This document shows positions 1-45,566 of a DNA stretch of 45,566 nucleotides, piece after piece. The stretch lies in the sequence record NC_073325.1. One strand, written 5' to 3'. Within the stretch, counting starts at the first letter, position 1. Every line of letters starts with the position of its first letter. Below the pieces are notes generated by a model. The model did no database searches. It had not been told where the DNA came from and worked only from the letters and a program-made list of their open reading frames with translations. Position numbers and translations under genes: made by a program. The DNA is from Escherichia phage vB_EcoS_XY1.

Positions 1-127
1 GGGTCAGTCTGCGGCTTCCAGTTAGCGTTACCAACCGGGTTAAACGATGCGGGGACAACAACCGGCAGAGTCCCGGTATACGAGTACCACGTCTTGCTTA
101 CAGGGTCATACACCACTTTGTCTCGGT
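1..127. repeat. Direct terminal repeat; identical copy at 45440-45566 (circular closure overlap or terminal redundancy)
   Basis: Bases 1-127 match 45440-45566 exactly when read from the sequence. Confidence 0.9.
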
Positions 128-371
128 CATTAACTGTTAATGTCCCGCCTGTAGAAAAGTCCCACGACACGGGAGAAAATCCCGCGCCACGCAACACGGC
201 GGGTAACGTTTTTTGTGTCTGTCCTGTAACCTGATTTGTTGCGTAATCAATATCAGCACCAGTAGCAACACCGCCGGATTTACCAGTAATAACCTCGGCT
301 TCGAAAATCTGGTGTTTCTTGGCGGTCTGTAAATCCGCCAGGCTTAAAACGTCACCGCATCCGCTTGACAT
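1..371 (-). CDS. Tailspike, N-terminal segment (5' end of the gene; continues across the window junction into 42883-45566)
   Basis: ATG at 371 preceded by AAGAGGA; translation MSSGCGDVLSLADLQTAKKHQIFEAEVITGK...DRDKVVYDPVSK runs in frame into the ORF that starts the 42883-45555 track entry. Confidence 0.8.
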   Translation of the reverse strand, partial: MSSGCGDVLSLADLQTAKKHQIFEAEVITGKSGGVATGADIDYATNQVTGQTQKTLPAVLRGAGFSPVSWDFSTGGTLTVNDRDKVVYDPVSKTWYSYTGTLPVVVPASFNPVGNANWKPQTD

Positions 372-383
372 ATAGAGTCCTCT

Positions 384-2939
384 TTAATTAAAACCATTGC
401 TGAATCCGTCGGAGAAACCGCTGCCGTATGGCGCGACGCCGTCGTATTTATAGAATCCGTCGTCATAGTTGTAGCCTGTAATCTTGACCGTGCGGTCGTC
501 GCCGGGTTCGATTGAAGAAACAACTATCTTCTGAGCATTATGCCTTGCTTCGTTGCCGAATGAAAACTCAGTTTTTAGTGCGCTATTCCCCGTGTAGATT
601 GCTTCTTCCGGCGCGGAGAGCATAATCACTTCGCGGTCGTGGCTTCCTTTGATAACGGAGATACTCTGTACAGAGCCATCGCGCTTCTTGAGGATGATGG
701 AGTGGTCATCACCCGGAGTAAACGCAACCGGCTGTGACAGTGTCAGCGTAAGCCCATTAACGGCAGCAACATAGCCGTCCTGTGGCGCAATACGCGAGCC
801 TTTAACTACGCTGATTACACCGCCTGGGGTAGCGAGCGCACCTTCTTCGGTAGCTTCAAACTCTACGACAACTTTACTTAACGCATTGCGCTGGTAGCGA
901 CGCCACGCCAGCCAGTACGCTTGCTGATAGTTGCGCACGCCCTTCGATTCGTATTCCTCGGTGTTTGCCCCTAGTTCTTCCGGGATATAAATAGTTTCCT
1001 GTACGTTCGTATCCGGGTCGATGTATGAGAACGACAGGCTATCGTAGGTTGTCGAATCGTTGAACGTGCGGGTCCATTTCTCAGTACCGGTAGTTTTGCT
1101 GCGGTGGGTGAACACCATTTCAGGCCCCGCGACAGGACGGTCGAATCGCAGCATAATATCCGCACCTTTACGGTACGCAGTACAGAAAACGGCTTCCGCT
1201 ATGGTCTGGACGATGTCCTGCATGGTTGTGTCATAGTCGTCGAACGTGTAGCAGAATTGCCCTGCTAATTCACTTCCGAAATAGGACTCAATTTCTTCCT
1301 GCACAGCAAGTAACTTGTCCATGTTTGCCGTTGTCAGTTCCAGATTGCCTACTGCGGGGTCGCGCGCCAGTCGAATTAGAGATTGTACGGCTTGCGTGTT
1401 CGGTGTCATTACTGTATCGAATACCCCATTGCCGAGGTATTTGTAGCACATCTCGGTCGCAATCATGCGCAGTTCAGGGTTATCGATACTGGCGGCCCGC
1501 GGCGTCTGTTTACGGGCGCAATGTACGGTAGTTCGGTTGCCGTAGTGTGGAGTGGTGTCCAGAGACTGCCCATACAGGTTAATGAATGTTATCTCGTCGC
1601 TTACCGTTCCGTCATAGTCCTTATCAAAATTCGTTATACGGCGCATACGGGCGCGGAAACGAGACGCGGTCGGCAACTGCCCGTAGATAGACGTACCAAC
1701 GTAATCCGTGCTATTACCAGTAATCGTAGCCTGTACCGTGTAAATATCGCTCAACGGGTTACGCTGAGAGTCAATCATCTGGTACTGGAGTTCCACCGTT
1801 ACGCTGGTGCGGTTATAGCCGCCGTCGTATTTGTAGATGCCGTTCTGCCCGACAACGTTCGCAAGCACCCGGTCAACTTCTCCGCGCACCATGTAATACC
1901 AGTCTGTCAGGGATACGTCATAGGTGTCGCTCGGGCCGATAAACGTATCTGAACGCTCTGTTAGGGCGTACGTCTGCCCGCTGGTCAACGCCGCCCAGTT
2001 AGACGCACCGTTTACCGCTAATCTTACTTCGAAGTCATCAACGTATAAAACCTCAAACGAGCCGTTCAGGTTAGTGACATCAGCAACGTCAAAGTTGCTC
2101 AGCACCGCGACATCACCGACGCTAAGAAACTCAGAAAAAGCAGAGTCGCCCGACGGGTCATAGATGTAGCCGGTGGTCGAAGTACGTTTGGCGGTTCCAC
2201 CGGAGCTTGGGTTAGCCCCAATGTCGTTTGGCGCTTTGAGCACAATACCGTCAACGTCGTCATTGGAGTACGTCACATAGAGCTTCTGATCAATGACGTC
2301 GCCGATTTGTACCTGCGGCGATGTGGTGTTGTTCGGTGACGTATACGGCGCGTACACGGCAACAGAGGAACCTGTGATGTCGCTTATCAGGGTGTCGCCT
2401 TCCGTGACGCCATCGGCCTCAATATACAGATGTCCGCGCCCGGCGTCGTAGTACGAATACTCCAGCAAAGCACCAGTGGAGTTGAACGCTTTATACGTCT
2501 GCATAAGGTCGTTAGGGATTGTCTGCACAGTCCCGCAGATGTCATAAGAGCGCTCGTAAGGGCGTGGTTTGTTTGAGCGGTCCGTGAGGCTGTTATTTGG
2601 CGATGTTGTCTGGTTGTTAGTCGCCGTATAGTTGGCGTTTGCGGACATGTTCAGGCCAAACAACTTAGCGATTGGCTTAAGGATAAAACCAAATACCTTA
2701 CTAACTGCACCAAGCGCCCCGCTACCCGCACCCTCAATAATATGGTACACGGCGTCTTCGTCTTTAAGCGCTTCGAAGTCGTCTGTAACATCAGTATCAT
2801 CGCCAATCTCGCCGAGGTAGACGCGCACAGGCACACCGTCCGGAATACGGCTAACAACAAACTCCATCGGCATCCCGACGTGTTTTGTACGGTCGAAAGC
2901 GCCATCAGCGTTTCGCGAGTAGTGCAGGATTATCGCCAA
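384..2939 (-). CDS. Central tail fibre / tail tip protein (host-specificity J-like)
   Basis: 851-aa ORF directly downstream of the tail assembly genes and upstream of the tailspike; call rests on size and position. Confidence 0.5.
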   Translation of the reverse strand: MAIILHYSRNADGAFDRTKHVGMPMEFVVSRIPDGVPVRVYLGEIGDDTDVTDDFEALKDEDAVYHIIEGAGSGALGAVSKVFGFILKPIAKLFGLNMSANANYTATNNQTTSPNNSLTDRSNKPRPYERSYDICGTVQTIPNDLMQTYKAFNSTGALLEYSYYDAGRGHLYIEADGVTEGDTLISDITGSSVAVYAPYTSPNNTTSPQVQIGDVIDQKLYVTYSNDDVDGIVLKAPNDIGANPSSGGTAKRTSTTGYIYDPSGDSAFSEFLSVGDVAVLSNFDVADVTNLNGSFEVLYVDDFEVRLAVNGASNWAALTSGQTYALTERSDTFIGPSDTYDVSLTDWYYMVRGEVDRVLANVVGQNGIYKYDGGYNRTSVTVELQYQMIDSQRNPLSDIYTVQATITGNSTDYVGTSIYGQLPTASRFRARMRRITNFDKDYDGTVSDEITFINLYGQSLDTTPHYGNRTTVHCARKQTPRAASIDNPELRMIATEMCYKYLGNGVFDTVMTPNTQAVQSLIRLARDPAVGNLELTTANMDKLLAVQEEIESYFGSELAGQFCYTFDDYDTTMQDIVQTIAEAVFCTAYRKGADIMLRFDRPVAGPEMVFTHRSKTTGTEKWTRTFNDSTTYDSLSFSYIDPDTNVQETIYIPEELGANTEEYESKGVRNYQQAYWLAWRRYQRNALSKVVVEFEATEEGALATPGGVISVVKGSRIAPQDGYVAAVNGLTLTLSQPVAFTPGDDHSIILKKRDGSVQSISVIKGSHDREVIMLSAPEEAIYTGNSALKTEFSFGNEARHNAQKIVVSSIEPGDDRTVKITGYNYDDGFYKYDGVAPYGSGFSDGFSNGFN

Positions 2940-3295
2940 AATTCAATCTCCGTGTACGTGTCTCTGAGGTCCGCCAGCCTGTCAAGCCGTACCTGGCGGG
3001 ATGCAAGCTCGCAATGACTCACCATCCCGTCGAAGTAAACTCCCGCATGCCACACGATACGACCCCCGCGGCGATAACCCATAAGCACCGCGCAGAAGTT
3101 TTCAGGCTTATCAATTTTTGTAAGCCCCTTCGTGTCACGGCGGCCTTCGTCAAACGCTTCGTTAATTGCCGTTGGGCTTGTAACGTCGAACGCAGGGGTT
3201 TCTAACCCGGCATCCGCGCGGACAATGCGCACGTGATGCCAGCAATTGCGTTTGCGAAAGTCGTAAGGTATGCCCGTGTAGTCGTTAATATTCAT
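2930..3295 (-). CDS. Tail assembly protein with NlpC/P60-like motifs (gpK-like)
   Basis: 121 aa; candidate catalytic Cys in NCWHH and His in VWHAGVY; sits in the distal tail gene block. Confidence 0.45.
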   Translation of the reverse strand: MNINDYTGIPYDFRKRNCWHHVRIVRADAGLETPAFDVTSPTAINEAFDEGRRDTKGLTKIDKPENFCAVLMGYRRGGRIVWHAGVYFDGMVSHCELASRQVRLDRLADLRDTYTEIEFWR

Positions 3296-3807
3296 GTGGT
3301 CAACAGGCCGCGTAATAACGGTATCTCTTTAGGTGTCATCAGTATACCAGTGCTTCGTTGGTTCAGCATAGGTGTACCGACATCTGCGGAAAACTCGCCT
3401 TTCTCCTGATTGATGGCCTGTAACTCGTACACGACAGGGCCGTCCGCAGGATAAGACAGGTCGGTGCCGACGTAACGGCGGAATACAAACTTCGGCAACT
3501 CGGTGTTACTCATCGGGATTTTATCCATCTCATCATCAAGTTGATTGAGAATATCCGGTAGTGTAAACGTCGTCGTCTGGTCCATATCGCTGTTGTTAGC
3601 GGCCCCGGACGCCTCCATCGGGGTGGGTTCGAATGTGATAGTTTCGCCGGTTTCCAGTGTCGCCGTAAGTTCCTGTAGCCCACGAACAAGATAGTACGTC
3701 TTTGACAACAACGGGTGGCTGATTTGCAACGTGATGTAGTCTATCTCGCCGTCGGGATTTGATGCCAACTTACGGCGATAGGCAGCTTCTACTGATTCCT
3801 GACTCAT
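3292..3807 (-). CDS. Minor tail protein
   Basis: 171-aa ORF with start/stop overlap to its neighbours in the tail block; no motif recognised. Confidence 0.4.
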   Translation of the reverse strand: MSQESVEAAYRRKLASNPDGEIDYITLQISHPLLSKTYYLVRGLQELTATLETGETITFEPTPMEASGAANNSDMDQTTTFTLPDILNQLDDEMDKIPMSNTELPKFVFRRYVGTDLSYPADGPVVYELQAINQEKGEFSADVGTPMLNQRSTGILMTPKEIPLLRGLLTT

Positions 3808-3810
3808 AAG

Positions 3811-5211
3811 TTAGCCGTCCACATTAAAATCAATACGAGTGATATATTTACTACCCCACGCAGAATCGGCCTGAGGGATAGTCGCGTAATCATCTACAGC
3901 CTGAACGTTTATCACGGAGCCGTCGGAATAGGTGATGTCGATACTTGTCGCGCCGTTCATTACTACTTTTGCCGATGGCGCTGGGCGTGTTACAGGAGAC
4001 GCCGACGTAATTATTGGTGATGTTGTATTTTGGTTTACCTCTACAGTAGCCGCGGATAATTTAATCCCTGAAACGCCATCCCCCGTAAAGGATCCGGTAA
4101 CTCCGTCTGAATATATCCATGCGTCCATCCGTATGCTCATTGTTTTATCTTCTGTCGCGGTGATCGTCTCCGATATTCGGAACCACCCTCCGCCTACGTC
4201 GGTTACATCTGTACCGCCTGGGCCGGAATAAATGCTACCATCCCGCAAATCAACAACTGCCGAGCCTAATACTGTAGGAAGTTCTCGCACGTACATCCGT
4301 ATGAAATTGTATCCGTTTGCTTTTGCGAAGAAACTAAAAGTAACCATGTCGCCAACACCAACGCTAACATCTACAGTCTGGTTTATTAGGTGGTTACCGC
4401 TTGCGGCGGTAGCAGTTACGTCGTACGTGCCAGCGGCTGTTAAAACACCTGTTTCAGATACTGATACACTCACCAAACCTTTGTTCCAGTTTGACGAAGA
4501 GAAATTGCTTGAATATAGGAATCTGTTAGTTACTGATACCTCTGGTGGCACGCGCCCGGCGGCAACCCCGTCAATAAACGTAAGAGGCCATTCATTGGCG
4601 GCGGACTGTACAAGATTACCATTGCGGTTGATGTAATAAACCTGCGGCCCCTCATACACAATGCGGCTATCAAGAGTCGACGCCAGAAGGTTAATCGGCG
4701 GATACCCGGCGGGGCCTTCATTGCTCCAGATGCGAGGGAACGTCGTCTCATAGTTCGCGTATATTTTCAGGAAACTACCCAGACAATCCCCGTAACAACC
4801 GTACAAATCTGGAAGATTGTTAATCAGGCACTGGTTCTCAAGGTCCTGGAACGGAGATTTCTCCGCGGTTGCCGTGAAAGTAATCGTCCAGTTAATCCCG
4901 TCTTCTGTGGATTCCGCGATGGTTGACGTAATGGTTACCTGATAATCCTCGATACCCATGCCGAAGTCGTGCGCCATCCAGAAACTTGACGCACCGCCAT
5001 CGACTTTCTCAAGGAACGACAGGAACGCCTGCCGCCCTAGTGCTGAGGTAATCAGGGTTACGCTTATTGGGAACACGTCGTAATACGTGTCGCGCCCCTG
5101 GCGCACTCCGCCGCCAGCTAAATCAACGCTCCAGACGTTGTTACGTCGGGTCATTGAGTAGCCTTTCGACACCACCGGCTTTAAACTTGCTGGAAATTTC
5201 AAAGAAGACAT
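3811..5211 (-). CDS. Minor tail / distal tail protein
   Basis: 466 aa, first gene after the tape measure on this strand; AGGAG SD; Ser/Thr/Gly-rich beta-type composition. Confidence 0.45.
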   Translation of the reverse strand: MSSLKFPASLKPVVSKGYSMTRRNNVWSVDLAGGGVRQGRDTYYDVFPISVTLITSALGRQAFLSFLEKVDGGASSFWMAHDFGMGIEDYQVTITSTIAESTEDGINWTITFTATAEKSPFQDLENQCLINNLPDLYGCYGDCLGSFLKIYANYETTFPRIWSNEGPAGYPPINLLASTLDSRIVYEGPQVYYINRNGNLVQSAANEWPLTFIDGVAAGRVPPEVSVTNRFLYSSNFSSSNWNKGLVSVSVSETGVLTAAGTYDVTATAASGNHLINQTVDVSVGVGDMVTFSFFAKANGYNFIRMYVRELPTVLGSAVVDLRDGSIYSGPGGTDVTDVGGGWFRISETITATEDKTMSIRMDAWIYSDGVTGSFTGDGVSGIKLSAATVEVNQNTTSPIITSASPVTRPAPSAKVVMNGATSIDITYSDGSVINVQAVDDYATIPQADSAWGSKYITRIDFNVDG

Positions 5212-5246
5212 GGCAAGATACTCCTATTAGTTTAGGAGATACTAAC

Positions 5247-5897
5247 ATGATGCCAACCGAAAAAGTAGCCAAGAGCATGTGGCTGCGTGCGAATTATCCT
5301 GCGAACAAAAGCAGCAAAACTAAGCGTGCAACTATATGCGATTTTGGCATAAATGACGCCGATTATGTGGTTAGCCCCAAGATAAACGGCAACCGTGAGA
5401 CGTGTCTGGCGTACGCTACATGGCGAGGGATGATCCAACGTTGCGTGGACGCCGAGTATAAAAACAAAAGGCCTGCGTACAGGGATGTAACTGTGTGGCA
5501 TGGGTGGCAAAGGTTTATGTCCTTCCGTAGATGGTGGCTTTGTAATTATGTGGAGGGATGGGAGCTAGATAAGGATATATTCTCTGGTATTAATAAGGTA
5601 TACAGCCCTACCACTTGCATCTTCATCCCTAAATGGCTGAATGTTTTCCTAAAGGAAAAGAAAAATAGGGGAACACCTACGGGTGTTTTTTATGAAGAAT
5701 CTAGAGGTAAATTTAAAGCCTCAGTGAGCTATGATAAAAAAACTATTAATCTAGGACGTTTTGAAACTCAGGAAGAAGCGCTAGATGCTTACATTGCTGA
5801 AAAGATAAGGGTGGCGGAATCAAGAAGATGTGAGATAGAGGCGATAAGGGAAGGTATGTTCGACCGCGTTATCGCCTTGATAAAAGAGGGTCGTTAG
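5247..5897 (+). CDS. Homing-endonuclease-like protein (HNH-associated family with AP2-type DNA-binding domain)
   Basis: AGGAGA SD 7 nt before ATG; motifs YATWRGMIQRC, WELDKDIFSGINKVYSPTTCIFIP and AP2-like INLGRFETQEEALDAYIAE; opposite strand to the flanking tail genes. Confidence 0.45.
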   Translation: MMPTEKVAKSMWLRANYPANKSSKTKRATICDFGINDADYVVSPKINGNRETCLAYATWRGMIQRCVDAEYKNKRPAYRDVTVWHGWQRFMSFRRWWLCNYVEGWELDKDIFSGINKVYSPTTCIFIPKWLNVFLKEKKNRGTPTGVFYEESRGKFKASVSYDKKTINLGRFETQEEALDAYIAEKIRVAESRRCEIEAIREGMFDRVIALIKEGR

Positions 5898-5913
5898 CCC
5901 AGAGGCTGGAGAA

Positions 5914-5933
5914 ATAAGGCCCTTTCGGGCCTT
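5914..5933. terminator. Stem-loop terminator between the endonuclease-like gene and the tape measure gene
   Basis: AAGGCCC-TTTC-GGGCCTT hairpin followed by TTATGTTA. Confidence 0.5.
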
Positions 5934-5940
5934 TATGTTA

Positions 5941-8280
5941 TTACTTAAAGCCAGGTGCGTTTCTTGTAGCCTTCCTCGCTTTCGATATTTTGCTGTTGCT
6001 GTTCTGTAGCGAAGCAGCCACCTGCTCTTCTATGATGATGCGCAAACGGCCTTCGTCATCCTGCTCGGTAGATACGTTGCCAATCTGACTCGATGTGTTA
6101 TTTACAATGGTAACATTAGATGGGCCAGAAGAAGACCCATTTTGCCCCATAATTTCTTTCATCTGCTGCGCAGTTCGTACGCGCGATGCACCAGCAGGCA
6201 TGATAACTTCTGGTTTACCGCGTTCGGCGATGGTGGAAGCCTGCCCTGCGGATAACTGTCCGCCCTGCTCACGAGCGGACCTGATAGCGGAAATCTGCGC
6301 CATACCCGCCCCGACGGCAGCGGCAGCGGCTACAGGGGCCAGGAACGGGCCGACTACAGGGATAGCCGCCGTTGATTTATACGCCTCAATAGCTGCGGTG
6401 TACGTGGCAATAGTGGCCTGTACGATAGCGAATGCCTTATACGCGCCAGAAGCCTCACCCAACGCAGACCCGATGTTTGAGGCCATGTTGCCAAAGGCCG
6501 TTGCCGTTGCGTCGGCGCGCTTCGTAGCATACTGCTCATTGATAGCGTTAAGCGCCGCCTGATACTGTTTCTCGCTAATCAAACCCTGCTCGCGGTACTT
6601 ATCCGCTACCGCCAGTTTCTGCTGTTCCTGGATGTCGAGAAGCTCAAGCTCGGTGGCATTCTGACCCATAATCTGGGCCATGAAGTCTTCACCTTTCTGG
6701 TTCTTTTCCTGCCGTTCTTTCTCTCGCTTGGCGAGTTCTTCCTGTCGTGCGGTGTCAGCTTCCAGCATAATTTGAGTTTTGGCGTTCTCGTATTGCTGGT
6801 CGCTAAGAAGCTGGTTGCCGTAAAACTCTTGTAGCTTGGTTAACTGTTGCTCCTGATTAGCTTCTATTTTCTGGAATACATCATCATTGAGATGAATAGA
6901 CTGGTAGTAGAAATCCTCAGCGGCTTTCTTCTGGCGCTCGAACGCATCCGCGGCTTTCTTAGCGGCTTTTGCCCCCGCGCTATCATCCTCGGACCCGCCA
7001 CCAGTACCGGTTACCTTAAATTTACTAAGCCCTTCTGCCTTAGCGGCTTCTTTGTCGATGTCATATGCCGCGCGTTTAAGCGCGACGATATTTTGCTGAG
7101 CCTCCACCTGTTCGCGGAAACTTTTACGGGTCAGGTCCGCAACATCACGCTGAGTATCCAGTGCCATACCCAGCTGGAAGTTAATGTTTTTTGCTACGTC
7201 TACCGATTCACCTGGTGTGAAGGCTGCTTTCACCAACCGGCCAGCATCCTGCGCCCCTTTAACCATATCTTCAAAGAAACGCTCCATCGCGGTAAATTCT
7301 TCCGCGATGAAATCTAGCGCATCGGCGGCTGATTCTGCGATGGTTGTCGCCGTTTGTTCACCGCTATCGGTGATACTTTTACTGCTAAAATCCCAGAGTT
7401 CATTCAGCCCGTTTATCGCGTCGCCTACGAAACCAAATGCCGCGTCGAACGACATCTCTATCGCGCTTCCTACTTCCGACGCGATGTCACCCCACATACG
7501 CATCTCTGCGGCAAGTTCACCGGATGCAACCTGTGCGTTAAGTTCCTGGATTAAATCATCGATGTACCGGATAGGTTCCGCAAGAGCACCAACATCAAGG
7601 CTGGTAGCCAGTGTCATTTTTAACTGCGACCAGGAATCGCTGGCACTGGCGATAGCCCCATTAAGCGTGTTAGCCTGGTCCGCCATAGCCCCAGCGAAGT
7701 TTACGTTACCAATGTTGAGCAGGTATTGCTCGATATCGGCAGCGCTCTTCTTAACCACCGTAGTAGTGCCCTGGAATGTAAATTCAACATCGTCTTTGTT
7801 CTGCTTAGCCTTGATGCCGAATTCTTTAAGGCGCTCAAATTCAAACGTACTGGCGTCCGCAACGGCCTCAATCATCTGATTTAGGTCTTTACCCATAGCA
7901 GCGGCGGTGTTGCCATAGGAGCGCAACGCTTCTTCTGATGGTGTAAGACCAAGCGCCACAAGTTTACGGAATCCCTCTACTGCCTGTTCAAGACCATACG
8001 GAGTGTCGCGCGCGAAGTCTTGCAGGATGCTTAATGCCTGTCTTGCCCCCTGCGTGCTTCCGGTTAGTGTTTTCAGGCTGGCGGACATCTTATCCAGTTG
8101 CCGTTGGGAGTCTACTAGTTCCTGTGCGGCCTTGTACGCGGTAGCAGCGACGATGGAAGCGAGGCCCGCTACCGCGGCCCCGGCTACCTTTGCGGACTTG
8201 GAAAGGTTATCAAGACGGTCTGAGGTAGCTTTCGCGCCTTGCTCTGATACTTTTACAACTAAACTAGCTACATCAGCCAT
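5941..8280 (-). CDS. Tail tape measure protein
   Basis: 779 aa, Ala/Gln/Glu-rich coiled-coil composition, immediately after the G/GT chaperone pair. Confidence 0.85.
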   Translation of the reverse strand: MADVASLVVKVSEQGAKATSDRLDNLSKSAKVAGAAVAGLASIVAATAYKAAQELVDSQRQLDKMSASLKTLTGSTQGARQALSILQDFARDTPYGLEQAVEGFRKLVALGLTPSEEALRSYGNTAAAMGKDLNQMIEAVADASTFEFERLKEFGIKAKQNKDDVEFTFQGTTTVVKKSAADIEQYLLNIGNVNFAGAMADQANTLNGAIASASDSWSQLKMTLATSLDVGALAEPIRYIDDLIQELNAQVASGELAAEMRMWGDIASEVGSAIEMSFDAAFGFVGDAINGLNELWDFSSKSITDSGEQTATTIAESAADALDFIAEEFTAMERFFEDMVKGAQDAGRLVKAAFTPGESVDVAKNINFQLGMALDTQRDVADLTRKSFREQVEAQQNIVALKRAAYDIDKEAAKAEGLSKFKVTGTGGGSEDDSAGAKAAKKAADAFERQKKAAEDFYYQSIHLNDDVFQKIEANQEQQLTKLQEFYGNQLLSDQQYENAKTQIMLEADTARQEELAKREKERQEKNQKGEDFMAQIMGQNATELELLDIQEQQKLAVADKYREQGLISEKQYQAALNAINEQYATKRADATATAFGNMASNIGSALGEASGAYKAFAIVQATIATYTAAIEAYKSTAAIPVVGPFLAPVAAAAAVGAGMAQISAIRSAREQGGQLSAGQASTIAERGKPEVIMPAGASRVRTAQQMKEIMGQNGSSSGPSNVTIVNNTSSQIGNVSTEQDDEGRLRIIIEEQVAASLQNSNSKISKARKATRNAPGFK

Positions 8281-8632
8281 CGTTTCTGCCCTCGAAAATA
8301 GCGTCTAAGCTCATGATGATGTCAGATTCAAACATGTCTATATTCTGGCCCGAAACGGTGCTGTATGCCACTAAATCCGACCATCTTAACTGTTCGCGCG
8401 GGTACATCTTGATGCCGTCGTCATCCACTCGGCGGGTAAATTTGATTTCCCGGTACTTCTCGAAGGTGGTTAATAGCTCAGGGGGGCATTCTGGCCCGGT
8501 ATCCTGCGTTGCTTCCGGCGCGTCTTGCATAACCCCCATAGCAATTAGCGCGGCTTTATGTCCGTCGGCAATGCTGTCAAACTCCCGCCGTTTGTGGCGG
8601 GTTATGAAGTTCCAACGGGCAAACTGGAGCAA
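8273..8632 (-). CDS. Tail assembly chaperone frameshift extension (T segment of a G-T fusion)
   Basis: ORF in the -1 frame relative to the upstream chaperone, open across its stop codon; typical G/GT arrangement before a tape measure gene. Confidence 0.5.
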   Translation of the reverse strand: MLQFARWNFITRHKRREFDSIADGHKAALIAMGVMQDAPEATQDTGPECPPELLTTFEKYREIKFTRRVDDDGIKMYPREQLRWSDLVAYSTVSGQNIDMFESDIIMSLDAIFEGRNDG

Positions 8633-8637
8633 CGCGT

Positions 8638-9054
8638 CTACTTTTCCTGCAATTGGTGAAGCTGTTCGTTGTGGAAAACAACAACGTGTTCAGCGAGGCG
8701 TTTATATTGTGAGAAAAGAGTGTTCAGGTTCTCTTTATTAAATTCATCGTCGAGACTCCAACCGTTAACCAGTTCAAGTGCTAACTGGCGGTTAAGGTCC
8801 GTCGCGGCGTCTTCCATCTTAATATTGTATTCCGAGAAATCTTTCAGTTCCTCACATTTATCACGAAGCGGTTTCAATTTACCTAATGCCGCGCGGTACG
8901 CAAGTGTAAACGCCCTCATAGCTTTAACGGCAACGTCTGCCTCCGGTGAAACAACGTTCAGCCACTCCCCTGAATCGGTGCCGTCTTTCAGTGGTATTGG
9001 CATACGGGCGCCTTTTTCTGCCTCAGCTTCGTAATAAAAATCAGAAAGTTTCAT
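8638..9054 (-). CDS. Tail assembly chaperone (G-like)
   Basis: 138 aa, acidic, directly upstream of the -1 frame ORF and the tape measure; AAAGGA SD. Confidence 0.55.
   Translation of the reverse strand: MKLSDFYYEAEAEKGARMPIPLKDGTDSGEWLNVVSPEADVAVKAMRAFTLAYRAALGKLKPLRDKCEELKDFSEYNIKMEDAATDLNRQLALELVNGWSLDDEFNKENLNTLFSQYKRLAEHVVVFHNEQLHQLQEK
8641..8647 (-). other. Putative -1 programmed ribosomal frameshift site (GAAAAG followed by the TAG stop)
   Basis: A-rich slippery run at the last codons of 8638-9054; the -1 frame continues without a stop into 8273-8632. Confidence 0.4.
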
Positions 9055-9160
9055 TCTTTAATCCTTTGGTTAAGAGGTTACTGGTTAAGGTTAATGCGCC
9101 AGACGGGAACCACCCGCTTTTCGTGTGCGACACTAGGCGCAAAATAATTCTAACACATTA

Positions 9161-9197
9161 CTTGCACACCCCAACATAATAGGATACTATTCACTTA
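9161..9197. promoter_or_regulatory. 37-bp bidirectional promoter/operator element (inverted copy of 30192-30228)
   Basis: Plus orientation TTGCAC-N17-TACTAT; minus orientation TTGGTG-N16-TATTAT; contains the palindrome AATAG-N4-CTATT; 36 of 37 nt identical to the reverse complement of 30192-30228. Confidence 0.5.
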
Positions 9198-9231
9198 CAC
9201 CAACAATGTTAACTCAAACAGGAGCTACCCC

Positions 9232-9423
9232 ATGACAGGTATTACTATGTTCTTCTTAATCATTATCGTTTTAGTTTATTTTATCCCATTTCTCGTGGCG
9301 CATATGCGCAACCATAAAGCTAAATTAGCGATATTCATGGCTAATCTGTTTCTCGGTTGGGTTCTGCTGCCGTGGGTATTTATTTTAATCTGGGCGTGCA
9401 ACTCGAATGTCAAAGAGAAGTGA
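9232..9423 (+). CDS. Small membrane protein, superinfection-immunity (Imm) -like
   Basis: 63 aa with two hydrophobic helices; NLFLGW..W...IWA-type motif as in the Imm_superinfect family; AGGAG SD. Confidence 0.45.
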   Translation: MTGITMFFLIIIVLVYFIPFLVAHMRNHKAKLAIFMANLFLGWVLLPWVFILIWACNSNVKEK

Positions 9424-9461
9424 GCTAGTATAGGACAAATCCTAAACACGAGGAAGTAAGC

Positions 9462-10616
9462 ATGGCCCAGAAGAAAATAACCGACGAACAGTTACAGGAA
9501 GAATTGAACGCCGGGATGAAGATTATTGATATCGCCCGTAAATACGGCATCTCAGACCGCGTTATTCGTATCCGTAAAGCGAAGCTGGCTAAGAAAGGTG
9601 TAGGCCACGGGCGTGACGTTAGTCACCTTGTACCGGACGGCTACAAGATTAAAGGAACGTCGTCTCTGGTTGATGAGTTAGGCAACACTAAACTGCAATG
9701 GGTTAAGACCGACACCGATGCGGAACGTCAGGTCGAGTTAATGAAAGCCGTTGTGGACGAGATGAAAAAAGATTTACCCAAGTATAAGCCAGTCACTTTG
9801 GCCAAAAATGGGACAGATGACGACTTATTAAATCTTTACACAATAACAGACCATCACATAGGGATGTTGGCGTGTCAAGAAGAAGGCGGGGATGATTACG
9901 ACACCACAATCGCGGAATCTCTCGCGGTTGACTGGTTCAACAGTGCGGTTTGTATGAGTCCACAGAGTGGTGAATGTATCATTAACTTCTTAGGGGACCA
10001 AATGCACTACGACGGCATGAAGGCAATGACCCCTATGAGCGGTCATATTCTTTCAGCGGATAGTCGCCTGTTTAAAATGATACGCACGGCCATTAAGGTT
10101 ATCAAGCTGGCTGTCTCACTGTGCTTGCGAAAACACAAGAAGGTTAAACTTCTTATCTGTGAAGGTAACCACGACCTTAGTTCTTCTCTGTGGCTCCGGG
10201 AGATGTTCTACGAGGTATACACAAATGAGCCTCGCGTCGAGGTTAACCGGGAGGTGTCACCGTATTATGCGTACAAGTTCGGGGATTGTATGATTTCAGC
10301 ACATCACGGGCATTGTTCTAACTTTGCTAAGGTAGAGCAGGCTATAATCGGTAAGTACCGGGAGATGTACGGGCGGTGTAAGTTCACATATGTCCATACG
10401 GGGCACCTCCATCACAGGGCGGTTAAAGAGACTAATCTGCTAATTGTTGAGCAACACCAGACATTAGCGGCTAAAGATGAGTATTCTAGTAAGGGCGGCT
10501 ATTATTCAGGTAGAAGCGCAAATGTGATTACATACCACAAACGTTACGGGGAGGTGTCCCGCATAAGTATACCTGTCGAAATGCTGCGAGACATAAACCC
10601 AAAATCGACATACTAA
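9462..10616 (+). CDS. HTH domain fused to a calcineurin-like metallophosphoesterase
   Basis: N-terminal HTH (IIDIARKYGISDRVIR); metallophosphoesterase-like motifs TDHHIG, LGDQMHYDG, EGNHD, HHGH, TGHLHH. Confidence 0.45.
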   Translation: MAQKKITDEQLQEELNAGMKIIDIARKYGISDRVIRIRKAKLAKKGVGHGRDVSHLVPDGYKIKGTSSLVDELGNTKLQWVKTDTDAERQVELMKAVVDEMKKDLPKYKPVTLAKNGTDDDLLNLYTITDHHIGMLACQEEGGDDYDTTIAESLAVDWFNSAVCMSPQSGECIINFLGDQMHYDGMKAMTPMSGHILSADSRLFKMIRTAIKVIKLAVSLCLRKHKKVKLLICEGNHDLSSSLWLREMFYEVYTNEPRVEVNREVSPYYAYKFGDCMISAHHGHCSNFAKVEQAIIGKYREMYGRCKFTYVHTGHLHHRAVKETNLLIVEQHQTLAAKDEYSSKGGYYSGRSANVITYHKRYGEVSRISIPVEMLRDINPKSTY

Positions 10617-10631
10617 AATATAGGTGAAAGT

Positions 10632-11195
10632 ATGGATTGGAGTGAGGTTTTTAGCTACAAAAATGGCGTCCTATACTGGAAAGTCAAATCATGTCGCCGT
10701 AACGATGTGAATACAGGTGATGTGGCCGGGAGTTTGTGTAAAAACGGCTATTGGTATGTCATGTTTGGTAACCGTAAGTTTAAAAGGTCGAGGGTGGTGT
10801 ATGAGATGTTCAGTACGCTGTATGACAATGAGCCGCGTGTGTTCGTCGATACGTCACCGGATGTTTACAAGATGGTGCAACACGGCAAAACGACGCTGTT
10901 CTTCCATCACGGGCATAAAGCACGATTCGACGCTATCGAACCGGTTATGATTGCCAAGTTTCGTAAAGCGTTCGGCGAGAGTGTTTACAGCTACGCCCAC
11001 GTAGGCCACCTGCACCATCAGAAGATTGTAGAAAGCCGTAACATGATTGTTGAGCAACACCGCACCTTAGCGGCTAAAGATGCCTACGCCTCCCGCGGCG
11101 GTTGGATGTCGGGCCGTAGTGCAAATGTAATTACTTATAGCGCCGAATATGGCGAGGTCGCACGTTTAACTATTTCACCGGAGATGCTTGGATGA
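10632..11195 (+). CDS. Chimeric paralog: homing-endonuclease-type N-terminal DNA-binding region fused to a duplicate of the C-terminal ~100 aa of 9462-10616
   Basis: N-terminus NGVLYWKV...GDVAGS...NGYWYV...RSRVVY follows the pattern that precedes the catalytic motif in phage HNH endonucleases; C-terminus HHGH...HVGHLHH...IVEQHRTLAAKD...GRSANVITY is clearly homologous to the end of the upstream gene. Confidence 0.4.
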   Translation: MDWSEVFSYKNGVLYWKVKSCRRNDVNTGDVAGSLCKNGYWYVMFGNRKFKRSRVVYEMFSTLYDNEPRVFVDTSPDVYKMVQHGKTTLFFHHGHKARFDAIEPVMIAKFRKAFGESVYSYAHVGHLHHQKIVESRNMIVEQHRTLAAKDAYASRGGWMSGRSANVITYSAEYGEVARLTISPEMLG

Positions 11196-11680
11196 AAGAT
11201 ATTGTGATTTTCGATTTAGACGGGACATTGGCCGATGGTACTCATCGTTTACATCTGCTGCCGAAAGATAACTACGGCGAAACCTGGGCGTGGAAGCCTT
11301 TTAACATGGCCTGTAAAGATGATGCGCCGATATATGACAACATTCACTTGTGCAACACACTGTGGCATACCGGGATGACCATAATCATCCTTACCGGGCG
11401 CAGTGATGATGCTGAGGATGAGACCCGTAAATGGTTGCGAGAAAATAACGTTAAGTTTGACACGCTGATAATGCGCAGCAAACACGACAACAGAAAAGAC
11501 ATCGCAATTAAAGAAGAGGTGTTGCGTGCTATCGGGCTGGAGAGAATCTTGTGTGCGTTCGACGACTCTCCAGCGGTAATAAAGCATTTCCGTAACCTCG
11601 GCATAACCACTCACGCAGTTACCGAATACGACTGTAACGGGAACTCTACACACTTAAAATCACACGGGAGTGATAAATAA
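11192..11680 (+). CDS. HAD-superfamily phosphatase (nucleotidase or polynucleotide 3'-phosphatase-like)
   Basis: Motif I FDLDGTL, motif II ILTGR, downstream Lys and FDD motifs; ATGA start/stop overlap with upstream gene. Confidence 0.6.
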   Translation: MKDIVIFDLDGTLADGTHRLHLLPKDNYGETWAWKPFNMACKDDAPIYDNIHLCNTLWHTGMTIIILTGRSDDAEDETRKWLRENNVKFDTLIMRSKHDNRKDIAIKEEVLRAIGLERILCAFDDSPAVIKHFRNLGITTHAVTEYDCNGNSTHLKSHGSDK

Positions 11681-12249
11681 TGGCTAAGGTAATTATTCTT
11701 AATGGTCCTGCTGGTTGCGGGAAAGACACACTTGCTATGGCGCTGGTAGAAATGGGCTTTGCAAAAGGGACTACCAGTTTCAAGAATCCAATGTTCAATA
11801 TTGCGCTGGCGGCGTTAGGCCAGGATGCCTACCACGAGTTTCTCGACGGCTACGACGACCGTGCCCGGAAAGAAAAGCCAGAGGGTTTCCTTAATGGGTT
11901 GTCTCGGCGTCAGTTCATGATCGCCATTTCTGAGCAATTCATTAAACCAGTACTTGGTAGTGATTATTTCGGTAAGTATCTCGCTGAAAACTTGCCTGAC
12001 GGCGACGAAGTTTTTGTAGTGTCCGACGGTGGATTCGCCAGTGAAGTTGCCCCTATCGTCGCCGCAGGGCATGACGTGCGAATCGTCCGCCTCCATCGTG
12101 ACGGCTATACGTTCATCGGCGATAGCCGTGGCTATCTGTATGATATCGATGGTGCGGTATGTCATGACGTCGACGTCATTCCGGGCGAGATTACATTAAC
12201 AGCGGCCGCGATTGCTAATAGAATCCTGGGGATTTACCCAAATGCGTGA
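11680..12249 (+). CDS. P-loop kinase (dNMP kinase or polynucleotide kinase-like)
   Basis: Walker A GPAGCGKDT near the N-terminus, resembling phage dNMP kinase; start immediately after the HAD gene stop. Confidence 0.5.
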   Translation: MAKVIILNGPAGCGKDTLAMALVEMGFAKGTTSFKNPMFNIALAALGQDAYHEFLDGYDDRARKEKPEGFLNGLSRRQFMIAISEQFIKPVLGSDYFGKYLAENLPDGDEVFVVSDGGFASEVAPIVAAGHDVRIVRLHRDGYTFIGDSRGYLYDIDGAVCHDVDVIPGEITLTAAAIANRILGIYPNA

Positions 12250-12418
12250 ATGCACAACGGGGACAATATACGTTATCCGTGTATACGACGAAGAATGGGA
12301 CGAGTGGGTTGATATTTATGCCGTCGGTAGTAAGGAAGAGGCCTCTAAAGAAATGACAGAACGAAGTGACCGAGGCCAGTTAACTAACTTCTACGAAATG
12401 CCATTCAAAAGTGAGTAA
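12242..12418 (+). CDS. Hypothetical small acidic protein
   Basis: ATG at 12242 overlapping the upstream stop (track ORF 12212-12418 trimmed to the ATG). Confidence 0.3.
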   Translation: MRECTTGTIYVIRVYDEEWDEWVDIYAVGSKEEASKEMTERSDRGQLTNFYEMPFKSE

Positions 12419-12419
12419 G

Positions 12420-12448
12420 AAAAGGCCCCGAAAGGGGCCTTAGTTTTA
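12420..12448. terminator. Bidirectional rho-independent terminator (identical copy at 42857-42885)
   Basis: AAAAGGCCCCGAAAGGGGCCTTAGTTTTA: GC stem with A/T runs on both sides, between convergent gene ends. Confidence 0.7.
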
Positions 12449-13618
12449 TGCGTAACTAATACGTTGAATTACGATAGACGACTGGTACTGGTTGCCTGTG
12501 GACTGTCCTTCTATACTTTGGGTAATTGATTCCGGGCCAGATATTTCTGGTGTAACAGCCGTAAGTTCTGCACGTTTCAAACTGAAAGACATAGCCCCGT
12601 TTACCCCCGCCAGAATAGAGTTAATCTCTACCTGCTGTTCATTGATGAACTTCTGAATCATCGCCATGTCGTACAGCTTACCGGAGATGGAGAAGGTGTT
12701 AGCGGCGCGGCTACGTTCCACAAACGCTACGTTAGTGTTGCCAAGTTCGAACTGTGCGGATGCGCTGTTATCGTTGGTGATTGTCAGGCTATCACAACGC
12801 AACGGCATAGAACCATCGAACACAGAAACGTCAACCGAAGAGAACGGCTCGTCACCAAACGTGACAGAGGAGAAATCAGAACCCGTCGGCGGCGTGGTGA
12901 GAATCTCCTGGCTGCGCCCGATGAACGGGAAACTGCCAGTTACCATCGCATTAACGGCCTGCTCGACAGTGAAACCGGAAACTTCCACACCTTTAGTCAG
13001 CGTGTACGCGTCAGCCCCGCCACACTGCCCTTTGTACCACGTGAGAATAGAGAACGTCTTGCACTGGCTTCCTGTTTCCAGTTTGTCGCCAGTCTTAGCG
13101 GCGGTAGTTACGGTCTCAGTGGTCAGAGTATGTTGGATACCAGCACCTGTAACAACAGATGCGCTTACCTCGGTTACGATAAACGGTTTGGCGTTATCAC
13201 CTGTTAAGTCGGTAAACGCAATCAGGTCGCCCACTTCAACGCCGTCGGTAATAAAGCTGCCATCAGCACGGGTGAACGTCTTGCCCGCCGGTGCGACGGT
13301 AATCGACAGCCCGGACAGAGAAACACCGGATTGCCACGTAGAACCTAAAGCCCCAGCCAGCCAGTCGTCCTGGCTTTTCGAACTAAGCTCAATAGCGTAT
13401 TCCCCGCTAACCTGCTTGTTACCGGTGCGGATGGACGTAGTTTCACGACTGCCGTCCAGTTCGTTGGATGTCAGTGTGTCACGGGTAATGGCGGGAACAC
13501 CGCCCGTGTTACGTAATGGTGACCATACCGGGTTAGTCGGTGTTACGCCCGGGGTCACTTCCGCCACATAGAATTGCGCGGTATTCGCGCCCTTAAAAGG
13601 AGTTGTAGCCATATTCAC
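12446..13618 (-). CDS. Major tail protein (tail tube), putative
   Basis: 390 aa, Thr/Ser/Gly-rich; last structural gene before the chaperones (separated by the plus-strand cassette); ends in a strong terminator. Confidence 0.45.
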   Translation of the reverse strand: MNMATTPFKGANTAQFYVAEVTPGVTPTNPVWSPLRNTGGVPAITRDTLTSNELDGSRETTSIRTGNKQVSGEYAIELSSKSQDDWLAGALGSTWQSGVSLSGLSITVAPAGKTFTRADGSFITDGVEVGDLIAFTDLTGDNAKPFIVTEVSASVVTGAGIQHTLTTETVTTAAKTGDKLETGSQCKTFSILTWYKGQCGGADAYTLTKGVEVSGFTVEQAVNAMVTGSFPFIGRSQEILTTPPTGSDFSSVTFGDEPFSSVDVSVFDGSMPLRCDSLTITNDNSASAQFELGNTNVAFVERSRAANTFSISGKLYDMAMIQKFINEQQVEINSILAGVNGAMSFSLKRAELTAVTPEISGPESITQSIEGQSTGNQYQSSIVIQRISYA

Positions 13619-14028
13619 AGCCTCTTGGTGAATGCAATAAAGTTAATTGACAATGGTCGTTTGGCCCATCCGTTTTCTACAATCAGCGGCCCCAGGCTAA
13701 CCGATTGAACCTCGGCGCAGATGTCGTTACGCGAAAATGACTTACCTGCTTTAAACGCCGTGTTAAGTAAGTCTGCCATTTTATTGATTGGCGCGCTACC
13801 TTTCACCGATGCGTAGTTAATGTTGACCTGATAAACACCTGAGCGTTGTTCCGTGAAGAACAAATCTGCTTGCTCCGTATCCACCAGCAACATGTAACTT
13901 GCCAGATACGGCGTATCGGTTGACGTCGGCGCGTCTATGTTTTCAAGCGCGACCTTGATGCCGTTTGTGGTTCCGAAGGCTACCAGCGGCACGTCAAACG
14001 CTTTTGTTAAGTCCTCAAAGTAGCCCAT
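13615..14028 (-). CDS. Tail completion / tail terminator protein, putative
   Basis: 137 aa immediately upstream of the major tail gene with overlapping stop/start. Confidence 0.4.
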   Translation of the reverse strand: MGYFEDLTKAFDVPLVAFGTTNGIKVALENIDAPTSTDTPYLASYMLLVDTEQADLFFTEQRSGVYQVNINYASVKGSAPINKMADLLNTAFKAGKSFSRNDICAEVQSVSLGPLIVENGWAKRPLSINFIAFTKRL

Positions 14029-14423
14029 TATTTCACCTTGTTGGCTTCTTCGTTAATGAGTCGCTGGAAGCGAGACACGTTAGTCCTGACCATACCTTGT
14101 GGCGCCTGTTGCGACCAACCGTACTCCAGCCGTTGGGCATACGGCAGATTATTAGTAAGCGTAAACTCGTGCCAGTCTGCGGCTTTCAGTACGAAACTTG
14201 TAGCGTTTCCGATTGCTATGTTTCCTGATTTATCTGTAGCATCCGCAACCCCTGAAGCAGGAGTACCGCCAGACGCCATCCAGTTCATACGAAAGCGACC
14301 AGTATCTACCGGACTCTCCTTTATGATAGCGGAAAACAGCTTAATAGACACCTGGCGCATCACCTTCTCAGGGTTCTTCTTCGCCTTTTCCACGAACTTA
14401 GAGACGTCAAGCGCGAAACTCAT
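14028..14423 (-). CDS. Head-tail joining protein, HK97 gp10-like
   Basis: PVDTGRFRMNW motif characteristic of the gp10-like neck protein family. Confidence 0.5.
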   Translation of the reverse strand: MSFALDVSKFVEKAKKNPEKVMRQVSIKLFSAIIKESPVDTGRFRMNWMASGGTPASGVADATDKSGNIAIGNATSFVLKAADWHEFTLTNNLPYAQRLEYGWSQQAPQGMVRTNVSRFQRLINEEANKVK

Positions 14424-14779
14424 TTTCTCACCTGAATAAAGTAGGCCACGACATCATCGTTAACCATCTTCTTCTCGATAGCTACGACCGACCATTGCTC
14501 GCCGCCGAATTGCACCTTGTCTTCCATCTTCGGAACGACGCTGCAATCCGCTTTAACAATCATGTCGCCAGCCTGAATCGTCGTACCGTTCACCAGTCCG
14601 GCATTAACCGGAACAGGAACGGCCTTCAATGGCCGCACTTCATCCGCAGACCAGACGTACTCACCGAGAACTTCATCCCACACTTTCGAGCCAGCGCGAA
14701 TCAGAGATACCGTGCTACCGAATTTGGTTAGAAGGCGTGTACCAACGCCTTGCATACGTTTACTGAAAGCGGTGCTCAT
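14420..14779 (-). CDS. Head closure / head-tail adaptor protein, putative
   Basis: Track ORF 14420-14833 trimmed to the internal Met that gives an ATGA overlap with the upstream gene. Confidence 0.4.
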   Translation of the reverse strand: MSTAFSKRMQGVGTRLLTKFGSTVSLIRAGSKVWDEVLGEYVWSADEVRPLKAVPVPVNAGLVNGTTIQAGDMIVKADCSVVPKMEDKVQFGGEQWSVVAIEKKMVNDDVVAYFIQVRK

Positions 14780-15393
14780 TACGCTGCCTCCAGTCTCGAG
14801 ATAACCAGTAATGCGGATGGTGCTGTACCCCATGCGGTTACAGTAGCCTGTTGCGGGTATACGCCACCGTAGTTGCTCCCGGCGCTATCTCGCATAATCT
14901 GAACAGCAAACGTCTGGCCTGCGGCGGGGTTAATAACGACGCGAGATTCAATCGGGATTGTGGTGTCTGCGCTTACCAGTTTCGTGGCGGCGGGCGAGCC
15001 GTACTGAGCGCCGTTTACTAAAATACGTGATAGAAGGATGGATGTCCCACTAGCGCCAGTACGCCCCGCCTGTAACTTGATGCGAACGGCGTAGTTACCC
15101 GCGGTGTTGAATGTAACAAGCCCCGCGGCATTAATCATTACCGGGTTAGACGCGCTTCCCTGGGCAGCACCGAAAGTTATTTGCAATGCTGTACCCACTG
15201 CGGATGGTGCTTGTGCTACTGTCGACGCGGCACGGAGAACTTCAACCTCTTTAACCCCCGGAGTGGCATAGATAGGCGAGTCGGCCATCTGTGTCATTAC
15301 CTCGCGCAACGCTGCGGGGGTAATAAGCCCAGTGGTATTATCGGGGAGATTTGCGCCGATAAGAGTAAACATCTCTGATTTAGTCTTAGCCAT
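14779..15393 (-). CDS. Virion structural protein, unknown role
   Basis: 204 aa, Ala/Thr/Gly-rich, within the head-tail gene series. Confidence 0.35.
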   Translation of the reverse strand: MAKTKSEMFTLIGANLPDNTTGLITPAALREVMTQMADSPIYATPGVKEVEVLRAASTVAQAPSAVGTALQITFGAAQGSASNPVMINAAGLVTFNTAGNYAVRIKLQAGRTGASGTSILLSRILVNGAQYGSPAATKLVSADTTIPIESRVVINPAAGQTFAVQIMRDSAGSNYGGVYPQQATVTAWGTAPSALLVISRLEAA

Positions 15394-15395
15394 TT

Positions 15396-15908
15396 TTAAC
15401 CCCGGTACACATTAAATGAGAAGCCGTTGTTAAGACCGCCGCACAGTAACGGACGTAGGGCGTCGTCCGCAGCTGTTATCGCGGTTGTAGCGCCACTGCT
15501 GCCGTTGTTGAAGTAGGTCACTGTCACCGCGCCCTCGACACGCTCTGTCTGCACGGAGCGACCATCTGAGTTAGCCCGCACTTCCGTACCTGCGCCATAT
15601 GTAACCGCAGCGATTACCTGCGCAAGAATCACCTGTTTCGGGATGGCATTGTTCGATACAGGGAACCCGTTCAATGTTACGCCGGTGCGTGGGTACGCAA
15701 GAGACTGTTCAGCGGATACGCGACGACCGCACATCTGCGGCTCTGCAAGCCCGACATAAGTAGCGCCGTTGCGCAAGGCCACCTCTGCGGCGGTGTCGTC
15801 TTCTGGCAACTCCAGACCATAATTAGCCGCTAACGCGCGGGCGTCAGCCAGACTAATGTAGCTATCGGCATTCGGGACGACTTCACCCGTTTCCACGATT
15901 AGCGGCAT
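15396..15908 (-). CDS. Head-tail connector protein (gp6-like), putative
   Basis: 170 aa; N-terminal YISLADARALAANYG resembles gp6-like connector proteins; position after the capsid genes. Confidence 0.4.
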   Translation of the reverse strand: MPLIVETGEVVPNADSYISLADARALAANYGLELPEDDTAAEVALRNGATYVGLAEPQMCGRRVSAEQSLAYPRTGVTLNGFPVSNNAIPKQVILAQVIAAVTYGAGTEVRANSDGRSVQTERVEGAVTVTYFNNGSSGATTAITAADDALRPLLCGGLNNGFSFNVYRG

Positions 15909-15911
15909 AAA

Positions 15912-16091
15912 TTATTCCTCTGACTTACGGCGACGACGCTTAGCACCACCGCCGTTGTTGTGCGCTTCTTCGTTGTCCGGTTGGGTTGCAACCAGTTCAT
16001 CCGCTTCTACAACACCGCGAACGGGCATCACCTGACCGTCAACAATATCAACGTGGGTATATTTTTCGCGGATTACATAATTATCTGCCAT
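15912..16091 (-). CDS. Small protein with basic C-terminus (unannotated in the ORF track)
   Basis: 60-codon ORF MADNYVIREKYTHVDIVDG...AKRRRRKSEE with AAGGAAAGG SD; stop 3 nt before the next start. Confidence 0.3.
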   Translation of the reverse strand: MADNYVIREKYTHVDIVDGQVMPVRGVVEADELVATQPDNEEAHNNGGGAKRRRRKSEE

Positions 16092-16127
16092 GACCTTTCC
16101 TTATTACGGCCCCGAAGGGCCGTTGTA

Positions 16128-16469
16128 TTAAGACACAGTTGCTACAGTGCTGCTGGAGATAATATTACCATACACATCGTGAACAACCACTTTATACGTA
16201 CCAGAATCAGCGGTAGTGGTTGACGCTTTAGCGTAGGTAGCCGCGTTAGCCCCGGCGATAGCGTTGTTATTCTTATACCACTGGTAAGAATACGGCTCCA
16301 GACCGCCAGCTACGGTTACGGTCAGCGTCATAGTTTCACCTGTGGTCACTGCGGTAGTAGCCGCCAGCGCGGAAGAGAAAGACGCAGGAGAAATAGTCGC
16401 CATGTCAATCTTAGCGCCCGGGGCGTCAGCGGAGACGCCGGTGATGCGTCGTTTCAATACGTCTGCCAT
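16128..16469 (-). CDS. Ig-like domain protein (probable capsid decoration protein)
   Basis: 113 aa immediately downstream of the major capsid gene; beta-rich with YQWYKNN and TYKVVVHDVYGN motifs typical of Ig-like domains. Confidence 0.5.
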   Translation of the reverse strand: MADVLKRRITGVSADAPGAKIDMATISPASFSSALAATTAVTTGETMTLTVTVAGGLEPYSYQWYKNNNAIAGANAATYAKASTTTADSGTYKVVVHDVYGNIISSSTVATVS

Positions 16470-16487
16470 TGAGGAATCCTCTTAGTA

Positions 16488-16513
16488 AATGAAAAGAGGG
16501 ACCGAAGTCCCTC
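16488..16513 (-). terminator. Attenuating terminator just downstream of the major capsid gene
   Basis: GAGGGAC-loop-GTCCCTC hairpin followed by a T-run on the minus strand. Confidence 0.55.
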
Positions 16514-16530
16514 TCGATTATAGCTTAACC

Positions 16531-17580
16531 TTAAGCCCCGACACCAGTTACCAGGAAGGCAATCGGTACATGCTTACGGTCAACCACACGGTTCCAGTTG
16601 GAGGCGTTCGCCAGGTCCTGCCATGAAGCAGAGCGGGCGATAGTCTCGGTGCCGTTGCCAGTGATTACCGCGCTGGTGAAGCTGTAACCCAGCGGGTGCA
16701 TCAACCAGGTCTTACGGGTCCACAGGGTTTCTACGCCGCCGCCGTTACCACGAGACGCTTCATACTCGTAGTGCAGTGGTTTGACCGGATTGCCTTCACC
16801 GTAACCGATAGCGCCGTTGCCGAAGATGATGGAGATGAACTTACGGGTCGGGCCAGTACCAACTACAGTCATGCTGTCGTCAACAATCACGCGGTAGCCC
16901 TGGTAGGTGGCAAACATGGTGTCGTTGTCAGCGTCTTTGATGAAGTCAATAAGCTGCTGCTTACGGGCCTGCGCATATACGAAGCTGTGCATCGCGATAG
17001 CACCCAGCACGTCACCGCCGTTACCCATCAGCGCATCACCCATAGTCTGGGTAGCGTCGATGAACGCGCCCGCGTCGAAGCCCAGAGTAGAGGACACGTC
17101 GATTACCATGTCGTTCTGCTTGTGGTATGCGTCGGTAGCGGCTACGTTGTCATTGTACAGACCGAGCGCGGTAGCAATAAGACGGCGTTGTGCCTGGCGC
17201 TGCCAGAAGTTATCCAGGCGAGAAGCCACAGATTGCAGCGGGTTCTGGCTGGTCAGTTCGACAGTCAGGTCCGCCTGACCGAAACCTTCGTTCAGGTATG
17301 CAACGCGGGCCATCATCTCACCGGTCTGCACGTTACGCGGGGTGGCGATGTCCTGGTATACGTCGTTCGAGTAGTTAGGCTCGATAGAGGTATCAATCGC
17401 TTTCCAGAAAGGAATGTTAGCGACGTTGGACGGGCCGCGAGCAATCTCGGCAGCGTACGGAGTCGGGGTCAAAATACCTGACTGAAAGAACGCGGTTTTT
17501 TCTACCGGGTCCTCGGTCATATAAGACGCCAGGACCGGGATGTTGCCAGTTACGATATCGCCGATAGTGGTAATTGCCAT
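16531..17580 (-). CDS. Major capsid protein (HK97 type)
   Basis: 349 aa downstream of the scaffold gene, followed by a terminator; composition and length typical of HK97-type capsid proteins. Confidence 0.8.
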   Translation of the reverse strand: MAITTIGDIVTGNIPVLASYMTEDPVEKTAFFQSGILTPTPYAAEIARGPSNVANIPFWKAIDTSIEPNYSNDVYQDIATPRNVQTGEMMARVAYLNEGFGQADLTVELTSQNPLQSVASRLDNFWQRQAQRRLIATALGLYNDNVAATDAYHKQNDMVIDVSSTLGFDAGAFIDATQTMGDALMGNGGDVLGAIAMHSFVYAQARKQQLIDFIKDADNDTMFATYQGYRVIVDDSMTVVGTGPTRKFISIIFGNGAIGYGEGNPVKPLHYEYEASRGNGGGVETLWTRKTWLMHPLGYSFTSAVITGNGTETIARSASWQDLANASNWNRVVDRKHVPIAFLVTGVGA

Positions 17581-17582
17581 TA

Positions 17583-18338
17583 TTATTTCCTCAGGGCTTT
17601 AAGTTGCCGTTCAAATTCGGCAGGGTTCGATTTATACAGAGCTAAACGCTCCGCTTCACTCATGTCTTTAAACGCTGGTGCGGCCCCGCCGCCTTTGCTA
17701 CCGGAAGCCCCGCCGCCGGAAGCTGCATTTGCTTTAATCAAATGCGAAAATGCTTTGTGTTCACGCAGGTATTTGCGGAACTGTTCCGGGTCAGTCGTGA
17801 TTACGTTGCCATCCGCACCAACAAACTTAGTAACCACGTCATCGCCTTCGAACTCAGTCTTAACGAACGGAGCAAGAATGTCTACTGCTTCCGGGGTAAT
17901 AAAGTCGCCCGCGAAAGAGCCTAACACCGCTTTACGTTCACTGCCGAGGATACGCTCTGCCATTTTGGAGATGCGACCATCTTTCTCGGCTAACACCGGG
18001 TCATACTGGCTACGAATCGTCTTTTCGAACTCGTCCATCTTACCAGCGGCTTTTAACGCCTCCTGGTGCGCGCGCTGCCGTTCTTCTTCGGCCTCTTTTG
18101 CTTTACGAGCGGCTTCTTTCTTCTCCGCCAGCAATGCTTCCTGATTGGCCTTAAGCCCGGCAACTTCTTTCTCAATCAGCGCCTGAACTTCTTCAGCGGT
18201 GAACATTTTCGGCGCGTCACCGCCACCAGCTTTATCTTCTGCCCCAGCTTCTTCCTGGAACGGATAACGTAAAAAACGATTCATAGTCAGTATGTCCCCT
18301 GGACGTTGGAACCCGGGCCACCCGGATTTACATGTCAA
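17583..18338 (-). CDS. Scaffolding protein
   Basis: Ala/Glu/Lys-rich coiled-coil protein immediately upstream of the capsid gene; true start may be the internal Met near 18284. Confidence 0.6.
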   Translation of the reverse strand: MTCKSGWPGFQRPGDILTMNRFLRYPFQEEAGAEDKAGGGDAPKMFTAEEVQALIEKEVAGLKANQEALLAEKKEAARKAKEAEEERQRAHQEALKAAGKMDEFEKTIRSQYDPVLAEKDGRISKMAERILGSERKAVLGSFAGDFITPEAVDILAPFVKTEFEGDDVVTKFVGADGNVITTDPEQFRKYLREHKAFSHLIKANAASGGGASGSKGGGAAPAFKDMSEAERLALYKSNPAEFERQLKALRK

Positions 18339-18366
18339 GAATAAATTATTCCAACATGCAAGGCAA

Positions 18367-18630
18367 CTATTCCAGAATATTCCTCACGTAATCCTGCAAC
18401 ATGAACACTTTCATACGCAGTTGCCGTACACATTCTGTGTTCTGAACGTCAATGGCTAAATCCTCATCGGCATCGCTACTTGGCGCGGCCAGTTTGCATG
18501 GCGGCTGCATCATCGTCGTATCCGGGGATGGAATTGGCGTTTGCGACGGCGCGGGACTTGAGCAGGACGCGAGCATCGTCGAAAGTGCACACGCTGCGGC
18601 CAGGCGTTTTAATGTACTTAACGACTTCAC
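18367..18630 (-). CDS. o-spanin (Rz1-like outer-membrane lipoprotein)
   Basis: Signal peptide with lipobox LASC, Pro-rich mature region; ORF overlaps the i-spanin gene in another frame. Confidence 0.5.
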   Translation of the reverse strand: MKSLSTLKRLAAACALSTMLASCSSPAPSQTPIPSPDTTMMQPPCKLAAPSSDADEDLAIDVQNTECVRQLRMKVFMLQDYVRNILE

Positions 18631-18862
18631 GGGTAATCACCTCTGATTTCGTCTTGCCTTCGTTGTCAGCGGCGGCGGCCTTTGATTCGTCCTGCTGCTG
18701 CCGTTGTGTTTTCTTCGCTAACTCAGCCTGTGCTTTCTGCTGTTGCTGCGAAACTAGATTAGCCCTGCCTCCGTTCCAGCCGCTGCGGTATTGAAAGTAG
18801 CCGTGGGCATATAACAGGACGATGAAACACGCTCCCGCCACGACAGTTGCTTTAAGATTCAT
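18476..18862 (-). CDS. i-spanin (Rz-like)
   Basis: N-terminal transmembrane helix followed by a Gln/Ala/Lys-rich coiled-coil periplasmic region; contains the overlapping lipoprotein ORF. Confidence 0.55.
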   Translation of the reverse strand: MNLKATVVAGACFIVLLYAHGYFQYRSGWNGGRANLVSQQQQKAQAELAKKTQRQQQDESKAAAADNEGKTKSEVITREVVKYIKTPGRSVCTFDDARVLLKSRAVANANSIPGYDDDAAAMQTGRAK

Positions 18863-18886
18863 GTTTCTCCTTTCTCGATAAGTAAA

Positions 18887-18906
18887 GCCCCGCCTTAAAG
18901 CGGGGC
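18887..18906 (-). terminator. Stem-loop in the leader upstream of the spanin genes
   Basis: GCCCCGC-CTTAAA-GCGGGGC hairpin followed by TTTACTT on the minus strand. Confidence 0.4.
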
Positions 18907-19086
18907 GCTAGTCCTTATCATTTAAACATAGAAACGGCGTAATCTCAGTAAACCCGTTACTTTTTACACGAGCAATAGAGTATGGCCCTTCCGAACGCGT
19001 CAGCGTAACTACACTCATGACTTACGTCCCGCTCCGTTACCTGCCCGCGCCGCGGTCGCTTGTTCATACTTCACAAGCTCAGGTGG

Positions 19087-19129
19087 AGCTTAGCACATTT
19101 TTAGTGAAAAGTCAACTATTCGAATAGTT
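19087..19129 (-). promoter_or_regulatory. Promoter-like site with adjacent 16-bp perfect palindrome
   Basis: Minus orientation TTGACT-N17-TAAGCT; palindrome AACTATTCGAATAGTT at 19114-19129 abuts the -35. Confidence 0.35.
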
Positions 19130-19176
19130 TATTCCTACATTTACAATTTGGTGGAATAACTGGAATAATCACAGGC

Positions 19177-19200
19177 ATTAAAAAGCCCCTTTCGGGGCCT
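19177..19200 (-). terminator. Rho-independent terminator after gene 19205-19666
   Basis: GGCCCCGAAAGGGGC hairpin followed by TTTTT on the minus strand. Confidence 0.6.
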
Positions 19201-19204
19201 AAGT

Positions 19205-19666
19205 TTATTCGGGCTTAGTGACCTTCGCCGCTTTGCTGACAGCCTCTACACCATCGGCATCAGTAACTTTAACGAAGTATTCCCCAACAGAATTAACCGT
19301 CAGAGACAAAGCCTCTTCCGGGGCGTTAACCACTTCCTTCCCGTCTTTGTACCAGGTCAGCGCATATGGTGCTTTGCCCGCCTTAACTTCGACAGCGATA
19401 TTTGCGCTGCCGTCTGCCAGTTCAGCGTCCTGCGGTTGTACGGAGAAATACACATCACCAGCATCCGCCAGGTACTGAATCTCATAAAGCATGCCCGCCG
19501 CCGGTAGCGCAATACCGGTTTTATCTGCAAACGGCATATCGTCTACGGGCGCACCCAGTACACTTTCATCTTCAATAAATACCACGTTCTCGCCGGAGCC
19601 AGGCACACGGGCGTACTGGACTACGCGACGCGACGGTACATCAGTTACTTTGAAAAATCCCATCAT
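19205..19666 (-). CDS. Hypothetical protein with Ig-like C-terminal region
   Basis: 153 aa; C-terminal YALTWYKDGKEV...EYFVKVTDADG resembles Ig-like folds. Confidence 0.35.
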   Translation of the reverse strand: MMGFFKVTDVPSRRVVQYARVPGSGENVVFIEDESVLGAPVDDMPFADKTGIALPAAGMLYEIQYLADAGDVYFSVQPQDAELADGSANIAVEVKAGKAPYALTWYKDGKEVVNAPEEALSLTVNSVGEYFVKVTDADGVEAVSKAAKVTKPE

Positions 19667-20742
19667 TAATCCCCTTTCAGATAATCAGCAACACGTTTAT
19701 CGAGTTCCGCCATCTGCTTAAGCGTGAGCGGATTCCCGAAACCATCTACAGATATTACGCGAAACTCTTCCGGCGATATACCGCTGTTGCGGAAAATCTT
19801 ACCGCGAACCGGGCCGAGTGCTTCATCCTGAAACCATGCCGGTTGCTGTTCCAGGAACTCGTAATAGGTGGTGTCCGTGCTTACCTGAGTACCGCCGTCC
19901 GCTCCTTTAGCCGCTCGTTTTGCGCCCTTATCCAGGAAGTCGAACTCGGAACTGATTACCGGAGCCGTGCACGACCGGCAGTTCGGATGGGCTGGGGGCA
20001 TCGGCCCTTTACCAATTTCCCACGTCATCCCGTCTCTGGCTCTGCAAATCGTACTGGTACGGCTGTCCAGCGTTGACACCCACTCGTACTTCTCGATGAT
20101 GTCGTCGTTCTGACGGTACGTCTCGTTACGTGCTTCGTTGGACACGTGCGACAGCGCGGTGCGGATTACCGTAGCTGCGTTACGCTCGGAGATGTCCGCC
20201 AGCCCACCAGCGCCAACAACATTCTTAACAATCTGCCGTGTTGTCTGGCCTTGTACAAAGCCCATCTTAACGCCCGTTACCAGGCGCGCAACCTCCGTTT
20301 CACCCCAGCCAGACATCAGCTTAGTGAAATCAACAGGCTTGTCGCTCAATGATAGTGGCTGAAACTCAGCAGCGGTCCACACCTGTTCGGCGGTAGGTGT
20401 GACAAATTCCGCGTTAACGTTAGCTGTCAGTGTCTTTACGTTCCACTCAGCTTCATACGCCGCCAGCTCCTTAAGGTCTTCTGTCAGCTTTGTCTGCCAG
20501 TCACCCGTAAGCCCAGTCAATGCTTCTTCGAGGTCGCGTAACAGTTTATTCAGTCGCGCAGTGCTACGCCCGTCGTCACCGAATAACAGCACCTGTCGTT
20601 TTATTTCGTCCCGCATCTCCCGGACGAACGGCGCGAGGTCTTTCACTTCACCGGATGCGGTGCGTTGCAGCCATATCTGGTGGCTAATTAGGGATGTAAG
20701 TAAGCTCATAGATAAACCCTGTGGCGCTAAAGTTAATAGCAT
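19666..20742 (-). CDS. Head morphogenesis protein (minor capsid, SPP1 gp7 / Mu F-like), putative
   Basis: 358 aa immediately after the portal gene; call rests on size and position. Confidence 0.55.
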   Translation of the reverse strand: MLLTLAPQGLSMSLLTSLISHQIWLQRTASGEVKDLAPFVREMRDEIKRQVLLFGDDGRSTARLNKLLRDLEEALTGLTGDWQTKLTEDLKELAAYEAEWNVKTLTANVNAEFVTPTAEQVWTAAEFQPLSLSDKPVDFTKLMSGWGETEVARLVTGVKMGFVQGQTTRQIVKNVVGAGGLADISERNAATVIRTALSHVSNEARNETYRQNDDIIEKYEWVSTLDSRTSTICRARDGMTWEIGKGPMPPAHPNCRSCTAPVISSEFDFLDKGAKRAAKGADGGTQVSTDTTYYEFLEQQPAWFQDEALGPVRGKIFRNSGISPEEFRVISVDGFGNPLTLKQMAELDKRVADYLKGD

Positions 20743-20778
20743 ACTATAAGAAAGCCCCTTTCGGGGCTATATGTGAGC

Positions 20779-22260
20779 TTACTGCTGAGCGGTGTCTTGT
20801 TGCTGAGCCGACTGCGGAATCTCCCCCGTCACCTGAGTAACGGCCCCCAACGGCAATGGTGCATCCTCGATAGCGTTCTGAATGTCTTCATCCTTCCAGT
20901 CAGTTACACCCGCCTTGCGCAACGCAGCATAGTAAGCGGTGGCGGGCAGCAAGCCAGCGTTAATGTCTGCCATCCACTGGGCGCGGTCCTGAGCTGTCAT
21001 CGGTTGTAGGAAGAACTCCATGTTCAGCTTGAATTCAATCTCTGTGTCTTCGCGCAACCCTAGCATCGCCGCTACCCAGCGCAATGCATCGGTATACGCC
21101 ATGCTTACGTTACGCGCGATTGTTGCCATGACTGACGTATCGGCGCCGCGTTGCAGGCGGGCGGATTCGGCGGTGATTTGCTGCGTCGGGGTGATAAGCT
21201 GCGCGCCAATCTGAATGGCCTGATTCTCTTTATCCAGCATATTCTGTTTGGCGAGGTTGTTCTCTCCTGCCTGAACCAGAAACGCATTGCCGCCGTACCC
21301 GATGTTATGGCCCGAACGCGACCCCATACGCACGCCGTGGGGGTTGGCTTCTTTCCACTGTTCCATGCTCATGTTCTCACCGGGGGCAATAAACAGCGTT
21401 GGCTGGCCTACAACGAAGCTGGATTCCTCATTGTCCGCGCTGTTACGGAAATGCCCGATATTAAGTTCAGCCAACGGCAGCAAAGGGGCATCGTCGATGG
21501 TTGCGTCGTTGTTGCTTGCGCCAATAAACGTGAATGGGATTTTGCCGCGTAACTGTTCGCCGAGTTCCGGGAATATTTCGATTACTTCACCCTGAGCGCC
21601 ACCTTCTGCATCGAAGCGGTAAATGCGCTGGCGGTAGCGACCATCAATCAGGTCAAGAACACGATACTGCTCACCGAACTTGGTTTCGAACTCTGCGCCC
21701 TGTTCCGAGTATTCCCACACCTCTCGCAACACGACCATCGTCACTCGGTTAACTGAACCGATGCGGGTAAGTCGCCAGTTGATGATGTTCTCTGCGGTGT
21801 AAAATGCGATGACCGGGTTTAATAACCCCGCGTTCTGTTCTGCTGCCGTTGCCGCAGCTGTCTCAGGGGCATCCACCAGCAACCCACCACGGCCCACCGA
21901 GTCAATCTCCATCAGCGTGTCCTGTGCGTGCTGCCACAGCCCGACACCGGAACCGTCGGCATTACGTAACAGGTACTCAAGTTCCGGCGGGATAATCTGT
22001 TCAGGGTCTTTGCGCATGACACTGCCGACCATCCCCGCCAGGGTGCGTTTAGTGAAGTTGTAACAGATAGCGCCGTTCTCGTATTCTTCCTGGCGCTGTG
22101 CTGCGTAGGTCGGTTCAGGCTCGTTCTTCCCGACGTTGCGCAGGTAACGGATAAGGCCGCCTTCCAGCGCGTGGCGTACCTTCTGCCATTTATTGAAGTG
22201 ATGCAGCCATTCCCGGTGTTTAGTCTTAACACCCTGATTCTGACCGTTCATAGTTAACAT
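20779..22260 (-). CDS. Portal protein
   Basis: 493 aa directly downstream of the large terminase gene. Confidence 0.8.
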   Translation of the reverse strand: MLTMNGQNQGVKTKHREWLHHFNKWQKVRHALEGGLIRYLRNVGKNEPEPTYAAQRQEEYENGAICYNFTKRTLAGMVGSVMRKDPEQIIPPELEYLLRNADGSGVGLWQHAQDTLMEIDSVGRGGLLVDAPETAAATAAEQNAGLLNPVIAFYTAENIINWRLTRIGSVNRVTMVVLREVWEYSEQGAEFETKFGEQYRVLDLIDGRYRQRIYRFDAEGGAQGEVIEIFPELGEQLRGKIPFTFIGASNNDATIDDAPLLPLAELNIGHFRNSADNEESSFVVGQPTLFIAPGENMSMEQWKEANPHGVRMGSRSGHNIGYGGNAFLVQAGENNLAKQNMLDKENQAIQIGAQLITPTQQITAESARLQRGADTSVMATIARNVSMAYTDALRWVAAMLGLREDTEIEFKLNMEFFLQPMTAQDRAQWMADINAGLLPATAYYAALRKAGVTDWKDEDIQNAIEDAPLPLGAVTQVTGEIPQSAQQQDTAQQ

Positions 22261-22272
22261 TGAATAATCCTC

Positions 22273-23544
22273 TTAAAGTGCGAAAGTCACCGGGACGTTA
22301 ATAACTGGTTTGCGAATCGGCATTTCATACGCGATAGGGTATGTGGTTCCATCATTCTGGTGGTCCACACCACCTGATTTATCCGGTTCGCCGTTCTTGT
22401 CGTAGGCTTGCTGCTCCAGGCATCGAGCAGTAACCGGGCAAGCCTGTTCGTTAATCATGACCATACCAGATTCAAGCGCCTTATTCATCGCAGATACGCG
22501 GTCTTTAACCGGTGGGTTTGTCGATTTAGCGCGTACTTCGAAACCGGCCTGCTGTAGCTGGACGATGTCGGAGGTGCTGGCGTTGTTGCTTTTACGGTTC
22601 TTGCCGCTGGCGTCCGGGTACATAACGATATAATGGCCCTTACTTTTCCAGCGCTCCGTTATGGCTCGCACTACATCCGGCGTATCGAACATATCAACCA
22701 ACTCGGCGACAGCGTGCCACACCTTTCCGCGTTGCACGTAGACTGTGCTCGCCATATGGCCTACGTTAAAATCCTGCCCAATATACAGAGTCTCACCAGG
22801 CTTGATTGTTTCGCGACTGCTGTTTTTCCTGCGGTCGTAAGCGTAGTAGACCGTCCCAGCCGTGAGGTTTACGAACTCGCCGTTGATGTAGGCATCAATC
22901 AACTGCCCGGGGTAGGTATCTCGTAAGGACTGCACATAATCTTCTGGCAGGAACGGGTTAGACAGGGTGGACGCCTGAATCATCTCGTAACCAGGATTCT
23001 TTTTAACAACCCAGCGGTCATGCACGAAACGGAATCCTTCCGGCGTAGTGAACACGGAAACGGTATTAGCAGGTTTTGGCGTAATAGGTTTATACGTCCT
23101 CGGCAACTGACGGTTACGGGCGATGACTTTGTTCCATGCGTGCTCCGCGTGTTCCATGTTCAGGGTATCCAACTCGTCGATTTTTGCACGAAATGACTCG
23201 TAACCAACGATTCGTGCTGGATTATCTAATGTACGCAGGACAAAATCCCCAAATTGACCGGATGACGTATAGATTATGTTGTCGGACTTATTGTATTTGT
23301 ACCGGATACCCCAGTCCGTCAGCTTCTCTTCCATACGGGGCGCAAGGATAAGGCGTACCAGGTCATAAGTAGGCTCATACATGGCGATGATAGAATCGCT
23401 GCCACCCTCCATGCTGTCCAGTAGCGCGGAGTTACACATAACCTCTGATTTCCCGGTGCCGAAGCCAGCCACGAACGCAGGGAACTTGCAATGCATCCCA
23501 AGAAATGCGCCTTGAGGTTCCGTTGCCGTGATATTAACGTTCAC
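22273..23544 (-). CDS. Terminase large subunit
   Basis: Walker A-like AGFGTGKS; 423 aa; followed by the portal gene. Confidence 0.85.
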   Translation of the reverse strand: MNVNITATEPQGAFLGMHCKFPAFVAGFGTGKSEVMCNSALLDSMEGGSDSIIAMYEPTYDLVRLILAPRMEEKLTDWGIRYKYNKSDNIIYTSSGQFGDFVLRTLDNPARIVGYESFRAKIDELDTLNMEHAEHAWNKVIARNRQLPRTYKPITPKPANTVSVFTTPEGFRFVHDRWVVKKNPGYEMIQASTLSNPFLPEDYVQSLRDTYPGQLIDAYINGEFVNLTAGTVYYAYDRRKNSSRETIKPGETLYIGQDFNVGHMASTVYVQRGKVWHAVAELVDMFDTPDVVRAITERWKSKGHYIVMYPDASGKNRKSNNASTSDIVQLQQAGFEVRAKSTNPPVKDRVSAMNKALESGMVMINEQACPVTARCLEQQAYDKNGEPDKSGGVDHQNDGTTYPIAYEMPIRKPVINVPVTFAL

Positions 23545-24046
23545 CGGACACCACCTTAATTGTTACTTCACTGATTGGCTCGTCGCGTACTTCTTCGGCG
23601 ACAACTGTTTTATTCAGCCCCAGCTTAGCGGCGGCGAACGTAGCAGAGATACCGGCGGCCCCATTCTCAGTGAAATACGCCTCTTCCAGCGCCTGTGCCG
23701 TTTCATAGGCTTCTGCAAATGAGGGAATCTCGCGCAGCCACAGCTTAATAATCGGGATAGTGACACCGATGTGTAAGGCGAAGCGAGCCAGTGATGGCGG
23801 TTTATCCGCAATGACTGCTTTGTAGTCTCCGTGCGCACCGGTCGGCATAGCCTCCCACGACGTGCGGTCGAAGAAACGAATCAATTCGTCACAATAGTCC
23901 GGGTCCCACAACGCGGCGGAATTACGGGATGATTGATAAAGGCTCTGTTTACCGCGCGGTCGTTTACGGCGACGGTTTGCGCTAACAGCTTCTTCATGTG
24001 CAGCTTGCACCACCTCTGGTGATGGCTGCTTGAGTTTCAGCTTCAT
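23534..24046 (-). CDS. Terminase small subunit, putative
   Basis: Overlaps the large terminase start; basic N-terminal region; start placed at MKLKLKQ with AAGGGGA SD (track ORF extends to 24085). Confidence 0.5.
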   Translation of the reverse strand: MKLKLKQPSPEVVQAAHEEAVSANRRRKRPRGKQSLYQSSRNSAALWDPDYCDELIRFFDRTSWEAMPTGAHGDYKAVIADKPPSLARFALHIGVTIPIIKLWLREIPSFAEAYETAQALEEAYFTENGAAGISATFAAAKLGLNKTVVAEEVRDEPISEVTIKVVSGER

Positions 24047-24140
24047 AGAATCCCCTTGCATATGCGTCTGACCATCAGAGCGCACCAGACGCGCCCTACG
24101 CGTCTAAATGGATTATATAAGGGGATTGGGCGGGATGTAC

Positions 24141-24162
24141 AGAAAAGCCCTCGGTAGAGGGC
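24141..24162 (-). terminator. Terminator-like hairpin between the small-gene cluster and the packaging genes
   Basis: GCCCTC-loop-GAGGGC followed by TTTTCT on the minus strand. Confidence 0.45.
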
Positions 24163-24265
24163 TTGTATCAGTTGTATAGGCCGTGGCGTGGTGCTCTTTT
24201 ACCGTCGCCGCCGTAATGGTCGTTAGCTACGGGAATGGCCCGGGCGTTAGGGATGATTAGTAGTC

Positions 24266-24526
24266 TCATTCCCCGCTCTCCTCTCGTGCGATACGTTGCT
24301 CAGTTTTAGTGATACCCCGGCGCGTGAATAACACCGGGCTTGTTTTAACGTGCGTCATCAGACGGTTGTTATAAATTACGTGGCGCTCGCAGTCCACGTC
24401 TTTGCTGTACTTCGCAATCGTCATTTCGTTGATGCCGGTTTGTCGGCACGTCTCGGCCATCGTGCCAAATTCTTTAATCAGGTTAGGAATGCTGGTAATC
24501 ATCCTAAGAAATTCCTCGTTGTCCAC
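24266..24526 (-). CDS. Hypothetical protein, possible DNA-binding
   Basis: 86-aa ORF, last gene before the packaging module; central RQTGINEMTIAKYSK could be an HTH. Confidence 0.35.
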   Translation of the reverse strand: MDNEEFLRMITSIPNLIKEFGTMAETCRQTGINEMTIAKYSKDVDCERHVIYNNRLMTHVKTSPVLFTRRGITKTEQRIAREESGE

Positions 24527-24669
24527 ATCGCATTCGGATATTTGTTATCGCGGTCCTGCACTACAGCAATCATGTTTCCACGTTGCACCAGGCAGAAGTG
24601 CCGTTGTTGCTCGCCGTTGTAGCGACGCCAGATTGCCTCTTCGATTGCTGCGTTGATGTCACTGAACAT
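24499..24669 (-). CDS. Hypothetical small protein (unannotated in the ORF track)
   Basis: 56-aa ORF MFSDINAAIEEAIWRRYNGEQQRH... filling the gap between listed ORFs; coordinates approximate. Confidence 0.25.
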   Translation of the reverse strand: MFSDINAAIEEAIWRRYNGEQQRHFCLVQRGNMIAVVQDRDNKYPNAMWTTRNFLG

Positions 24670-24671
24670 AT

Positions 24672-24863
24672 CTACCCCACTATTTCATCACCGAGCCACG
24701 CCGTCTCTCGTATATCATCGACCACACACGCGGCGTGCTCACGGCTAATTGCAAAAATGTAGAAGCTAAACTTCTTCCCGTCGGCGTCGATATGGTTAAC
24801 AGAGTATGGTTTCCACAGGACGCCATCAATCACTACCGGTTCAGGCGCTTTCATGCCCATCAC
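24672..24863 (-). CDS. Hypothetical small protein
   Basis: 63-aa ORF in a same-strand series of tightly packed small genes. Confidence 0.3.
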   Translation of the reverse strand: MMGMKAPEPVVIDGVLWKPYSVNHIDADGKKFSFYIFAISREHAACVVDDIRETAWLGDEIVG

Positions 24864-25038
24864 CGGATGCTTTGTTCAGGTTGAAGCGGTTAATCAGTTC
24901 ACGACGTGTCTCGTAAAGTGACTCAACCATTTGCTCGGCTACAGCGATTTTAGTATTCAGGACGTGCATCACGTGACTGATGTCTACGCCGCCGTTAACA
25001 GCCTCCACCATCATCTTTTCATATTCACGGTCAGTCAT
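24841..25038 (-). CDS. Hypothetical small protein
   Basis: 65-aa ORF, tightly packed same-strand array. Confidence 0.3.
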   Translation of the reverse strand: MTDREYEKMMVEAVNGGVDISHVMHVLNTKIAVAEQMVESLYETRRELINRFNLNKASGDGHESA

Positions 25039-25189
25039 TCTTTACGCTCTCCCCACATGCGATTTAGATACTTGTTCTTGTCCGGCCCCGGGAAACTGTT
25101 ACGTTTCATAAGCTCCTCTCGTGTCGGGAACGAGGTGTGACTGACTTTACGGCCTACTCGTAATGGTTGGCTTACTTGACCTTGTTCGC

Positions 25190-25387
25190 TCATTCTACAA
25201 TCTCCCATTTAACGCCGTGGAAGCCATCACCTTCATCGTTACCAAAGTCTATGAAAATATAGCAGTCGTCGTCGGAGTCTATATAACCGAAACCAGTAGC
25301 TGTCGGGTTGTACACATCGTACACTTTACCCTCTGTCACATAGTCAAGGGCGGCTAACCAGAGAATTTTAGCGGCTTTAACTTTCAT
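25190..25387 (-). CDS. Hypothetical small acidic protein
   Basis: 65 aa, Asp/Glu-rich C-terminal half. Confidence 0.3.
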   Translation of the reverse strand: MKVKAAKILWLAALDYVTEGKVYDVYNPTATGFGYIDSDDDCYIFIDFGNDEGDGFHGVKWEIVE

Positions 25388-25593
25388 TTCTTCTCTCCTG
25401 CAAACTTAAATTTAGCCTCGAACTCCTTTCTACCAACACAATATTCTGAATAGGATTCATTGAATTTCATCAATGGGTAGTCGGCGATAAGTACGTGGTC
25501 CAACCCAACCGCAGTTACAATGAAACTAACTTCACCTACATCACCCCACGAGTAATTACTCTTATAGATGCCACCAACGATAACGTCGATCAT
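25384..25593 (-). CDS. Hypothetical small protein
   Basis: 69-aa ORF with ATGA overlap to its neighbour. Confidence 0.3.
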   Translation of the reverse strand: MIDVIVGGIYKSNYSWGDVGEVSFIVTAVGLDHVLIADYPLMKFNESYSEYCVGRKEFEAKFKFAGEKK

Positions 25594-25738
25594 TTCTTCT
25601 CTCCTGCATAAGCTGCTTTCAGTGTCTGCATCGCGGAGAACCAGAATGCAGCCGCTGGGATGCTGTTGCTCAGGTTGCTAACGGCGATGCGTGCCATCAG
25701 TTGTGCGTCTTTGAATGCTTCGATATCTGTAATTTTCA

Positions 25739-25936
25739 TTAGTTATTCTCCAGTATTTCTAACGCTTTCACGAGGTAACGTTTACGTAAAACATCAGTCT
25801 GCGCGCTATTAGCCCTGCGTATGTAGCCCGCAGCAGCCCTCATCTGTAGTTTTTCCACCGAACCATTCCCTATAACTGATGCGATACATTTAACTTCGAG
25901 TTCTTCGGTTATTTCTATCGTCGATACGTTGCCCAT
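25739..25936 (-). CDS. Hypothetical small protein
   Basis: 65 aa; GAGAG SD; first gene after a promoter-like TTGACT-N17-TATATT near 25955-25985. Confidence 0.3.
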   Translation of the reverse strand: MGNVSTIEITEELEVKCIASVIGNGSVEKLQMRAAAGYIRRANSAQTDVLRKRYLVKALEILENN

Positions 25937-26021
25937 TTCTCTCTACTCCGTTCTCGTTGTCGATGAAGTAAATATAATAGGGTCTACGGTAATAGTCAAC
26001 TAGTCATTACAGAAAATAGAT

Positions 26022-26052
26022 AAAAAAAATCCCGGCTGGGTCAGGGCCGGGA
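26022..26052 (-). terminator. Rho-independent terminator (3' end of a candidate small RNA)
   Basis: TCCCGGC-loop-GCCGGGA hairpin followed by T8 on the minus strand. Confidence 0.7.
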
Positions 26053-26092
26053 TAAAACTGGAGAGCAGAGGGATGGAACAGGAGGTGATTTA

Positions 26093-26121
26093 AGTATCGT
26101 CGGATTAGTCTCAGGTGTCAA
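26093..26121 (-). promoter_or_regulatory. Sigma70-like promoter between two terminators
   Basis: Minus orientation TTGACA-N17-GATACT, about 60 nt upstream of the 26022-26052 terminator. Confidence 0.4.
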
Positions 26122-26124
26122 TTG

Positions 26125-26156
26125 GTAAAATAAAACCCGGATTAGCGGTCCGGGTT
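26125..26156 (-). terminator. Rho-independent terminator after the lysis cassette
   Basis: AACCCGGA-loop-TCCGGGTT hairpin followed by TTTTATTTT on the minus strand. Confidence 0.65.
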
Positions 26157-26284
26157 TCGGTCATAAGCCCCTGAACCCTACGCAGTCTCCACCGCTTGGG
26201 CTGCTGCTTCGGGTTTACCAGGGCTTAGTATGCAAGCACAAGCAGCGTGGAAGTAATTTTACTAAATGCCTTCGTATTCGTCCA

Positions 26285-26770
26285 TCATTTAACAGCCCTC
26301 CCGATAGCCTCAGCCTCTTGCCACGGTTTACCGTCGAACAGCGCCAGACGTCCGGCTGTACGGCGACGCAGGCCGAGTAACGGTTTGCCGTTCTGGTTGA
26401 TGAACAGCGCCAGCTTAGCCCGCAGCGTCGGAATATCACCGTAACGCAGAGCCTTACCCGTGCCCGTAGTAGACGCAATCACGCCAGCGCCCGCGTTATA
26501 GACCAGGTCGCAAACAGCATCAAACTGCGCCTGCGTCAGTGAATGGTGTGCCGCTGCATCAACCGCAGCTACAGCCTTAGCCATATCGCGATTCAGTAAC
26601 AGCAAGCCCTGTCCTGGTGTGATGGTCTTACCTGGTGTTACGTCCGGCCCGTAGTGGCCGTAGCCTATGGTAAGGTACTTCTCATTCGGCGTAGCGCGAT
26701 ACGCAGTTCCACGGAACCCCTCGAATGCGGCGGTAAAATGCAATCCATTATCTGAAATATTTCGAGACAC
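26285..26770 (-). CDS. Endolysin, phage lysozyme-like (GH24-type)
   Basis: N-terminal FEGFRGTAYR...YLTIGYGH lysozyme motif; directly downstream of two holin-like genes. Confidence 0.75.
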   Translation of the reverse strand: MSRNISDNGLHFTAAFEGFRGTAYRATPNEKYLTIGYGHYGPDVTPGKTITPGQGLLLLNRDMAKAVAAVDAAAHHSLTQAQFDAVCDLVYNAGAGVIASTTGTGKALRYGDIPTLRAKLALFINQNGKPLLGLRRRTAGRLALFDGKPWQEAEAIGRAVK

Positions 26771-27020
26771 GCTTATGCCCTCCGTATGACAGCCACGCCT
26801 GACGAATCTGGCGCAGCGCGACTAATGTGATTAATGTCTCAGGCAGCGTTGGCGACATGCTGCCATGTAACAGGTGGATGCATCCGGCAGCGCAGACGAT
26901 AGCAGTCAGGATATAGAGCACCCGACCAAATAATCCGTCGTCCACGCAGGGGTGATACACATTAAACAGCGATGCGCCCCCGATTGCCAGCATACCGCCG
27001 AACCAGAATAGCTCATTCAT
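26748..27020 (-). CDS. Holin or antiholin (second small membrane protein of the lysis cassette)
   Basis: 90 aa with two hydrophobic helices; overlaps both neighbours. Confidence 0.45.
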   Translation of the reverse strand: MNELFWFGGMLAIGGASLFNVYHPCVDDGLFGRVLYILTAIVCAAGCIHLLHGSMSPTLPETLITLVALRQIRQAWLSYGGHKRVSKYFR

Positions 27021-27321
27021 CCGGGCCTCCTCGACGTGAGATGTATTCCCCGGCGACGATACCGGATAGACGGGAATAAATAGGCATCCAGAGAATTGCG
27101 ATGATGAATCCCAGGCCAGCTATCTCTCGCTCGCCGGTGATACCGAACCATTGCGCTGCAAGAGGCGCACCGAATACGGCGCAGGTGAAGCCGGTAGCGA
27201 TAAAGCAGAAGCCATCAATAGGGCCAGAAATAACGGACTTATGTTGCCGTAGGCCGATTACCCCTCCGGCTAGTGCGGCAGCGAGAAGCCACCCCGTCAC
27301 TGTTTCAGTAAATTTATCCAA
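27013..27321 (-). CDS. Holin
   Basis: 102 aa with multiple hydrophobic helices and a charged C-terminus; first gene of the lysis cassette. Confidence 0.55.
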   Translation of the reverse strand: MDKFTETVTGWLLAAALAGGVIGLRQHKSVISGPIDGFCFIATGFTCAVFGAPLAAQWFGITGEREIAGLGFIIAILWMPIYSRLSGIVAGEYISRRGGPDE

Positions 27322-27396
27322 GATGAATCCTCCAGGTGCGTATTAAGTATGCAGTAACTGGAGGATACCACGGGTAGGAATTATCCTAATAGCGGT

Positions 27397-27690
27397 TTAT
27401 TTATGTCTCCAGATGTATTGTCGTCTCTGTGGTTTCGTCGGGATATCATCGTATCCCAGCGATTTCCAGTAATTAAATAACCGATTAGAGATTGCAGCGC
27501 GTTCCTGTGTTTTAAACTCACCGAGGTTTACGGCCTTCCCGTTCTGGAATCCACAGGCGCGGACAGCTTTACGCCGCTCTTGTATCTCAGGGAACAGTGC
27601 GTTACGGCGACGCTTGTGTATACGTGTCTTCGCTCTCGGTGACAGCGGCGCAAGGCCGCTTCGTTTCAGGATGTCAGTTGCGAGGCTCAT
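27397..27690 (-). CDS. Small basic protein with AP2-like DNA-binding motif
   Basis: NGKAVNLGEFKTQERAAISNRL resembles the AP2 motif also present in the 5247-5897 protein. Confidence 0.35.
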   Translation of the reverse strand: MSLATDILKRSGLAPLSPRAKTRIHKRRRNALFPEIQERRKAVRACGFQNGKAVNLGEFKTQERAAISNRLFNYWKSLGYDDIPTKPQRRQYIWRHK

Positions 27691-27938
27691 AGCAGAATGC
27701 CAAGTTCGTATATGGTTTGCTGGTCTACAAACTCAGGCGCTATAACGTCACTATAGTCGCTATACACCTTACCAGCTTCTCGCACAAGACAACGGGCTGC
27801 CGCTTTTATTTCCAGAAGTTTGGCTTCCAGTTCCTTGTAGTCTTCGTAGCTTACATAACGCCCTTCATGCGAGTCCGGGACAGGCGTTATATCTACTGCG
27901 CCCGCAAAATCTTCTGTTAAATCATATCTCTGTACCAT
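27687..27938 (-). CDS. Hypothetical protein, tandem paralog of 27938-28207
   Basis: Shares MVQRY...YEDY.ELE.K with the upstream gene; TGATG stop/start overlap (track ORF trimmed to the internal Met). Confidence 0.4.
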   Translation of the reverse strand: MVQRYDLTEDFAGAVDITPVPDSHEGRYVSYEDYKELEAKLLEIKAAARCLVREAGKVYSDYSDVIAPEFVDQQTIYELGILL

Positions 27939-28207
27939 CACTCCACCCCCTCCACATGTGTAACTGACCCACAGTTCGCGCACTCGACGTAATCAGGGAA
28001 CTGGTCTTTGTATTTCTGTAACTCGGCTTCCGCTTTTTCTGCCCACGCTAAAAAGTCGAAAGCGGCATTGAGCATCTGCGTACGCCATGTCCTGAGTTCA
28101 TTGAACTTACGCTCAAGTTCCGCGTAGTCTTCGTAACCAACCCAGTCACCATCGTCGTGCGGCCCTATTAAACCGCCTTGTAATAAATATCTCTGTACCA
28201 TAATCAC
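27938..28207 (-). CDS. Hypothetical protein, tandem paralog of 27687-27938; C-terminal CxxC
   Basis: MIMVQRYLL...GYEDYAELERKFNEL...CANCGS. Confidence 0.4.
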   Translation of the reverse strand: MIMVQRYLLQGGLIGPHDDGDWVGYEDYAELERKFNELRTWRTQMLNAAFDFLAWAEKAEAELQKYKDQFPDYVECANCGSVTHVEGVE

Positions 28208-28422
28208 TTCTCCTGTTTACCAAGTCGCTTAGGTGAGCAGATAGCGCGTACCTCTGAATCGTTAGGCTTGTCGCCCTGAAACAAGAAGTGCGCGTTCTCT
28301 GCAGCGCGTGCCGCTGACTGGCACGCCTCCATCGAGTAAAACGTTTCTGTTGCCGCCAGGTGCATCTGACCCGCAGATAACACCCAGATAAATAAGATGC
28401 TGGTCATTTCTTTAACCCACAT
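28204..28422 (-). CDS. Hypothetical small protein with N-terminal hydrophobic segment (possibly exported)
   Basis: MTSILFIWVLSAGQMHLAA signal-like segment. Confidence 0.3.
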   Translation of the reverse strand: MWVKEMTSILFIWVLSAGQMHLAATETFYSMEACQSAARAAENAHFLFQGDKPNDSEVRAICSPKRLGKQEK

Positions 28423-28679
28423 TTAATGCACATACATGGAAACCCGACTCCGTAAAATTGCCATTCGTGTTCACGCTGTTTCTCCTTCCACCGTACCCAC
28501 ATCCGCTGAACCTCTGGTTCAGCGTAGCCATTGTCTTTCCGGGCCGGGGTGAACCCAAACCGGCTCCGGAACCATATTTCAAACTGCTGCAAAGTGAGTC
28601 TCACTTCCTGGTAACTTGAAGCCGTTGTCGGTCCGCGCCACGTTCCACTCAATCCCACCGTGGTACACAACCATGTCAT
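28404..28679 (-). CDS. Hypothetical protein (start uncertain; overlaps 28579-28764)
   Basis: 91-aa ORF; overlap suggests a shorter true product. Confidence 0.2.
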   Translation of the reverse strand: MTWLCTTVGLSGTWRGPTTASSYQEVRLTLQQFEIWFRSRFGFTPARKDNGYAEPEVQRMWVRWKEKQREHEWQFYGVGFPCMCIKCGLKK

Positions 28680-28764
28680 CTAAATCCAGGTCTATAACGG
28701 TTCCTACTTTGAAGATGCCTTTAGTCAGTTCACTGTCTCTTTTTGTAACTTTAACTTCTAACAT
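28579..28764 (-). CDS. Hypothetical small protein
   Basis: 61-aa ORF in the same-strand early cluster. Confidence 0.3.
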   Translation of the reverse strand: MLEVKVTKRDSELTKGIFKVGTVIDLDLDDMVVYHGGIEWNVARTDNGFKLPGSETHFAAV

Positions 28765-29137
28765 TTCGTTTTCCTCTGTCTCGTCTGTGTAAATGAATAG
28801 TAGCCTATTCTATCTTAGTGTGCAAGTAAATTTTATTGGTGTTTTAAAGATAATCGTTCGCCACGAATCCAGTAGTACCTCGGGCGTCTGGCCCACTGGC
28901 ACCAGCGCATAACACGGTACTTGTTGCCGTCTGACGCAACAATAAGCCCGAATCGCTTTTCTCCGTTTCTACCGGTCCAGGTTACGATGTCATTCAGTTT
29001 CATTGTTGCGTCTCCTGCAATAGTCGCTTCGATTGTTGCGTTTGGTGAAAGTGTCGCCTTTTGACGACACTAAGTTAAAGTTGTACGCTGCTGTGTAGCA
29101 GCGTAAGTCACTCAGTAAAATCCCAAACTATTGAACA

Positions 29138-29338
29138 TCACACTTCCGGCGGCTCAGGTAACGGCATCCAGTGAGTCACGTACTTATCGTAGTGATTCCA
29201 GAAAGGCTTTCTCCCGCCATCAGGAACGATGTAATAATCGTGTTGAACTGCGTTATTTAACGTTTCATACACCAGGAATTCTTTATCTGTACTACCGTTG
29301 CCCGGCAGCATCTCACTACACTTAATCCACTCACCCAT
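29138..29338 (-). CDS. Hypothetical protein, DUF551-like
   Basis: MGEWIKCSEMLPGNG N-terminus and ...HWMPLPEPPEV C-terminus; GAGGTGA SD. Confidence 0.35.
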   Translation of the reverse strand: MGEWIKCSEMLPGNGSTDKEFLVYETLNNAVQHDYYIVPDGGRKPFWNHYDKYVTHWMPLPEPPEV

Positions 29339-29481
29339 ATCTCACCTCGTATTCATCGCAGTTTGAACACCAGCTTTCCACGCCCGCCACGCGAGACGTG
29401 TCTTAACGTTCAGGTACTCTTTCTTTGAACCCTTGTTAACCGGCAGACCCTCGACGATGGCCCACCGTTCGAATGCTTCTC

Positions 29482-29688
29482 TCATAACTCAACCCCGTGG
29501 TGCTTAAGAAAACTGTTTAACTTGTACTCACGGTACTGTGCTACCTCCTTAGCATGAGCCAAATGCCACGACTTCAACGGGGTGTACTTCGCCTTTTCCC
29601 AGCATTCAACACCAAACTCGGCGGCGCGCAGACCGCCAATCAGACGGCGTAAGCGGAATTCGTTATACGGACTCATACCAACCTCCAC
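29482..29688 (-). CDS. Hypothetical small protein
   Basis: 68-aa ORF; a 47-codon ORF with ATGA overlap follows at about 29342-29485. Confidence 0.3.
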   Translation of the reverse strand: MEVGMSPYNEFRLRRLIGGLRAAEFGVECWEKAKYTPLKSWHLAHAKEVAQYREYKLNSFLKHHGVEL

Positions 29689-29730
29689 AACGCGTGCACC
29701 ACATAAACGGCGCTGATGATTAAAACAAAC

Positions 29731-29982
29731 TTATTCACGGCAACCTCCCTCAGAGTCGTCGGCACGAGCATCATGATTCGATGCCGTTTTGATTATATTT
29801 TTCAGGCAACTTTTGCACGGCATAATTCTCCCTCCCTGCTCCATAACTAACAGGGCGTGCTGTGCGTCCTGAAACAACCAATCACTAAATTGAGGCTTAC
29901 AGCCGCACCATGTTTCTATATCATGTTTGGCGAGTTTAACCCCATCGCGATAGTCGTATTTAATTATATGATTAAACATCAC
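29731..29982 (-). CDS. Hypothetical Cys-rich protein (possible zinc binding)
   Basis: WCGCK...PCKSC cysteine pairs. Confidence 0.3.
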   Translation of the reverse strand: MMFNHIIKYDYRDGVKLAKHDIETWCGCKPQFSDWLFQDAQHALLVMEQGGRIMPCKSCLKNIIKTASNHDARADDSEGGCRE

Positions 29983-30164
29983 TTCGCCCCTTTGAATTTA
30001 AAATTGTTGCCGATGAGTTTTAAATTATCGCGGAAGGCGTAACCATGTTTCTTTCGTATAAGACCCCATACATCTACAGCGATACTGTATTCATTTTCGT
30101 CCTGGGTAACTATTACGTACTGTCCGCCGCGTTTCGTTTTAGCCAACTGACCCTTCTTAAACAT
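29979..30164 (-). CDS. Hypothetical small basic protein, first gene of the leftward early operon
   Basis: Start trimmed to the Met preceded by AGAGGAG; lies just downstream of the 30192-30228 promoter element. Confidence 0.3.
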   Translation of the reverse strand: MFKKGQLAKTKRGGQYVIVTQDENEYSIAVDVWGLIRKKHGYAFRDNLKLIGNNFKFKGAK

Positions 30165-30191
30165 AACCCTAACTCCTCTGTCTAGTTTCAA

Positions 30192-30228
30192 TAAGTGAAT
30201 AGTAACCTATTATGTTGGGGTGTGCAAG
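30192..30228. promoter_or_regulatory. 37-bp bidirectional promoter/operator element (inverted copy of 9161-9197)
   Basis: TAAGTGAATAGTAACCTATTATGTTGGGGTGTGCAAG; minus orientation TTGCAC-N17-TACTAT; plus orientation TATTAT -10; palindrome AATAG-N4-CTATT. Confidence 0.5.
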
Positions 30229-30610
30229 AGATTCATTGAAAATGGTTACGTTGCCGTTGTGATTCTTCAGGTAGGGTTGTGCCTTTATTCTTATTACTTG
30301 GTAACTAAAGGGCAGGCCCTAAGCCTGCCCAATAATCGTTACATTTTTACGGTTGCGAATCTACGGCACTTTAAGAAAATCAGATACTTAAGATATATTC
30401 CGCCGATGGGAATAGAGCTTGCCCAGGGCAACCGGAGATACTTAGGAAGGAAAGTTACGATAATTCGAATGTTCAGTAAACTGCCGCCTAACACTTCGCG
30501 TTGGGCGCTCGTTTTCGGCGGGTTTTACAAGGTGAACAGGAATCAAAGTAACTAAGATATAGAAGCACCTTAAACGAAGATTTTCTTAATGTCAATAGGT
30601 GCGATTATGT

Positions 30611-30639
30611 TTGATTTCCCATTATTCGCAATGTATACT
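30611..30639 (+). promoter_or_regulatory. Sigma70-like promoter for the rightward early operon
   Basis: TTGATT-N17-TATACT about 33 nt upstream of the 30672 ATG. Confidence 0.45.
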
Positions 30640-30671
30640 TGGTTTCGTTAACTGATAATGGGGGTTTGAGA

Positions 30672-30842
30672 ATGACACAGAATGAAGTAGCCGAGCGTAT
30701 TGGGGTTACCCGTCGCACGCTGAATAACTGGTTAAAGAGTGGGAAGTTCCCGGATTGTTGTATCCGTATTATGGGCCGCCGGCAGCCGGGTACTTTCGAC
30801 CCGGAGAAAGTGGAAGCGTGGATTAAGGAGAATGTAAAATGA
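30672..30842 (+). CDS. Small HTH DNA-binding protein (AlpA/excisionase-like fold)
   Basis: MTQNEVAERIGVTRRTLNNWLKSGKFP; GGGGG SD; start trimmed from track ORF 30639. Confidence 0.45.
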   Translation: MTQNEVAERIGVTRRTLNNWLKSGKFPDCCIRIMGRRQPGTFDPEKVEAWIKENVK

Positions 30843-31072
30843 CCGAGTTCCAGTCCCGCGTATTTACGGCAGTCGTTTCATTAACCTGTAAAAAAGGGTC
30901 GTGCAGCGTTATGGACTTGCGCCGTAGTTATTTTAGGTACTATAGTTCCGCCATTATTGAAGGGTCGTTGAAGGTACTGGTTAAATCTGGTGTCGTGAAA
31001 AATGTTGGCGGGAAATATAGTGCTGTTGCCGAAGTTCGCGGAATGACCGCTACTTTAGAAGACCTGGAATAA
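30839..31072 (+). CDS. Hypothetical protein
   Basis: 77-aa ORF with ATGA overlap between the HTH gene and the primase-helicase. Confidence 0.3.
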   Translation: MTEFQSRVFTAVVSLTCKKGSCSVMDLRRSYFRYYSSAIIEGSLKVLVKSGVVKNVGGKYSAVAEVRGMTATLEDLE

Positions 31073-31130
31073 AAGAAAGCCCCGACGCGGTGAACGCCGA
31101 GGCTAAATTACTTGCTGAAGGAAATATAAC

Positions 31131-33389
31131 ATGTCCGATGTAATTTTATCCTACTCGTGGTCTCGTCGCAACGCGCGGGCCGAGAAAAAGGATATAAACG
31201 TCAGAACCACACACACGGCAACGCTGGGCGACCTGAAAGATTTAATCCAGCCGCTTGATGCTGTCCGTGACGGAATTAACCCGAAGACCGCACCCGGTTA
31301 TATCACCGCCGCGTGCGACTCCACACACAGCACCGTAAAAGACCCGGAAACCGGTGACTTTAAGCAAGCGCGTAAAGGCTTCTTCTATCGCTGTGATGCG
31401 TCTGTAAGCAAATCGTCGCTGGCGTATCTTGACTTCGATAGCGCAACACCGGAAGAGTATCGGGAAGCGGTGCGCCTGGTTAAGCGCAGCCGCCAGGCGA
31501 TGTGTCTCTACACCACGGCATCACATACCGACGAGTCGCCGCGCTTTCGCGTCGTCATGCCGCTGGCCCGCCCGGTTGAAGGTGGCGACATCATCCGTGT
31601 TCGCCATGGATTACTGGAGCACTTCTTCAAAGGCATGGGCGCGGACCGCAGCGGGTTCACTCTGTCGCAGCCGATGTACCTGCCGCCAGTTGGCTCTACT
31701 GTTATCTGGTCGCGCCGCAACGACCTGATTGACCCTGATGAGTTACTGGAAGGCGTCCCAGCCGTTGACATCAGCAGCGCATCTGATTACCAGATACCGG
31801 AAGAACTGCGCACCGCGTTTACAGATGCGTTTGAAGCACTGGCATTCGAGTACGGCGGCATCATGACGCCGCGTGGCCTTAAGATGCCAGCTACGCCAGA
31901 ACACGCAGAAAACTACAGCGACCCGACCCCGCGCCCGGACGACTTCCTGCTGTGCTTCCCGCGCGAGGGATATGAAGCGCCGAACGTAACGATGATTCAC
32001 GACACCGACATCACGGCAACCGAAGGCATGTCGCCGAAAGAGGTGTGGAAATACGCGTGTGATGCGACCGGGCTGCCGTTCAGTGAAGTCGCCGAGGCTA
32101 TCGGATGGGGTGCGCGTGAATCTGTTTCATGCAGCCTCGACGACCTGGAAGACGATGATGACTCAGAAGAGGACGAGCTACCGGAACCGGTAAAGGCTGA
32201 TTTCGTCGTTGAGGGGTACATGCCGTCAGATTGTATCTGGGATATTGTTGGGGAATCCGGCACGTACAAATCGTTCTATACGCTGGGGATGATGTACCTG
32301 AGCGCCGCCGGATACCGGTTTGCCGGGGCGGATACCCAGCGTTGCCACCATTTCTATATCGACGGTGAGGGAGGCGCAGCTACACGCACACGTATTGACG
32401 CGCTCGCGGCTAAATACGGCGAGGAAGGTAAAGATTACGTACATGTCATTGATATGGGTGAGGTGCTCGCCGCGCATGGTGATAAAAAAATCCCCGCGCT
32501 AATCCGCAGGATGCGTGAAGCTGCAGGGGACGAGCCTATTGGTATGGTCGCGTTCGATACCCTCAACCAGACGCTGGCCCTGACAATTGACAAGTTCGAC
32601 GAGAACAGTTCATCAACTGCAATTGGCATGGGTAAAGTTATCGCCATCCTTAAAAAAGTACGCGACGCAACTAAAGCCGCTGTGGGTGTCGTCCACCATA
32701 CGCCTAAGGGTGGAAAGAAAGCCCGTGGTAGCGGGGCGCTGTATGCCGGTGTTGATGTGGAGCTGACAATTGAGCGCGCTACCGACCGCCAGATAAACGT
32801 ATACCACTCGAAATTTAAGCATGGGCCTCAACAGAAAACGGTTGGCATGGTTCTGGAGTCGGTACAGTTCCGTGAAGCCCCGCCTCCGAAAGAATACCGT
32901 GCGGTTGAGTTCCTCGGTAGCACAGAGGAATACGGCACAATCGTAAACCTCGATCTGCCTGAGCCGCACAAGGCGCTTGTGCTGATGCCGTGGGGCTTCG
33001 AGCCGTTCAAAACTGACGAGGAGAAAGAGCGGGAAGAAGGGTTGACGAAAGAAGGTAAGCAAAAAGTAAAGGAAGAAGTTAAACGCGGCAGGGATGAAGT
33101 AAGGAAGGAGTCAATACTTTCGGCACTGGAAGACCTGCAACAGTCAGATGACACAGGTCGCGGTTTTACTCAGCAGCAGATAGTGGCTCGTTCCGGTGAC
33201 TTCTCTGTGACTAACACCCATCTTGATAAAATGTTGAAAGATGGAGAACTAATGCTTGGTTGCGATGCTAACGGCGAAGTAGTACCGAGAACATATCGTA
33301 TACCCGAAAGAATAGGTGATAGATTAAGGCCGAAGACACTATACGAACCAAATGAGATGCTGGTGGTGACAGAGGAGGATTTGGAATAG
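31131..33389 (+). CDS. Primase-helicase: primase-like N-terminal domain fused to a RecA-fold ATPase
   Basis: 752 aa; N-terminal LAYLDFD and SHTDESPRFRVVMPL motifs; Walker A GESGTYKS; Walker B-like MVAFDTL; VVHHTPKGG. Confidence 0.55.
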   Translation: MSDVILSYSWSRRNARAEKKDINVRTTHTATLGDLKDLIQPLDAVRDGINPKTAPGYITAACDSTHSTVKDPETGDFKQARKGFFYRCDASVSKSSLAYLDFDSATPEEYREAVRLVKRSRQAMCLYTTASHTDESPRFRVVMPLARPVEGGDIIRVRHGLLEHFFKGMGADRSGFTLSQPMYLPPVGSTVIWSRRNDLIDPDELLEGVPAVDISSASDYQIPEELRTAFTDAFEALAFEYGGIMTPRGLKMPATPEHAENYSDPTPRPDDFLLCFPREGYEAPNVTMIHDTDITATEGMSPKEVWKYACDATGLPFSEVAEAIGWGARESVSCSLDDLEDDDDSEEDELPEPVKADFVVEGYMPSDCIWDIVGESGTYKSFYTLGMMYLSAAGYRFAGADTQRCHHFYIDGEGGAATRTRIDALAAKYGEEGKDYVHVIDMGEVLAAHGDKKIPALIRRMREAAGDEPIGMVAFDTLNQTLALTIDKFDENSSSTAIGMGKVIAILKKVRDATKAAVGVVHHTPKGGKKARGSGALYAGVDVELTIERATDRQINVYHSKFKHGPQQKTVGMVLESVQFREAPPPKEYRAVEFLGSTEEYGTIVNLDLPEPHKALVLMPWGFEPFKTDEEKEREEGLTKEGKQKVKEEVKRGRDEVRKESILSALEDLQQSDDTGRGFTQQQIVARSGDFSVTNTHLDKMLKDGELMLGCDANGEVVPRTYRIPERIGDRLRPKTLYEPNEMLVVTEEDLE

Positions 33390-33406
33390 GTAAAAAGAAA
33401 GGGGCG

Positions 33407-33622
33407 TTACGCCCCTTCACCTAGCGCCAGCCACTTGGCGTCTACTTCCAGCACTTCCGCCAGTTTAAACAGCGTTGCCGGGCGTACGTCCTGAGTTACC
33501 CCGAGTGCAAGCTGGTTAATCGCGCCCTGGGAAACGCCGGCCAGAACAGCCAGACGGCGCTGGGAGATACCGAGTTCTTTACGGCGTTGCTCTACACGGA
33601 TGCCTAGTTCAGATGGTTGCAT
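33407..33622 (-). CDS. Cro/XRE-family HTH transcriptional regulator
   Basis: 71 aa; LGISQRRLAVLAGVSQGAINQLALG HTH; AAGGAG SD; divergent from the rightward early promoters. Confidence 0.65.
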   Translation of the reverse strand: MQPSELGIRVEQRRKELGISQRRLAVLAGVSQGAINQLALGVTQDVRPATLFKLAEVLEVDAKWLALGEGA

Positions 33623-33642
33623 GTCAGTTACTCCTTAGTCAG

Positions 33643-33671
33643 TTGATATGTGAATAGTACCATATTAATTA
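33643..33671 (+). promoter_or_regulatory. Upstream operator/promoter copy (TTGATA-TGTGAATAGTACCATAT-TAATTA)
   Basis: Imperfect copy of the operator core 44 bp upstream of the main copy. Confidence 0.4.
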
Positions 33672-33686
33672 TTTTAGAAAAGCCCA

Positions 33687-33715
33687 TTGACATGTGAATA
33701 GTTCGCTATTATAGT
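33687..33715 (+). promoter_or_regulatory. Near-consensus sigma70 promoter with embedded operator palindrome
   Basis: TTGACA-N17-TATAGT; spacer contains AATAG-TTCG-CTATT; 29 bp upstream of the 33744 ATG. Confidence 0.6.
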
Positions 33716-33743
33716 TAGCCCATACCAAACGAGAGGGGCAGAT

Positions 33744-33971
33744 ATGAACACAATCACTGGGGCCATAGCTAAAGGTTTTCGAGCAATTTTCGGCGCTCCG
33801 CAAGAAGTGTGCACAAAACATAAATTTGTACTTTCTTGCGTAGTAGGGGATGAGTTTGATGGGTTCGATAAACTTGTTGTCTGTGACCATTGCGGGCAAG
33901 AAGCTATTCAACACTCAAACGGTAAATTTGAACTAATAGACGATAGCCTTACTGAAGGCGACGGTGAGTAA
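33744..33971 (+). CDS. Hypothetical protein, zinc-ribbon-like
   Basis: CTKHK...C...CDHC cysteine spacing; GAGAGGGG SD. Confidence 0.3.
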   Translation: MNTITGAIAKGFRAIFGAPQEVCTKHKFVLSCVVGDEFDGFDKLVVCDHCGQEAIQHSNGKFELIDDSLTEGDGE

Positions 33972-33995
33972 CTTACACAAACAGGAGAGAAACAA

Positions 33996-34496
33996 ATGTT
34001 AGAGAAATTCTTAGTATTGCTGGAACGTTTCGTAGTTGCACATGAACTGATTGCCGCGAACAGTGCGAAACAAGTTGTTCAGGTTGCCACGCCGCTGGAA
34101 GTAGAGACGGTATCGTACACCAAAGAAGCGGTAGCTGAGTGCGCTGAAGAAGCAACAAAAGAAATCCCGGTTGAAGGTGAAGACGTAGTTGACACTAAAC
34201 CGGCGGAGGAAGAGAAGCCAAAACGCAAGCCGCGTAAAGCTAAAGTAGAGGAACCTGCGCCAGAACCGGAAGAAGAGAAAGAAGAAGTCGATTACAAGTC
34301 TCTGCGTGACCAGATTCAGGCCATCGACGATGCAATTAATGAAGGTCCTAGCGATGCCGCGTGCGACGATTCTGATGAACTGCTGGAAGAGTTCACTGGT
34401 AAGAAAATGAAGATTGCAGCGATTAAAGACGAAGACCTGGCTGAATACCTGGAACGCTTGACAGCAATCAAGAACAAGTATTTCGAAGAAGAATAA
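33996..34496 (+). CDS. Highly acidic protein with central Lys/Pro-rich linker
   Basis: 166 aa; long Glu/Asp-rich stretches (EPEEEKEEVD, DDSDELLEEF). Confidence 0.4.
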   Translation: MLEKFLVLLERFVVAHELIAANSAKQVVQVATPLEVETVSYTKEAVAECAEEATKEIPVEGEDVVDTKPAEEEKPKRKPRKAKVEEPAPEPEEEKEEVDYKSLRDQIQAIDDAINEGPSDAACDDSDELLEEFTGKKMKIAAIKDEDLAEYLERLTAIKNKYFEEE

Positions 34497-34539
34497 TTAT
34501 CTGGCGGCCTTCGGGCCGCTTTAACTGAGGGTCGTAATA

Positions 34540-34755
34540 ATGAGTAACGTATACAAAGTAATAAACGAACAAATAGTTGTAGAAATAAGTGACTCATATG
34601 TGGGTTGTCAGCAATTCTTTGTTTTGAATGGTGCGTGGCGCGGGACTCTTGACTATGCCGCTGGCGAATATTGGGCGGACATGTACCCAACCGATAAAAC
34701 GGCGGTACATACAATTCGTCCCGCCGTTAAAGGTGAATTTGCGCCGTACTACTGA
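34540..34755 (+). CDS. Hypothetical small protein
   Basis: 71-aa ORF in the tightly packed rightward early array. Confidence 0.3.
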   Translation: MSNVYKVINEQIVVEISDSYVGCQQFFVLNGAWRGTLDYAAGEYWADMYPTDKTAVHTIRPAVKGEFAPYY

Positions 34756-34766
34756 GGGTCGGAATT

Positions 34767-34970
34767 ATGGCTATTTTAGCTAAGAAAAGTGGTCTTATGA
34801 TTTCTGGCAGCGTTGTCGCTGAAAATGATTTGGTTTACGTATTTCAGGCGGTAGACAACAAACACCCTACGACGGTCAAGAAGGCCAGCAAAGTTGAGAA
34901 GGTTTTCGACGGCGATTTTTCTATTGACGATGTTTTCACGTGGATTAATTCTGCGAGGGTAAGGAAATGA
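34767..34970 (+). CDS. Hypothetical small protein
   Basis: 67-aa ORF. Confidence 0.3.
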   Translation: MAILAKKSGLMISGSVVAENDLVYVFQAVDNKHPTTVKKASKVEKVFDGDFSIDDVFTWINSARVRK

Positions 34971-35239
34971 TTTACCAACTCTACCGCGCCGTCGACAGGC
35001 GGGACAACACAGAGGCACTATGGCTGTTGCGTGCGCCGTCCGGAGCGCACCAGATGGAAGAGATGGCTTACTTAGGCAAAGTACCGCGGCCTAAAGATAT
35101 AGGCCGTCACGTGTCACAGATTAAGCGCACGACATTCGCCAAGCCAGACTTTTATGTCTTTGAGTCGATGTATGGGTGGGCTATGCACTGCGAACATAAG
35201 ACGCGACATTTAATCGACCAGTGGGAGAGCAGGGTATGA
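34967..35239 (+). CDS. Hypothetical protein
   Basis: 90-aa ORF with ATGA overlap to the upstream gene. Confidence 0.3.
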   Translation: MIYQLYRAVDRRDNTEALWLLRAPSGAHQMEEMAYLGKVPRPKDIGRHVSQIKRTTFAKPDFYVFESMYGWAMHCEHKTRHLIDQWESRV

Positions 35240-35515
35240 CAAGGTACGCGATAATTGTAGAAATAGACGGTAAAGACCAGGAACACAGCCGCTACGCACG
35301 TTTGGACGAAGCCCAGTACATCTTCTACACATTCGGCTTCGCACGCAGTTTCACTAATGCGCGTATTGTGGAGATTGCAGAATGACGAACCGTAAAGCGC
35401 GACTTCTCTTTATTAAATGTCACCAGCCTTTTCGAGTAAGCAACTCGACTTGGCTGATTATATTCAACCGTAGCGGTGACACGTGCGCCTACAAGCGCAA
35501 AACGCGTAAAGTTAA

Positions 35516-36778
35516 ATGGGGTGGGAGTTTAAGAGCATGAAACTAAAAGAACGAGGCGGCAATAATGATGTACACGCCTTACTGTCACCGTCAGGCGCTA
35601 AAAAGTGGCTGTCATGCGCTGCGTCGCTGGCGTGTGAAAAAGATATCCCTAACACGTCGGGTAAAGCCGCTGTATCAGGAACCGCCATGCACACCATAGC
35701 TGAGGTCCATCTCAACGCCTATATACGCGGCACTGCGTTGCCGTTGGAGCGTGAAGTCGGCGCTTACGTGCTGGACGAGGGTAAAGGCCAGATTAAGGCG
35801 CTAATTAGCCAGATGAAAGGCGCGGTACTGATTACGGCTGACATGATTGAGCAGGTGCGCAAGTACACCGACTACTGCAAAGCGATTATCGACGTAGCGA
35901 CTTACGCCAAGCTGGAAATGCGGGTAAATCTTACTGAGGTATTGCATCCGGGTTACGAAGGCGTTGAGACGTTCGGAACCGCTGACCTTGTTGCCGTTCA
36001 GGAACTGGCGAACACTGACGAGCATATGCTCATTATCGGCGACCTGAAAACAGGACGGCATCATGTCGAAGCGAAAGAAAACAAGCAGCTTATGCTCTAC
36101 GCTCTCGGTGTTTACCGCCGACTCAAGAGACGTTATAACATATCAGTAGTGCGCCTGGTCATCTTCCAGCCGTACGCCGGGGGCGCGTCGGAGTGGGACA
36201 TCTCGGTTGAAGGTCTGGAACTGTTCGCTAAGTTCGCACAGAAACGCGCACTGTTAGCCCTTGATGCGTATTTCCGAGGCAAGAAGAACCTGAAAGCGTC
36301 GGACTTTAAGCCGTCTGTCGACGGTTGTCAGTGGTGTCGGTTCTCTGAACAGTGCGCAGCGCGTACAAAGACGGTTAATTCTGTACTTGCCGAAGAACTG
36401 GAGGACGACTTTGCGCTGGAACTTACGCCGGAGCAACTCGTAGCTGAATATGAGAAGTTGCCGTTGTTGCGCCAGCACATCGATAAGGTCGAAAAAGCTA
36501 TGGCTGCTGCGTTGCATTCCGGTAAGAAAGTGCCAGGGTACAAGCTGGTGGAAGGTCGCCCAGGTAATCGTGCGTGGAAAGACGCAGAGAAAGTGGCAGA
36601 ACTCTACGGCGACAAGCTGGCTAAAGAAGTGCTCCTGACGCCGACCGAAGCGGTTAAAGTAATACCAGAAGAAGAACTGAAAGACTTCATCACACGTAAG
36701 CCGGGGGCGCCATGCGTCACAACGGCGGACGACAAACGTCCTGAGTGGAATAAGGTTAGTGAAGAAGATTTAGAATAA
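35516..36778 (+). CDS. PD-(D/E)XK exonuclease, Cas4/RecB-like with C-terminal Cys cluster
   Basis: GDLKTGRHH...KENKQLMLYALGV nuclease core; CQWCRFSEQC C-terminal cysteines; start may be the Met at 35537. Confidence 0.55.
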   Translation: MGWEFKSMKLKERGGNNDVHALLSPSGAKKWLSCAASLACEKDIPNTSGKAAVSGTAMHTIAEVHLNAYIRGTALPLEREVGAYVLDEGKGQIKALISQMKGAVLITADMIEQVRKYTDYCKAIIDVATYAKLEMRVNLTEVLHPGYEGVETFGTADLVAVQELANTDEHMLIIGDLKTGRHHVEAKENKQLMLYALGVYRRLKRRYNISVVRLVIFQPYAGGASEWDISVEGLELFAKFAQKRALLALDAYFRGKKNLKASDFKPSVDGCQWCRFSEQCAARTKTVNSVLAEELEDDFALELTPEQLVAEYEKLPLLRQHIDKVEKAMAAALHSGKKVPGYKLVEGRPGNRAWKDAEKVAELYGDKLAKEVLLTPTEAVKVIPEEELKDFITRKPGAPCVTTADDKRPEWNKVSEEDLE

Positions 36779-36782
36779 AGTG

Positions 36783-36811
36783 TTGACATCTGAATAGTTA
36801 GCTATTATAGT
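36783..36811 (+). promoter_or_regulatory. Sigma70 promoter with operator palindrome upstream of the SSB/polymerase operon
   Basis: TTGACA-N17-TATAGT with AATAG-TTAG-CTATT in the spacer; nearly identical to 33687-33715. Confidence 0.6.
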
Positions 36812-36865
36812 TCTAATCACTGGCCGGGCAGCTTCCCGGAGTAATCTTAAAAGCGAGAAATCAAG

Positions 36866-37492
36866 ATGGGCATTAAACTGAATCTGCGTAAAGTAAACAC
36901 TGCATGGGTTAACGTATTCGAACGCGAAAAAGACCGTGAAAACGACGACGGCTCAATCACTAAAGGCCAGTACAGCGCAACTATCATCCTGCCGACTGAC
37001 CATGCTCAAATCGATGCGCTGTACGACACTGTTTACGCTGTAGTTGAAGAAGCATTAGGTGCAGCTGCTGCCGAGAAGTGGATGAAGTCAAACTACGGCG
37101 AAGGCAAGCATATGGATAAATGCGCTATTAAAGACATTGCTGAGCGCGACAATCCGTTTGAAGACTTCCCGGAAGGCTTCTACTTCAAAGCGAAAGCACA
37201 GAAACAGCCGCTGATTGTAACCTCTAAAAAAGGTGAGACTCAGGTGGAGCAGGACTTCAACGTAGACGGTGAACAGATTGAAGGTGAACAGGTTTACAGC
37301 GGCTGCGTCGCTAACGTAAGCGTCGAAATCTGGTTCAGCCAGAAATATAAAGTACTCGGCGTTAACCTGCTGGCGATTAAATACGTCGGAGAAGGTAAAG
37401 CGTTTGGAGGCTCTAAAGTTGCTGCAAGCGTCGACGACCTGGAAGACGACGAAGAAGATGAAGCACCGCGCCGCGAACGTCGCCGCCGTTAA
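36866..37492 (+). CDS. Single-stranded DNA-binding protein (T7 gp2.5-like)
   Basis: 208 aa with an acidic C-terminal tail DDLEDDEEDE; sits between nuclease and polymerase genes. Confidence 0.5.
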   Translation: MGIKLNLRKVNTAWVNVFEREKDRENDDGSITKGQYSATIILPTDHAQIDALYDTVYAVVEEALGAAAAEKWMKSNYGEGKHMDKCAIKDIAERDNPFEDFPEGFYFKAKAQKQPLIVTSKKGETQVEQDFNVDGEQIEGEQVYSGCVANVSVEIWFSQKYKVLGVNLLAIKYVGEGKAFGGSKVAASVDDLEDDEEDEAPRRERRRR

Positions 37493-37551
37493 TATCTGAA
37501 TCAATTTAACTAAGGCCCTTCATTGGGCCTTTTTACTAAGGGTCGAAAATA

Positions 37552-39723
37552 ATGAGTTACCTGTTCTTAGACTTTGAAACATTCTCCGAAGCCGATTTGA
37601 AGAAAGTCGGTTCCTACGCTTACGCCGAACATCCAACTACCGAAGTGCTAATCTGTACATATGCTTTTAACGACCAGCCTGTACAGGTATGGGATTGCAC
37701 CGACGGCAGCGATATGCCGGGCGATTTGTATCGCGCGTTACGCCGCCTGGTTAAGCCGAACAGCCGCGTTAAGATGGTGTGGCACAACGGCTCAATGTTC
37801 GATAGGCTCGTCATGAAACACTGCTGGGGTTTTGACATTCCGGTAAGCAACACCATTGATACGATGATTTGGGCGTTTCGTCACGCGCTGCCGGGTTCGC
37901 TCGATGCGCTGTGCGAAGTGCTGGGCGTGTCCGCCGACAACGCGAAAGACAAACGCGGCAAGGCGCTGATTCAGCGTTTCTCTAAACCGACGCCGAAGAA
38001 CTACAAAATCCGCCGCTACACCGCTGAAACACATCCCGATGAGTGGGCGCTGTTCATCAAGTATGCCGTTAGCGACATTACTGCGATGCGTGAAGTCTTC
38101 CATAAGCTGCCGCGATGGGGTAACTCGGAGTTCGAAGACCGTGTACTGGAACTTGACCAGTTAATCAACGACCGCGGATTTAAGGTTGACGTCGCACTGG
38201 CGGAAGCCGCGATTGAAGCCGTAGAGAAGCACAAGGCACAGTTACAGGAAGAAGCTCAACGTAAATACGGCGGCTCGCTTACCGGTAAAGACTTCCTTCC
38301 GATTCTGCGTGAACTTGCGCCCGCGCACCACATACACAATGCACAGAAGTCGACGCTTAACGACCTGTTGGCAGATGATGATTTACCGGACGACGCCCGG
38401 ATGATTATCGAAATGCGCCTCGGGGCCGCGTCAACAGCGTCCACGAAATATAACCCGCTGCTGTTAGGCCGCTCGTCGGACGACCGACGCCGCGGTTGTA
38501 TCCAGTACGGTGGGGCAAAGCGTACTCTGCGATGGGCCGGTAAAGGCTTCCAGCCGCAGAACCTGGCACGCGGTTACTATCACGATGATGAGCTGGATAA
38601 AGGCATTTCGGCGTTACTTAAGGGTCGCGCCCATCGCCGTTTCGATGTGGCCAAGCTAACGGCATCGACCGTTCGTAGCTGCATCATACCGGAAGCAGGG
38701 CATAAGTTTGTCGTTGCCGATTACTCTAACGTCGAAGGCCGCGGTCTTGCGTGGCTGGCGGGTGAAGACGATTTAATCGAAGTATTTGTAAACGGGGTTG
38801 ATGTGTATAAGAAACTCGCATCAACGGTGTTCAATGTTGCATATGAAGCCGTAACAAAGGACCAAAGACAAATAGCCAAAGCAATGGTTCTGGGACTCGG
38901 CTACGCGGGGGGCGTCGGTGCTTTCGTCACGTTTGCTAAAAACTTAGGTCTTGATTTGAATGACATGACTAACACTTTAGACGGTACATTCCCGGACCAT
39001 ATTTGGGCCGCTACCGCACGCGGATACGAATGGGCGCGTATTCAGGAAGCCAAGCGACCACCACGTCCTGGTGAAAAAGATGACCGACCCTCATATATCC
39101 TTGATAAGAAAGTTTGGCGCACCTGTGACGCTTTAAAGCGCATGTACCGGGAAGCTAATCCTGCAATAGTCCAATTCTGGCGCGATATTGAAGACGCAGC
39201 TATGGCAGCAATCCGTAATCCGGGGAAAGAGTTCACCGCTGGCCCTCGCGGGGTTAAGTTTTCTCGCAACGTAGAAACAGACAACAACGGCAACAAAGTC
39301 GCCGGTTGGTGGTTGTGCATGACGTTGCCGTCGGGTCGCGTTATGTCATACCCTGGCGTCGGGTTAAGTGTATCGAAAGAGACAGATGAAGACGGAAAGG
39401 TGTCTACTAACGTGCGCATCAAGTACCAGGGGGAGAACCAGTTAACCAGGCAGTGGGGATTCCAGTACACATATTCCGGTAAACTCGTGGAAAACTGCAC
39501 TCAGGCGCTGTGCCGTGATTTGCTGGCTAATGCACTGCTGAACGTAGAGGCAAACGGCTACCCAATTGTACTTCATGTTCACGATGAGATTATCTGCGAA
39601 ACTCCAGATTTACCGGAATACAATGTCGCAGAGCTTGAGCGATTGATGTGCGAATTACCAGAATGGGCAGAGGGGTTCCCTCTTGTAGCAGAAGGTCAGG
39701 AGTTAAAACGTTATGCTAAGTAA
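37552..39723 (+). CDS. DNA polymerase, family A, with 3'-5' exonuclease domain
   Basis: Exo I LFLDFETFS near the N-terminus; polymerase motif C VLHVHDEIICE near the C-terminus; 723 aa. Confidence 0.8.
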   Translation: MSYLFLDFETFSEADLKKVGSYAYAEHPTTEVLICTYAFNDQPVQVWDCTDGSDMPGDLYRALRRLVKPNSRVKMVWHNGSMFDRLVMKHCWGFDIPVSNTIDTMIWAFRHALPGSLDALCEVLGVSADNAKDKRGKALIQRFSKPTPKNYKIRRYTAETHPDEWALFIKYAVSDITAMREVFHKLPRWGNSEFEDRVLELDQLINDRGFKVDVALAEAAIEAVEKHKAQLQEEAQRKYGGSLTGKDFLPILRELAPAHHIHNAQKSTLNDLLADDDLPDDARMIIEMRLGAASTASTKYNPLLLGRSSDDRRRGCIQYGGAKRTLRWAGKGFQPQNLARGYYHDDELDKGISALLKGRAHRRFDVAKLTASTVRSCIIPEAGHKFVVADYSNVEGRGLAWLAGEDDLIEVFVNGVDVYKKLASTVFNVAYEAVTKDQRQIAKAMVLGLGYAGGVGAFVTFAKNLGLDLNDMTNTLDGTFPDHIWAATARGYEWARIQEAKRPPRPGEKDDRPSYILDKKVWRTCDALKRMYREANPAIVQFWRDIEDAAMAAIRNPGKEFTAGPRGVKFSRNVETDNNGNKVAGWWLCMTLPSGRVMSYPGVGLSVSKETDEDGKVSTNVRIKYQGENQLTRQWGFQYTYSGKLVENCTQALCRDLLANALLNVEANGYPIVLHVHDEIICETPDLPEYNVAELERLMCELPEWAEGFPLVAEGQELKRYAK

Positions 39724-39844
39724 ACTGATTATCGCGGTACTGGCGGGATTCGCCGCCGGTGTCTACTGTCACGAGGGTCAATACGGCATGATGGTTGCCA
39801 TATTGGGCATGTTCATCGCAATTTATCTGTGGGTGCTGGAATGA
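39713..39844 (+). CDS. Tiny hydrophobic peptide (unannotated in the ORF track)
   Basis: 43-aa ORF MLSKLIIAVLAGFAAGVY...IAIYLWVLE overlapping the polymerase stop; coordinates approximate. Confidence 0.25.
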   Translation: MLSKLIIAVLAGFAAGVYCHEGQYGMMVAILGMFIAIYLWVLE

Positions 39845-39926
39845 AAATTTACTGGTTTTATGAAGAAGACTGCCGAATCTGTCCGCGCTGTGGAATTGAG
39901 CATACGAAACGCGAGGGGTGCATATT

Positions 39927-40079
39927 ATGACAATGTTTGTATTTTGGACGATAGTAACCATGATCGCACTGTTACTCGGTGCGGGAATAGCCGCGATGTT
40001 CTGCTATGGCCTGTTCTTTAAGTTTGCGGGCGTTGCCGTTCTCGGCGGGGCTTTCCTTACTTGGGTCCTGCGCTCATGA
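39927..40079 (+). CDS. Tiny hydrophobic peptide (unannotated in the ORF track)
   Basis: 50-aa ORF MTMFVFWTIVTMIALLLGAGIAAMFCYGLFF...; ATGA overlaps on both sides; coordinates approximate. Confidence 0.25.
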   Translation: MTMFVFWTIVTMIALLLGAGIAAMFCYGLFFKFAGVAVLGGAFLTWVLRS

Positions 40080-40378
40080 CCCCGGAAGGCAAGATTCAGA
40101 AATACGCAAAAGAGCGATTCGAGGCCATCGGTGGCCTCGTTCGTAAGCTGTCTTATGAGGGTAGAAACGGAGCGCCTGACCTGCTGGTAGTCCTACCGGG
40201 AGGGGTGATATGGTTCGTCGAGGTGAAGAAAGACGAAAACACGGAACCGGAGGCCCATCAGTTGCGGGAACACAAACGGCTTCGTAAACGTGACGCAAAT
40301 GTTTTTGTAGTAGGAACAAAAGAAGAGGTTGACGACCTAATAGCGAACTATTATAGTAGTCATACACCAACAATATAA
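40076..40378 (+). CDS. VRR-NUC domain nuclease
   Basis: NGAPDLLVVLPGGVIWFVEVKKDEN motif; start trimmed to the ATG at 40076. Confidence 0.55.
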   Translation: MTPEGKIQKYAKERFEAIGGLVRKLSYEGRNGAPDLLVVLPGGVIWFVEVKKDENTEPEAHQLREHKRLRKRDANVFVVGTKEEVDDLIANYYSSHTPTI

Positions 40379-40389
40379 GGAATTGAGAA

Positions 40390-40593
40390 ATGAGAAAGTT
40401 AGACCCGCACATCGTTAAGTACATGTACGAAAAATATGATGGCGACATTGTAACCGCATTGGAGGGATTAGTTGGCGCTGAATCTGTTTTAGATGATCTT
40501 GAATTTGACCGACTGTGCATATGTATAGACGAGGCAAAACGTAACGCACTGAATTATGTACTAGAAAACTACTGCACAGAGGAAGACGAATAA
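40390..40593 (+). CDS. Hypothetical small protein
   Basis: 67-aa ORF between the nuclease and helicase genes. Confidence 0.3.
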   Translation: MRKLDPHIVKYMYEKYDGDIVTALEGLVGAESVLDDLEFDRLCICIDEAKRNALNYVLENYCTEEDE

Positions 40594-40787
40594 TGAATAA
40601 ACACGAATACGACCGCAAACCAGCACGTGACATCGTACCGGGCGACATGATTTTCAACGTTAAGACCCGTCGGCCTGTTGCCGTGGATACGGTGTTCGTC
40701 GAGTCGAACGGTAAACTGGTTATCGAAGACGTAACTGGCAACGTTACCGCGTTCGGGCGTAAAGAGCTTGTTCTGGTGGCAAAATGA
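40593..40787 (+). CDS. Hypothetical small protein
   Basis: 64-aa ORF with overlapping stop/start. Confidence 0.3.
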   Translation: MNKHEYDRKPARDIVPGDMIFNVKTRRPVAVDTVFVESNGKLVIEDVTGNVTAFGRKELVLVAK

Positions 40788-42208
40788 GTAAGTTTCAAAG
40801 GCGCGAATATCAGAAGCTCATGACTTCGTTCATGCTACAGCATCCGCGCTGTAATATCTGGTGCGGCATGGGAGGGGGCAAAACCTCCTCAACTATGTGG
40901 GTGCTTAATCGCCTGTTTCGCAACGGGCAGCTTACAGAAGAGGACCGCGTGTTAATCCTCGCCCCGTTGCGTGTTGCGTCGGGTACGTGGCCTGCAGAAC
41001 AAGAGAAATGGAACTTCCCTTGTCTGCGTGTCGTCGATGCGACCGGTTCGGAGAAGCGCCGCATCGCGGCGCTGGAGTCAGACGCTAACGTGGTGTGCAC
41101 TAACTACGAAGTTATCGAGTGGCTAATTGACTACTACGGCAAAGACGACTGGCCTTTTACGGTTATCGTTGCCGATGAAAGCACGAAGCTTAAATCGTTC
41201 CGCCGCCGTTCGGGTGGTAGCAAGCGGGCAAAGGCGCTCAGCAAGGTTGCGTTCGGAAAGGTTAAGCGTTTCATCAACCTTACTGGTACACCGTCGCCAA
41301 ACGGCCTCAAGGACTTGTGGGGCCAGAACTGGTTTATCGACGCTGGCGAGCGCCTGGGGTCATCGTACACGGCATTCACCGACCGCTGGTTTAACTCGGT
41401 ACAGAAGGGTAAATCGGCGATGGCACGCGAGTACCACGCGCGACCAGGTGCCGATAATGAGATTCATCAGAAGATGAAAGACATCAGCCTTACCATCGAC
41501 CCCGCAGAGTGGTTTGGATGTGAAGCGCCGATTATTGTACCGGTTGAAATAGACCTACCGAAGAAGGCGCGTCAGGCGTACATCGATATGGAGGAGAAAT
41601 TATTCGCAGAACTGGAGAGCGGGGAAGTTGAAGCGGCTAACGCTGCGGCGAAGACCTCAAAGTGCTTGCAGATTGCATCTGGTGCCGTGTATGTGTCAGG
41701 GCCGGATGGCGAAGCGACCAAAGACTGGGAGAAAGTGCACGACACGAAACTGGATGCGCTCGAGTCGATTGTTGAGGAGTTGCAGGGTGCGCCGTTGCTG
41801 GTAGCCTATCAGTTTAAACACGAACTGGAGCGTATCCTTAAGCGATTCCCACAGGCACAGGCGTTCGCCAAAGGCGCTAGGGGGAACAAGCAGATGGAAG
41901 CGTGGAACCGTGGGGAAATCGAGATTTTATGCGTGCATCCTGCGTCAGCCGGGCATGGTTTGAATTTACAGGACGGGGGTCATCATCTGGCGTTCATCTC
42001 GCAAGGCTGGAACCTTGAGCACTATTTGCAGGTTGTTGAGCGCATAGGCCCAGTCCGCCAGAAACAGGCGGGTCACGAGCGCCCGGTGTTCCTTTATCAC
42101 ATCGTTGCTAAAGACACTCTGGACGGGGTTGTCGCCGCGCGTACCGACGAGAAGAAATCGGTACAGGAAGAGTTGCTTAATTACATGAAGAGACGAGGTA
42201 AGAAATGA
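40784..42208 (+). CDS. Superfamily-2 helicase (SNF2/DEAD-like)
   Basis: Walker A GMGGGKT; DExx box VIVADEST; 474 aa; adjacent to the VRR-NUC gene. Confidence 0.75.
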   Translation: MSKFQRREYQKLMTSFMLQHPRCNIWCGMGGGKTSSTMWVLNRLFRNGQLTEEDRVLILAPLRVASGTWPAEQEKWNFPCLRVVDATGSEKRRIAALESDANVVCTNYEVIEWLIDYYGKDDWPFTVIVADESTKLKSFRRRSGGSKRAKALSKVAFGKVKRFINLTGTPSPNGLKDLWGQNWFIDAGERLGSSYTAFTDRWFNSVQKGKSAMAREYHARPGADNEIHQKMKDISLTIDPAEWFGCEAPIIVPVEIDLPKKARQAYIDMEEKLFAELESGEVEAANAAAKTSKCLQIASGAVYVSGPDGEATKDWEKVHDTKLDALESIVEELQGAPLLVAYQFKHELERILKRFPQAQAFAKGARGNKQMEAWNRGEIEILCVHPASAGHGLNLQDGGHHLAFISQGWNLEHYLQVVERIGPVRQKQAGHERPVFLYHIVAKDTLDGVVAARTDEKKSVQEELLNYMKRRGKK

Positions 42209-42720
42209 TGGATTTCGAAGAGTTTCTACTTAAAGCTCATCTGCTGGCGCGTGGGTTTGACGCTGACCGTCTCCAGGTAGTCTTAGCCCCTGGAGTAGCT
42301 ACGTTTTACCTGTGGGGGTTTGACGGTAGGCTTCGCGGATACCAGCATTACAAACCACATGCCGAAAAGAACTGTAAAAACCCTAAAGACGCGCGGTACT
42401 TTACCAGAACAACAAGGCCGTGTTTATGGGGGCTTGAGTATTTGCCGGAAAGCGGGGTGGTATTTGTTACCGAAAGCATATTCAAAGCCGTAGCCTTGAT
42501 GAATTGCGGGTTCAATGCTGTAAGCGCACTGGGGTCAAATATATCAACAGACCTACGGCAGCAAATGTCACTTTTGCCGTATGACTGGGTGTGCGCTGGC
42601 GACAATGATAAAGCTGGATTAAAGTTCAGCAAAACATTCACCAGAGGATTTGTATCTAACGACCTTGATGAACTTTGTGAAGAAGAAATAACGTATCTTG
42701 CGAGGAAATTTACCAGATGA
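42205..42720 (+). CDS. TOPRIM-domain protein (DnaG-type primase catalytic core-like)
   Basis: VFVTESIFKA (Glu) and VCAGDNDKAG (DxD) motifs. Confidence 0.45.
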   Translation: MMDFEEFLLKAHLLARGFDADRLQVVLAPGVATFYLWGFDGRLRGYQHYKPHAEKNCKNPKDARYFTRTTRPCLWGLEYLPESGVVFVTESIFKAVALMNCGFNAVSALGSNISTDLRQQMSLLPYDWVCAGDNDKAGLKFSKTFTRGFVSNDLDELCEEEITYLARKFTR

Positions 42721-42854
42721 ACATCATAGCTCCGATTCCAGCATTGCAAAAACGTATCAAGGAACTCGAAGATGAGGTTCTGCGACTACGGCAACAGAGA
42801 GACGCCGCTAATGCGCAACTGGCGTTTGTACTGGAGAAGTTATCGGAAGAGTAG
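42717..42854 (+). CDS. Small coiled-coil peptide (unannotated in the ORF track)
   Basis: 45-aa ORF MNIIAPIPALQKRIKELEDEVLRLRQQRD... with ATGA overlap to the upstream gene. Confidence 0.25.
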   Translation: MNIIAPIPALQKRIKELEDEVLRLRQQRDAANAQLAFVLEKLSEE

Positions 42855-42856
42855 AG

Positions 42857-42885
42857 AAAAGGCCCCGAAAGGGGCCTTAGTTTTA
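42857..42885. terminator. Bidirectional rho-independent terminator (identical copy at 12420-12448)
   Basis: AAAAGGCCCCGAAAGGGGCCTTAGTTTTA between convergent gene ends. Confidence 0.7.
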
Positions 42886-45566
42886 TTTATCTTCTAGTGC
42901 TGCCAGCCTCTTCTCGAACTCGCGCATCTTCTTACGCTGATACGCAATCTCTATGAAGAACATCTGGTCCGCCCTAACCCCCCATCTGCCGCCGGGAGGG
43001 GATACTTGTACAGTCCGTCCATCTTCATCAATATCATACGCAGCTTCAATTGAGTCGTAGCACAAGAAAGCATATTTACAATCGGTAGAATCTTTCTCCA
43101 TAAGCCCATGTTTGACCAAGATGTCTCGCACATCTTGAGCTATCACGCCGAAGTGTATCCTTGCAGTGTCACCCTTGATTGCTAGGCTTTCAAGCCACTT
43201 AAAAGATATTACATGTATATCTTCCCATGCGGTAAGGAGTTGTTCCTCAATTTCCTCTTTGTTCGTCTTAAGTGTACCGTCAGACGTGTTTATCGTACCG
43301 GTGGTCGCGTACACCGTAGTCCACCTATTACCTGCCGAACCTAAAGACACTTGCGAGTCTAAGTAAGGAAGGAAATTGTTGTATGAGTAGAAGCCTCCTG
43401 ACGCATACATAATAGCCCTGTTAGGCGTTGCATGGTTCGACCCGTACAGTTGCAGCAATGCACCGTCGGAACTGGATGCGCCATCACCGCCACTAACAAT
43501 CAGTCGTTGACCCGATGGAGTTTTAGTCGGGACTGTTTTTGAAATCAGCCCGTAATCACCATCAAACCGTGCACGCACGGCAGACTGTTGTGTGCCATCG
43601 TATTCCAACCCCGTTACACGCAGGGAGTACACGCTTATATCATTGTCAAACGTCAAAGGTGCTTCTACATGACGGACACCATCTACACCCATTGCGACAG
43701 GTAGTGTACGGTTAGGAGTTGCTCCGTATTTGAAATCACGTGACACATACGGGTGGCCTTCAATCTTTATCCGGTAGCTATATAAGTCAGCCGGATGCCC
43801 ATCATGCTTGTACCATAACTTCGCACTGTTATCCCCGATGCTCCAGGGAGAGAAGAAGTCTTCCCCACCAAAGATATAGTACAACCAGCCATCTTTAACA
43901 CAGACAGAGCCGACGCCGACAGCAGAGTTAACAATATGGCCCTGGTATATTTGGTCGGTAATATTAAACCACTGAACATCATCTAAAGATGAAGGCCATG
44001 ACGACACATTAACTTTGCACATAAAGGTCCGTGGATACGAACCTTCATAGCGGCTGTCCGGCTCGCCTCCTTCCCACTCGCCAAAGGCACGTTCTGTACC
44101 AAAGATGTAGAGATAGTCACCTACTTTAGCGAACGGAAGATTGGAGTGATGTACATTGTTCGGAAATCGCAAGTAGCTCCAGTTTTGCCCAGAATCGGTG
44201 CTCATCGCCAGTGTAGAGCCAGGGGAAGTAGGTAATGTGCCGCGTGTGGTAAGGTAGAGCACACCCCCATAACTTTTCACGCACGGTTCAGAAGCGTTAT
44301 CAGCGTATGCCTGAGCGACAGTGCGACGAACGAATACGCCTGGGTTGTCATAAACGTTACTAAAATACAAGACGCCAAGACGACGAGGGGACACATCGCC
44401 GTTGTGGTAGCCGACAGCGATAGTGTAGTTAGTATCATCTATAACCGCAAAACTATGTGTCTCCGTGACACACAAATCAGCGTTAGTGGAGTATGCTACC
44501 CCCGGCAATTCGGTAATTTCCCACGGGCTGTCCCAGAATCGCGTTGCGAAGTTCCAGGTAACACCCGCATTGTTTATGGTGGAACTCGCAGGGCTTGAGA
44601 GCGTAACAGTGAACGTATTTCGGTTAATTATAGACGCAACCGTCATATTACCCGATACGCCAGTTGCCGATGTATTAGAGAAGTTAACCGCATCTCCTGC
44701 TTTTAGGCCATGATTTTCTATAACAATGGTAGCAGTAGTGGAGCCAGAACTAATAGTTATTCCGCCGGTTGGGTGTCTAAAATACGGCATTGGGCGTGAC
44801 CAAAGTTCTGCCTTCTTCATCCGCATATTAGATAAGTAGCGGGTTTCTATAACTGCATATAATCGGTTGCCGCACGTACCCATGCTCATGCAGTGGTAGT
44901 TAACTCTGTCCGCAGAAACACTGGCATTATAGTCAGCATGGATTGGAGTCAACCACTCAGGCATTGACCAAGTCTGCCCGTCGTCACCAGAGCGAACCCA
45001 AGCTACATGTAAGTTTTGAACGCCATGTCGTTCGCCCGCCATAAACGGGGCGTAAATAACATGGTCGTAGACGAAAGTTTTATCCTGCGTCCATGCGTTG
45101 TAGAACGGGGTATCCGTCACCTTAGTTAGTGAGCTGTTAAAGAAGCCATCAGCTACATAAGTAAGCGGTTGCCCGGCTACACGCTCGTAAACGAATGCAG
45201 CATTCTTAAATTTACTAATGTCAGGTAATTGGGAAACTTTATAAGTCAAACCCCTGCCGTCTATAATCCAATTGTTGGGAGAAGCTGCTAATACATTAAA
45301 AATAGATTGAGTATCATCAGTTACACCGTCGCCCACGGCGCCCCATGCGCGTGGGTCGTATTCGTCCTTCCATCGCGCCATATGTAAATCTGGGTACAGA
45401 ATTGCACCGTTTACATCAGATATTTGCTGCCTGAGATTTGGGTCAGTCTGCGGCTTCCAGTTAGCGTTACCAACCGGGTTAAACGATGCGGGGACAACAA
45501 CCGGCAGAGTCCCGGTATACGAGTACCACGTCTTGCTTACAGGGTCATACACCACTTTGTCTCGGT
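42883..45566 (-). CDS. Tailspike: sialidase-like beta-propeller with C-terminal intramolecular chaperone domain (endosialidase-type); main body of the gene that starts at 371
   Basis: Asp-box motifs SGDDGQTW and STDSGQNW; C-terminal ...DIHVISFKWLESLAIKGDTARIHFGVIAQDV... chaperone-like region; ORF stays open to the window end and continues in frame from 1-371. Confidence 0.75.
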   Translation of the reverse strand, partial: RDKVVYDPVSKTWYSYTGTLPVVVPASFNPVGNANWKPQTDPNLRQQISDVNGAILYPDLHMARWKDEYDPRAWGAVGDGVTDDTQSIFNVLAASPNNWIIDGRGLTYKVSQLPDISKFKNAAFVYERVAGQPLTYVADGFFNSSLTKVTDTPFYNAWTQDKTFVYDHVIYAPFMAGERHGVQNLHVAWVRSGDDGQTWSMPEWLTPIHADYNASVSADRVNYHCMSMGTCGNRLYAVIETRYLSNMRMKKAELWSRPMPYFRHPTGGITISSGSTTATIVIENHGLKAGDAVNFSNTSATGVSGNMTVASIINRNTFTVTLSSPASSTINNAGVTWNFATRFWDSPWEITELPGVAYSTNADLCVTETHSFAVIDDTNYTIAVGYHNGDVSPRRLGVLYFSNVYDNPGVFVRRTVAQAYADNASEPCVKSYGGVLYLTTRGTLPTSPGSTLAMSTDSGQNWSYLRFPNNVHHSNLPFAKVGDYLYIFGTERAFGEWEGGEPDSRYEGSYPRTFMCKVNVSSWPSSLDDVQWFNITDQIYQGHIVNSAVGVGSVCVKDGWLYYIFGGEDFFSPWSIGDNSAKLWYKHDGHPADLYSYRIKIEGHPYVSRDFKYGATPNRTLPVAMGVDGVRHVEAPLTFDNDISVYSLRVTGLEYDGTQQSAVRARFDGDYGLISKTVPTKTPSGQRLIVSGGDGASSSDGALLQLYGSNHATPNRAIMYASGGFYSYNNFLPYLDSQVSLGSAGNRWTTVYATTGTINTSDGTLKTNKEEIEEQLLTAWEDIHVISFKWLESLAIKGDTARIHFGVIAQDVRDILVKHGLMEKDSTDCKYAFLCYDSIEAAYDIDEDGRTVQVSPPGGRWGVRADQMFFIEIAYQRKKMREFEKRLAALEDK
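45440..45566. repeat. Second copy of the 127-bp terminal repeat
   Basis: Identical to bases 1-127. Confidence 0.9.

What the first reader, a model, noticed from the sequence alone, without database searches (positions are those of the whole stretch)
33623..33743. Divergent Cro-like regulator and early-operon control region with two tandem operator/promoter copies
Seen: the 120-bp gap between the Cro/XRE-like gene (minus) and the rightward early genes (plus) holds a near-consensus promoter, TTGACA-N17-TATAGT (33687-33715), whose spacer carries the palindrome AATAG-TTCG-CTATT, and a weaker copy 44 bp upstream (33643-33671), about four helical turns apart. Inference from lambdoid biology: palindromic operators overlapping a promoter next to a small divergent HTH gene indicate autoregulated repression. 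With no CI-type repressor or integrase anywhere in the genome, this looks like a Cro-only timing switch in a virulent phage.
Basis: partly seen in the sequence, partly recalled or inferred. Interest (0 to 1): 0.55.

Follow-up and report, generated by a model that had tools for sequence, protein, structure and literature searches.

The report
Cro-like repressor with seven phage operators
A virulent E. coli phage (Kagunavirus) carries a 71-residue 434-Cro-like protein next to a strong early promoter, and the 14-bp palindrome inside that promoter recurs at seven promoters across the genome; this is most likely an ordinary Cro-type repressor/operator circuit used genome-wide, and binding has not been tested.

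Summary
The sequence observation holds. TTGACA-N17-TATAGT lies at 33687-33715, with AATAG-TTCG-CTATT (33697-33710) in its spacer. A 15/16 direct repeat lies 44 bp upstream.

The interpretation needs three corrections.
- The upstream copy is not a conserved second rightward promoter. On the minus strand it reads AATATGGTACTATTCAC, the architecture of three other promoters in this genome, and it sits directly upstream of the HTH gene. The region therefore looks like divergent P_L/O_L and P_R/O_R.
- The palindrome is not local. AATAG-N4-CTATT is the most frequent 5-N4-5 palindrome in the genome: 6 exact copies against 0.04 expected, plus O_L with one mismatch. Every copy overlaps a sigma-70-like promoter. 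In relatives the half-sites never change while the central 4 bp vary.
- The binder is inferred, not shown. The 71-aa protein is the best candidate: it is an HTH_3 protein, its closest solved structure is 434 Cro, and it is present wherever the palindrome is. A rival 56-aa HTH protein is excluded by phage ST20. However, the recognition helix does not covary with the operator between genera.

No integrase or CI-type repressor was found. The motif is already published, mislabelled as a phage-RNAP promoter. This is a new member of a known kind, of moderate interest.

The parts
33407..33622 (-). HTH71: gene for a 71-aa single-domain 434-Cro-like HTH protein, the candidate repressor
   Evidence: It matches Pfam HTH_3 at E 2.3e-12. 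Its best solved-structure match is phage 434 Cro, E 2e-6 over residues 6-68. The AF2 model has five helices and gives Foldseek hits to SinR-N, HipB, 434 Cro (42% id) and C.AhdI.
33398..33418 (.). G+C-rich hairpin between the convergent helicase-primase and HTH71 genes. It is a likely bidirectional terminator that would make HTH71 a one-gene transcription unit.
   Evidence: The terminator scan finds GAAGGGGCGTAACGCCCCTTT followed by a T-run.
33631..33637 (-). Shine-Dalgarno sequence TAAGGAG of HTH71
   Evidence: Read directly from the sequence. It is conserved in Jersey and St162.
33653..33666 (.). O_L: imperfect palindrome AATAG-TACC-ATATT with one mismatch. It overlaps the predicted leftward promoter of HTH71.
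   Evidence: Found. Both half-sites are invariant in all 36 relatives, including the mismatch, while the centre changes from TACC to TAGC or TATC.
33654..33659 (-). Predicted P_L -10 hexamer TACTAT. Its -35 is weak (CTTTTC/TTTTCT, around 33676-33682).
   Evidence: The same TACTATTCAC layout occurs at three other promoters. Jersey has TTGCGT-N17-TACTAT at the orthologous place. An alternative is TTCACA-16-TAAAAT at 33698-33671. No TSS data exist.
33687..33715 (+). P_R: TTGACA-N17-TATAGT, the rightward early promoter
   Evidence: It scores 11 of 12. Both hexamers are essentially invariant in 36 relatives; one relative has TATATT.
33697..33710 (.). O_R: perfect palindrome AATAG-TTCG-CTATT in the P_R spacer, touching the -10 hexamer
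   Evidence: Found. In relatives the half-sites are invariant and the central 4 bp vary (TTCG, TTAG, CTAG, TTCA, TTTG, CTCG).
33744..33971 (+). First gene of the rightward operon (75 aa, function unknown). Different relatives carry different genes here.
36783..36811 (+). Promoter TTGACA-N17-TATAGT with operator AATAG-TTAG-CTATT (36793-36806), upstream of the SSB-like and DNA polymerase genes
40329..40357 (+). Promoter TTGACG-N17-TATAGT with operator AATAG-CGAA-CTATT (40339-40352), upstream of small ORFs and the DNA helicase gene
9162..9191 (+). Promoter TTGCAC-N17-TACTAT whose -10 lies inside operator AATAG-GATA-CTATT (9178-9191). It is upstream of the phosphoesterase/kinase operon. A leftward TTAACA-N17-TAGTAT that faces the tail genes overlaps the same site.
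30198..30227 (-). Promoter TTGCAC (30227-30222)-N17-TACTAT (30204-30199) overlapping operator 30198-30211. It heads the leftward operon of small genes.
28796..28825 (-). Promoter TTGCAC (28825-28820)-N17-TACTAT (28802-28797) overlapping operator 28796-28809. It is an internal leftward promoter.

Best explanation
The window is a complete genome of a virulent Kagunavirus (Guernseyvirinae). HTH71, a 71-aa protein with the 434 Cro fold, is made from a weak leftward promoter and a strong ribosome-binding site.

It most likely binds as a dimer to the 14-bp operator AATAG-N4-CTATT. Every copy of that operator sits where a bound dimer would exclude host sigma-70 RNA polymerase. There are two layouts:
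- Operator in the spacer and abutting the -10 hexamer: P_R at 33687-33715, and the promoters at 36783-36811 and 40329-40357.
- Operator covering the -10 hexamer itself: the promoters at 9162-9190, 30227-30199 and 28825-28797, and the protein's own P_L.

The predicted result is a turn-down of early and replication-gene transcription as the protein accumulates. The imperfect O_L would give weaker negative autoregulation.

Shown here: the sequences, their enrichment, their conservation pattern, the protein fold, and the co-occurrence of protein and operator. Inferred: binding, repression, transcription start sites and timing.
For: **The palindrome is a selected element.**
- A census with no prior motif ranks AATAG-N4-CTATT as the top 5-N4-5 palindrome in the window (6 copies), in BUCT825 (6) and in Jersey (4).
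- The expected number is 0.04.
- All seven sites overlap sigma-70-like hexamer pairs next to gene starts.

**The conservation pattern is that of an operator.**
- In 36 distinct Kagunavirus versions of this intergenic region the half-sites never change. The central 4 bp, and the 1-3 nt between the -35 hexamer and the palindrome, do vary.
- Across 111 distinct exact sites there are 26 different central tetranucleotides.
- At every site one half-site lies in the promoter spacer, where polymerase contacts do not explain conservation.
- At the orthologous tail-junction promoter in Jersey the palindrome sits 4 bp closer to the -35 hexamer and is assigned a different -10 (TATTAT rather than TACTAT), yet it keeps its half-sites.

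**The protein fits.**
- It is an HTH_3 protein. Its best solved-structure match is 434 Cro, which is also 71 aa and binds 14-bp operators (operator length from textbook knowledge). The fold is confirmed.
- Helix 3 is invariant (SQGAINQLALG) in 13 of 14 aligned Kagunavirus variants that are 77-97% identical overall. Their divergence lies at the N- and C-terminal parts.
- HTH71 is present in every locus that covers its position.

**The main rival protein is excluded.**
- Phage ST20 has no homologue of the 56-aa HTH_17 protein anywhere in its genome. It still keeps HTH71 (97% identical) and all seven sites.
Against: - No binding, transcript or mutant data exist for any Guernseyvirinae phage.
- The protein and the operator do not covary. 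Jersey's orthologue is 49% identical and has a different helix 3 (SQSLITH against SQGAINQ), yet Jersey uses the same palindrome.
- St162's helix 3 (TQSAISH) resembles Jersey's, yet St162 has no such palindrome.
- Two of the Jersey sites lie in a replication module that is 90-99% identical to the window at the protein level, so they are not independent evidence.
- O_L overlaps a -10 hexamer and sits in a region that is conserved throughout, so its status as an operator is weaker than that of O_R.
- Promoters without the palindrome (26121, 25999, 24141) also look like sigma-70 promoters, so no early-to-late logic has been demonstrated.
Confidence: 0.55

Rival explanations
1. The palindrome is a genuine operator, but a different factor reads it. 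That factor could be a small uncharacterised phage protein or a host protein. HTH71 would then regulate something else, or only its own neighbourhood.
For: - HTH71's helix 3 does not track the palindrome across Kagunavirus, Jerseyvirus and St162.
- Three tiny ORFs share the palindrome's pattern of being present in Jersey and ST20 and absent from St162 and VLCpiS11a: 39713-39841, 39841-39924 and 40599-40784.
Against: - Those ORFs encode 28-62 aa and have no DNA-binding signature. They match only PHROGs of unknown function.
- The other two HTH-like proteins fail the distribution test. The 56-aa HTH_17 protein is absent from ST20, which keeps all sites. The NinH-like 78-aa protein is present in St162, which has none.
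- A host factor is unlikely, because St162 infects Salmonella as Jersey does and lacks the motif.
- 434 Cro and the 434 repressor, and lambda Cro and CI, show that different helices can read the same operators (textbook knowledge).
Confidence: 0.2
2. No dedicated binder exists. The motif is a property of the promoter itself: back-to-back -10-like elements (TACTAT or TATTAT on either strand) of bidirectional promoters, or the 'phage promoter' consensus reported by PHIRE for phage fBC-Eco01.
For: - CTATT followed by AT gives TATTAT, and ATAGTA reads TACTAT on the other strand, so each half-site can be part of a -10 hexamer.
- The sites at 9178 and 30198 have -10-like hexamers on both strands.
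- PMC9825357 lists seven sites with the consensus tgAATAGTa-ccTATTat-T as phage-RNAP promoters.
Against: - No RNA polymerase gene is present in the window or in annotated relatives.
- The motif points away from the nearest downstream gene at four of the seven sites.
- At P_R, 36783 and 40329 the left half-site lies in the spacer. There its opposite-strand hexamer is AACTAT or CGCTAT, which is not a -10, yet the half-site is invariant while its neighbours vary.
Confidence: 0.12
3. One reading: two tandem rightward promoter-operator copies about four helical turns apart, forming a local, cooperative, Cro-only switch.
For: - The 15/16 direct repeat is offset by 44 bp.
- TTGATA-18-AATTAT scores 9 of 12 as a rightward promoter.
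Against: - The upstream 'TTGATA' is changed in 4 of 36 relatives (to TTGATG, CCGATA, TTTATA and TCGATA), and the spacing is 44 or 45 bp.
- The minus-strand reading matches three other promoters and faces the HTH gene.
- The same operator occurs at five distant promoters.
Confidence: 0.08

Closest known systems
Phage 434 Cro and its 14-bp operators (ACAA-N6-TTGT)
   Same: - Both proteins are 71 aa with a single five-helix HTH_3 domain. 434 Cro is the best sequence match among solved structures (E 2e-6, about 41% identity).
- Both operators are 14-bp palindromes with conserved outer bases and a variable centre, and both overlap sigma-70 promoters.
- Both genes lie next to the early rightward promoter.
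- The glutamine at the position of 434 Gln28, and the outermost A of the half-site, are shared (the contact itself is inferred from textbook structures).
   Different: - There is no CI partner, no P_RM, no tripartite O_R and no lysogeny genes.
- The gene is transcribed away from P_R instead of being its first gene.
- The half-site sequence differs (AATAG).
- There are seven operators spread around the genome instead of two clusters.
Lambda Cro turn-down of P_L and P_R during lytic growth
   Same: The proposed function is the same: a small early repressor dampens early promoters as it accumulates.
   Different: Lambda Cro has a different fold. Here the regulator has its own monocistronic unit, and there is no competing repressor.
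P1 C1 repressor with operators scattered around the genome
   Same: One phage repressor controls many dispersed promoters through a short conserved operator (my own knowledge; not tested here).
   Different: C1 is a large protein that binds asymmetric operators and maintains lysogeny. This phage is virulent, and its operator is a symmetric palindrome.
Restriction-modification controller (C) proteins such as C.AhdI and C.BclI
   Same: They share the small XRE fold (Foldseek hits) and bind palindromic boxes at their own promoters. They are a known delay or timing device.
   Different: C proteins activate and then repress a single promoter through paired boxes. No such paired box upstream of a -35 hexamer is seen here.
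The 'phage RNAP promoters' PP1-PP7 of Escherichia phage fBC-Eco01 (PMC9825357)
   Same: This is the same motif, tgAATAGTa-ccTATTat-T. The list includes the site next to the HTH gene (TGAATAGTACCATATTAATT).
   Different: That paper assigns the motif to a phage RNA polymerase, which these phages do not encode. It did not note the palindromic structure, the sigma-70 context or the link to the HTH protein.

Membership tests
XRE/Cro-CI HTH_3 family (434 Cro-like five-helix domain) | HTH_3 profile match above Pfam's gathering score | tested here: met
   47.2 bits against a cutoff of 23, E 2.3e-12.
XRE/Cro-CI HTH_3 family (434 Cro-like five-helix domain) | Five-helix fold superimposable on 434 Cro or the 434 repressor N-terminal domain | tested here: met
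   The AF2 model has pLDDT 79 and five helices. Foldseek TM-scores are 0.72-0.77 to 2cro, 1pra and 3cro at 36-42% identity.
Cro-type (as opposed to CI-type) regulator | A single DNA-binding domain with no C-terminal oligomerisation or S24 peptidase domain | tested here: met
   The protein is 71 aa and HTH_3 covers residues 11-65. A terminator hairpin follows the stop codon.
Cro-type (as opposed to CI-type) regulator | Sequence-specific binding to palindromic operators that overlap early promoters | not testable with these tools
   Only the sites and their conservation are shown. There are no binding data.
Lambdoid CI/Cro bistable switch | A CI-type repressor gene transcribed divergently from cro, sharing the operator region | tested here: not met
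   The divergent partner is an operon of small unknown genes. No second HTH_3 or S24 protein was found in the genome.
Lambdoid CI/Cro bistable switch | Integrase or another lysogeny module | tested here: not met
   None is present in the gene map, in window-specific ORFs or in annotated relatives. The literature agrees.
Lambdoid CI/Cro bistable switch | Three adjacent operators (O_R1-3) with graded affinity | tested here: not met
   There are two sites 44 bp apart, each on its own promoter.
Sigma-70 promoter | -35 and -10 hexamers near consensus with a 16-18 nt spacer | tested here: met
   P_R and the 36783 promoter score 11 of 12, and the 40329 promoter scores 10 of 12. The TTGCAC-N17-TACTAT promoters score 8 of 12 by my own reading.
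Sigma-70 promoter | A mapped transcription start | not testable with these tools
   No transcript data were found.
Phage-RNAP promoter (the published label for this motif) | A phage-encoded RNA polymerase | tested here: not met
   No RNAP gene is present in the window's gene map or in the BUCT825, Jersey or ST20 annotations.
Phage-RNAP promoter (the published label for this motif) | Motif orientation matches the direction of the downstream genes | tested here: not met
   The motif is oriented opposite to the nearest downstream gene at 9178, 28796, 30198 and 33653.

The most novel reading that the evidence does not exclude
A single 71-aa 434-Cro-like protein is the master governor of the whole host-polymerase transcription programme of a strictly virulent phage. 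It would act through seven operators built into promoters in two different layouts. The operator would have stayed fixed across two genera while the protein, including its recognition helix, diverged to 49% identity. This would be a 'Cro without CI' circuit that sets early-gene dosage or timing, and that might also exclude superinfecting relatives.
Probability: 0.35. Interest if true: 0.5.

Novelty: new member of a known kind. Interest (0 to 1): 0.36.

Why it matters
- Guernseyvirinae (Kagunavirus and Jerseyvirus) are widely used therapy and biocontrol phages. They are now also K-12-tractable models (BASEL Bas70-76, PMC11990801). I found no study of their gene regulation.
- A seven-operator map and a named candidate repressor give a directly testable model of how a small virulent siphovirus doses its early genes.
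- The result corrects a published assignment of the motif to a non-existent phage RNA polymerase.
- It offers a compact set of orthogonal promoter/repressor parts.
- The case also warns against calling a gene 'Cro' from its context alone. The operator is well supported. The protein-operator link is not, because the recognition helix and the operator do not covary between genera.

Tried and rejected
1. **The 56-aa HTH_17 protein (30672-30842) as the binder.** At first its distribution matched the palindrome: 87.5% identical in Jersey, absent from St162 and VLCpiS11a. I rejected it because ST20, L019 and L039 replace it and its neighbour with a 47-aa plus 149-aa module, and ST20 still keeps all seven sites. 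It looks like part of a swappable replication-initiation cassette.
2. **The NinH-like 78-aa protein (24266-24502).** It is present in St162, which has no palindrome.
3. **Covariation using St162 and VLCpiS11a.** I found no shared palindrome near their HTH genes. St162 has only ATATTA-N6-TAATAT, two or three times, elsewhere in its genome. This was uninformative.
4. **An unbiased presence/absence test using the SSB-like protein as the anchor.** Every locus that reaches the position has HTH71, so no discordant case was found. IMG/VR added little diversity.
5. **Helical phasing of the two sites.** The spacing is 44 or 45 bp in relatives, so it is not a fixed feature.
6. **Rfam scan of the whole window.** No matches.
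7. **Literature.** I found no transcript mapping or regulator study for these genera. The founding taxonomy paper is not held in the library.
8. **Hexamer-pair promoter counts.** On their own these are not above chance, so they were not used as evidence.

Full report
**What the window is.** Over the region 33300-34100 the window is 100% identical to Escherichia phage BUCT825, a Kagunavirus of the Guernseyvirinae. Bases 1-127 repeat at 45440-45566, so the window is one complete genome of 45,439 bp with an assembly overlap. I mapped BUCT825 proteins onto it to get a gene map:
- Tail genes run leftward from 9054.
- A phosphoesterase/kinase operon runs rightward from 9232.
- A long leftward block from 30164 to 12449 holds small genes, lysis, packaging and head-tail genes.
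- A rightward unit from 30672 to 33389 holds a 56-aa HTH gene, a 77-aa gene and the helicase-primase gene.
- The 71-aa HTH gene lies at 33622-33407, leftward.
- A rightward early and replication operon runs from 33744 to about 42850.

**Checking the observation.** The gap at 33623-33743 contains TTGACA (33687-33692), a 17-nt spacer and TATAGT (33710-33715).
- This 11/12 match ties for best in the genome with 36783-36811.
- The palindrome AATAG-TTCG-CTATT is at 33697-33710.
- Forty-four bp upstream, 16 nt are repeated with one change.
- Counts of hexamer pairs are not above chance.
- The palindrome is far above chance: six exact copies against 0.04 expected, and no half-site exceeded three copies in simulated genomes. 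With one mismatch allowed there are 12 copies against 1.28 expected.
- A census with no prior motif ranks it as the top 5-N4-5 palindrome in the window, in BUCT825 and in Salmonella phage Jersey.

**Anatomy of the seven sites.**
- At 33697, 36793 and 40339 the palindrome fills the spacer of a rightward TTGAC(A/G)-N17-TATAGT promoter and abuts the -10 hexamer.
- At 9178, 30198 and 28796 it overlaps the -10 hexamer of a TTGCAC-N17-TACTAT promoter that fires in the opposite direction relative to the motif.
- The 'weaker copy' at 33653-33666 reads AATATGGTACTATTCAC on the minus strand. This is the second layout, and it lies 31 bp upstream of the HTH start codon. Its -35 hexamer is poor.
- Jersey has TTGCGT-N17-TACTAT at the same place.
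- The putative rightward -35 (TTGATA) is altered in 4 of 36 relatives.

I therefore read the region as divergent P_L/O_L and P_R/O_R, not as tandem rightward copies. A hairpin terminator at 33398-33418 and a TAAGGAG ribosome-binding site make the HTH gene a one-gene unit.

**Is the palindrome an operator?** Several observations say yes.
- I fetched 37 related loci from IMG/VR and aligned the 36 distinct versions of this intergenic region. The -35 hexamer and both half-sites never change, and the -10 hexamer changes in a single sequence (TATATT). The central four bases vary, as do the one to three bases between the -35 hexamer and the palindrome, which include an indel.
- Across 111 distinct exact sites there are 26 different central tetranucleotides.
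- At every site one half-site lies in the spacer, where polymerase contacts do not explain conservation.
- At the orthologous tail-junction promoter in Jersey the palindrome is 4 bp closer to the -35 hexamer and is read with a different -10 hexamer, yet it keeps its half-sites.

This pattern fits a dimeric binder. It does not fit a directional promoter consensus.

**Who binds it?** HTH71 is the best candidate, but the link is not proven.
- HTH71 is an HTH_3 protein. Its best solved relative is phage 434 Cro, which is also 71 aa. The predicted fold has five helices and matches SinR-N, HipB, 434 Cro and controller proteins.
- Helix 3 is invariant in 13 of 14 aligned Kagunavirus variants that are 77-97% identical overall.
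- I tested a serious rival, the 56-aa HTH_17 protein. It is 87.5% identical in Jersey and absent from St162 and VLCpiS11a, which have no palindrome. However, the complete genome of phage ST20 has no homologue of it, and ST20 keeps HTH71 and all seven sites. Loci L019 and L039 show the same replacement. That excludes it.
- The NinH-like 78-aa protein is present in St162, which has no palindrome.
- Only three tiny unknown ORFs share the palindrome's distribution.
- HTH71 is present in every locus that covers its position.

Against HTH71:
- Jersey's orthologue is 49% identical and has a different helix 3, yet Jersey has the same operator.
- St162's helix 3 resembles Jersey's, yet St162 lacks the operator.
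- Two of the Jersey sites lie in a module that is 90-99% identical to the window, so they are not independent.

**Lysogeny genes.** No integrase and no two-domain repressor appear in the gene map, in window-specific ORFs or in annotated relatives. Two papers on related phages report the same.

**Prior knowledge.**
- The Jersey record annotates sigma-70 promoters at these positions.
- The fBC-Eco01 paper (PMC9825357) lists seven sites with the consensus tgAATAGTa-ccTATTat-T, found with PHIRE. It calls them promoters for a phage RNA polymerase. These phages encode no such enzyme, and the motif faces away from the nearest gene at four of the seven sites.
- Several GenBank records already label the gene 'Cro' or 'transcriptional repressor'.
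- I found no experimental work on regulation in this subfamily.

**Verdict.** It most likely works like 434 Cro: a small dimeric repressor occludes host-polymerase promoters, here at seven sites and without a CI partner. It belongs to the XRE/434-Cro structural family but is not part of a lambdoid bistable switch. Confidence that HTH71 is the binder and that it represses is about 0.55. This is a new member of a known kind, of moderate interest.

Noticed in passing
window 1-127 and 45440-45566: The two ends are an exact 127-bp direct repeat. The window is therefore one complete genome of 45,439 bp with an assembly overlap or terminal redundancy.
   Followed up: partly
window 30165-30671: A 507-bp gene-free region lies between the divergent leftward operon and the HTH56/helicase unit. 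It holds a strong hairpin (30310-30330), two copies of AGATACTTA(A/G)GA 54 bp apart, and a 14-nt inverted repeat. It may be a replication origin. Rfam gave no match.
   Followed up: partly
window 30672-31072; L045 (ST20) 6954-7539; L019 10059-10644: The two genes upstream of the helicase-primase gene are a swappable cassette. The window has a 56-aa HTH_17 protein plus a 77-aa protein. ST20, L019 and L039 have a 47-aa Cys-rich protein plus a 149-aa protein instead. This suggests alternative replication-initiation modules.
   Followed up: partly
window 19114-19129: AACTATTCGAATAGTT is a perfect 16-bp palindrome. It carries the same half-sites in everted order (CTATT-CG-AATAG) and overlaps the -35 TTGACT of a leftward promoter in the structural region. 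The sequence is also present in ST20.
   Followed up: no
window 9197-9207 and 40364-40374: An identical 11-mer, ACACCAACAAT, begins exactly 7 nt after the -10 hexamer of two different promoters, at the predicted transcript start. P_R and the Jersey sites have similar leaders. Two copies alone are not statistically unusual.
   Followed up: partly
window 33716-33760 compared with L007-L043: The regulatory region is conserved up to the ribosome-binding site. The first gene after P_R then differs among relatives, with at least five different N-termini, so a recombination boundary lies just upstream of the start codon, at or within the ribosome-binding site.
   Followed up: no
window 34967-42205 compared with L002 (Jersey): The replication genes (DUF2800 nuclease, SSB-like protein, DNA polymerase, helicase) are 90-99% identical in protein to those of Salmonella phage Jersey. 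The adjacent HTH71 is only 49% identical and the helicase-primase only 64%. This is a sharp mosaic boundary between genera.
   Followed up: no
window 5247-5897 (+), 10632-11195 (+), 42205-42720 (+): These ORFs are absent from BUCT825.
- One is an AP2-domain protein, likely a homing endonuclease, on the opposite strand inside the tail module.
- One is a 187-aa ORF that follows the phosphoesterase gene.
- One is a Toprim-like 171-aa protein.

   Followed up: partly
PMC9825357, Table S2: The published 'phage RNAP promoter' consensus for Kagunavirus fBC-Eco01 is this palindrome. That phage has two extra copies in its structural region (PP1 and PP2) that the window lacks.
   Followed up: partly

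What the first reader, a model, noticed from the sequence alone, without database searches (positions are those of the whole stretch)
36783..36811. Same operator-in-promoter motif restarts transcription before the SSB/DNA polymerase operon
Seen: TTGACATCTGAATAGTTAGCTATTATAGTT at 36783-36812 differs from TTGACATGTGAATAGTTCGCTATTATAGTT at 33687-33716 at only two positions. Together with 9161-9197, 30192-30228 and 33643-33671 this defines a genome-wide consensus, TGAATAGT-N3-CTATTAT. A related palindrome, AACTATTCGAATAGTT, lies at 19114-19129. Inference: a regulon of at least five sites controlled by a single factor.
Basis: seen in the sequence. Interest (0 to 1): 0.5.

Follow-up and report, generated by a model that had tools for sequence, protein, structure and literature searches.

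The report
Cro-like repressor operators in phage promoters
A lytic E. coli phage (Kagunavirus) carries the same 14-bp mirror-image DNA site inside nearly all of its early and DNA-replication promoters. The site is most likely the landing pad of a small phage-encoded 434-Cro-like repressor, which is a tidy but conventional gene switch.

Summary
The window is a near-complete Kagunavirus genome. The shared element is a dyad, AATAG-N4-CTATT, with 6 exact copies against 0.02 expected by chance. Every copy lies inside a sigma-70-type promoter. Three copies sit in the spacer of TTGAC(A/G)-17-TATAGT promoters, including the one before the SSB/DNA polymerase genes. Three more overlap the -10 of TTGCAC-17-TACTAT promoters. 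Two imperfect copies overlap the promoter of a 71-aa HTH gene (33407-33622) and the -35 of the promoter leading to the packaging genes.

Comparative data argue for a dimeric protein reading the site. The half-sites stay fixed while the central 4 bp vary. Jerseyviruses keep the core but require T at the flank, whereas Kagunaviruses have G on one side. Pantoea phage AH01 has switched symmetrically to AATAC-N4-GTATT at the orthologous promoters.

The best candidate is the 71-aa protein, whose closest solved relative is 434 Cro. Its gene sits between two sites. Two other DNA-binding candidates were excluded, but binding was not tested.

The motif was already published as PHIRE "phage RNAP promoters", which is a misattribution. 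The 19114 palindrome has the opposite geometry and is not shown to belong to the regulon. This is a new member of a known kind, of modest interest.

The parts
36783..36811 (+). Class A promoter TTGACA-17-TATAGT before the Gp2.5/Enc34-type SSB gene (36866-37492) and the DNA polymerase gene (37552-39723). The operator dyad AATAGTTAGCTATT is at 36793-36806, centred at about -18.5.
   Evidence: 11/12 consensus match; SSB. The orthologous promoter is annotated in the Jersey GenBank record. The site is conserved in 48 Kagunavirus- and Jerseyvirus-type genomes or loci.
33687..33715 (+). Class A promoter TTGACA-17-TATAGT for the 33744-36778 operon (small ORFs plus the DUF2800 exonuclease). The dyad is at 33697-33710, centred at -18.5. 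The promoter is divergent from the HTH gene.
40329..40357 (+). Class A promoter TTGACG-17-TATAGT inside the last codons of the VRR-NUC nuclease gene, upstream of 40390-42720 (small ORFs, DNA helicase, Toprim-like protein). The dyad is at 40339-40352.
   Evidence: The orthologous Jersey promoter (29238-29266) is annotated in the GenBank record.
9162..9190 (+). Class B promoter TTGCAC-17-TACTAT for the reverse-oriented module 9232-12249 (Imm superinfection-immunity protein, phosphoesterase, kinase, GTPase-like protein). The dyad at 9178-9191 overlaps the -10 and is centred at -12.5.
30199..30227 (-). Class B promoter TTGCAC-17-TACTAT heading the leftward early operon (from 30191 downward). The dyad is at 30198-30211, centred at -12.5.
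28797..28825 (-). Class B promoter TTGCAC-17-TACTAT inside the leftward early region, upstream of the 28579-28764 gene (Pfam Gp54 antiviral trigger family). The dyad is at 28796-28809.
33653..33666 (-). Imperfect dyad AATAGTACCATATT (1 mismatch). It overlaps the -10 (TACTAT, 33659-33654) of the weak promoter of the HTH gene and is the putative autoregulatory operator.
   Evidence: The imperfection is conserved in L010, L044, Jersey-type loci and AH01.
25971..25999 (-). Promoter TTGACT-17-TATATT upstream of the 25936-to-NinH-to-terminase transcription unit. An imperfect dyad (25991-26004, 1 mismatch) lies over the -35, centred at -33.5.
   Evidence: The Jersey orthologue (42338) is annotated as a promoter.
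33407..33622 (-). Gene for a 71-aa Cro/CI-type HTH protein, the proposed repressor of the regulon.
   Evidence: HTH_3, 47 bits; best PDB match 434 Cro, E=2e-6, full length
33398..33418 (-). Terminator-like hairpin immediately after the HTH gene, which makes it a monocistronic unit.

Best explanation
The 14-bp dyad AATAG-N4-CTATT (in Kagunavirus usually TG-AATAG-N4-CTATT-AT) is an operator. It is embedded in the core of the host-RNA-polymerase (sigma-70) promoters that drive nearly all early and DNA-metabolism transcription units of this lytic siphovirus.

A dimer of the phage's 71-aa 434-Cro-like HTH protein (33407-33622) most likely binds it. Because the site lies in the spacer (centre -18.5), over the -10 (centre -12.5) or over the -35 (centre -33.5), the bound dimer would block RNA polymerase. 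The strong promoters fire on infection. As the repressor accumulates, it turns them down. This includes the internal promoter that boosts SSB and DNA polymerase expression.

The repressor's own promoter and the promoter leading to the packaging genes carry imperfect sites. They would therefore be shut off last or least.

What is shown: the sites, their promoter context, their conservation, and their co-variation with phage lineage. What is inferred: which protein binds, that binding represses, and the timing.
For: - **Frequency:** there are 6 exact dyads against 0.02 expected.
- **Location:** 8 of the top 10 matrix hits lie in the 8.2% of non-coding DNA.
- **Promoter context:** each exact site lies in a sigma-70-like promoter. 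The three class A promoters are the best-scoring promoter matches in 26-45.5 kb.
- **Registers:** the dyad sits at three different registers relative to the -35 and -10. It is therefore not itself a polymerase-recognition element.
- **Variable centre:** among 50 unique Kagunavirus sites selected for exact half-sites, the central 4 bp take 24 different forms. At the orthologous SSB promoter the half-sites are kept while the centre and the upstream flank vary.
- **Other lineages:** Jersey has 4 exact sites against 0.05 expected. Pantoea phage AH01 instead has 5 exact AATAC-N4-GTATT sites against 0.02 expected, at the orthologous promoters, and this variant is absent from six other genomes. That is a symmetric change on both half-sites.
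- **Flank co-variation:** the flanking base tracks the HTH protein type. At the SSB promoter it is G in 35 of 35 K-type genomes/loci and T in 12 of 12 J-type, including J-type genomes whose SSB is 96-99% identical to the window's. Across all J-type half-sites it is T in 34 of 34.
- **The protein:** it is HTH_3, 71 aa, and its best solved relative is 434 Cro over its full length. Its gene lies between an exact and an imperfect operator in a back-to-back promoter arrangement.
- **HTH conservation:** residues 17-47 (the helix-turn-helix) are almost unchanged in variants down to 77% identity: the recognition helix is the same in all but one, and the few substitutions lie in the preceding helix.
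- **Candidates excluded:** the HTH_17 protein and the 77-aa protein are missing from loci that keep the sites. The NinH-like protein is present in St162, which has no motif, and was not detected in AH01, which has the variant motif.
Against: - No binding or expression experiment exists.
- The K-type and J-type HTH proteins are only 49% identical. They differ at several recognition-helix positions (SQGAINQLA against SQSLITHLA) yet share the same 5-bp core.
- Five other Guernseyvirinae lineages keep a homologous HTH gene but show no clear repeated dyad. These are St162, VLCpiS11a, phiEap-2, TS33 and Tsm2.
- Other conserved small proteins of unknown function cannot be excluded as the binder. Examples are 27397-27690, which is weakly AP2-like in AH01, and 34967-35239.
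- The helicase-primase operon promoter (30611-30639) lacks the site.
- It is unclear how late genes would escape repression.
Confidence: 0.6

Rival explanations
1. The regulon and the repression-by-occlusion logic are the same, but the dyad is read by a different protein. Candidates are another phage product, such as the conserved 97-aa protein at 27397-27690 or the 90-aa protein at 34967-35239, or a host transcription factor.
For: The core AATAG is identical in Kagunavirus and Jerseyvirus although their HTH proteins are only 49% identical. Several lineages have the HTH gene without a clear dyad set. The proteins at 27397-27690 and 34967-35239 are conserved across all lineages and have unknown function. 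The AH01 homologue of the 97-aa protein has a sub-threshold AP2 match.
Against: - No other protein with a recognisable sequence-specific DNA-binding domain is shared by all three motif-bearing lineages.
- The 90-aa protein is about 97% identical between K and J types. It therefore cannot explain the fixed G/T flank difference.
- A host factor is unlikely. Salmonella phages Jersey and St162 infect the same host species, yet only Jersey has the motif.
- A 14-bp dyad with 5-bp half-sites fits a Cro-type dimer, and the HTH gene sits between two sites.
Confidence: 0.22
2. No trans-acting factor is involved. The shared sequence reflects duplication or gene conversion of promoter cassettes, or sequence features that RNA polymerase itself prefers.
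For: The 9161-9197 and 30192-30228 stretches are nearly identical beyond the dyad. The -10-proximal half (CTATTATAGT, TACTAT) overlaps promoter hexamers. Part of that half persists in lineages without the dyad.
Against: - The dyad occurs at three different registers relative to the hexamers.
- The half-site distal to the -10 lies in the spacer, which is not sequence-read, yet it is conserved while the centre varies.
- AH01 changed both half-sites symmetrically at five or more promoters.
- J-type genomes fixed T at both flanks at every site.
Confidence: 0.08
3. The factor activates rather than represses, for example through a MerR-like spacer-binding mechanism or as a middle-gene activator.
For: In class A promoters the site lies in the spacer, where MerR-type activators bind. 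An HTH_17 (MerR/excisionase-like) protein is encoded at 30672-30842.
Against: - The spacers are the optimal 17 bp and the hexamers are near consensus (10-11 of 12), so no activation is needed.
- In class B promoters the site covers the -10.
- The HTH_17 gene is absent from L020, which keeps four exact sites.
Confidence: 0.07
4. The motif is the promoter of a phage-encoded RNA polymerase, as labelled in the fBC-Eco01 paper (PHIRE 'Phage RNAP promoter' PP1-PP7).
For: PMC9825357 lists seven such sites with the consensus tgAATAGTa-ccTATTat-T.
Against: No RNA polymerase gene is annotated in BUCT825, Bas73, Jersey, St162, VLCpiS11a or AH01. Nearly all window genes map to those annotated genes, and the few that do not showed no polymerase domain where scanned. 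The motif sits between sigma-70 hexamers at the correct spacing.
Confidence: 0.01

Closest known systems
Phage 434 Cro with the OR/OL operators (and the P22 C2/Cro and DicA relatives)
   Same: The protein is a 71-aa single-domain HTH_3 protein that aligns over its full length with 434 Cro, including the C-terminal D-x-x-W-L-x-x-G motif. The operators are 14-bp dyads with a variable centre. By my own recollection, 434 operators are ACAA-N6-TTGT and P22 operators are TTAAG-N4-CTTAA-like, so the geometry is the same. The operators overlap the promoter cores. The gene lies next to back-to-back promoters that each carry an operator.
   Different: There is no CI partner, no integrase and no lysogeny module, so this is a lytic phage. 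The operators are not clustered in one immunity region. They are scattered over at least 7 promoters around the genome and sit at three different registers. The half-site sequence is different. Binding is untested.
Genome-wide phage repressor regulons (P1 C1 with its many operators; mycobacteriophage L5 gp71 'stoperators'). This comparison is from my own knowledge.
   Same: One small phage repressor has many dispersed sites that control many transcription units.
   Different: Those phages are temperate and their sites are asymmetric. The L5 sites also act inside transcription units in an orientation-dependent way. Here the sites are symmetric and are found only in promoter cores.
PHIRE 'phage-specific promoters' reported for Kagunaviruses fBC-Eco01 (PMC9825357) and Golestan (PMC7203180)
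   Same: It is the same repeated sequence, tgAATAGTa-ccTATTat-T, with seven copies per genome at the equivalent places.
   Different: Those papers treat it as a promoter for a phage RNA polymerase, or leave it uninterpreted. The analysis here shows that it is a dyad nested inside host-type promoters and behaves like an operator.
Controller (C) proteins of restriction-modification systems. This comparison is from my own knowledge.
   Same: They are small HTH_3 dimers that bind short dyads overlapping their own promoter and give delayed, autoregulated switching.
   Different: C proteins regulate one or two promoters of a restriction-modification operon and both activate and repress. No restriction-modification context exists here.

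Membership tests
Cro/CI-type (HTH_3, 434 Cro-like) repressor-operator system | Protein with a Cro/CI-type helix-turn-helix domain | tested here: met
   Pfam HTH_3 scores 47.2 bits against a cut-off of 23. The best PDB sequence match is 434 Cro, E=2e-6, residues 6-68 aligned to 4-64.
Cro/CI-type (HTH_3, 434 Cro-like) repressor-operator system | Dyad-symmetric operator of about 14-18 bp with conserved half-sites and a variable centre | tested here: met
   AATAG-N4-CTATT has 6 exact copies against 0.02 expected. There are 24 centre variants among 50 unique sites.
Cro/CI-type (HTH_3, 434 Cro-like) repressor-operator system | Operators overlap the core elements of the regulated promoters | tested here: met
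   The dyad centres lie at -18.5, -12.5 and -33.5 of sigma-70-like promoters. The promoters themselves are predicted, not mapped.
Cro/CI-type (HTH_3, 434 Cro-like) repressor-operator system | Regulator gene adjacent to operators, including one over its own promoter (autoregulation) | tested here: met
   An exact site lies at 33697 and a 1-mismatch site at 33653 over the gene's TACTAT -10. The same layout occurs in L044, Jersey-type loci and AH01.
Cro/CI-type (HTH_3, 434 Cro-like) repressor-operator system | Specificity of protein and operator co-vary between relatives | tested here: inconclusive
   In favour: the AH01 lineage has a different helix and AATAC/GTATT sites, and the flank is G in K-type and T in J-type genomes. 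Against: K-type and J-type proteins differ in the recognition helix but share the core, and five lineages have the gene without a clear dyad.
Cro/CI-type (HTH_3, 434 Cro-like) repressor-operator system | The protein binds the operator and represses transcription | not testable with these tools
   This needs EMSA or footprinting and reporter or knock-out experiments.
Lambdoid immunity region (CI/Cro bistable switch) | Paired CI-type maintenance repressor with integrase/excision functions | tested here: not met
   No integrase and no second repressor are present in the window or in annotated relatives. The only 'excisionase-like' HTH_17 gene belongs to a swappable cassette next to the helicase-primase gene.
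Phage-RNA-polymerase promoters (PHIRE label in PMC9825357) | Phage encodes its own RNA polymerase | tested here: not met
   No such gene is annotated in six related genomes. Nearly all window genes map onto those annotated genes.
MerR-type spacer-binding activation | Over-long (19-20 bp) spacer and a MerR-family dimer | tested here: not met
   The spacers are 17 bp. The HTH_17 protein is 56 aa without a coiled coil and is absent from L020, which keeps the sites.

The most novel reading that the evidence does not exclude
A strictly lytic siphovirus subfamily runs its temporal programme with a 'Cro-only' circuit. One 71-aa repressor acts on operators of graded quality placed at three registers in every early and middle promoter. 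Operator specificity has diversified between genera (AATAG with a G/T flank, TAATAG, AATAC), so replication modules exchanged by recombination must have their operators re-tuned to the resident repressor. This would amount to 'immunity groups' among virulent phages. Such groups could shape co-infection outcomes, and they would supply orthogonal repressor-promoter pairs for engineering.
Probability: 0.25. Interest if true: 0.55.

Novelty: new member of a known kind. Interest (0 to 1): 0.35.

Why it matters
Guernseyvirinae (Kagunavirus, Jerseyvirus) are among the most frequently isolated therapeutic and biocontrol phages of E. coli and Salmonella. One of them, CM001, is used as a synthetic-biology chassis according to the BASEL preprint. 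Their transcription programme is essentially unstudied. The repeated motif has been mislabelled as a phage-polymerase promoter.

Recognising it as an operator inside host-type promoters does three things:
- It gives a concrete, testable model for how these phages shut down early and replication genes.
- It corrects an annotation habit.
- It offers compact strong promoters that should be repressible by a 71-aa protein, with natural specificity variants.

The design is conventional, so the finding is not surprising to specialists.

Tried and rejected
- **HTH_17 protein (30672-30842) as the binder.** Its distribution (Kagunavirus and Jerseyvirus only, 71-100% identical) matched the motif at first. 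However, locus L020 lacks it, with a Zn-ribbon and a 149-aa protein in its place, and still keeps four exact sites. Its recognition helix also varies among genomes that share the motif.
- **77-aa protein (30839-31072).** It is absent from most Kagunavirus loci that have the motif.
- **NinH-like protein (24266-24526).** It is present in St162, which has no motif, and was not detected in AH01.
- **Dyad regulons in other lineages.** I looked for a distinct repeated dyad in St162, VLCpiS11a, phiEap-2, TS33 and Tsm2. I found only weak or single cases: ATTA-N6-TAAT with 3 copies against 0.6 expected in St162, and ATACTATAGTAT once in VLCpiS11a.
- **K-type HTH protein in an independent genomic context.** All 20 hits in the 5.8-billion-protein search that come from contigs long enough to judge are on 28-45 kb Kagunavirus-sized contigs. 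No independent test was therefore possible.
- **Temporal RNA-seq paper on Kagunavirus K1B4 (PMC12645636).** Its gene numbers could not be mapped to these genes, and the time course is not synchronous.
- **Rfam.** There were no matches in the window.
- **Repeats in the 30192-30671 non-coding region.** Nothing convincing was found.
- **PDB sequence searches.** Searches with the 90-aa and 97-aa conserved proteins gave nothing useful.

Full report
**What the window is.** The 33-38 kb stretch is 97% identical to Escherichia phage BUCT825 and matches about 450 Kagunavirus and Jerseyvirus records. The first 25 kb match the same group. Nearly all BUCT825 genes map onto the window, so the window is an essentially complete genome of a lytic siphovirus of the genus Kagunavirus (subfamily Guernseyvirinae).

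Late structural genes run leftward. The replication genes run rightward from about 30.6 to 42.7 kb. They comprise an HTH_17 protein, a 77-aa protein, helicase-primase, small ORFs, the DUF2800 exonuclease, a Gp2.5/Enc34-type SSB, DNA polymerase and a DNA helicase. A leftward block of small early genes and the lysis genes starts at 30.19 kb.

**Checking the observation.** The two 30-mers at 36783 and 33687 differ at two positions. The 18-mer consensus has 10 matches at up to 3 mismatches against 0.92 expected.

The real core is a 14-bp dyad, AATAG-N4-CTATT. It has six exact copies, at 9178, 28796, 30198, 33697, 36793 and 40339, against 0.02 expected. It is the commonest 5-N-5 palindrome in this genome and in BUCT825, Bas73 and Jersey.

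A matrix built from the six sites puts 8 of its top 10 hits entirely in the 8.2% of the genome that is non-coding. Of the four hits that were not used to build the matrix (33651, 25989, 20733, 19105), three are fully intergenic.

**Anatomy.** Every exact dyad is nested in a sigma-70-type promoter.
- **Class A** (33687-33715, 36783-36811, 40329-40357, all on the + strand) is TTGAC(A/G)-17 bp-TATAGT. These are the three best promoter matches in the right half of the genome. The dyad lies in the spacer, centred at -18.5.
- **Class B** (9162-9190 on +; 30227-30199 and 28825-28797 on -) is TTGCAC-17 bp-TACTAT. The right half-site forms part of the -10, and the dyad is centred at -12.5.
- **First imperfect site:** 33653-33666 covers the TACTAT -10 of the weak promoter of the 71-aa HTH gene.
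- **Second imperfect site:** 25991-26004 covers the -35 of TTGACT-17-TATATT, which heads the unit running through the NinH-like gene into the terminase genes.

The regulated units are therefore the early and DNA-metabolism operons plus a reverse-oriented accessory module (Imm, phosphoesterase, kinase). The helicase-primase operon promoter (30611-30639) has no site.

The finding's own site (36783-36811) follows directly after the stop codon of the exonuclease gene. No terminator is predicted upstream. It is thus an internal promoter that boosts SSB and polymerase expression rather than a restart after termination. The orthologous promoter is already annotated in the Jersey GenBank record.

**Is it an operator or just a promoter sequence?** Four observations point to a dimeric sequence-specific protein.
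1. The dyad sits at three different registers relative to the hexamers.
2. In class A the half-site nearer the -35 is in the spacer, which polymerase does not read. It is nevertheless conserved, while the central 4 bp take 24 forms among 50 unique Kagunavirus sites. At the orthologous SSB promoter the centre and the upstream flank drift while the half-sites stay.
3. Jersey, a different genus, keeps the core at the orthologous promoters, with 4 exact sites against 0.05 expected.
4. Pantoea phage AH01 and the metagenomic locus L055 have AATAC-N4-GTATT at the orthologous promoters instead. AH01 has 5 exact copies against 0.02 expected, plus imperfect ones, and this variant is absent from six other genomes. 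Even the class B -10 changes in step, from TACTAT to TAGTAT.

A symmetric change on both half-sites at many promoters is what co-evolution with a dimeric reader predicts.

**Which protein?** The window encodes three recognisable DNA-binding proteins.
- The HTH_17 protein and the neighbouring 77-aa protein looked attractive because they occur only in Kagunavirus and Jerseyvirus. But the 77-aa protein is missing from most Kagunavirus loci with the motif. Both are replaced by unrelated genes in L020, which keeps four exact sites. They look like a swappable replication-initiation cassette.
- The NinH-like protein is present in St162, which has no motif, and was not detected in AH01.
- The 71-aa HTH_3 protein (33407-33622) remains. 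It is present in all motif-bearing lineages. Its best solved relative is 434 Cro, which has the same length and aligns end to end.

Further points favour the 71-aa protein. Its gene is monocistronic with its own terminator, and it sits back-to-back with a class A promoter, between an exact and an imperfect operator. The imperfect state of the site over its own promoter recurs in L044, Jersey-type loci and AH01. Its HTH segment is almost unchanged in variants down to 77% identity: the recognition helix SQGAINQLA is the same in all but one variant, and the few substitutions lie in the preceding helix.

The operator flank also tracks the protein type. At the SSB promoter, all 35 K-type genomes/loci have G and all 12 J-type have T. 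This holds even for J-type phages whose SSB is 96-99% identical to the window's. Across all J-type half-sites the flank is T in 34 of 34.

**Weaknesses.**
- K-type and J-type proteins are only 49% identical and differ in the recognition helix, yet they share the 5-bp core.
- Five other Guernseyvirinae lineages (St162, VLCpiS11a, phiEap-2, TS33, Tsm2) keep a homologous gene but show only relics of the site or single palindromes.
- Two conserved small proteins of unknown function (27397-27690 and 34967-35239) cannot be excluded as the binder.
- The promoters are predicted, not mapped.
- The only transcriptome paper on a Kagunavirus could not be mapped to these genes.

I therefore give about 0.85 to 'operator for a dimeric repressor' and about 0.6 to the full model that names the 434-Cro-like protein.

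**Proposed mechanism.** The class A and B promoters are near consensus and should fire on entry of the DNA. The 71-aa protein, made from its own weak promoter, would accumulate and occupy the exact dyads. That would occlude polymerase and turn down the early, replication and accessory units. The imperfect sites on its own promoter and on the promoter leading to the packaging genes would fill last. This would give negative autoregulation and a shift toward late expression. These steps are inferred from site positions and from how 434, P22 and lambda Cro work; that last comparison is my own knowledge.

**The 19114-19129 palindrome.** It is real and is one of only two perfect 16-bp palindromes in the window. 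But its half-sites are everted (CTATT-CG-AATAG). It is conserved only in Kagunaviruses and is absent from Jersey, St162, VLCpiS11a and AH01. It is centred at -41.5 of a promoter-like TTGACT-17-TAAGCT on the minus strand, ahead of the spanin and head genes. A Cro-type dimer is not expected to bind both geometries, so I do not count it in the regulon. Its position would suit an activator site, but that is speculation.

**What is already known.** The fBC-Eco01 paper lists seven copies of tgAATAGTa-ccTATTat-T as 'Phage RNAP promoters' found with PHIRE. The Golestan paper reports seven PHIRE promoters. No phage RNA polymerase gene exists in these genomes, so that label is wrong.

I found no paper that interprets the motif as an operator or discusses the HTH protein's role. 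The searchable library does not include, for example, the Jerseyvirinae proposal paper itself.

**Verdict.** The repeated element is thus known. Its reading as a Cro-type operator regulon, with lineage-specific specificity variants, appears to be new. It is an additional example of a very familiar kind of system.

Noticed in passing
window 36824-36839: A hairpin, CCGGG-CAGCTT-CCCGG, lies at the predicted 5' end of the SSB mRNA, just downstream of the 36783-36811 promoter. It is conserved across Kagunavirus, Jerseyvirus, St162, VLCpiS11a, AH01 and L067-type phages. Three of its 5 stem pairs show compensatory changes, all cells are paired, and 0 of 500 shuffles reach the covariation score. It may be an mRNA-stabilising stem-loop or a site for SSB autoregulation of translation.
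   Followed up: partly
window 19114-19129 (promoter-like -35 at 19115-19110 and -10 at 19092-19087, minus strand): A perfect 16-bp palindrome, AACTATTCGAATAGTT, is built from the same hexamer half-sites in everted order. It is centred at -41.5 of TTGACT-17-TAAGCT ahead of the spanin and head genes. It is conserved only in Kagunaviruses.
   Followed up: partly
window 30672-31072; locus L020 7059-7644: The HTH_17 gene and the 77-aa gene upstream of helicase-primase form a replaceable cassette. In L020 a 47-aa Zn-ribbon protein and a 149-aa protein take their place, and many Kagunaviruses lack the 77-aa gene. This may be a replication-initiator or origin module together with the 480-bp non-coding region 30192-30671.
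   Followed up: partly
window 30192-30671: This is an unusually long (480 bp) non-coding stretch between the divergent early operons. It holds terminator-like hairpins on both strands (30310-30330 on -, 30485-30507 on +) and a few short repeats. Bas73 annotates a 106-aa ORF here. There is no Rfam match. It could be an origin or a small RNA.
   Followed up: partly
window 28579-28764 and 9232-9423: Two of the operator-controlled promoters drive accessory genes. One matches Pfam 'Phage antiviral trigger protein Gp54' (4.6e-26). The other is an Imm superinfection-immunity protein (7.7e-14).
   Followed up: no
L005 (Bas73, PQ850603.1) 34027-34242: The GenBank record of phage Bas73 does not annotate the intact 71-aa HTH gene, which is 97% identical to the window's. 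A 31-aa ORF is annotated on the opposite strand instead.
   Followed up: yes
window 34967-42208 compared with Jersey (L004): The replication module from the 90-aa gene to the DNA helicase is mostly 90-99% identical at the protein level between this Kagunavirus and Salmonella phage Jersey (the nuclease gene at 40061-40378 is 72%). Flanking genes are 45-65% identical. This points to recent exchange of the module between genera. The operators inside the module nevertheless carry the flank base typical of the resident HTH protein type.
   Followed up: partly
L006 (St162) 12685-13000: The non-coding region after the St162 primase/helicase gene is packed with G-rich repeats (GGGGGAGA-like). This may be an origin or iteron region.
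   Followed up: no

What the first reader, a model, noticed from the sequence alone, without database searches (positions are those of the whole stretch)
42883..45566. Tailspike combines a conserved N-terminal anchor, a sialidase-like propeller with Asp-boxes and a C-terminal intramolecular chaperone: predicted polysialic-acid (K1-type) capsule depolymerase
Seen: two Asp-box motifs (SGDDGQTW, STDSGQNW) of the S-x-D-x-G-x-T-W type typical of sialidase beta-propellers, and a C-terminal region (...LTAWEDIHVISFKWLESLAIKGDTARIHFGVIAQDV...) resembling the self-cleaving chaperone domain of endosialidases and some tail fibres. Established knowledge: this domain combination is that of phage endo-N-acetylneuraminidases targeting the E. 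coli K1 capsule. Inference: host is probably a K1-type encapsulated enterobacterium. The N-terminal ~115 residues would be the exchangeable adaptor joining this receptor-binding module to the virion.
Basis: partly seen in the sequence, partly recalled or inferred. Interest (0 to 1): 0.45.

Follow-up and report, generated by a model that had tools for sequence, protein, structure and literature searches.

The report
Known K1-capsule endosialidase phage tailspike
This gene encodes the tailspike of a Kagunavirus-type E. coli phage, an enzyme that digests the polysialic-acid (K1) capsule; it is almost identical to enzymes already cloned and tested from phages 63D, K1G, K1H and JSSK01, so it is ordinary, apart from a swapped piece in its N-terminal anchor.

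Summary
The ORF lies on the minus strand (stop at 42883-42885) and runs off the window end. The window carries an exact 127-bp terminal direct repeat, so it is a circular contig of 45,439 bp. The true start is the ATG at 371 on the minus strand, giving a 975-aa protein.

Pfam finds all four endosialidase domains (beta-propeller E=3.9e-224) plus Peptidase_S74. The protein is 79% identical to the phi92 endosialidase crystal structure and 53% to K1F endoNF. All five endoNF catalytic residues, both Asp-boxes and the Ser-Lys dyad (S843/K848) are conserved.

The DNA is 96-98.5% identical to the endosialidase genes of K1-dependent kagunaviruses (63D, K1G, K1H, JSSK01, BUCT825). The K1H and JSSK01 enzymes have been shown to act on K1 capsule.

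The one new detail is in the anchor. Residues 66-124 are of the type found in non-K1 kagunaviruses such as fFiEco02 (97% identical) and only 41% identical to the K1G/63D type. The junction falls at a recurrent exchange point (PQTDPN|LR). It coincides to the base with the contig break, and I found it in no other collection searched.

Interest is low.

The parts
378..383 (-). Ribosome-binding site AGAGGA, 6 nt upstream of the tailspike ATG. It follows directly after the stop (386..384) of the 851-aa gpJ-like tail protein gene (384..2939, minus strand).
   Evidence: Sequence read; ORF list; weak Phage-tail_3 and FNIII-A_GpJ matches for the upstream ORF.
177..371 (-). Tailspike residues 1-65: the first anchor subdomain, shared across kagunaviruses (95-97% identical to K1G, 63D, VIPECOTH07 and fFiEco02). 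It lies outside the coordinates given in the finding.
1..176 (-). Tailspike residues 66-124: the second anchor subdomain (weak Pfam Tail_spike_N match). It is of the fFiEco02 type (96.7% identical) and only 41% identical to the K1G/63D type, and is 9 residues shorter. It continues across the circular junction into 45439.
45440..45566 (.). Exact 127-bp copy of window 1-127, the terminal direct repeat that marks the contig as circular. It encodes anchor residues 82-124. Its inner edge is also the last base that matches the fFiEco02-type anchor.
45340..45438 (-). Residues 125-157: linker NLRQQISDVNGAILYPDLHMARWKDEYDPRAWG. Identity to the 63D/K1G-type endosialidase starts here. A similar linker occurs in the PDB 9VVR tailspike and in CUS-3-like endosialidases.
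45139..45339 (-). Residues 158-224: endosialidase N-terminal extension (Pfam End_N_terminal, E=6.6e-38).
43759..45138 (-). Residues 225-684: six-bladed sialidase beta-propeller, the catalytic domain (Pfam End_beta_propel, E=3.9e-224). It contains H262, R476, E508, R523 and R574.
44539..44787 (-). Residues 342-424: beta-barrel domain inserted in the propeller (Pfam End_beta_barrel, E=4.8e-42).
44968..44991 (-). Asp-box 1, SGDDGQTW (residues 274-281).
44179..44202 (-). Asp-box 2, STDSGQNW (residues 537-544).
43285..43755 (-). Residues 686-842: stalk domain (Pfam End_tail_spike, E=2e-74). It ends in ...TGTINT, which is also the last residue of the mature phi92 enzyme in 4HIZ.
42886..43284 (-). 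Residues 843-975: C-terminal intramolecular chaperone / self-cleaving domain (Peptidase_S74). S843 (43284..43282) and K848 (43269..43267) form the dyad. Predicted cleavage is between T842 and S843, giving a 92.3-kDa mature spike and a 15.3-kDa released fragment.
42883..42885 (-). Stop codon of the tailspike gene.
42859..42878 (.). Perfect GC-rich hairpin (AAGGCCCC-GAAA-GGGGCCTT) between the tailspike gene and the convergent plus-strand genes. It is a likely transcription terminator, possibly working in both directions.

Best explanation
The gene encodes the single tailspike of a lytic siphovirus of the genus Kagunavirus (subfamily Guernseyvirinae). It is an endo-N-acetylneuraminidase (endosialidase, glycoside hydrolase family 58) of the 63D/K1G/K1H type.

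Mechanism, with each step marked as shown or inferred:
- The 975-aa precursor folds as a trimer, guided by its C-terminal 133-residue chaperone domain (inferred from homology).
- The chaperone domain then removes itself by Ser843/Lys848-catalysed cleavage between T842 and S843 (inferred from conserved residues, and from the 93-kDa size of the near-identical K1H enzyme).
- The N-terminal ~124 residues attach the mature 92-kDa spike to the tail tip (inferred).
- The beta-propeller, using H262/R476/E508/R523/R574, cuts alpha-2,8-polysialic acid so that the phage can pass through the K1 capsule of E. coli. The domains and residues are shown here. Activity is shown experimentally only for the near-identical K1H and JSSK01 proteins.

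Compared with published K1 kagunaviruses, the second half of the anchor (residues 66-124) has been replaced by the variant used by non-K1 kagunaviruses. The swap occurred at a recurrent exchange point.
For: - Domains: four endosialidase Pfam domains plus Peptidase_S74, all above their curated cut-offs. PHROG tail spike family phrog_1171 matches at E=4.6e-284.
- Solved structures: 4HIZ at E=0 and 79.3% identity; endoNF structures at about 1e-230 and 52.9% identity; chaperone-domain structure 3GW6 at 1.8e-58.
- Catalytic residues and dyad are conserved (residue roles from PMC12632334 and PMC3742443).
- DNA: 96-98.5% identity over 95% of the region to 19 phage records annotated as endosialidase or tailspike, with hosts written as E. 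coli O18:K1:H7 or K1.
- Whole genome: 94-96% identical to Kagunavirus vB_VIPECOTH07, with the same gene order of tail protein, tailspike, then convergent primase and helicase genes.
- Experiments on relatives: K1H depolymerase runs at 93 kDa after proteolysis and degrades purified K1 capsule (PMC5696595). JSSK01 enzyme activity was validated, and K1G, K1H and JSSK01 are classed as K1-dependent phages (PMC11641727).
- Size: the predicted mature protein is 92.3 kDa.
Against: - No enzyme assay or host test exists for this exact sequence.
- The closest solved structure is the phi92 enzyme. From my own recollection of the literature (not checked here), that enzyme also cuts alpha-2,9 linkages of the K92 capsule, so a wider specificity is not excluded.
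- The anchor-enzyme junction was found in no other record. It coincides with the contig break, so closure of the circle rests only on the 127-bp overlap.
- endoNF K410 is N328 here. PMC12632334 reports that K410 is dispensable in the phage context.
Confidence: 0.93

Rival explanations
1. It is an endosialidase, but its main or additional target is not K1. For example it could be a bifunctional alpha-2,8/alpha-2,9 enzyme serving a K92 host, like the phi92 endosialidase.
For: The best solved-structure match is the phi92 endosialidase 4HIZ (79.3% identity), well above K1F endoNF (52.9%). The bifunctionality of the phi92 enzyme is from my own knowledge of the literature and was not checked here.
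Against: The gene is 96-98.5% identical to those of phages isolated on, and dependent on, K1 strains. The near-identical K1H enzyme degrades K1 capsule. Some alpha-2,9 side activity would not contradict K1 being the target.
Confidence: 0.05
2. The link between this anchor and the endosialidase, or the circular closure of the contig, is an assembly artefact from a sample holding two related kagunaviruses. In that case the endosialidase belongs to a K1G-type phage with the usual anchor.
For: The 127-bp terminal repeat ends on exactly the last base that matches the fFiEco02-type anchor. That is what a branch point in a k=127 assembly graph would produce. The junction was found in none of 50,697 phage records, IMG/VR, the JGI metagenomes or the protein collection.
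Against: The 127 nt of fFiEco02-type anchor are physically contiguous with the endosialidase inside the window (45566..45432). The two parental types share no identical stretch at the junction that could cause a k-mer mis-join. The join is in frame and lies at the 'PQTDPN|LR' point, where many natural tailspikes change module. The protein search evidently missed even the 984-aa K1G-type proteins, so its negative result is weak. Even if closure were wrong, the identity of the enzyme would not change.
Confidence: 0.08
3. It is a catalytically inactive, binding-only spike: an endosialidase fold kept only for polysialic-acid recognition.
For: Nothing specific. Such inactive endosialidase mutants are used as polysialic-acid probes (my own knowledge).
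Against: All five catalytic residues are conserved. The catalytic part is 98-100% identical at protein level to the 63D, K1G and VIPECOTH07 enzymes, and the near-identical K1H and JSSK01 enzymes are active.
Confidence: 0.01

Closest known systems
Endosialidase of coliphage 63D (GenBank AB015437, 'Phage #D') and the tailspikes of Kagunavirus K1G, K1H, JSSK01, BUCT825 and vB_VIPECOTH07
   Same: Same domain order and length class. DNA is 96-98.5% identical from gene nt 376-380 to the stop. Protein is 97-100% identical over residues 127-842 and 89-98.5% over the chaperone domain. Same position in the genome, after the gpJ-like tail protein and convergent with the primase and helicase genes.
   Different: Anchor residues 66-124 are only 41% identical and 9 residues shorter, making the protein 975 aa rather than 984. 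They match the anchor of non-K1 kagunaviruses instead.
Endosialidase of phage phi92 (PDB 4HIZ)
   Same: 79.3% identical over 682 residues covering the N-terminal extension, propeller, barrel and stalk. Both mature proteins end in ...GTINT.
   Different: phi92 is a myovirus with a different attachment region. There is a 4-residue insertion here (SVSA, near residue 310). The phi92 enzyme is reported to also cleave alpha-2,9 linkages (my own knowledge, not tested).
Endosialidase endoNF of phage K1F (PDB 1V0E, 3GVL; chaperone domain 3GW6)
   Same: Same fold elements, 52.9% identity. Catalytic residues H350, R549, E581, R596 and R647, both Asp-boxes and the S911/K916 dyad positions are all conserved.
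   Different: K1F is a T7-like podovirus with a different N-terminal capsid-binding domain. The endoNF chaperone domain carries ~20 extra residues. endoNF K410 is N328 here.
Tailspike of Kagunavirus vB_EcoS_fFiEco02 (QNO11594) and related non-K1 kagunaviruses
   Same: Anchor residues 1-124 are 95-97% identical, and the DNA is identical through gene nt 371 apart from a few upstream changes. Both also end in a Peptidase_S74-type chaperone domain (41% identity).
   Different: The receptor-binding/catalytic part is unrelated (15% identity, 778 aa in total), with no endosialidase domains.

Membership tests
Phage endosialidase (endo-N-acetylneuraminidase, GH58) | Six-bladed sialidase beta-propeller catalytic domain | tested here: met
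   Pfam PF12217 at E=3.9e-224 over model positions 1-367 of 367. 79.3% identity to 4HIZ and 52.9% to 1V0E.
Phage endosialidase (endo-N-acetylneuraminidase, GH58) | Beta-barrel domain inserted in the propeller, plus the N-terminal extension | tested here: met
   PF12195 at E=4.8e-42 and PF12218 at E=6.6e-38.
Phage endosialidase (endo-N-acetylneuraminidase, GH58) | Stalk (tail-spike) domain following the propeller | tested here: met
   PF12219 at E=2e-74 over model positions 2-160 of 160.
Phage endosialidase (endo-N-acetylneuraminidase, GH58) | Catalytic residues equivalent to endoNF H350, R549, E581, R596 and R647 | tested here: met
   H262, R476, E508, R523 and R574. The residue list comes from PMC12632334.
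Phage endosialidase (endo-N-acetylneuraminidase, GH58) | Two Asp-box motifs (S-x-D-x-G-x-T/N-W) | tested here: met
   SGDDGQTW at residues 274-281 and STDSGQNW at 537-544. They align with the endoNF and phi92 Asp-boxes.
Phage endosialidase (endo-N-acetylneuraminidase, GH58) | Endo-cleavage of alpha-2,8-polysialic acid; homotrimer | not testable with these tools
   Shown only for near-identical relatives: K1H (PMC5696595) and JSSK01 (PMC11641727).
Peptidase S74 / C-terminal intramolecular chaperone (self-cleaving) domain | Domain homology at the extreme C-terminus, directly after a stalk | tested here: met
   PF13884 at E=2.7e-13. PDB matches: 3GW6 at 1.8e-58, 9VVR, 7Y5S, 3GUD and 4UW8.
Peptidase S74 / C-terminal intramolecular chaperone (self-cleaving) domain | Catalytic Ser-x4-Lys dyad at the cleavage site | tested here: met
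   S843-D-G-T-L-K848. It aligns with A-N-G-E-R-K of 3GW6 and with S-D-A-R-x-K of 9VVR and 7Y5S. The Ala in 3GW6 I take to be the S911A non-cleaving mutant, from memory. The role of the dyad is from PMC3742443.
Peptidase S74 / C-terminal intramolecular chaperone (self-cleaving) domain | Actual autoproteolytic release of the domain | not testable with these tools
   The predicted mature mass of 92.3 kDa agrees with the 93-kDa processed K1H enzyme.
Kagunavirus (Guernseyvirinae) tailspike | Conserved N-terminal anchor, and a position downstream of the gpJ-like tail protein in a Kagunavirus genome | tested here: met
   Residues 1-65 are 95-97% identical to four kagunavirus tailspikes. The genome is 94-96% identical to vB_VIPECOTH07 with the same gene order.

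The most novel reading that the evidence does not exclude
The anchor-endosialidase combination is a natural recombinant not yet in any collection: an fFiEco02-type second anchor subdomain fused at 'PQTDPN|LR' to a 63D-type endosialidase. The contig breaks exactly at that junction because the same sample also held a sibling phage with the same anchor but a different receptor-binding module. If so, this is a tailspike swap on one backbone caught within a single population.
Probability: 0.3. Interest if true: 0.25.

Novelty: already known. Interest (0 to 1): 0.08.

Why it matters
It matters little for discovery. The enzyme family, this 63D/K1G subfamily, its self-cleaving chaperone domain and its use by K1-dependent kagunaviruses are all published, and near-identical proteins have been purified and tested in animals.

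The practical value is in annotation:
- The contig can be called a complete circular Kagunavirus genome.
- Its host can be predicted with confidence as K1-encapsulated E. coli.
- The tailspike gene must be read across the contig ends.

The swapped second half of the anchor is one more example of modular exchange in tailspikes at a fixed junction. That may be useful to people engineering receptor-binding proteins on Guernseyvirinae backbones.

Tried and rejected
- I translated the region on the plus strand first. It is full of stops, so the gene is on the minus strand.
- I looked for the anchor-enzyme junction elsewhere. Exact 52-nt and 29-nt patterns found nothing in IMG/VR viral contigs or in the JGI metagenome contigs.
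- An exact-protein look-up of the 893-aa partial product found no record.
- A search of the 5.8-billion-protein collection with residues 1-271 found no protein spanning the junction at high identity. It returned only proteins under 500 aa and missed the known 984-aa K1G-type proteins, so this negative is weak.
- I did not run structure prediction or fold search. With 79% identity to a crystal structure over the whole catalytic part, a monomer model would add nothing, and the trimer cannot be modelled with these tools.
- I considered and rejected an assembly mis-join at the junction as the main reading, because there is no shared sequence there. I also rejected a catalytically dead spike, because all catalytic residues are present.
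- Plus-strand ORFs inside the region (for example 44465..44713, 82 aa) were treated as spurious, because the minus-strand frame is conserved at protein level along its whole length.
Full report
**What is at the coordinates.** The plus strand of 42883-45566 is full of stop codons. The minus strand carries one long open frame ending in a stop codon at 42885..42883, and it is still open at the window end. Both quoted Asp-boxes are present: SGDDGQTW at 44991..44968 and STDSGQNW at 44202..44179. The quoted C-terminal stretch is present as well.

**The gene crosses the window ends.** Window 1-127 is identical to window 45440-45566. This is the kind of terminal overlap a k=127 graph assembler leaves on a circular contig (inference), so the real molecule is a 45,439-bp circle.
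- Read on the minus strand, window 371..1 continues in frame into 45439..42883.
- The start is the ATG at 371, six bases after an AGAGGA ribosome-binding site. It lies just downstream of the stop codon of an 851-aa gpJ-like tail protein gene at 384..2939.
- The full product is 975 aa.
- The finding's coordinates therefore miss the first 82 residues.

**What the protein is.**
- Pfam places five domains in order, with residue numbers given in the 893-aa partial ORF (add 82 for full-length numbering): End_N_terminal (residues 76-142, E=6.6e-38), End_beta_propel (143-602, E=3.9e-224, whole model), End_beta_barrel inserted at 260-342 (E=4.8e-42), End_tail_spike (604-760, E=2e-74) and Peptidase_S74 (761-821, E=2.7e-13).
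- PHROGs gives the tail spike family phrog_1171 at E=4.6e-284.
- Against solved structures, the best match is the phi92 endosialidase 4HIZ (E=0, 79.3% identity over 682 residues). Next come the K1F endoNF structures 1V0E and 3GVL (about 1e-230, 52.9% identity) and the endoNF chaperone-domain structure 3GW6 (E=1.8e-58).
- With this level of identity to crystal structures, the sialidase fold is not in doubt. I ran no further search on it.

**Catalytic and cleavage residues.**
- The endoNF residues named as catalytic in PMC12632334 (H350, R549, E581, R596, R647) map to H262, R476, E508, R523 and R574. All are conserved.
- At the start of the chaperone domain the sequence is T842 | S843-D-G-T-L-K848.
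- S843 aligns with the Ala in the 3GW6 sequence 'TANGERK', and K848 with its Lys. I take that Ala to be the S911A non-cleaving mutation, from memory.
- The tailspike and tail-fibre chains 9VVR and 7Y5S show S-D-A-R-x-K at the same place.
- PMC3742443 states that this serine and lysine form the catalytic dyad for self-cleavage in phage endosialidases.
- The mature phi92 chain in 4HIZ ends in ...GTINT, exactly as residues 838-842 do here.
- Predicted products are a 92.3-kDa spike and a 15.3-kDa released fragment.

**Which phage, which host.**
- Megablast of the region against 50,697 phage records finds 19 records covering 95% of it at 96-98.5% identity. They include BUCT825, UTI-CM001, JSSK01, vB_VIPECOTH07, the historic phages P and L AB-2017, 'Phage #D' (AB015437, the cloned 63D endo-N-acetylneuraminidase), K1G and K1H.
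- The hosts are written as E. coli O18:K1:H7 or K1, and the features are annotated as endosialidase or tailspike.
- The rest of the window is a Kagunavirus (Guernseyvirinae) genome. Its closest relative is vB_VIPECOTH07, at 94-96% identity over 84-94% of the sequence. Gene order around the tailspike is the same: minor tail proteins, the large tail protein, the tailspike, then convergent hypothetical, primase and helicase genes.
- A perfect GC-rich hairpin at 42859-42878 sits between the convergent genes.
- K1H depolymerase has been purified, runs at 93 kDa 'after proteolysis' and degrades purified K1 capsule (PMC5696595).
- The JSSK01 enzyme has the same four Pfam domains and its activity was validated. 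K1G, K1H and JSSK01 are described as K1-dependent (PMC11641727).
- The host inference, K1-encapsulated E. coli, is therefore well supported by near-identity to tested enzymes, though not tested for this exact sequence.

**The anchor, and the one thing that differs.** A protein alignment with K1G, 63D, VIPECOTH07 and the non-K1 kagunavirus fFiEco02 divides the protein into three parts.

| Residues | Relationship |
|---|---|
| 1-65 | 95-97% identical to all four |
| 66-126 | 96.7% identical to fFiEco02; only 41% identical to the K1G/63D/VIPECOTH07 type, which is 9 residues longer |
| 127-975 | 97-100% identical to the K1 phages over residues 127-842, and 89-98.5% over the chaperone domain |

- At DNA level, the window matches the fFiEco02 type through gene nt 371, with a few upstream changes. 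It matches the K1H/BUCT825 type from nt 376 and K1G from nt 380. There is no stretch shared by both parental types.
- In other proteins the same anchor type is joined to many unrelated modules: pectate-lyase-like beta-helix (PF12708, PF13229), PF03372, PF03009, PF27114 and PF21562. A related anchor is joined to P22-type endorhamnosidase (PF09251).
- In those proteins similarity ends at 'PQTDP(N/D)|LR'.
- The anchor and linker also resemble the N-terminal parts of the solved tailspikes 9VVR, 9LNA and CBA120 TSP1 (4OJ5). Residues 77-112 give a marginal Tail_spike_N match of 25.7 bits against a cut-off of 25.

**A caution about the junction.**
- The terminal repeat ends on the very base where identity to the fFiEco02-type anchor ends. 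Such a coincidence is unlikely by chance. The simplest reading is that the assembly graph branched there, because the sample also held a phage with the same anchor and another receptor-binding module (inference).
- I found this junction in no other source: not among the phage records, IMG/VR or the JGI metagenomes.
- The protein collection also gave no hit, but that search missed the known K1G-type proteins, so its negative result is weak.
- A mis-join is unlikely. The 127 anchor bases are contiguous with the endosialidase inside the window, and the parental types share no sequence at the junction. Only reads can settle it.
- None of this affects the identity of the enzyme.

**Comparison and verdict.**
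- The protein passes every sequence-testable feature of the phage endosialidase family and of the Peptidase_S74 chaperone domain. Activity, trimerisation and actual cleavage cannot be tested here.
- It works like, and is a member of, the 63D/K1G/K1H endosialidase group.
- Because the nearest solved relative is the phi92 enzyme, some activity on K92-type polymer cannot be excluded. The phi92 bifunctionality is from my own knowledge.
- The finding is correct but already known. The only new detail is the swapped second anchor subdomain.
- Interest is low.

Noticed in passing
window 1-127 and 45440-45566: An exact 127-bp terminal direct repeat. The window is a complete circular contig of 45,439 bp, probably from a k=127 graph assembly, so any gene at either end must be read across the ends.
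   Followed up: yes
window 45432-45440 (gene nt 371-380): The contig break coincides to the base with the recombination junction between the fFiEco02-type anchor and the 63D-type endosialidase. This suggests a graph branch caused by a co-occurring phage with another tailspike module. It cannot be tested without reads.
   Followed up: partly
window 42859-42878: A perfect 8-bp GC-rich hairpin (AAGGCCCC GAAA GGGGCCTT) with a T-run, lying between the tailspike stop and the convergent 45-aa ORF (42717..42854, plus strand). It is a likely terminator, possibly working in both directions.
   Followed up: partly
window 42886-43284 (residues 843-975): The chaperone domain is closer to K1G and 63D (97-98.5%) than to the otherwise closest genome vB_VIPECOTH07 (88.7%). 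This hints at a further small mosaic boundary near the cleavage site.
   Followed up: no
whole window: The backbone is a Kagunavirus. It is 94-96% identical to vB_VIPECOTH07 (wastewater, Philippines) but only about 88-91% identical to K1G and K1H. That is close to the usual species boundary, so it may be a new species-level lineage.
   Followed up: partly
proteins P0020 and P0029: Large clusters of E. coli proteins (131 and 500 members), labelled as partial 'peptidase S74' entries, carry endosialidase domains behind other N-terminal domains, one of them a P22-type head-binding domain. They are presumably CUS-3-like prophage endosialidases, and they share the LRQQ...ARWRD...WGA.GDG linker.
   Followed up: no
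related genome PQ141284 (fEg-Eco06): A related kagunavirus is annotated with a 'minor head protein with inserted intein'. I did not check whether the window's homologue carries the intein.
   Followed up: no
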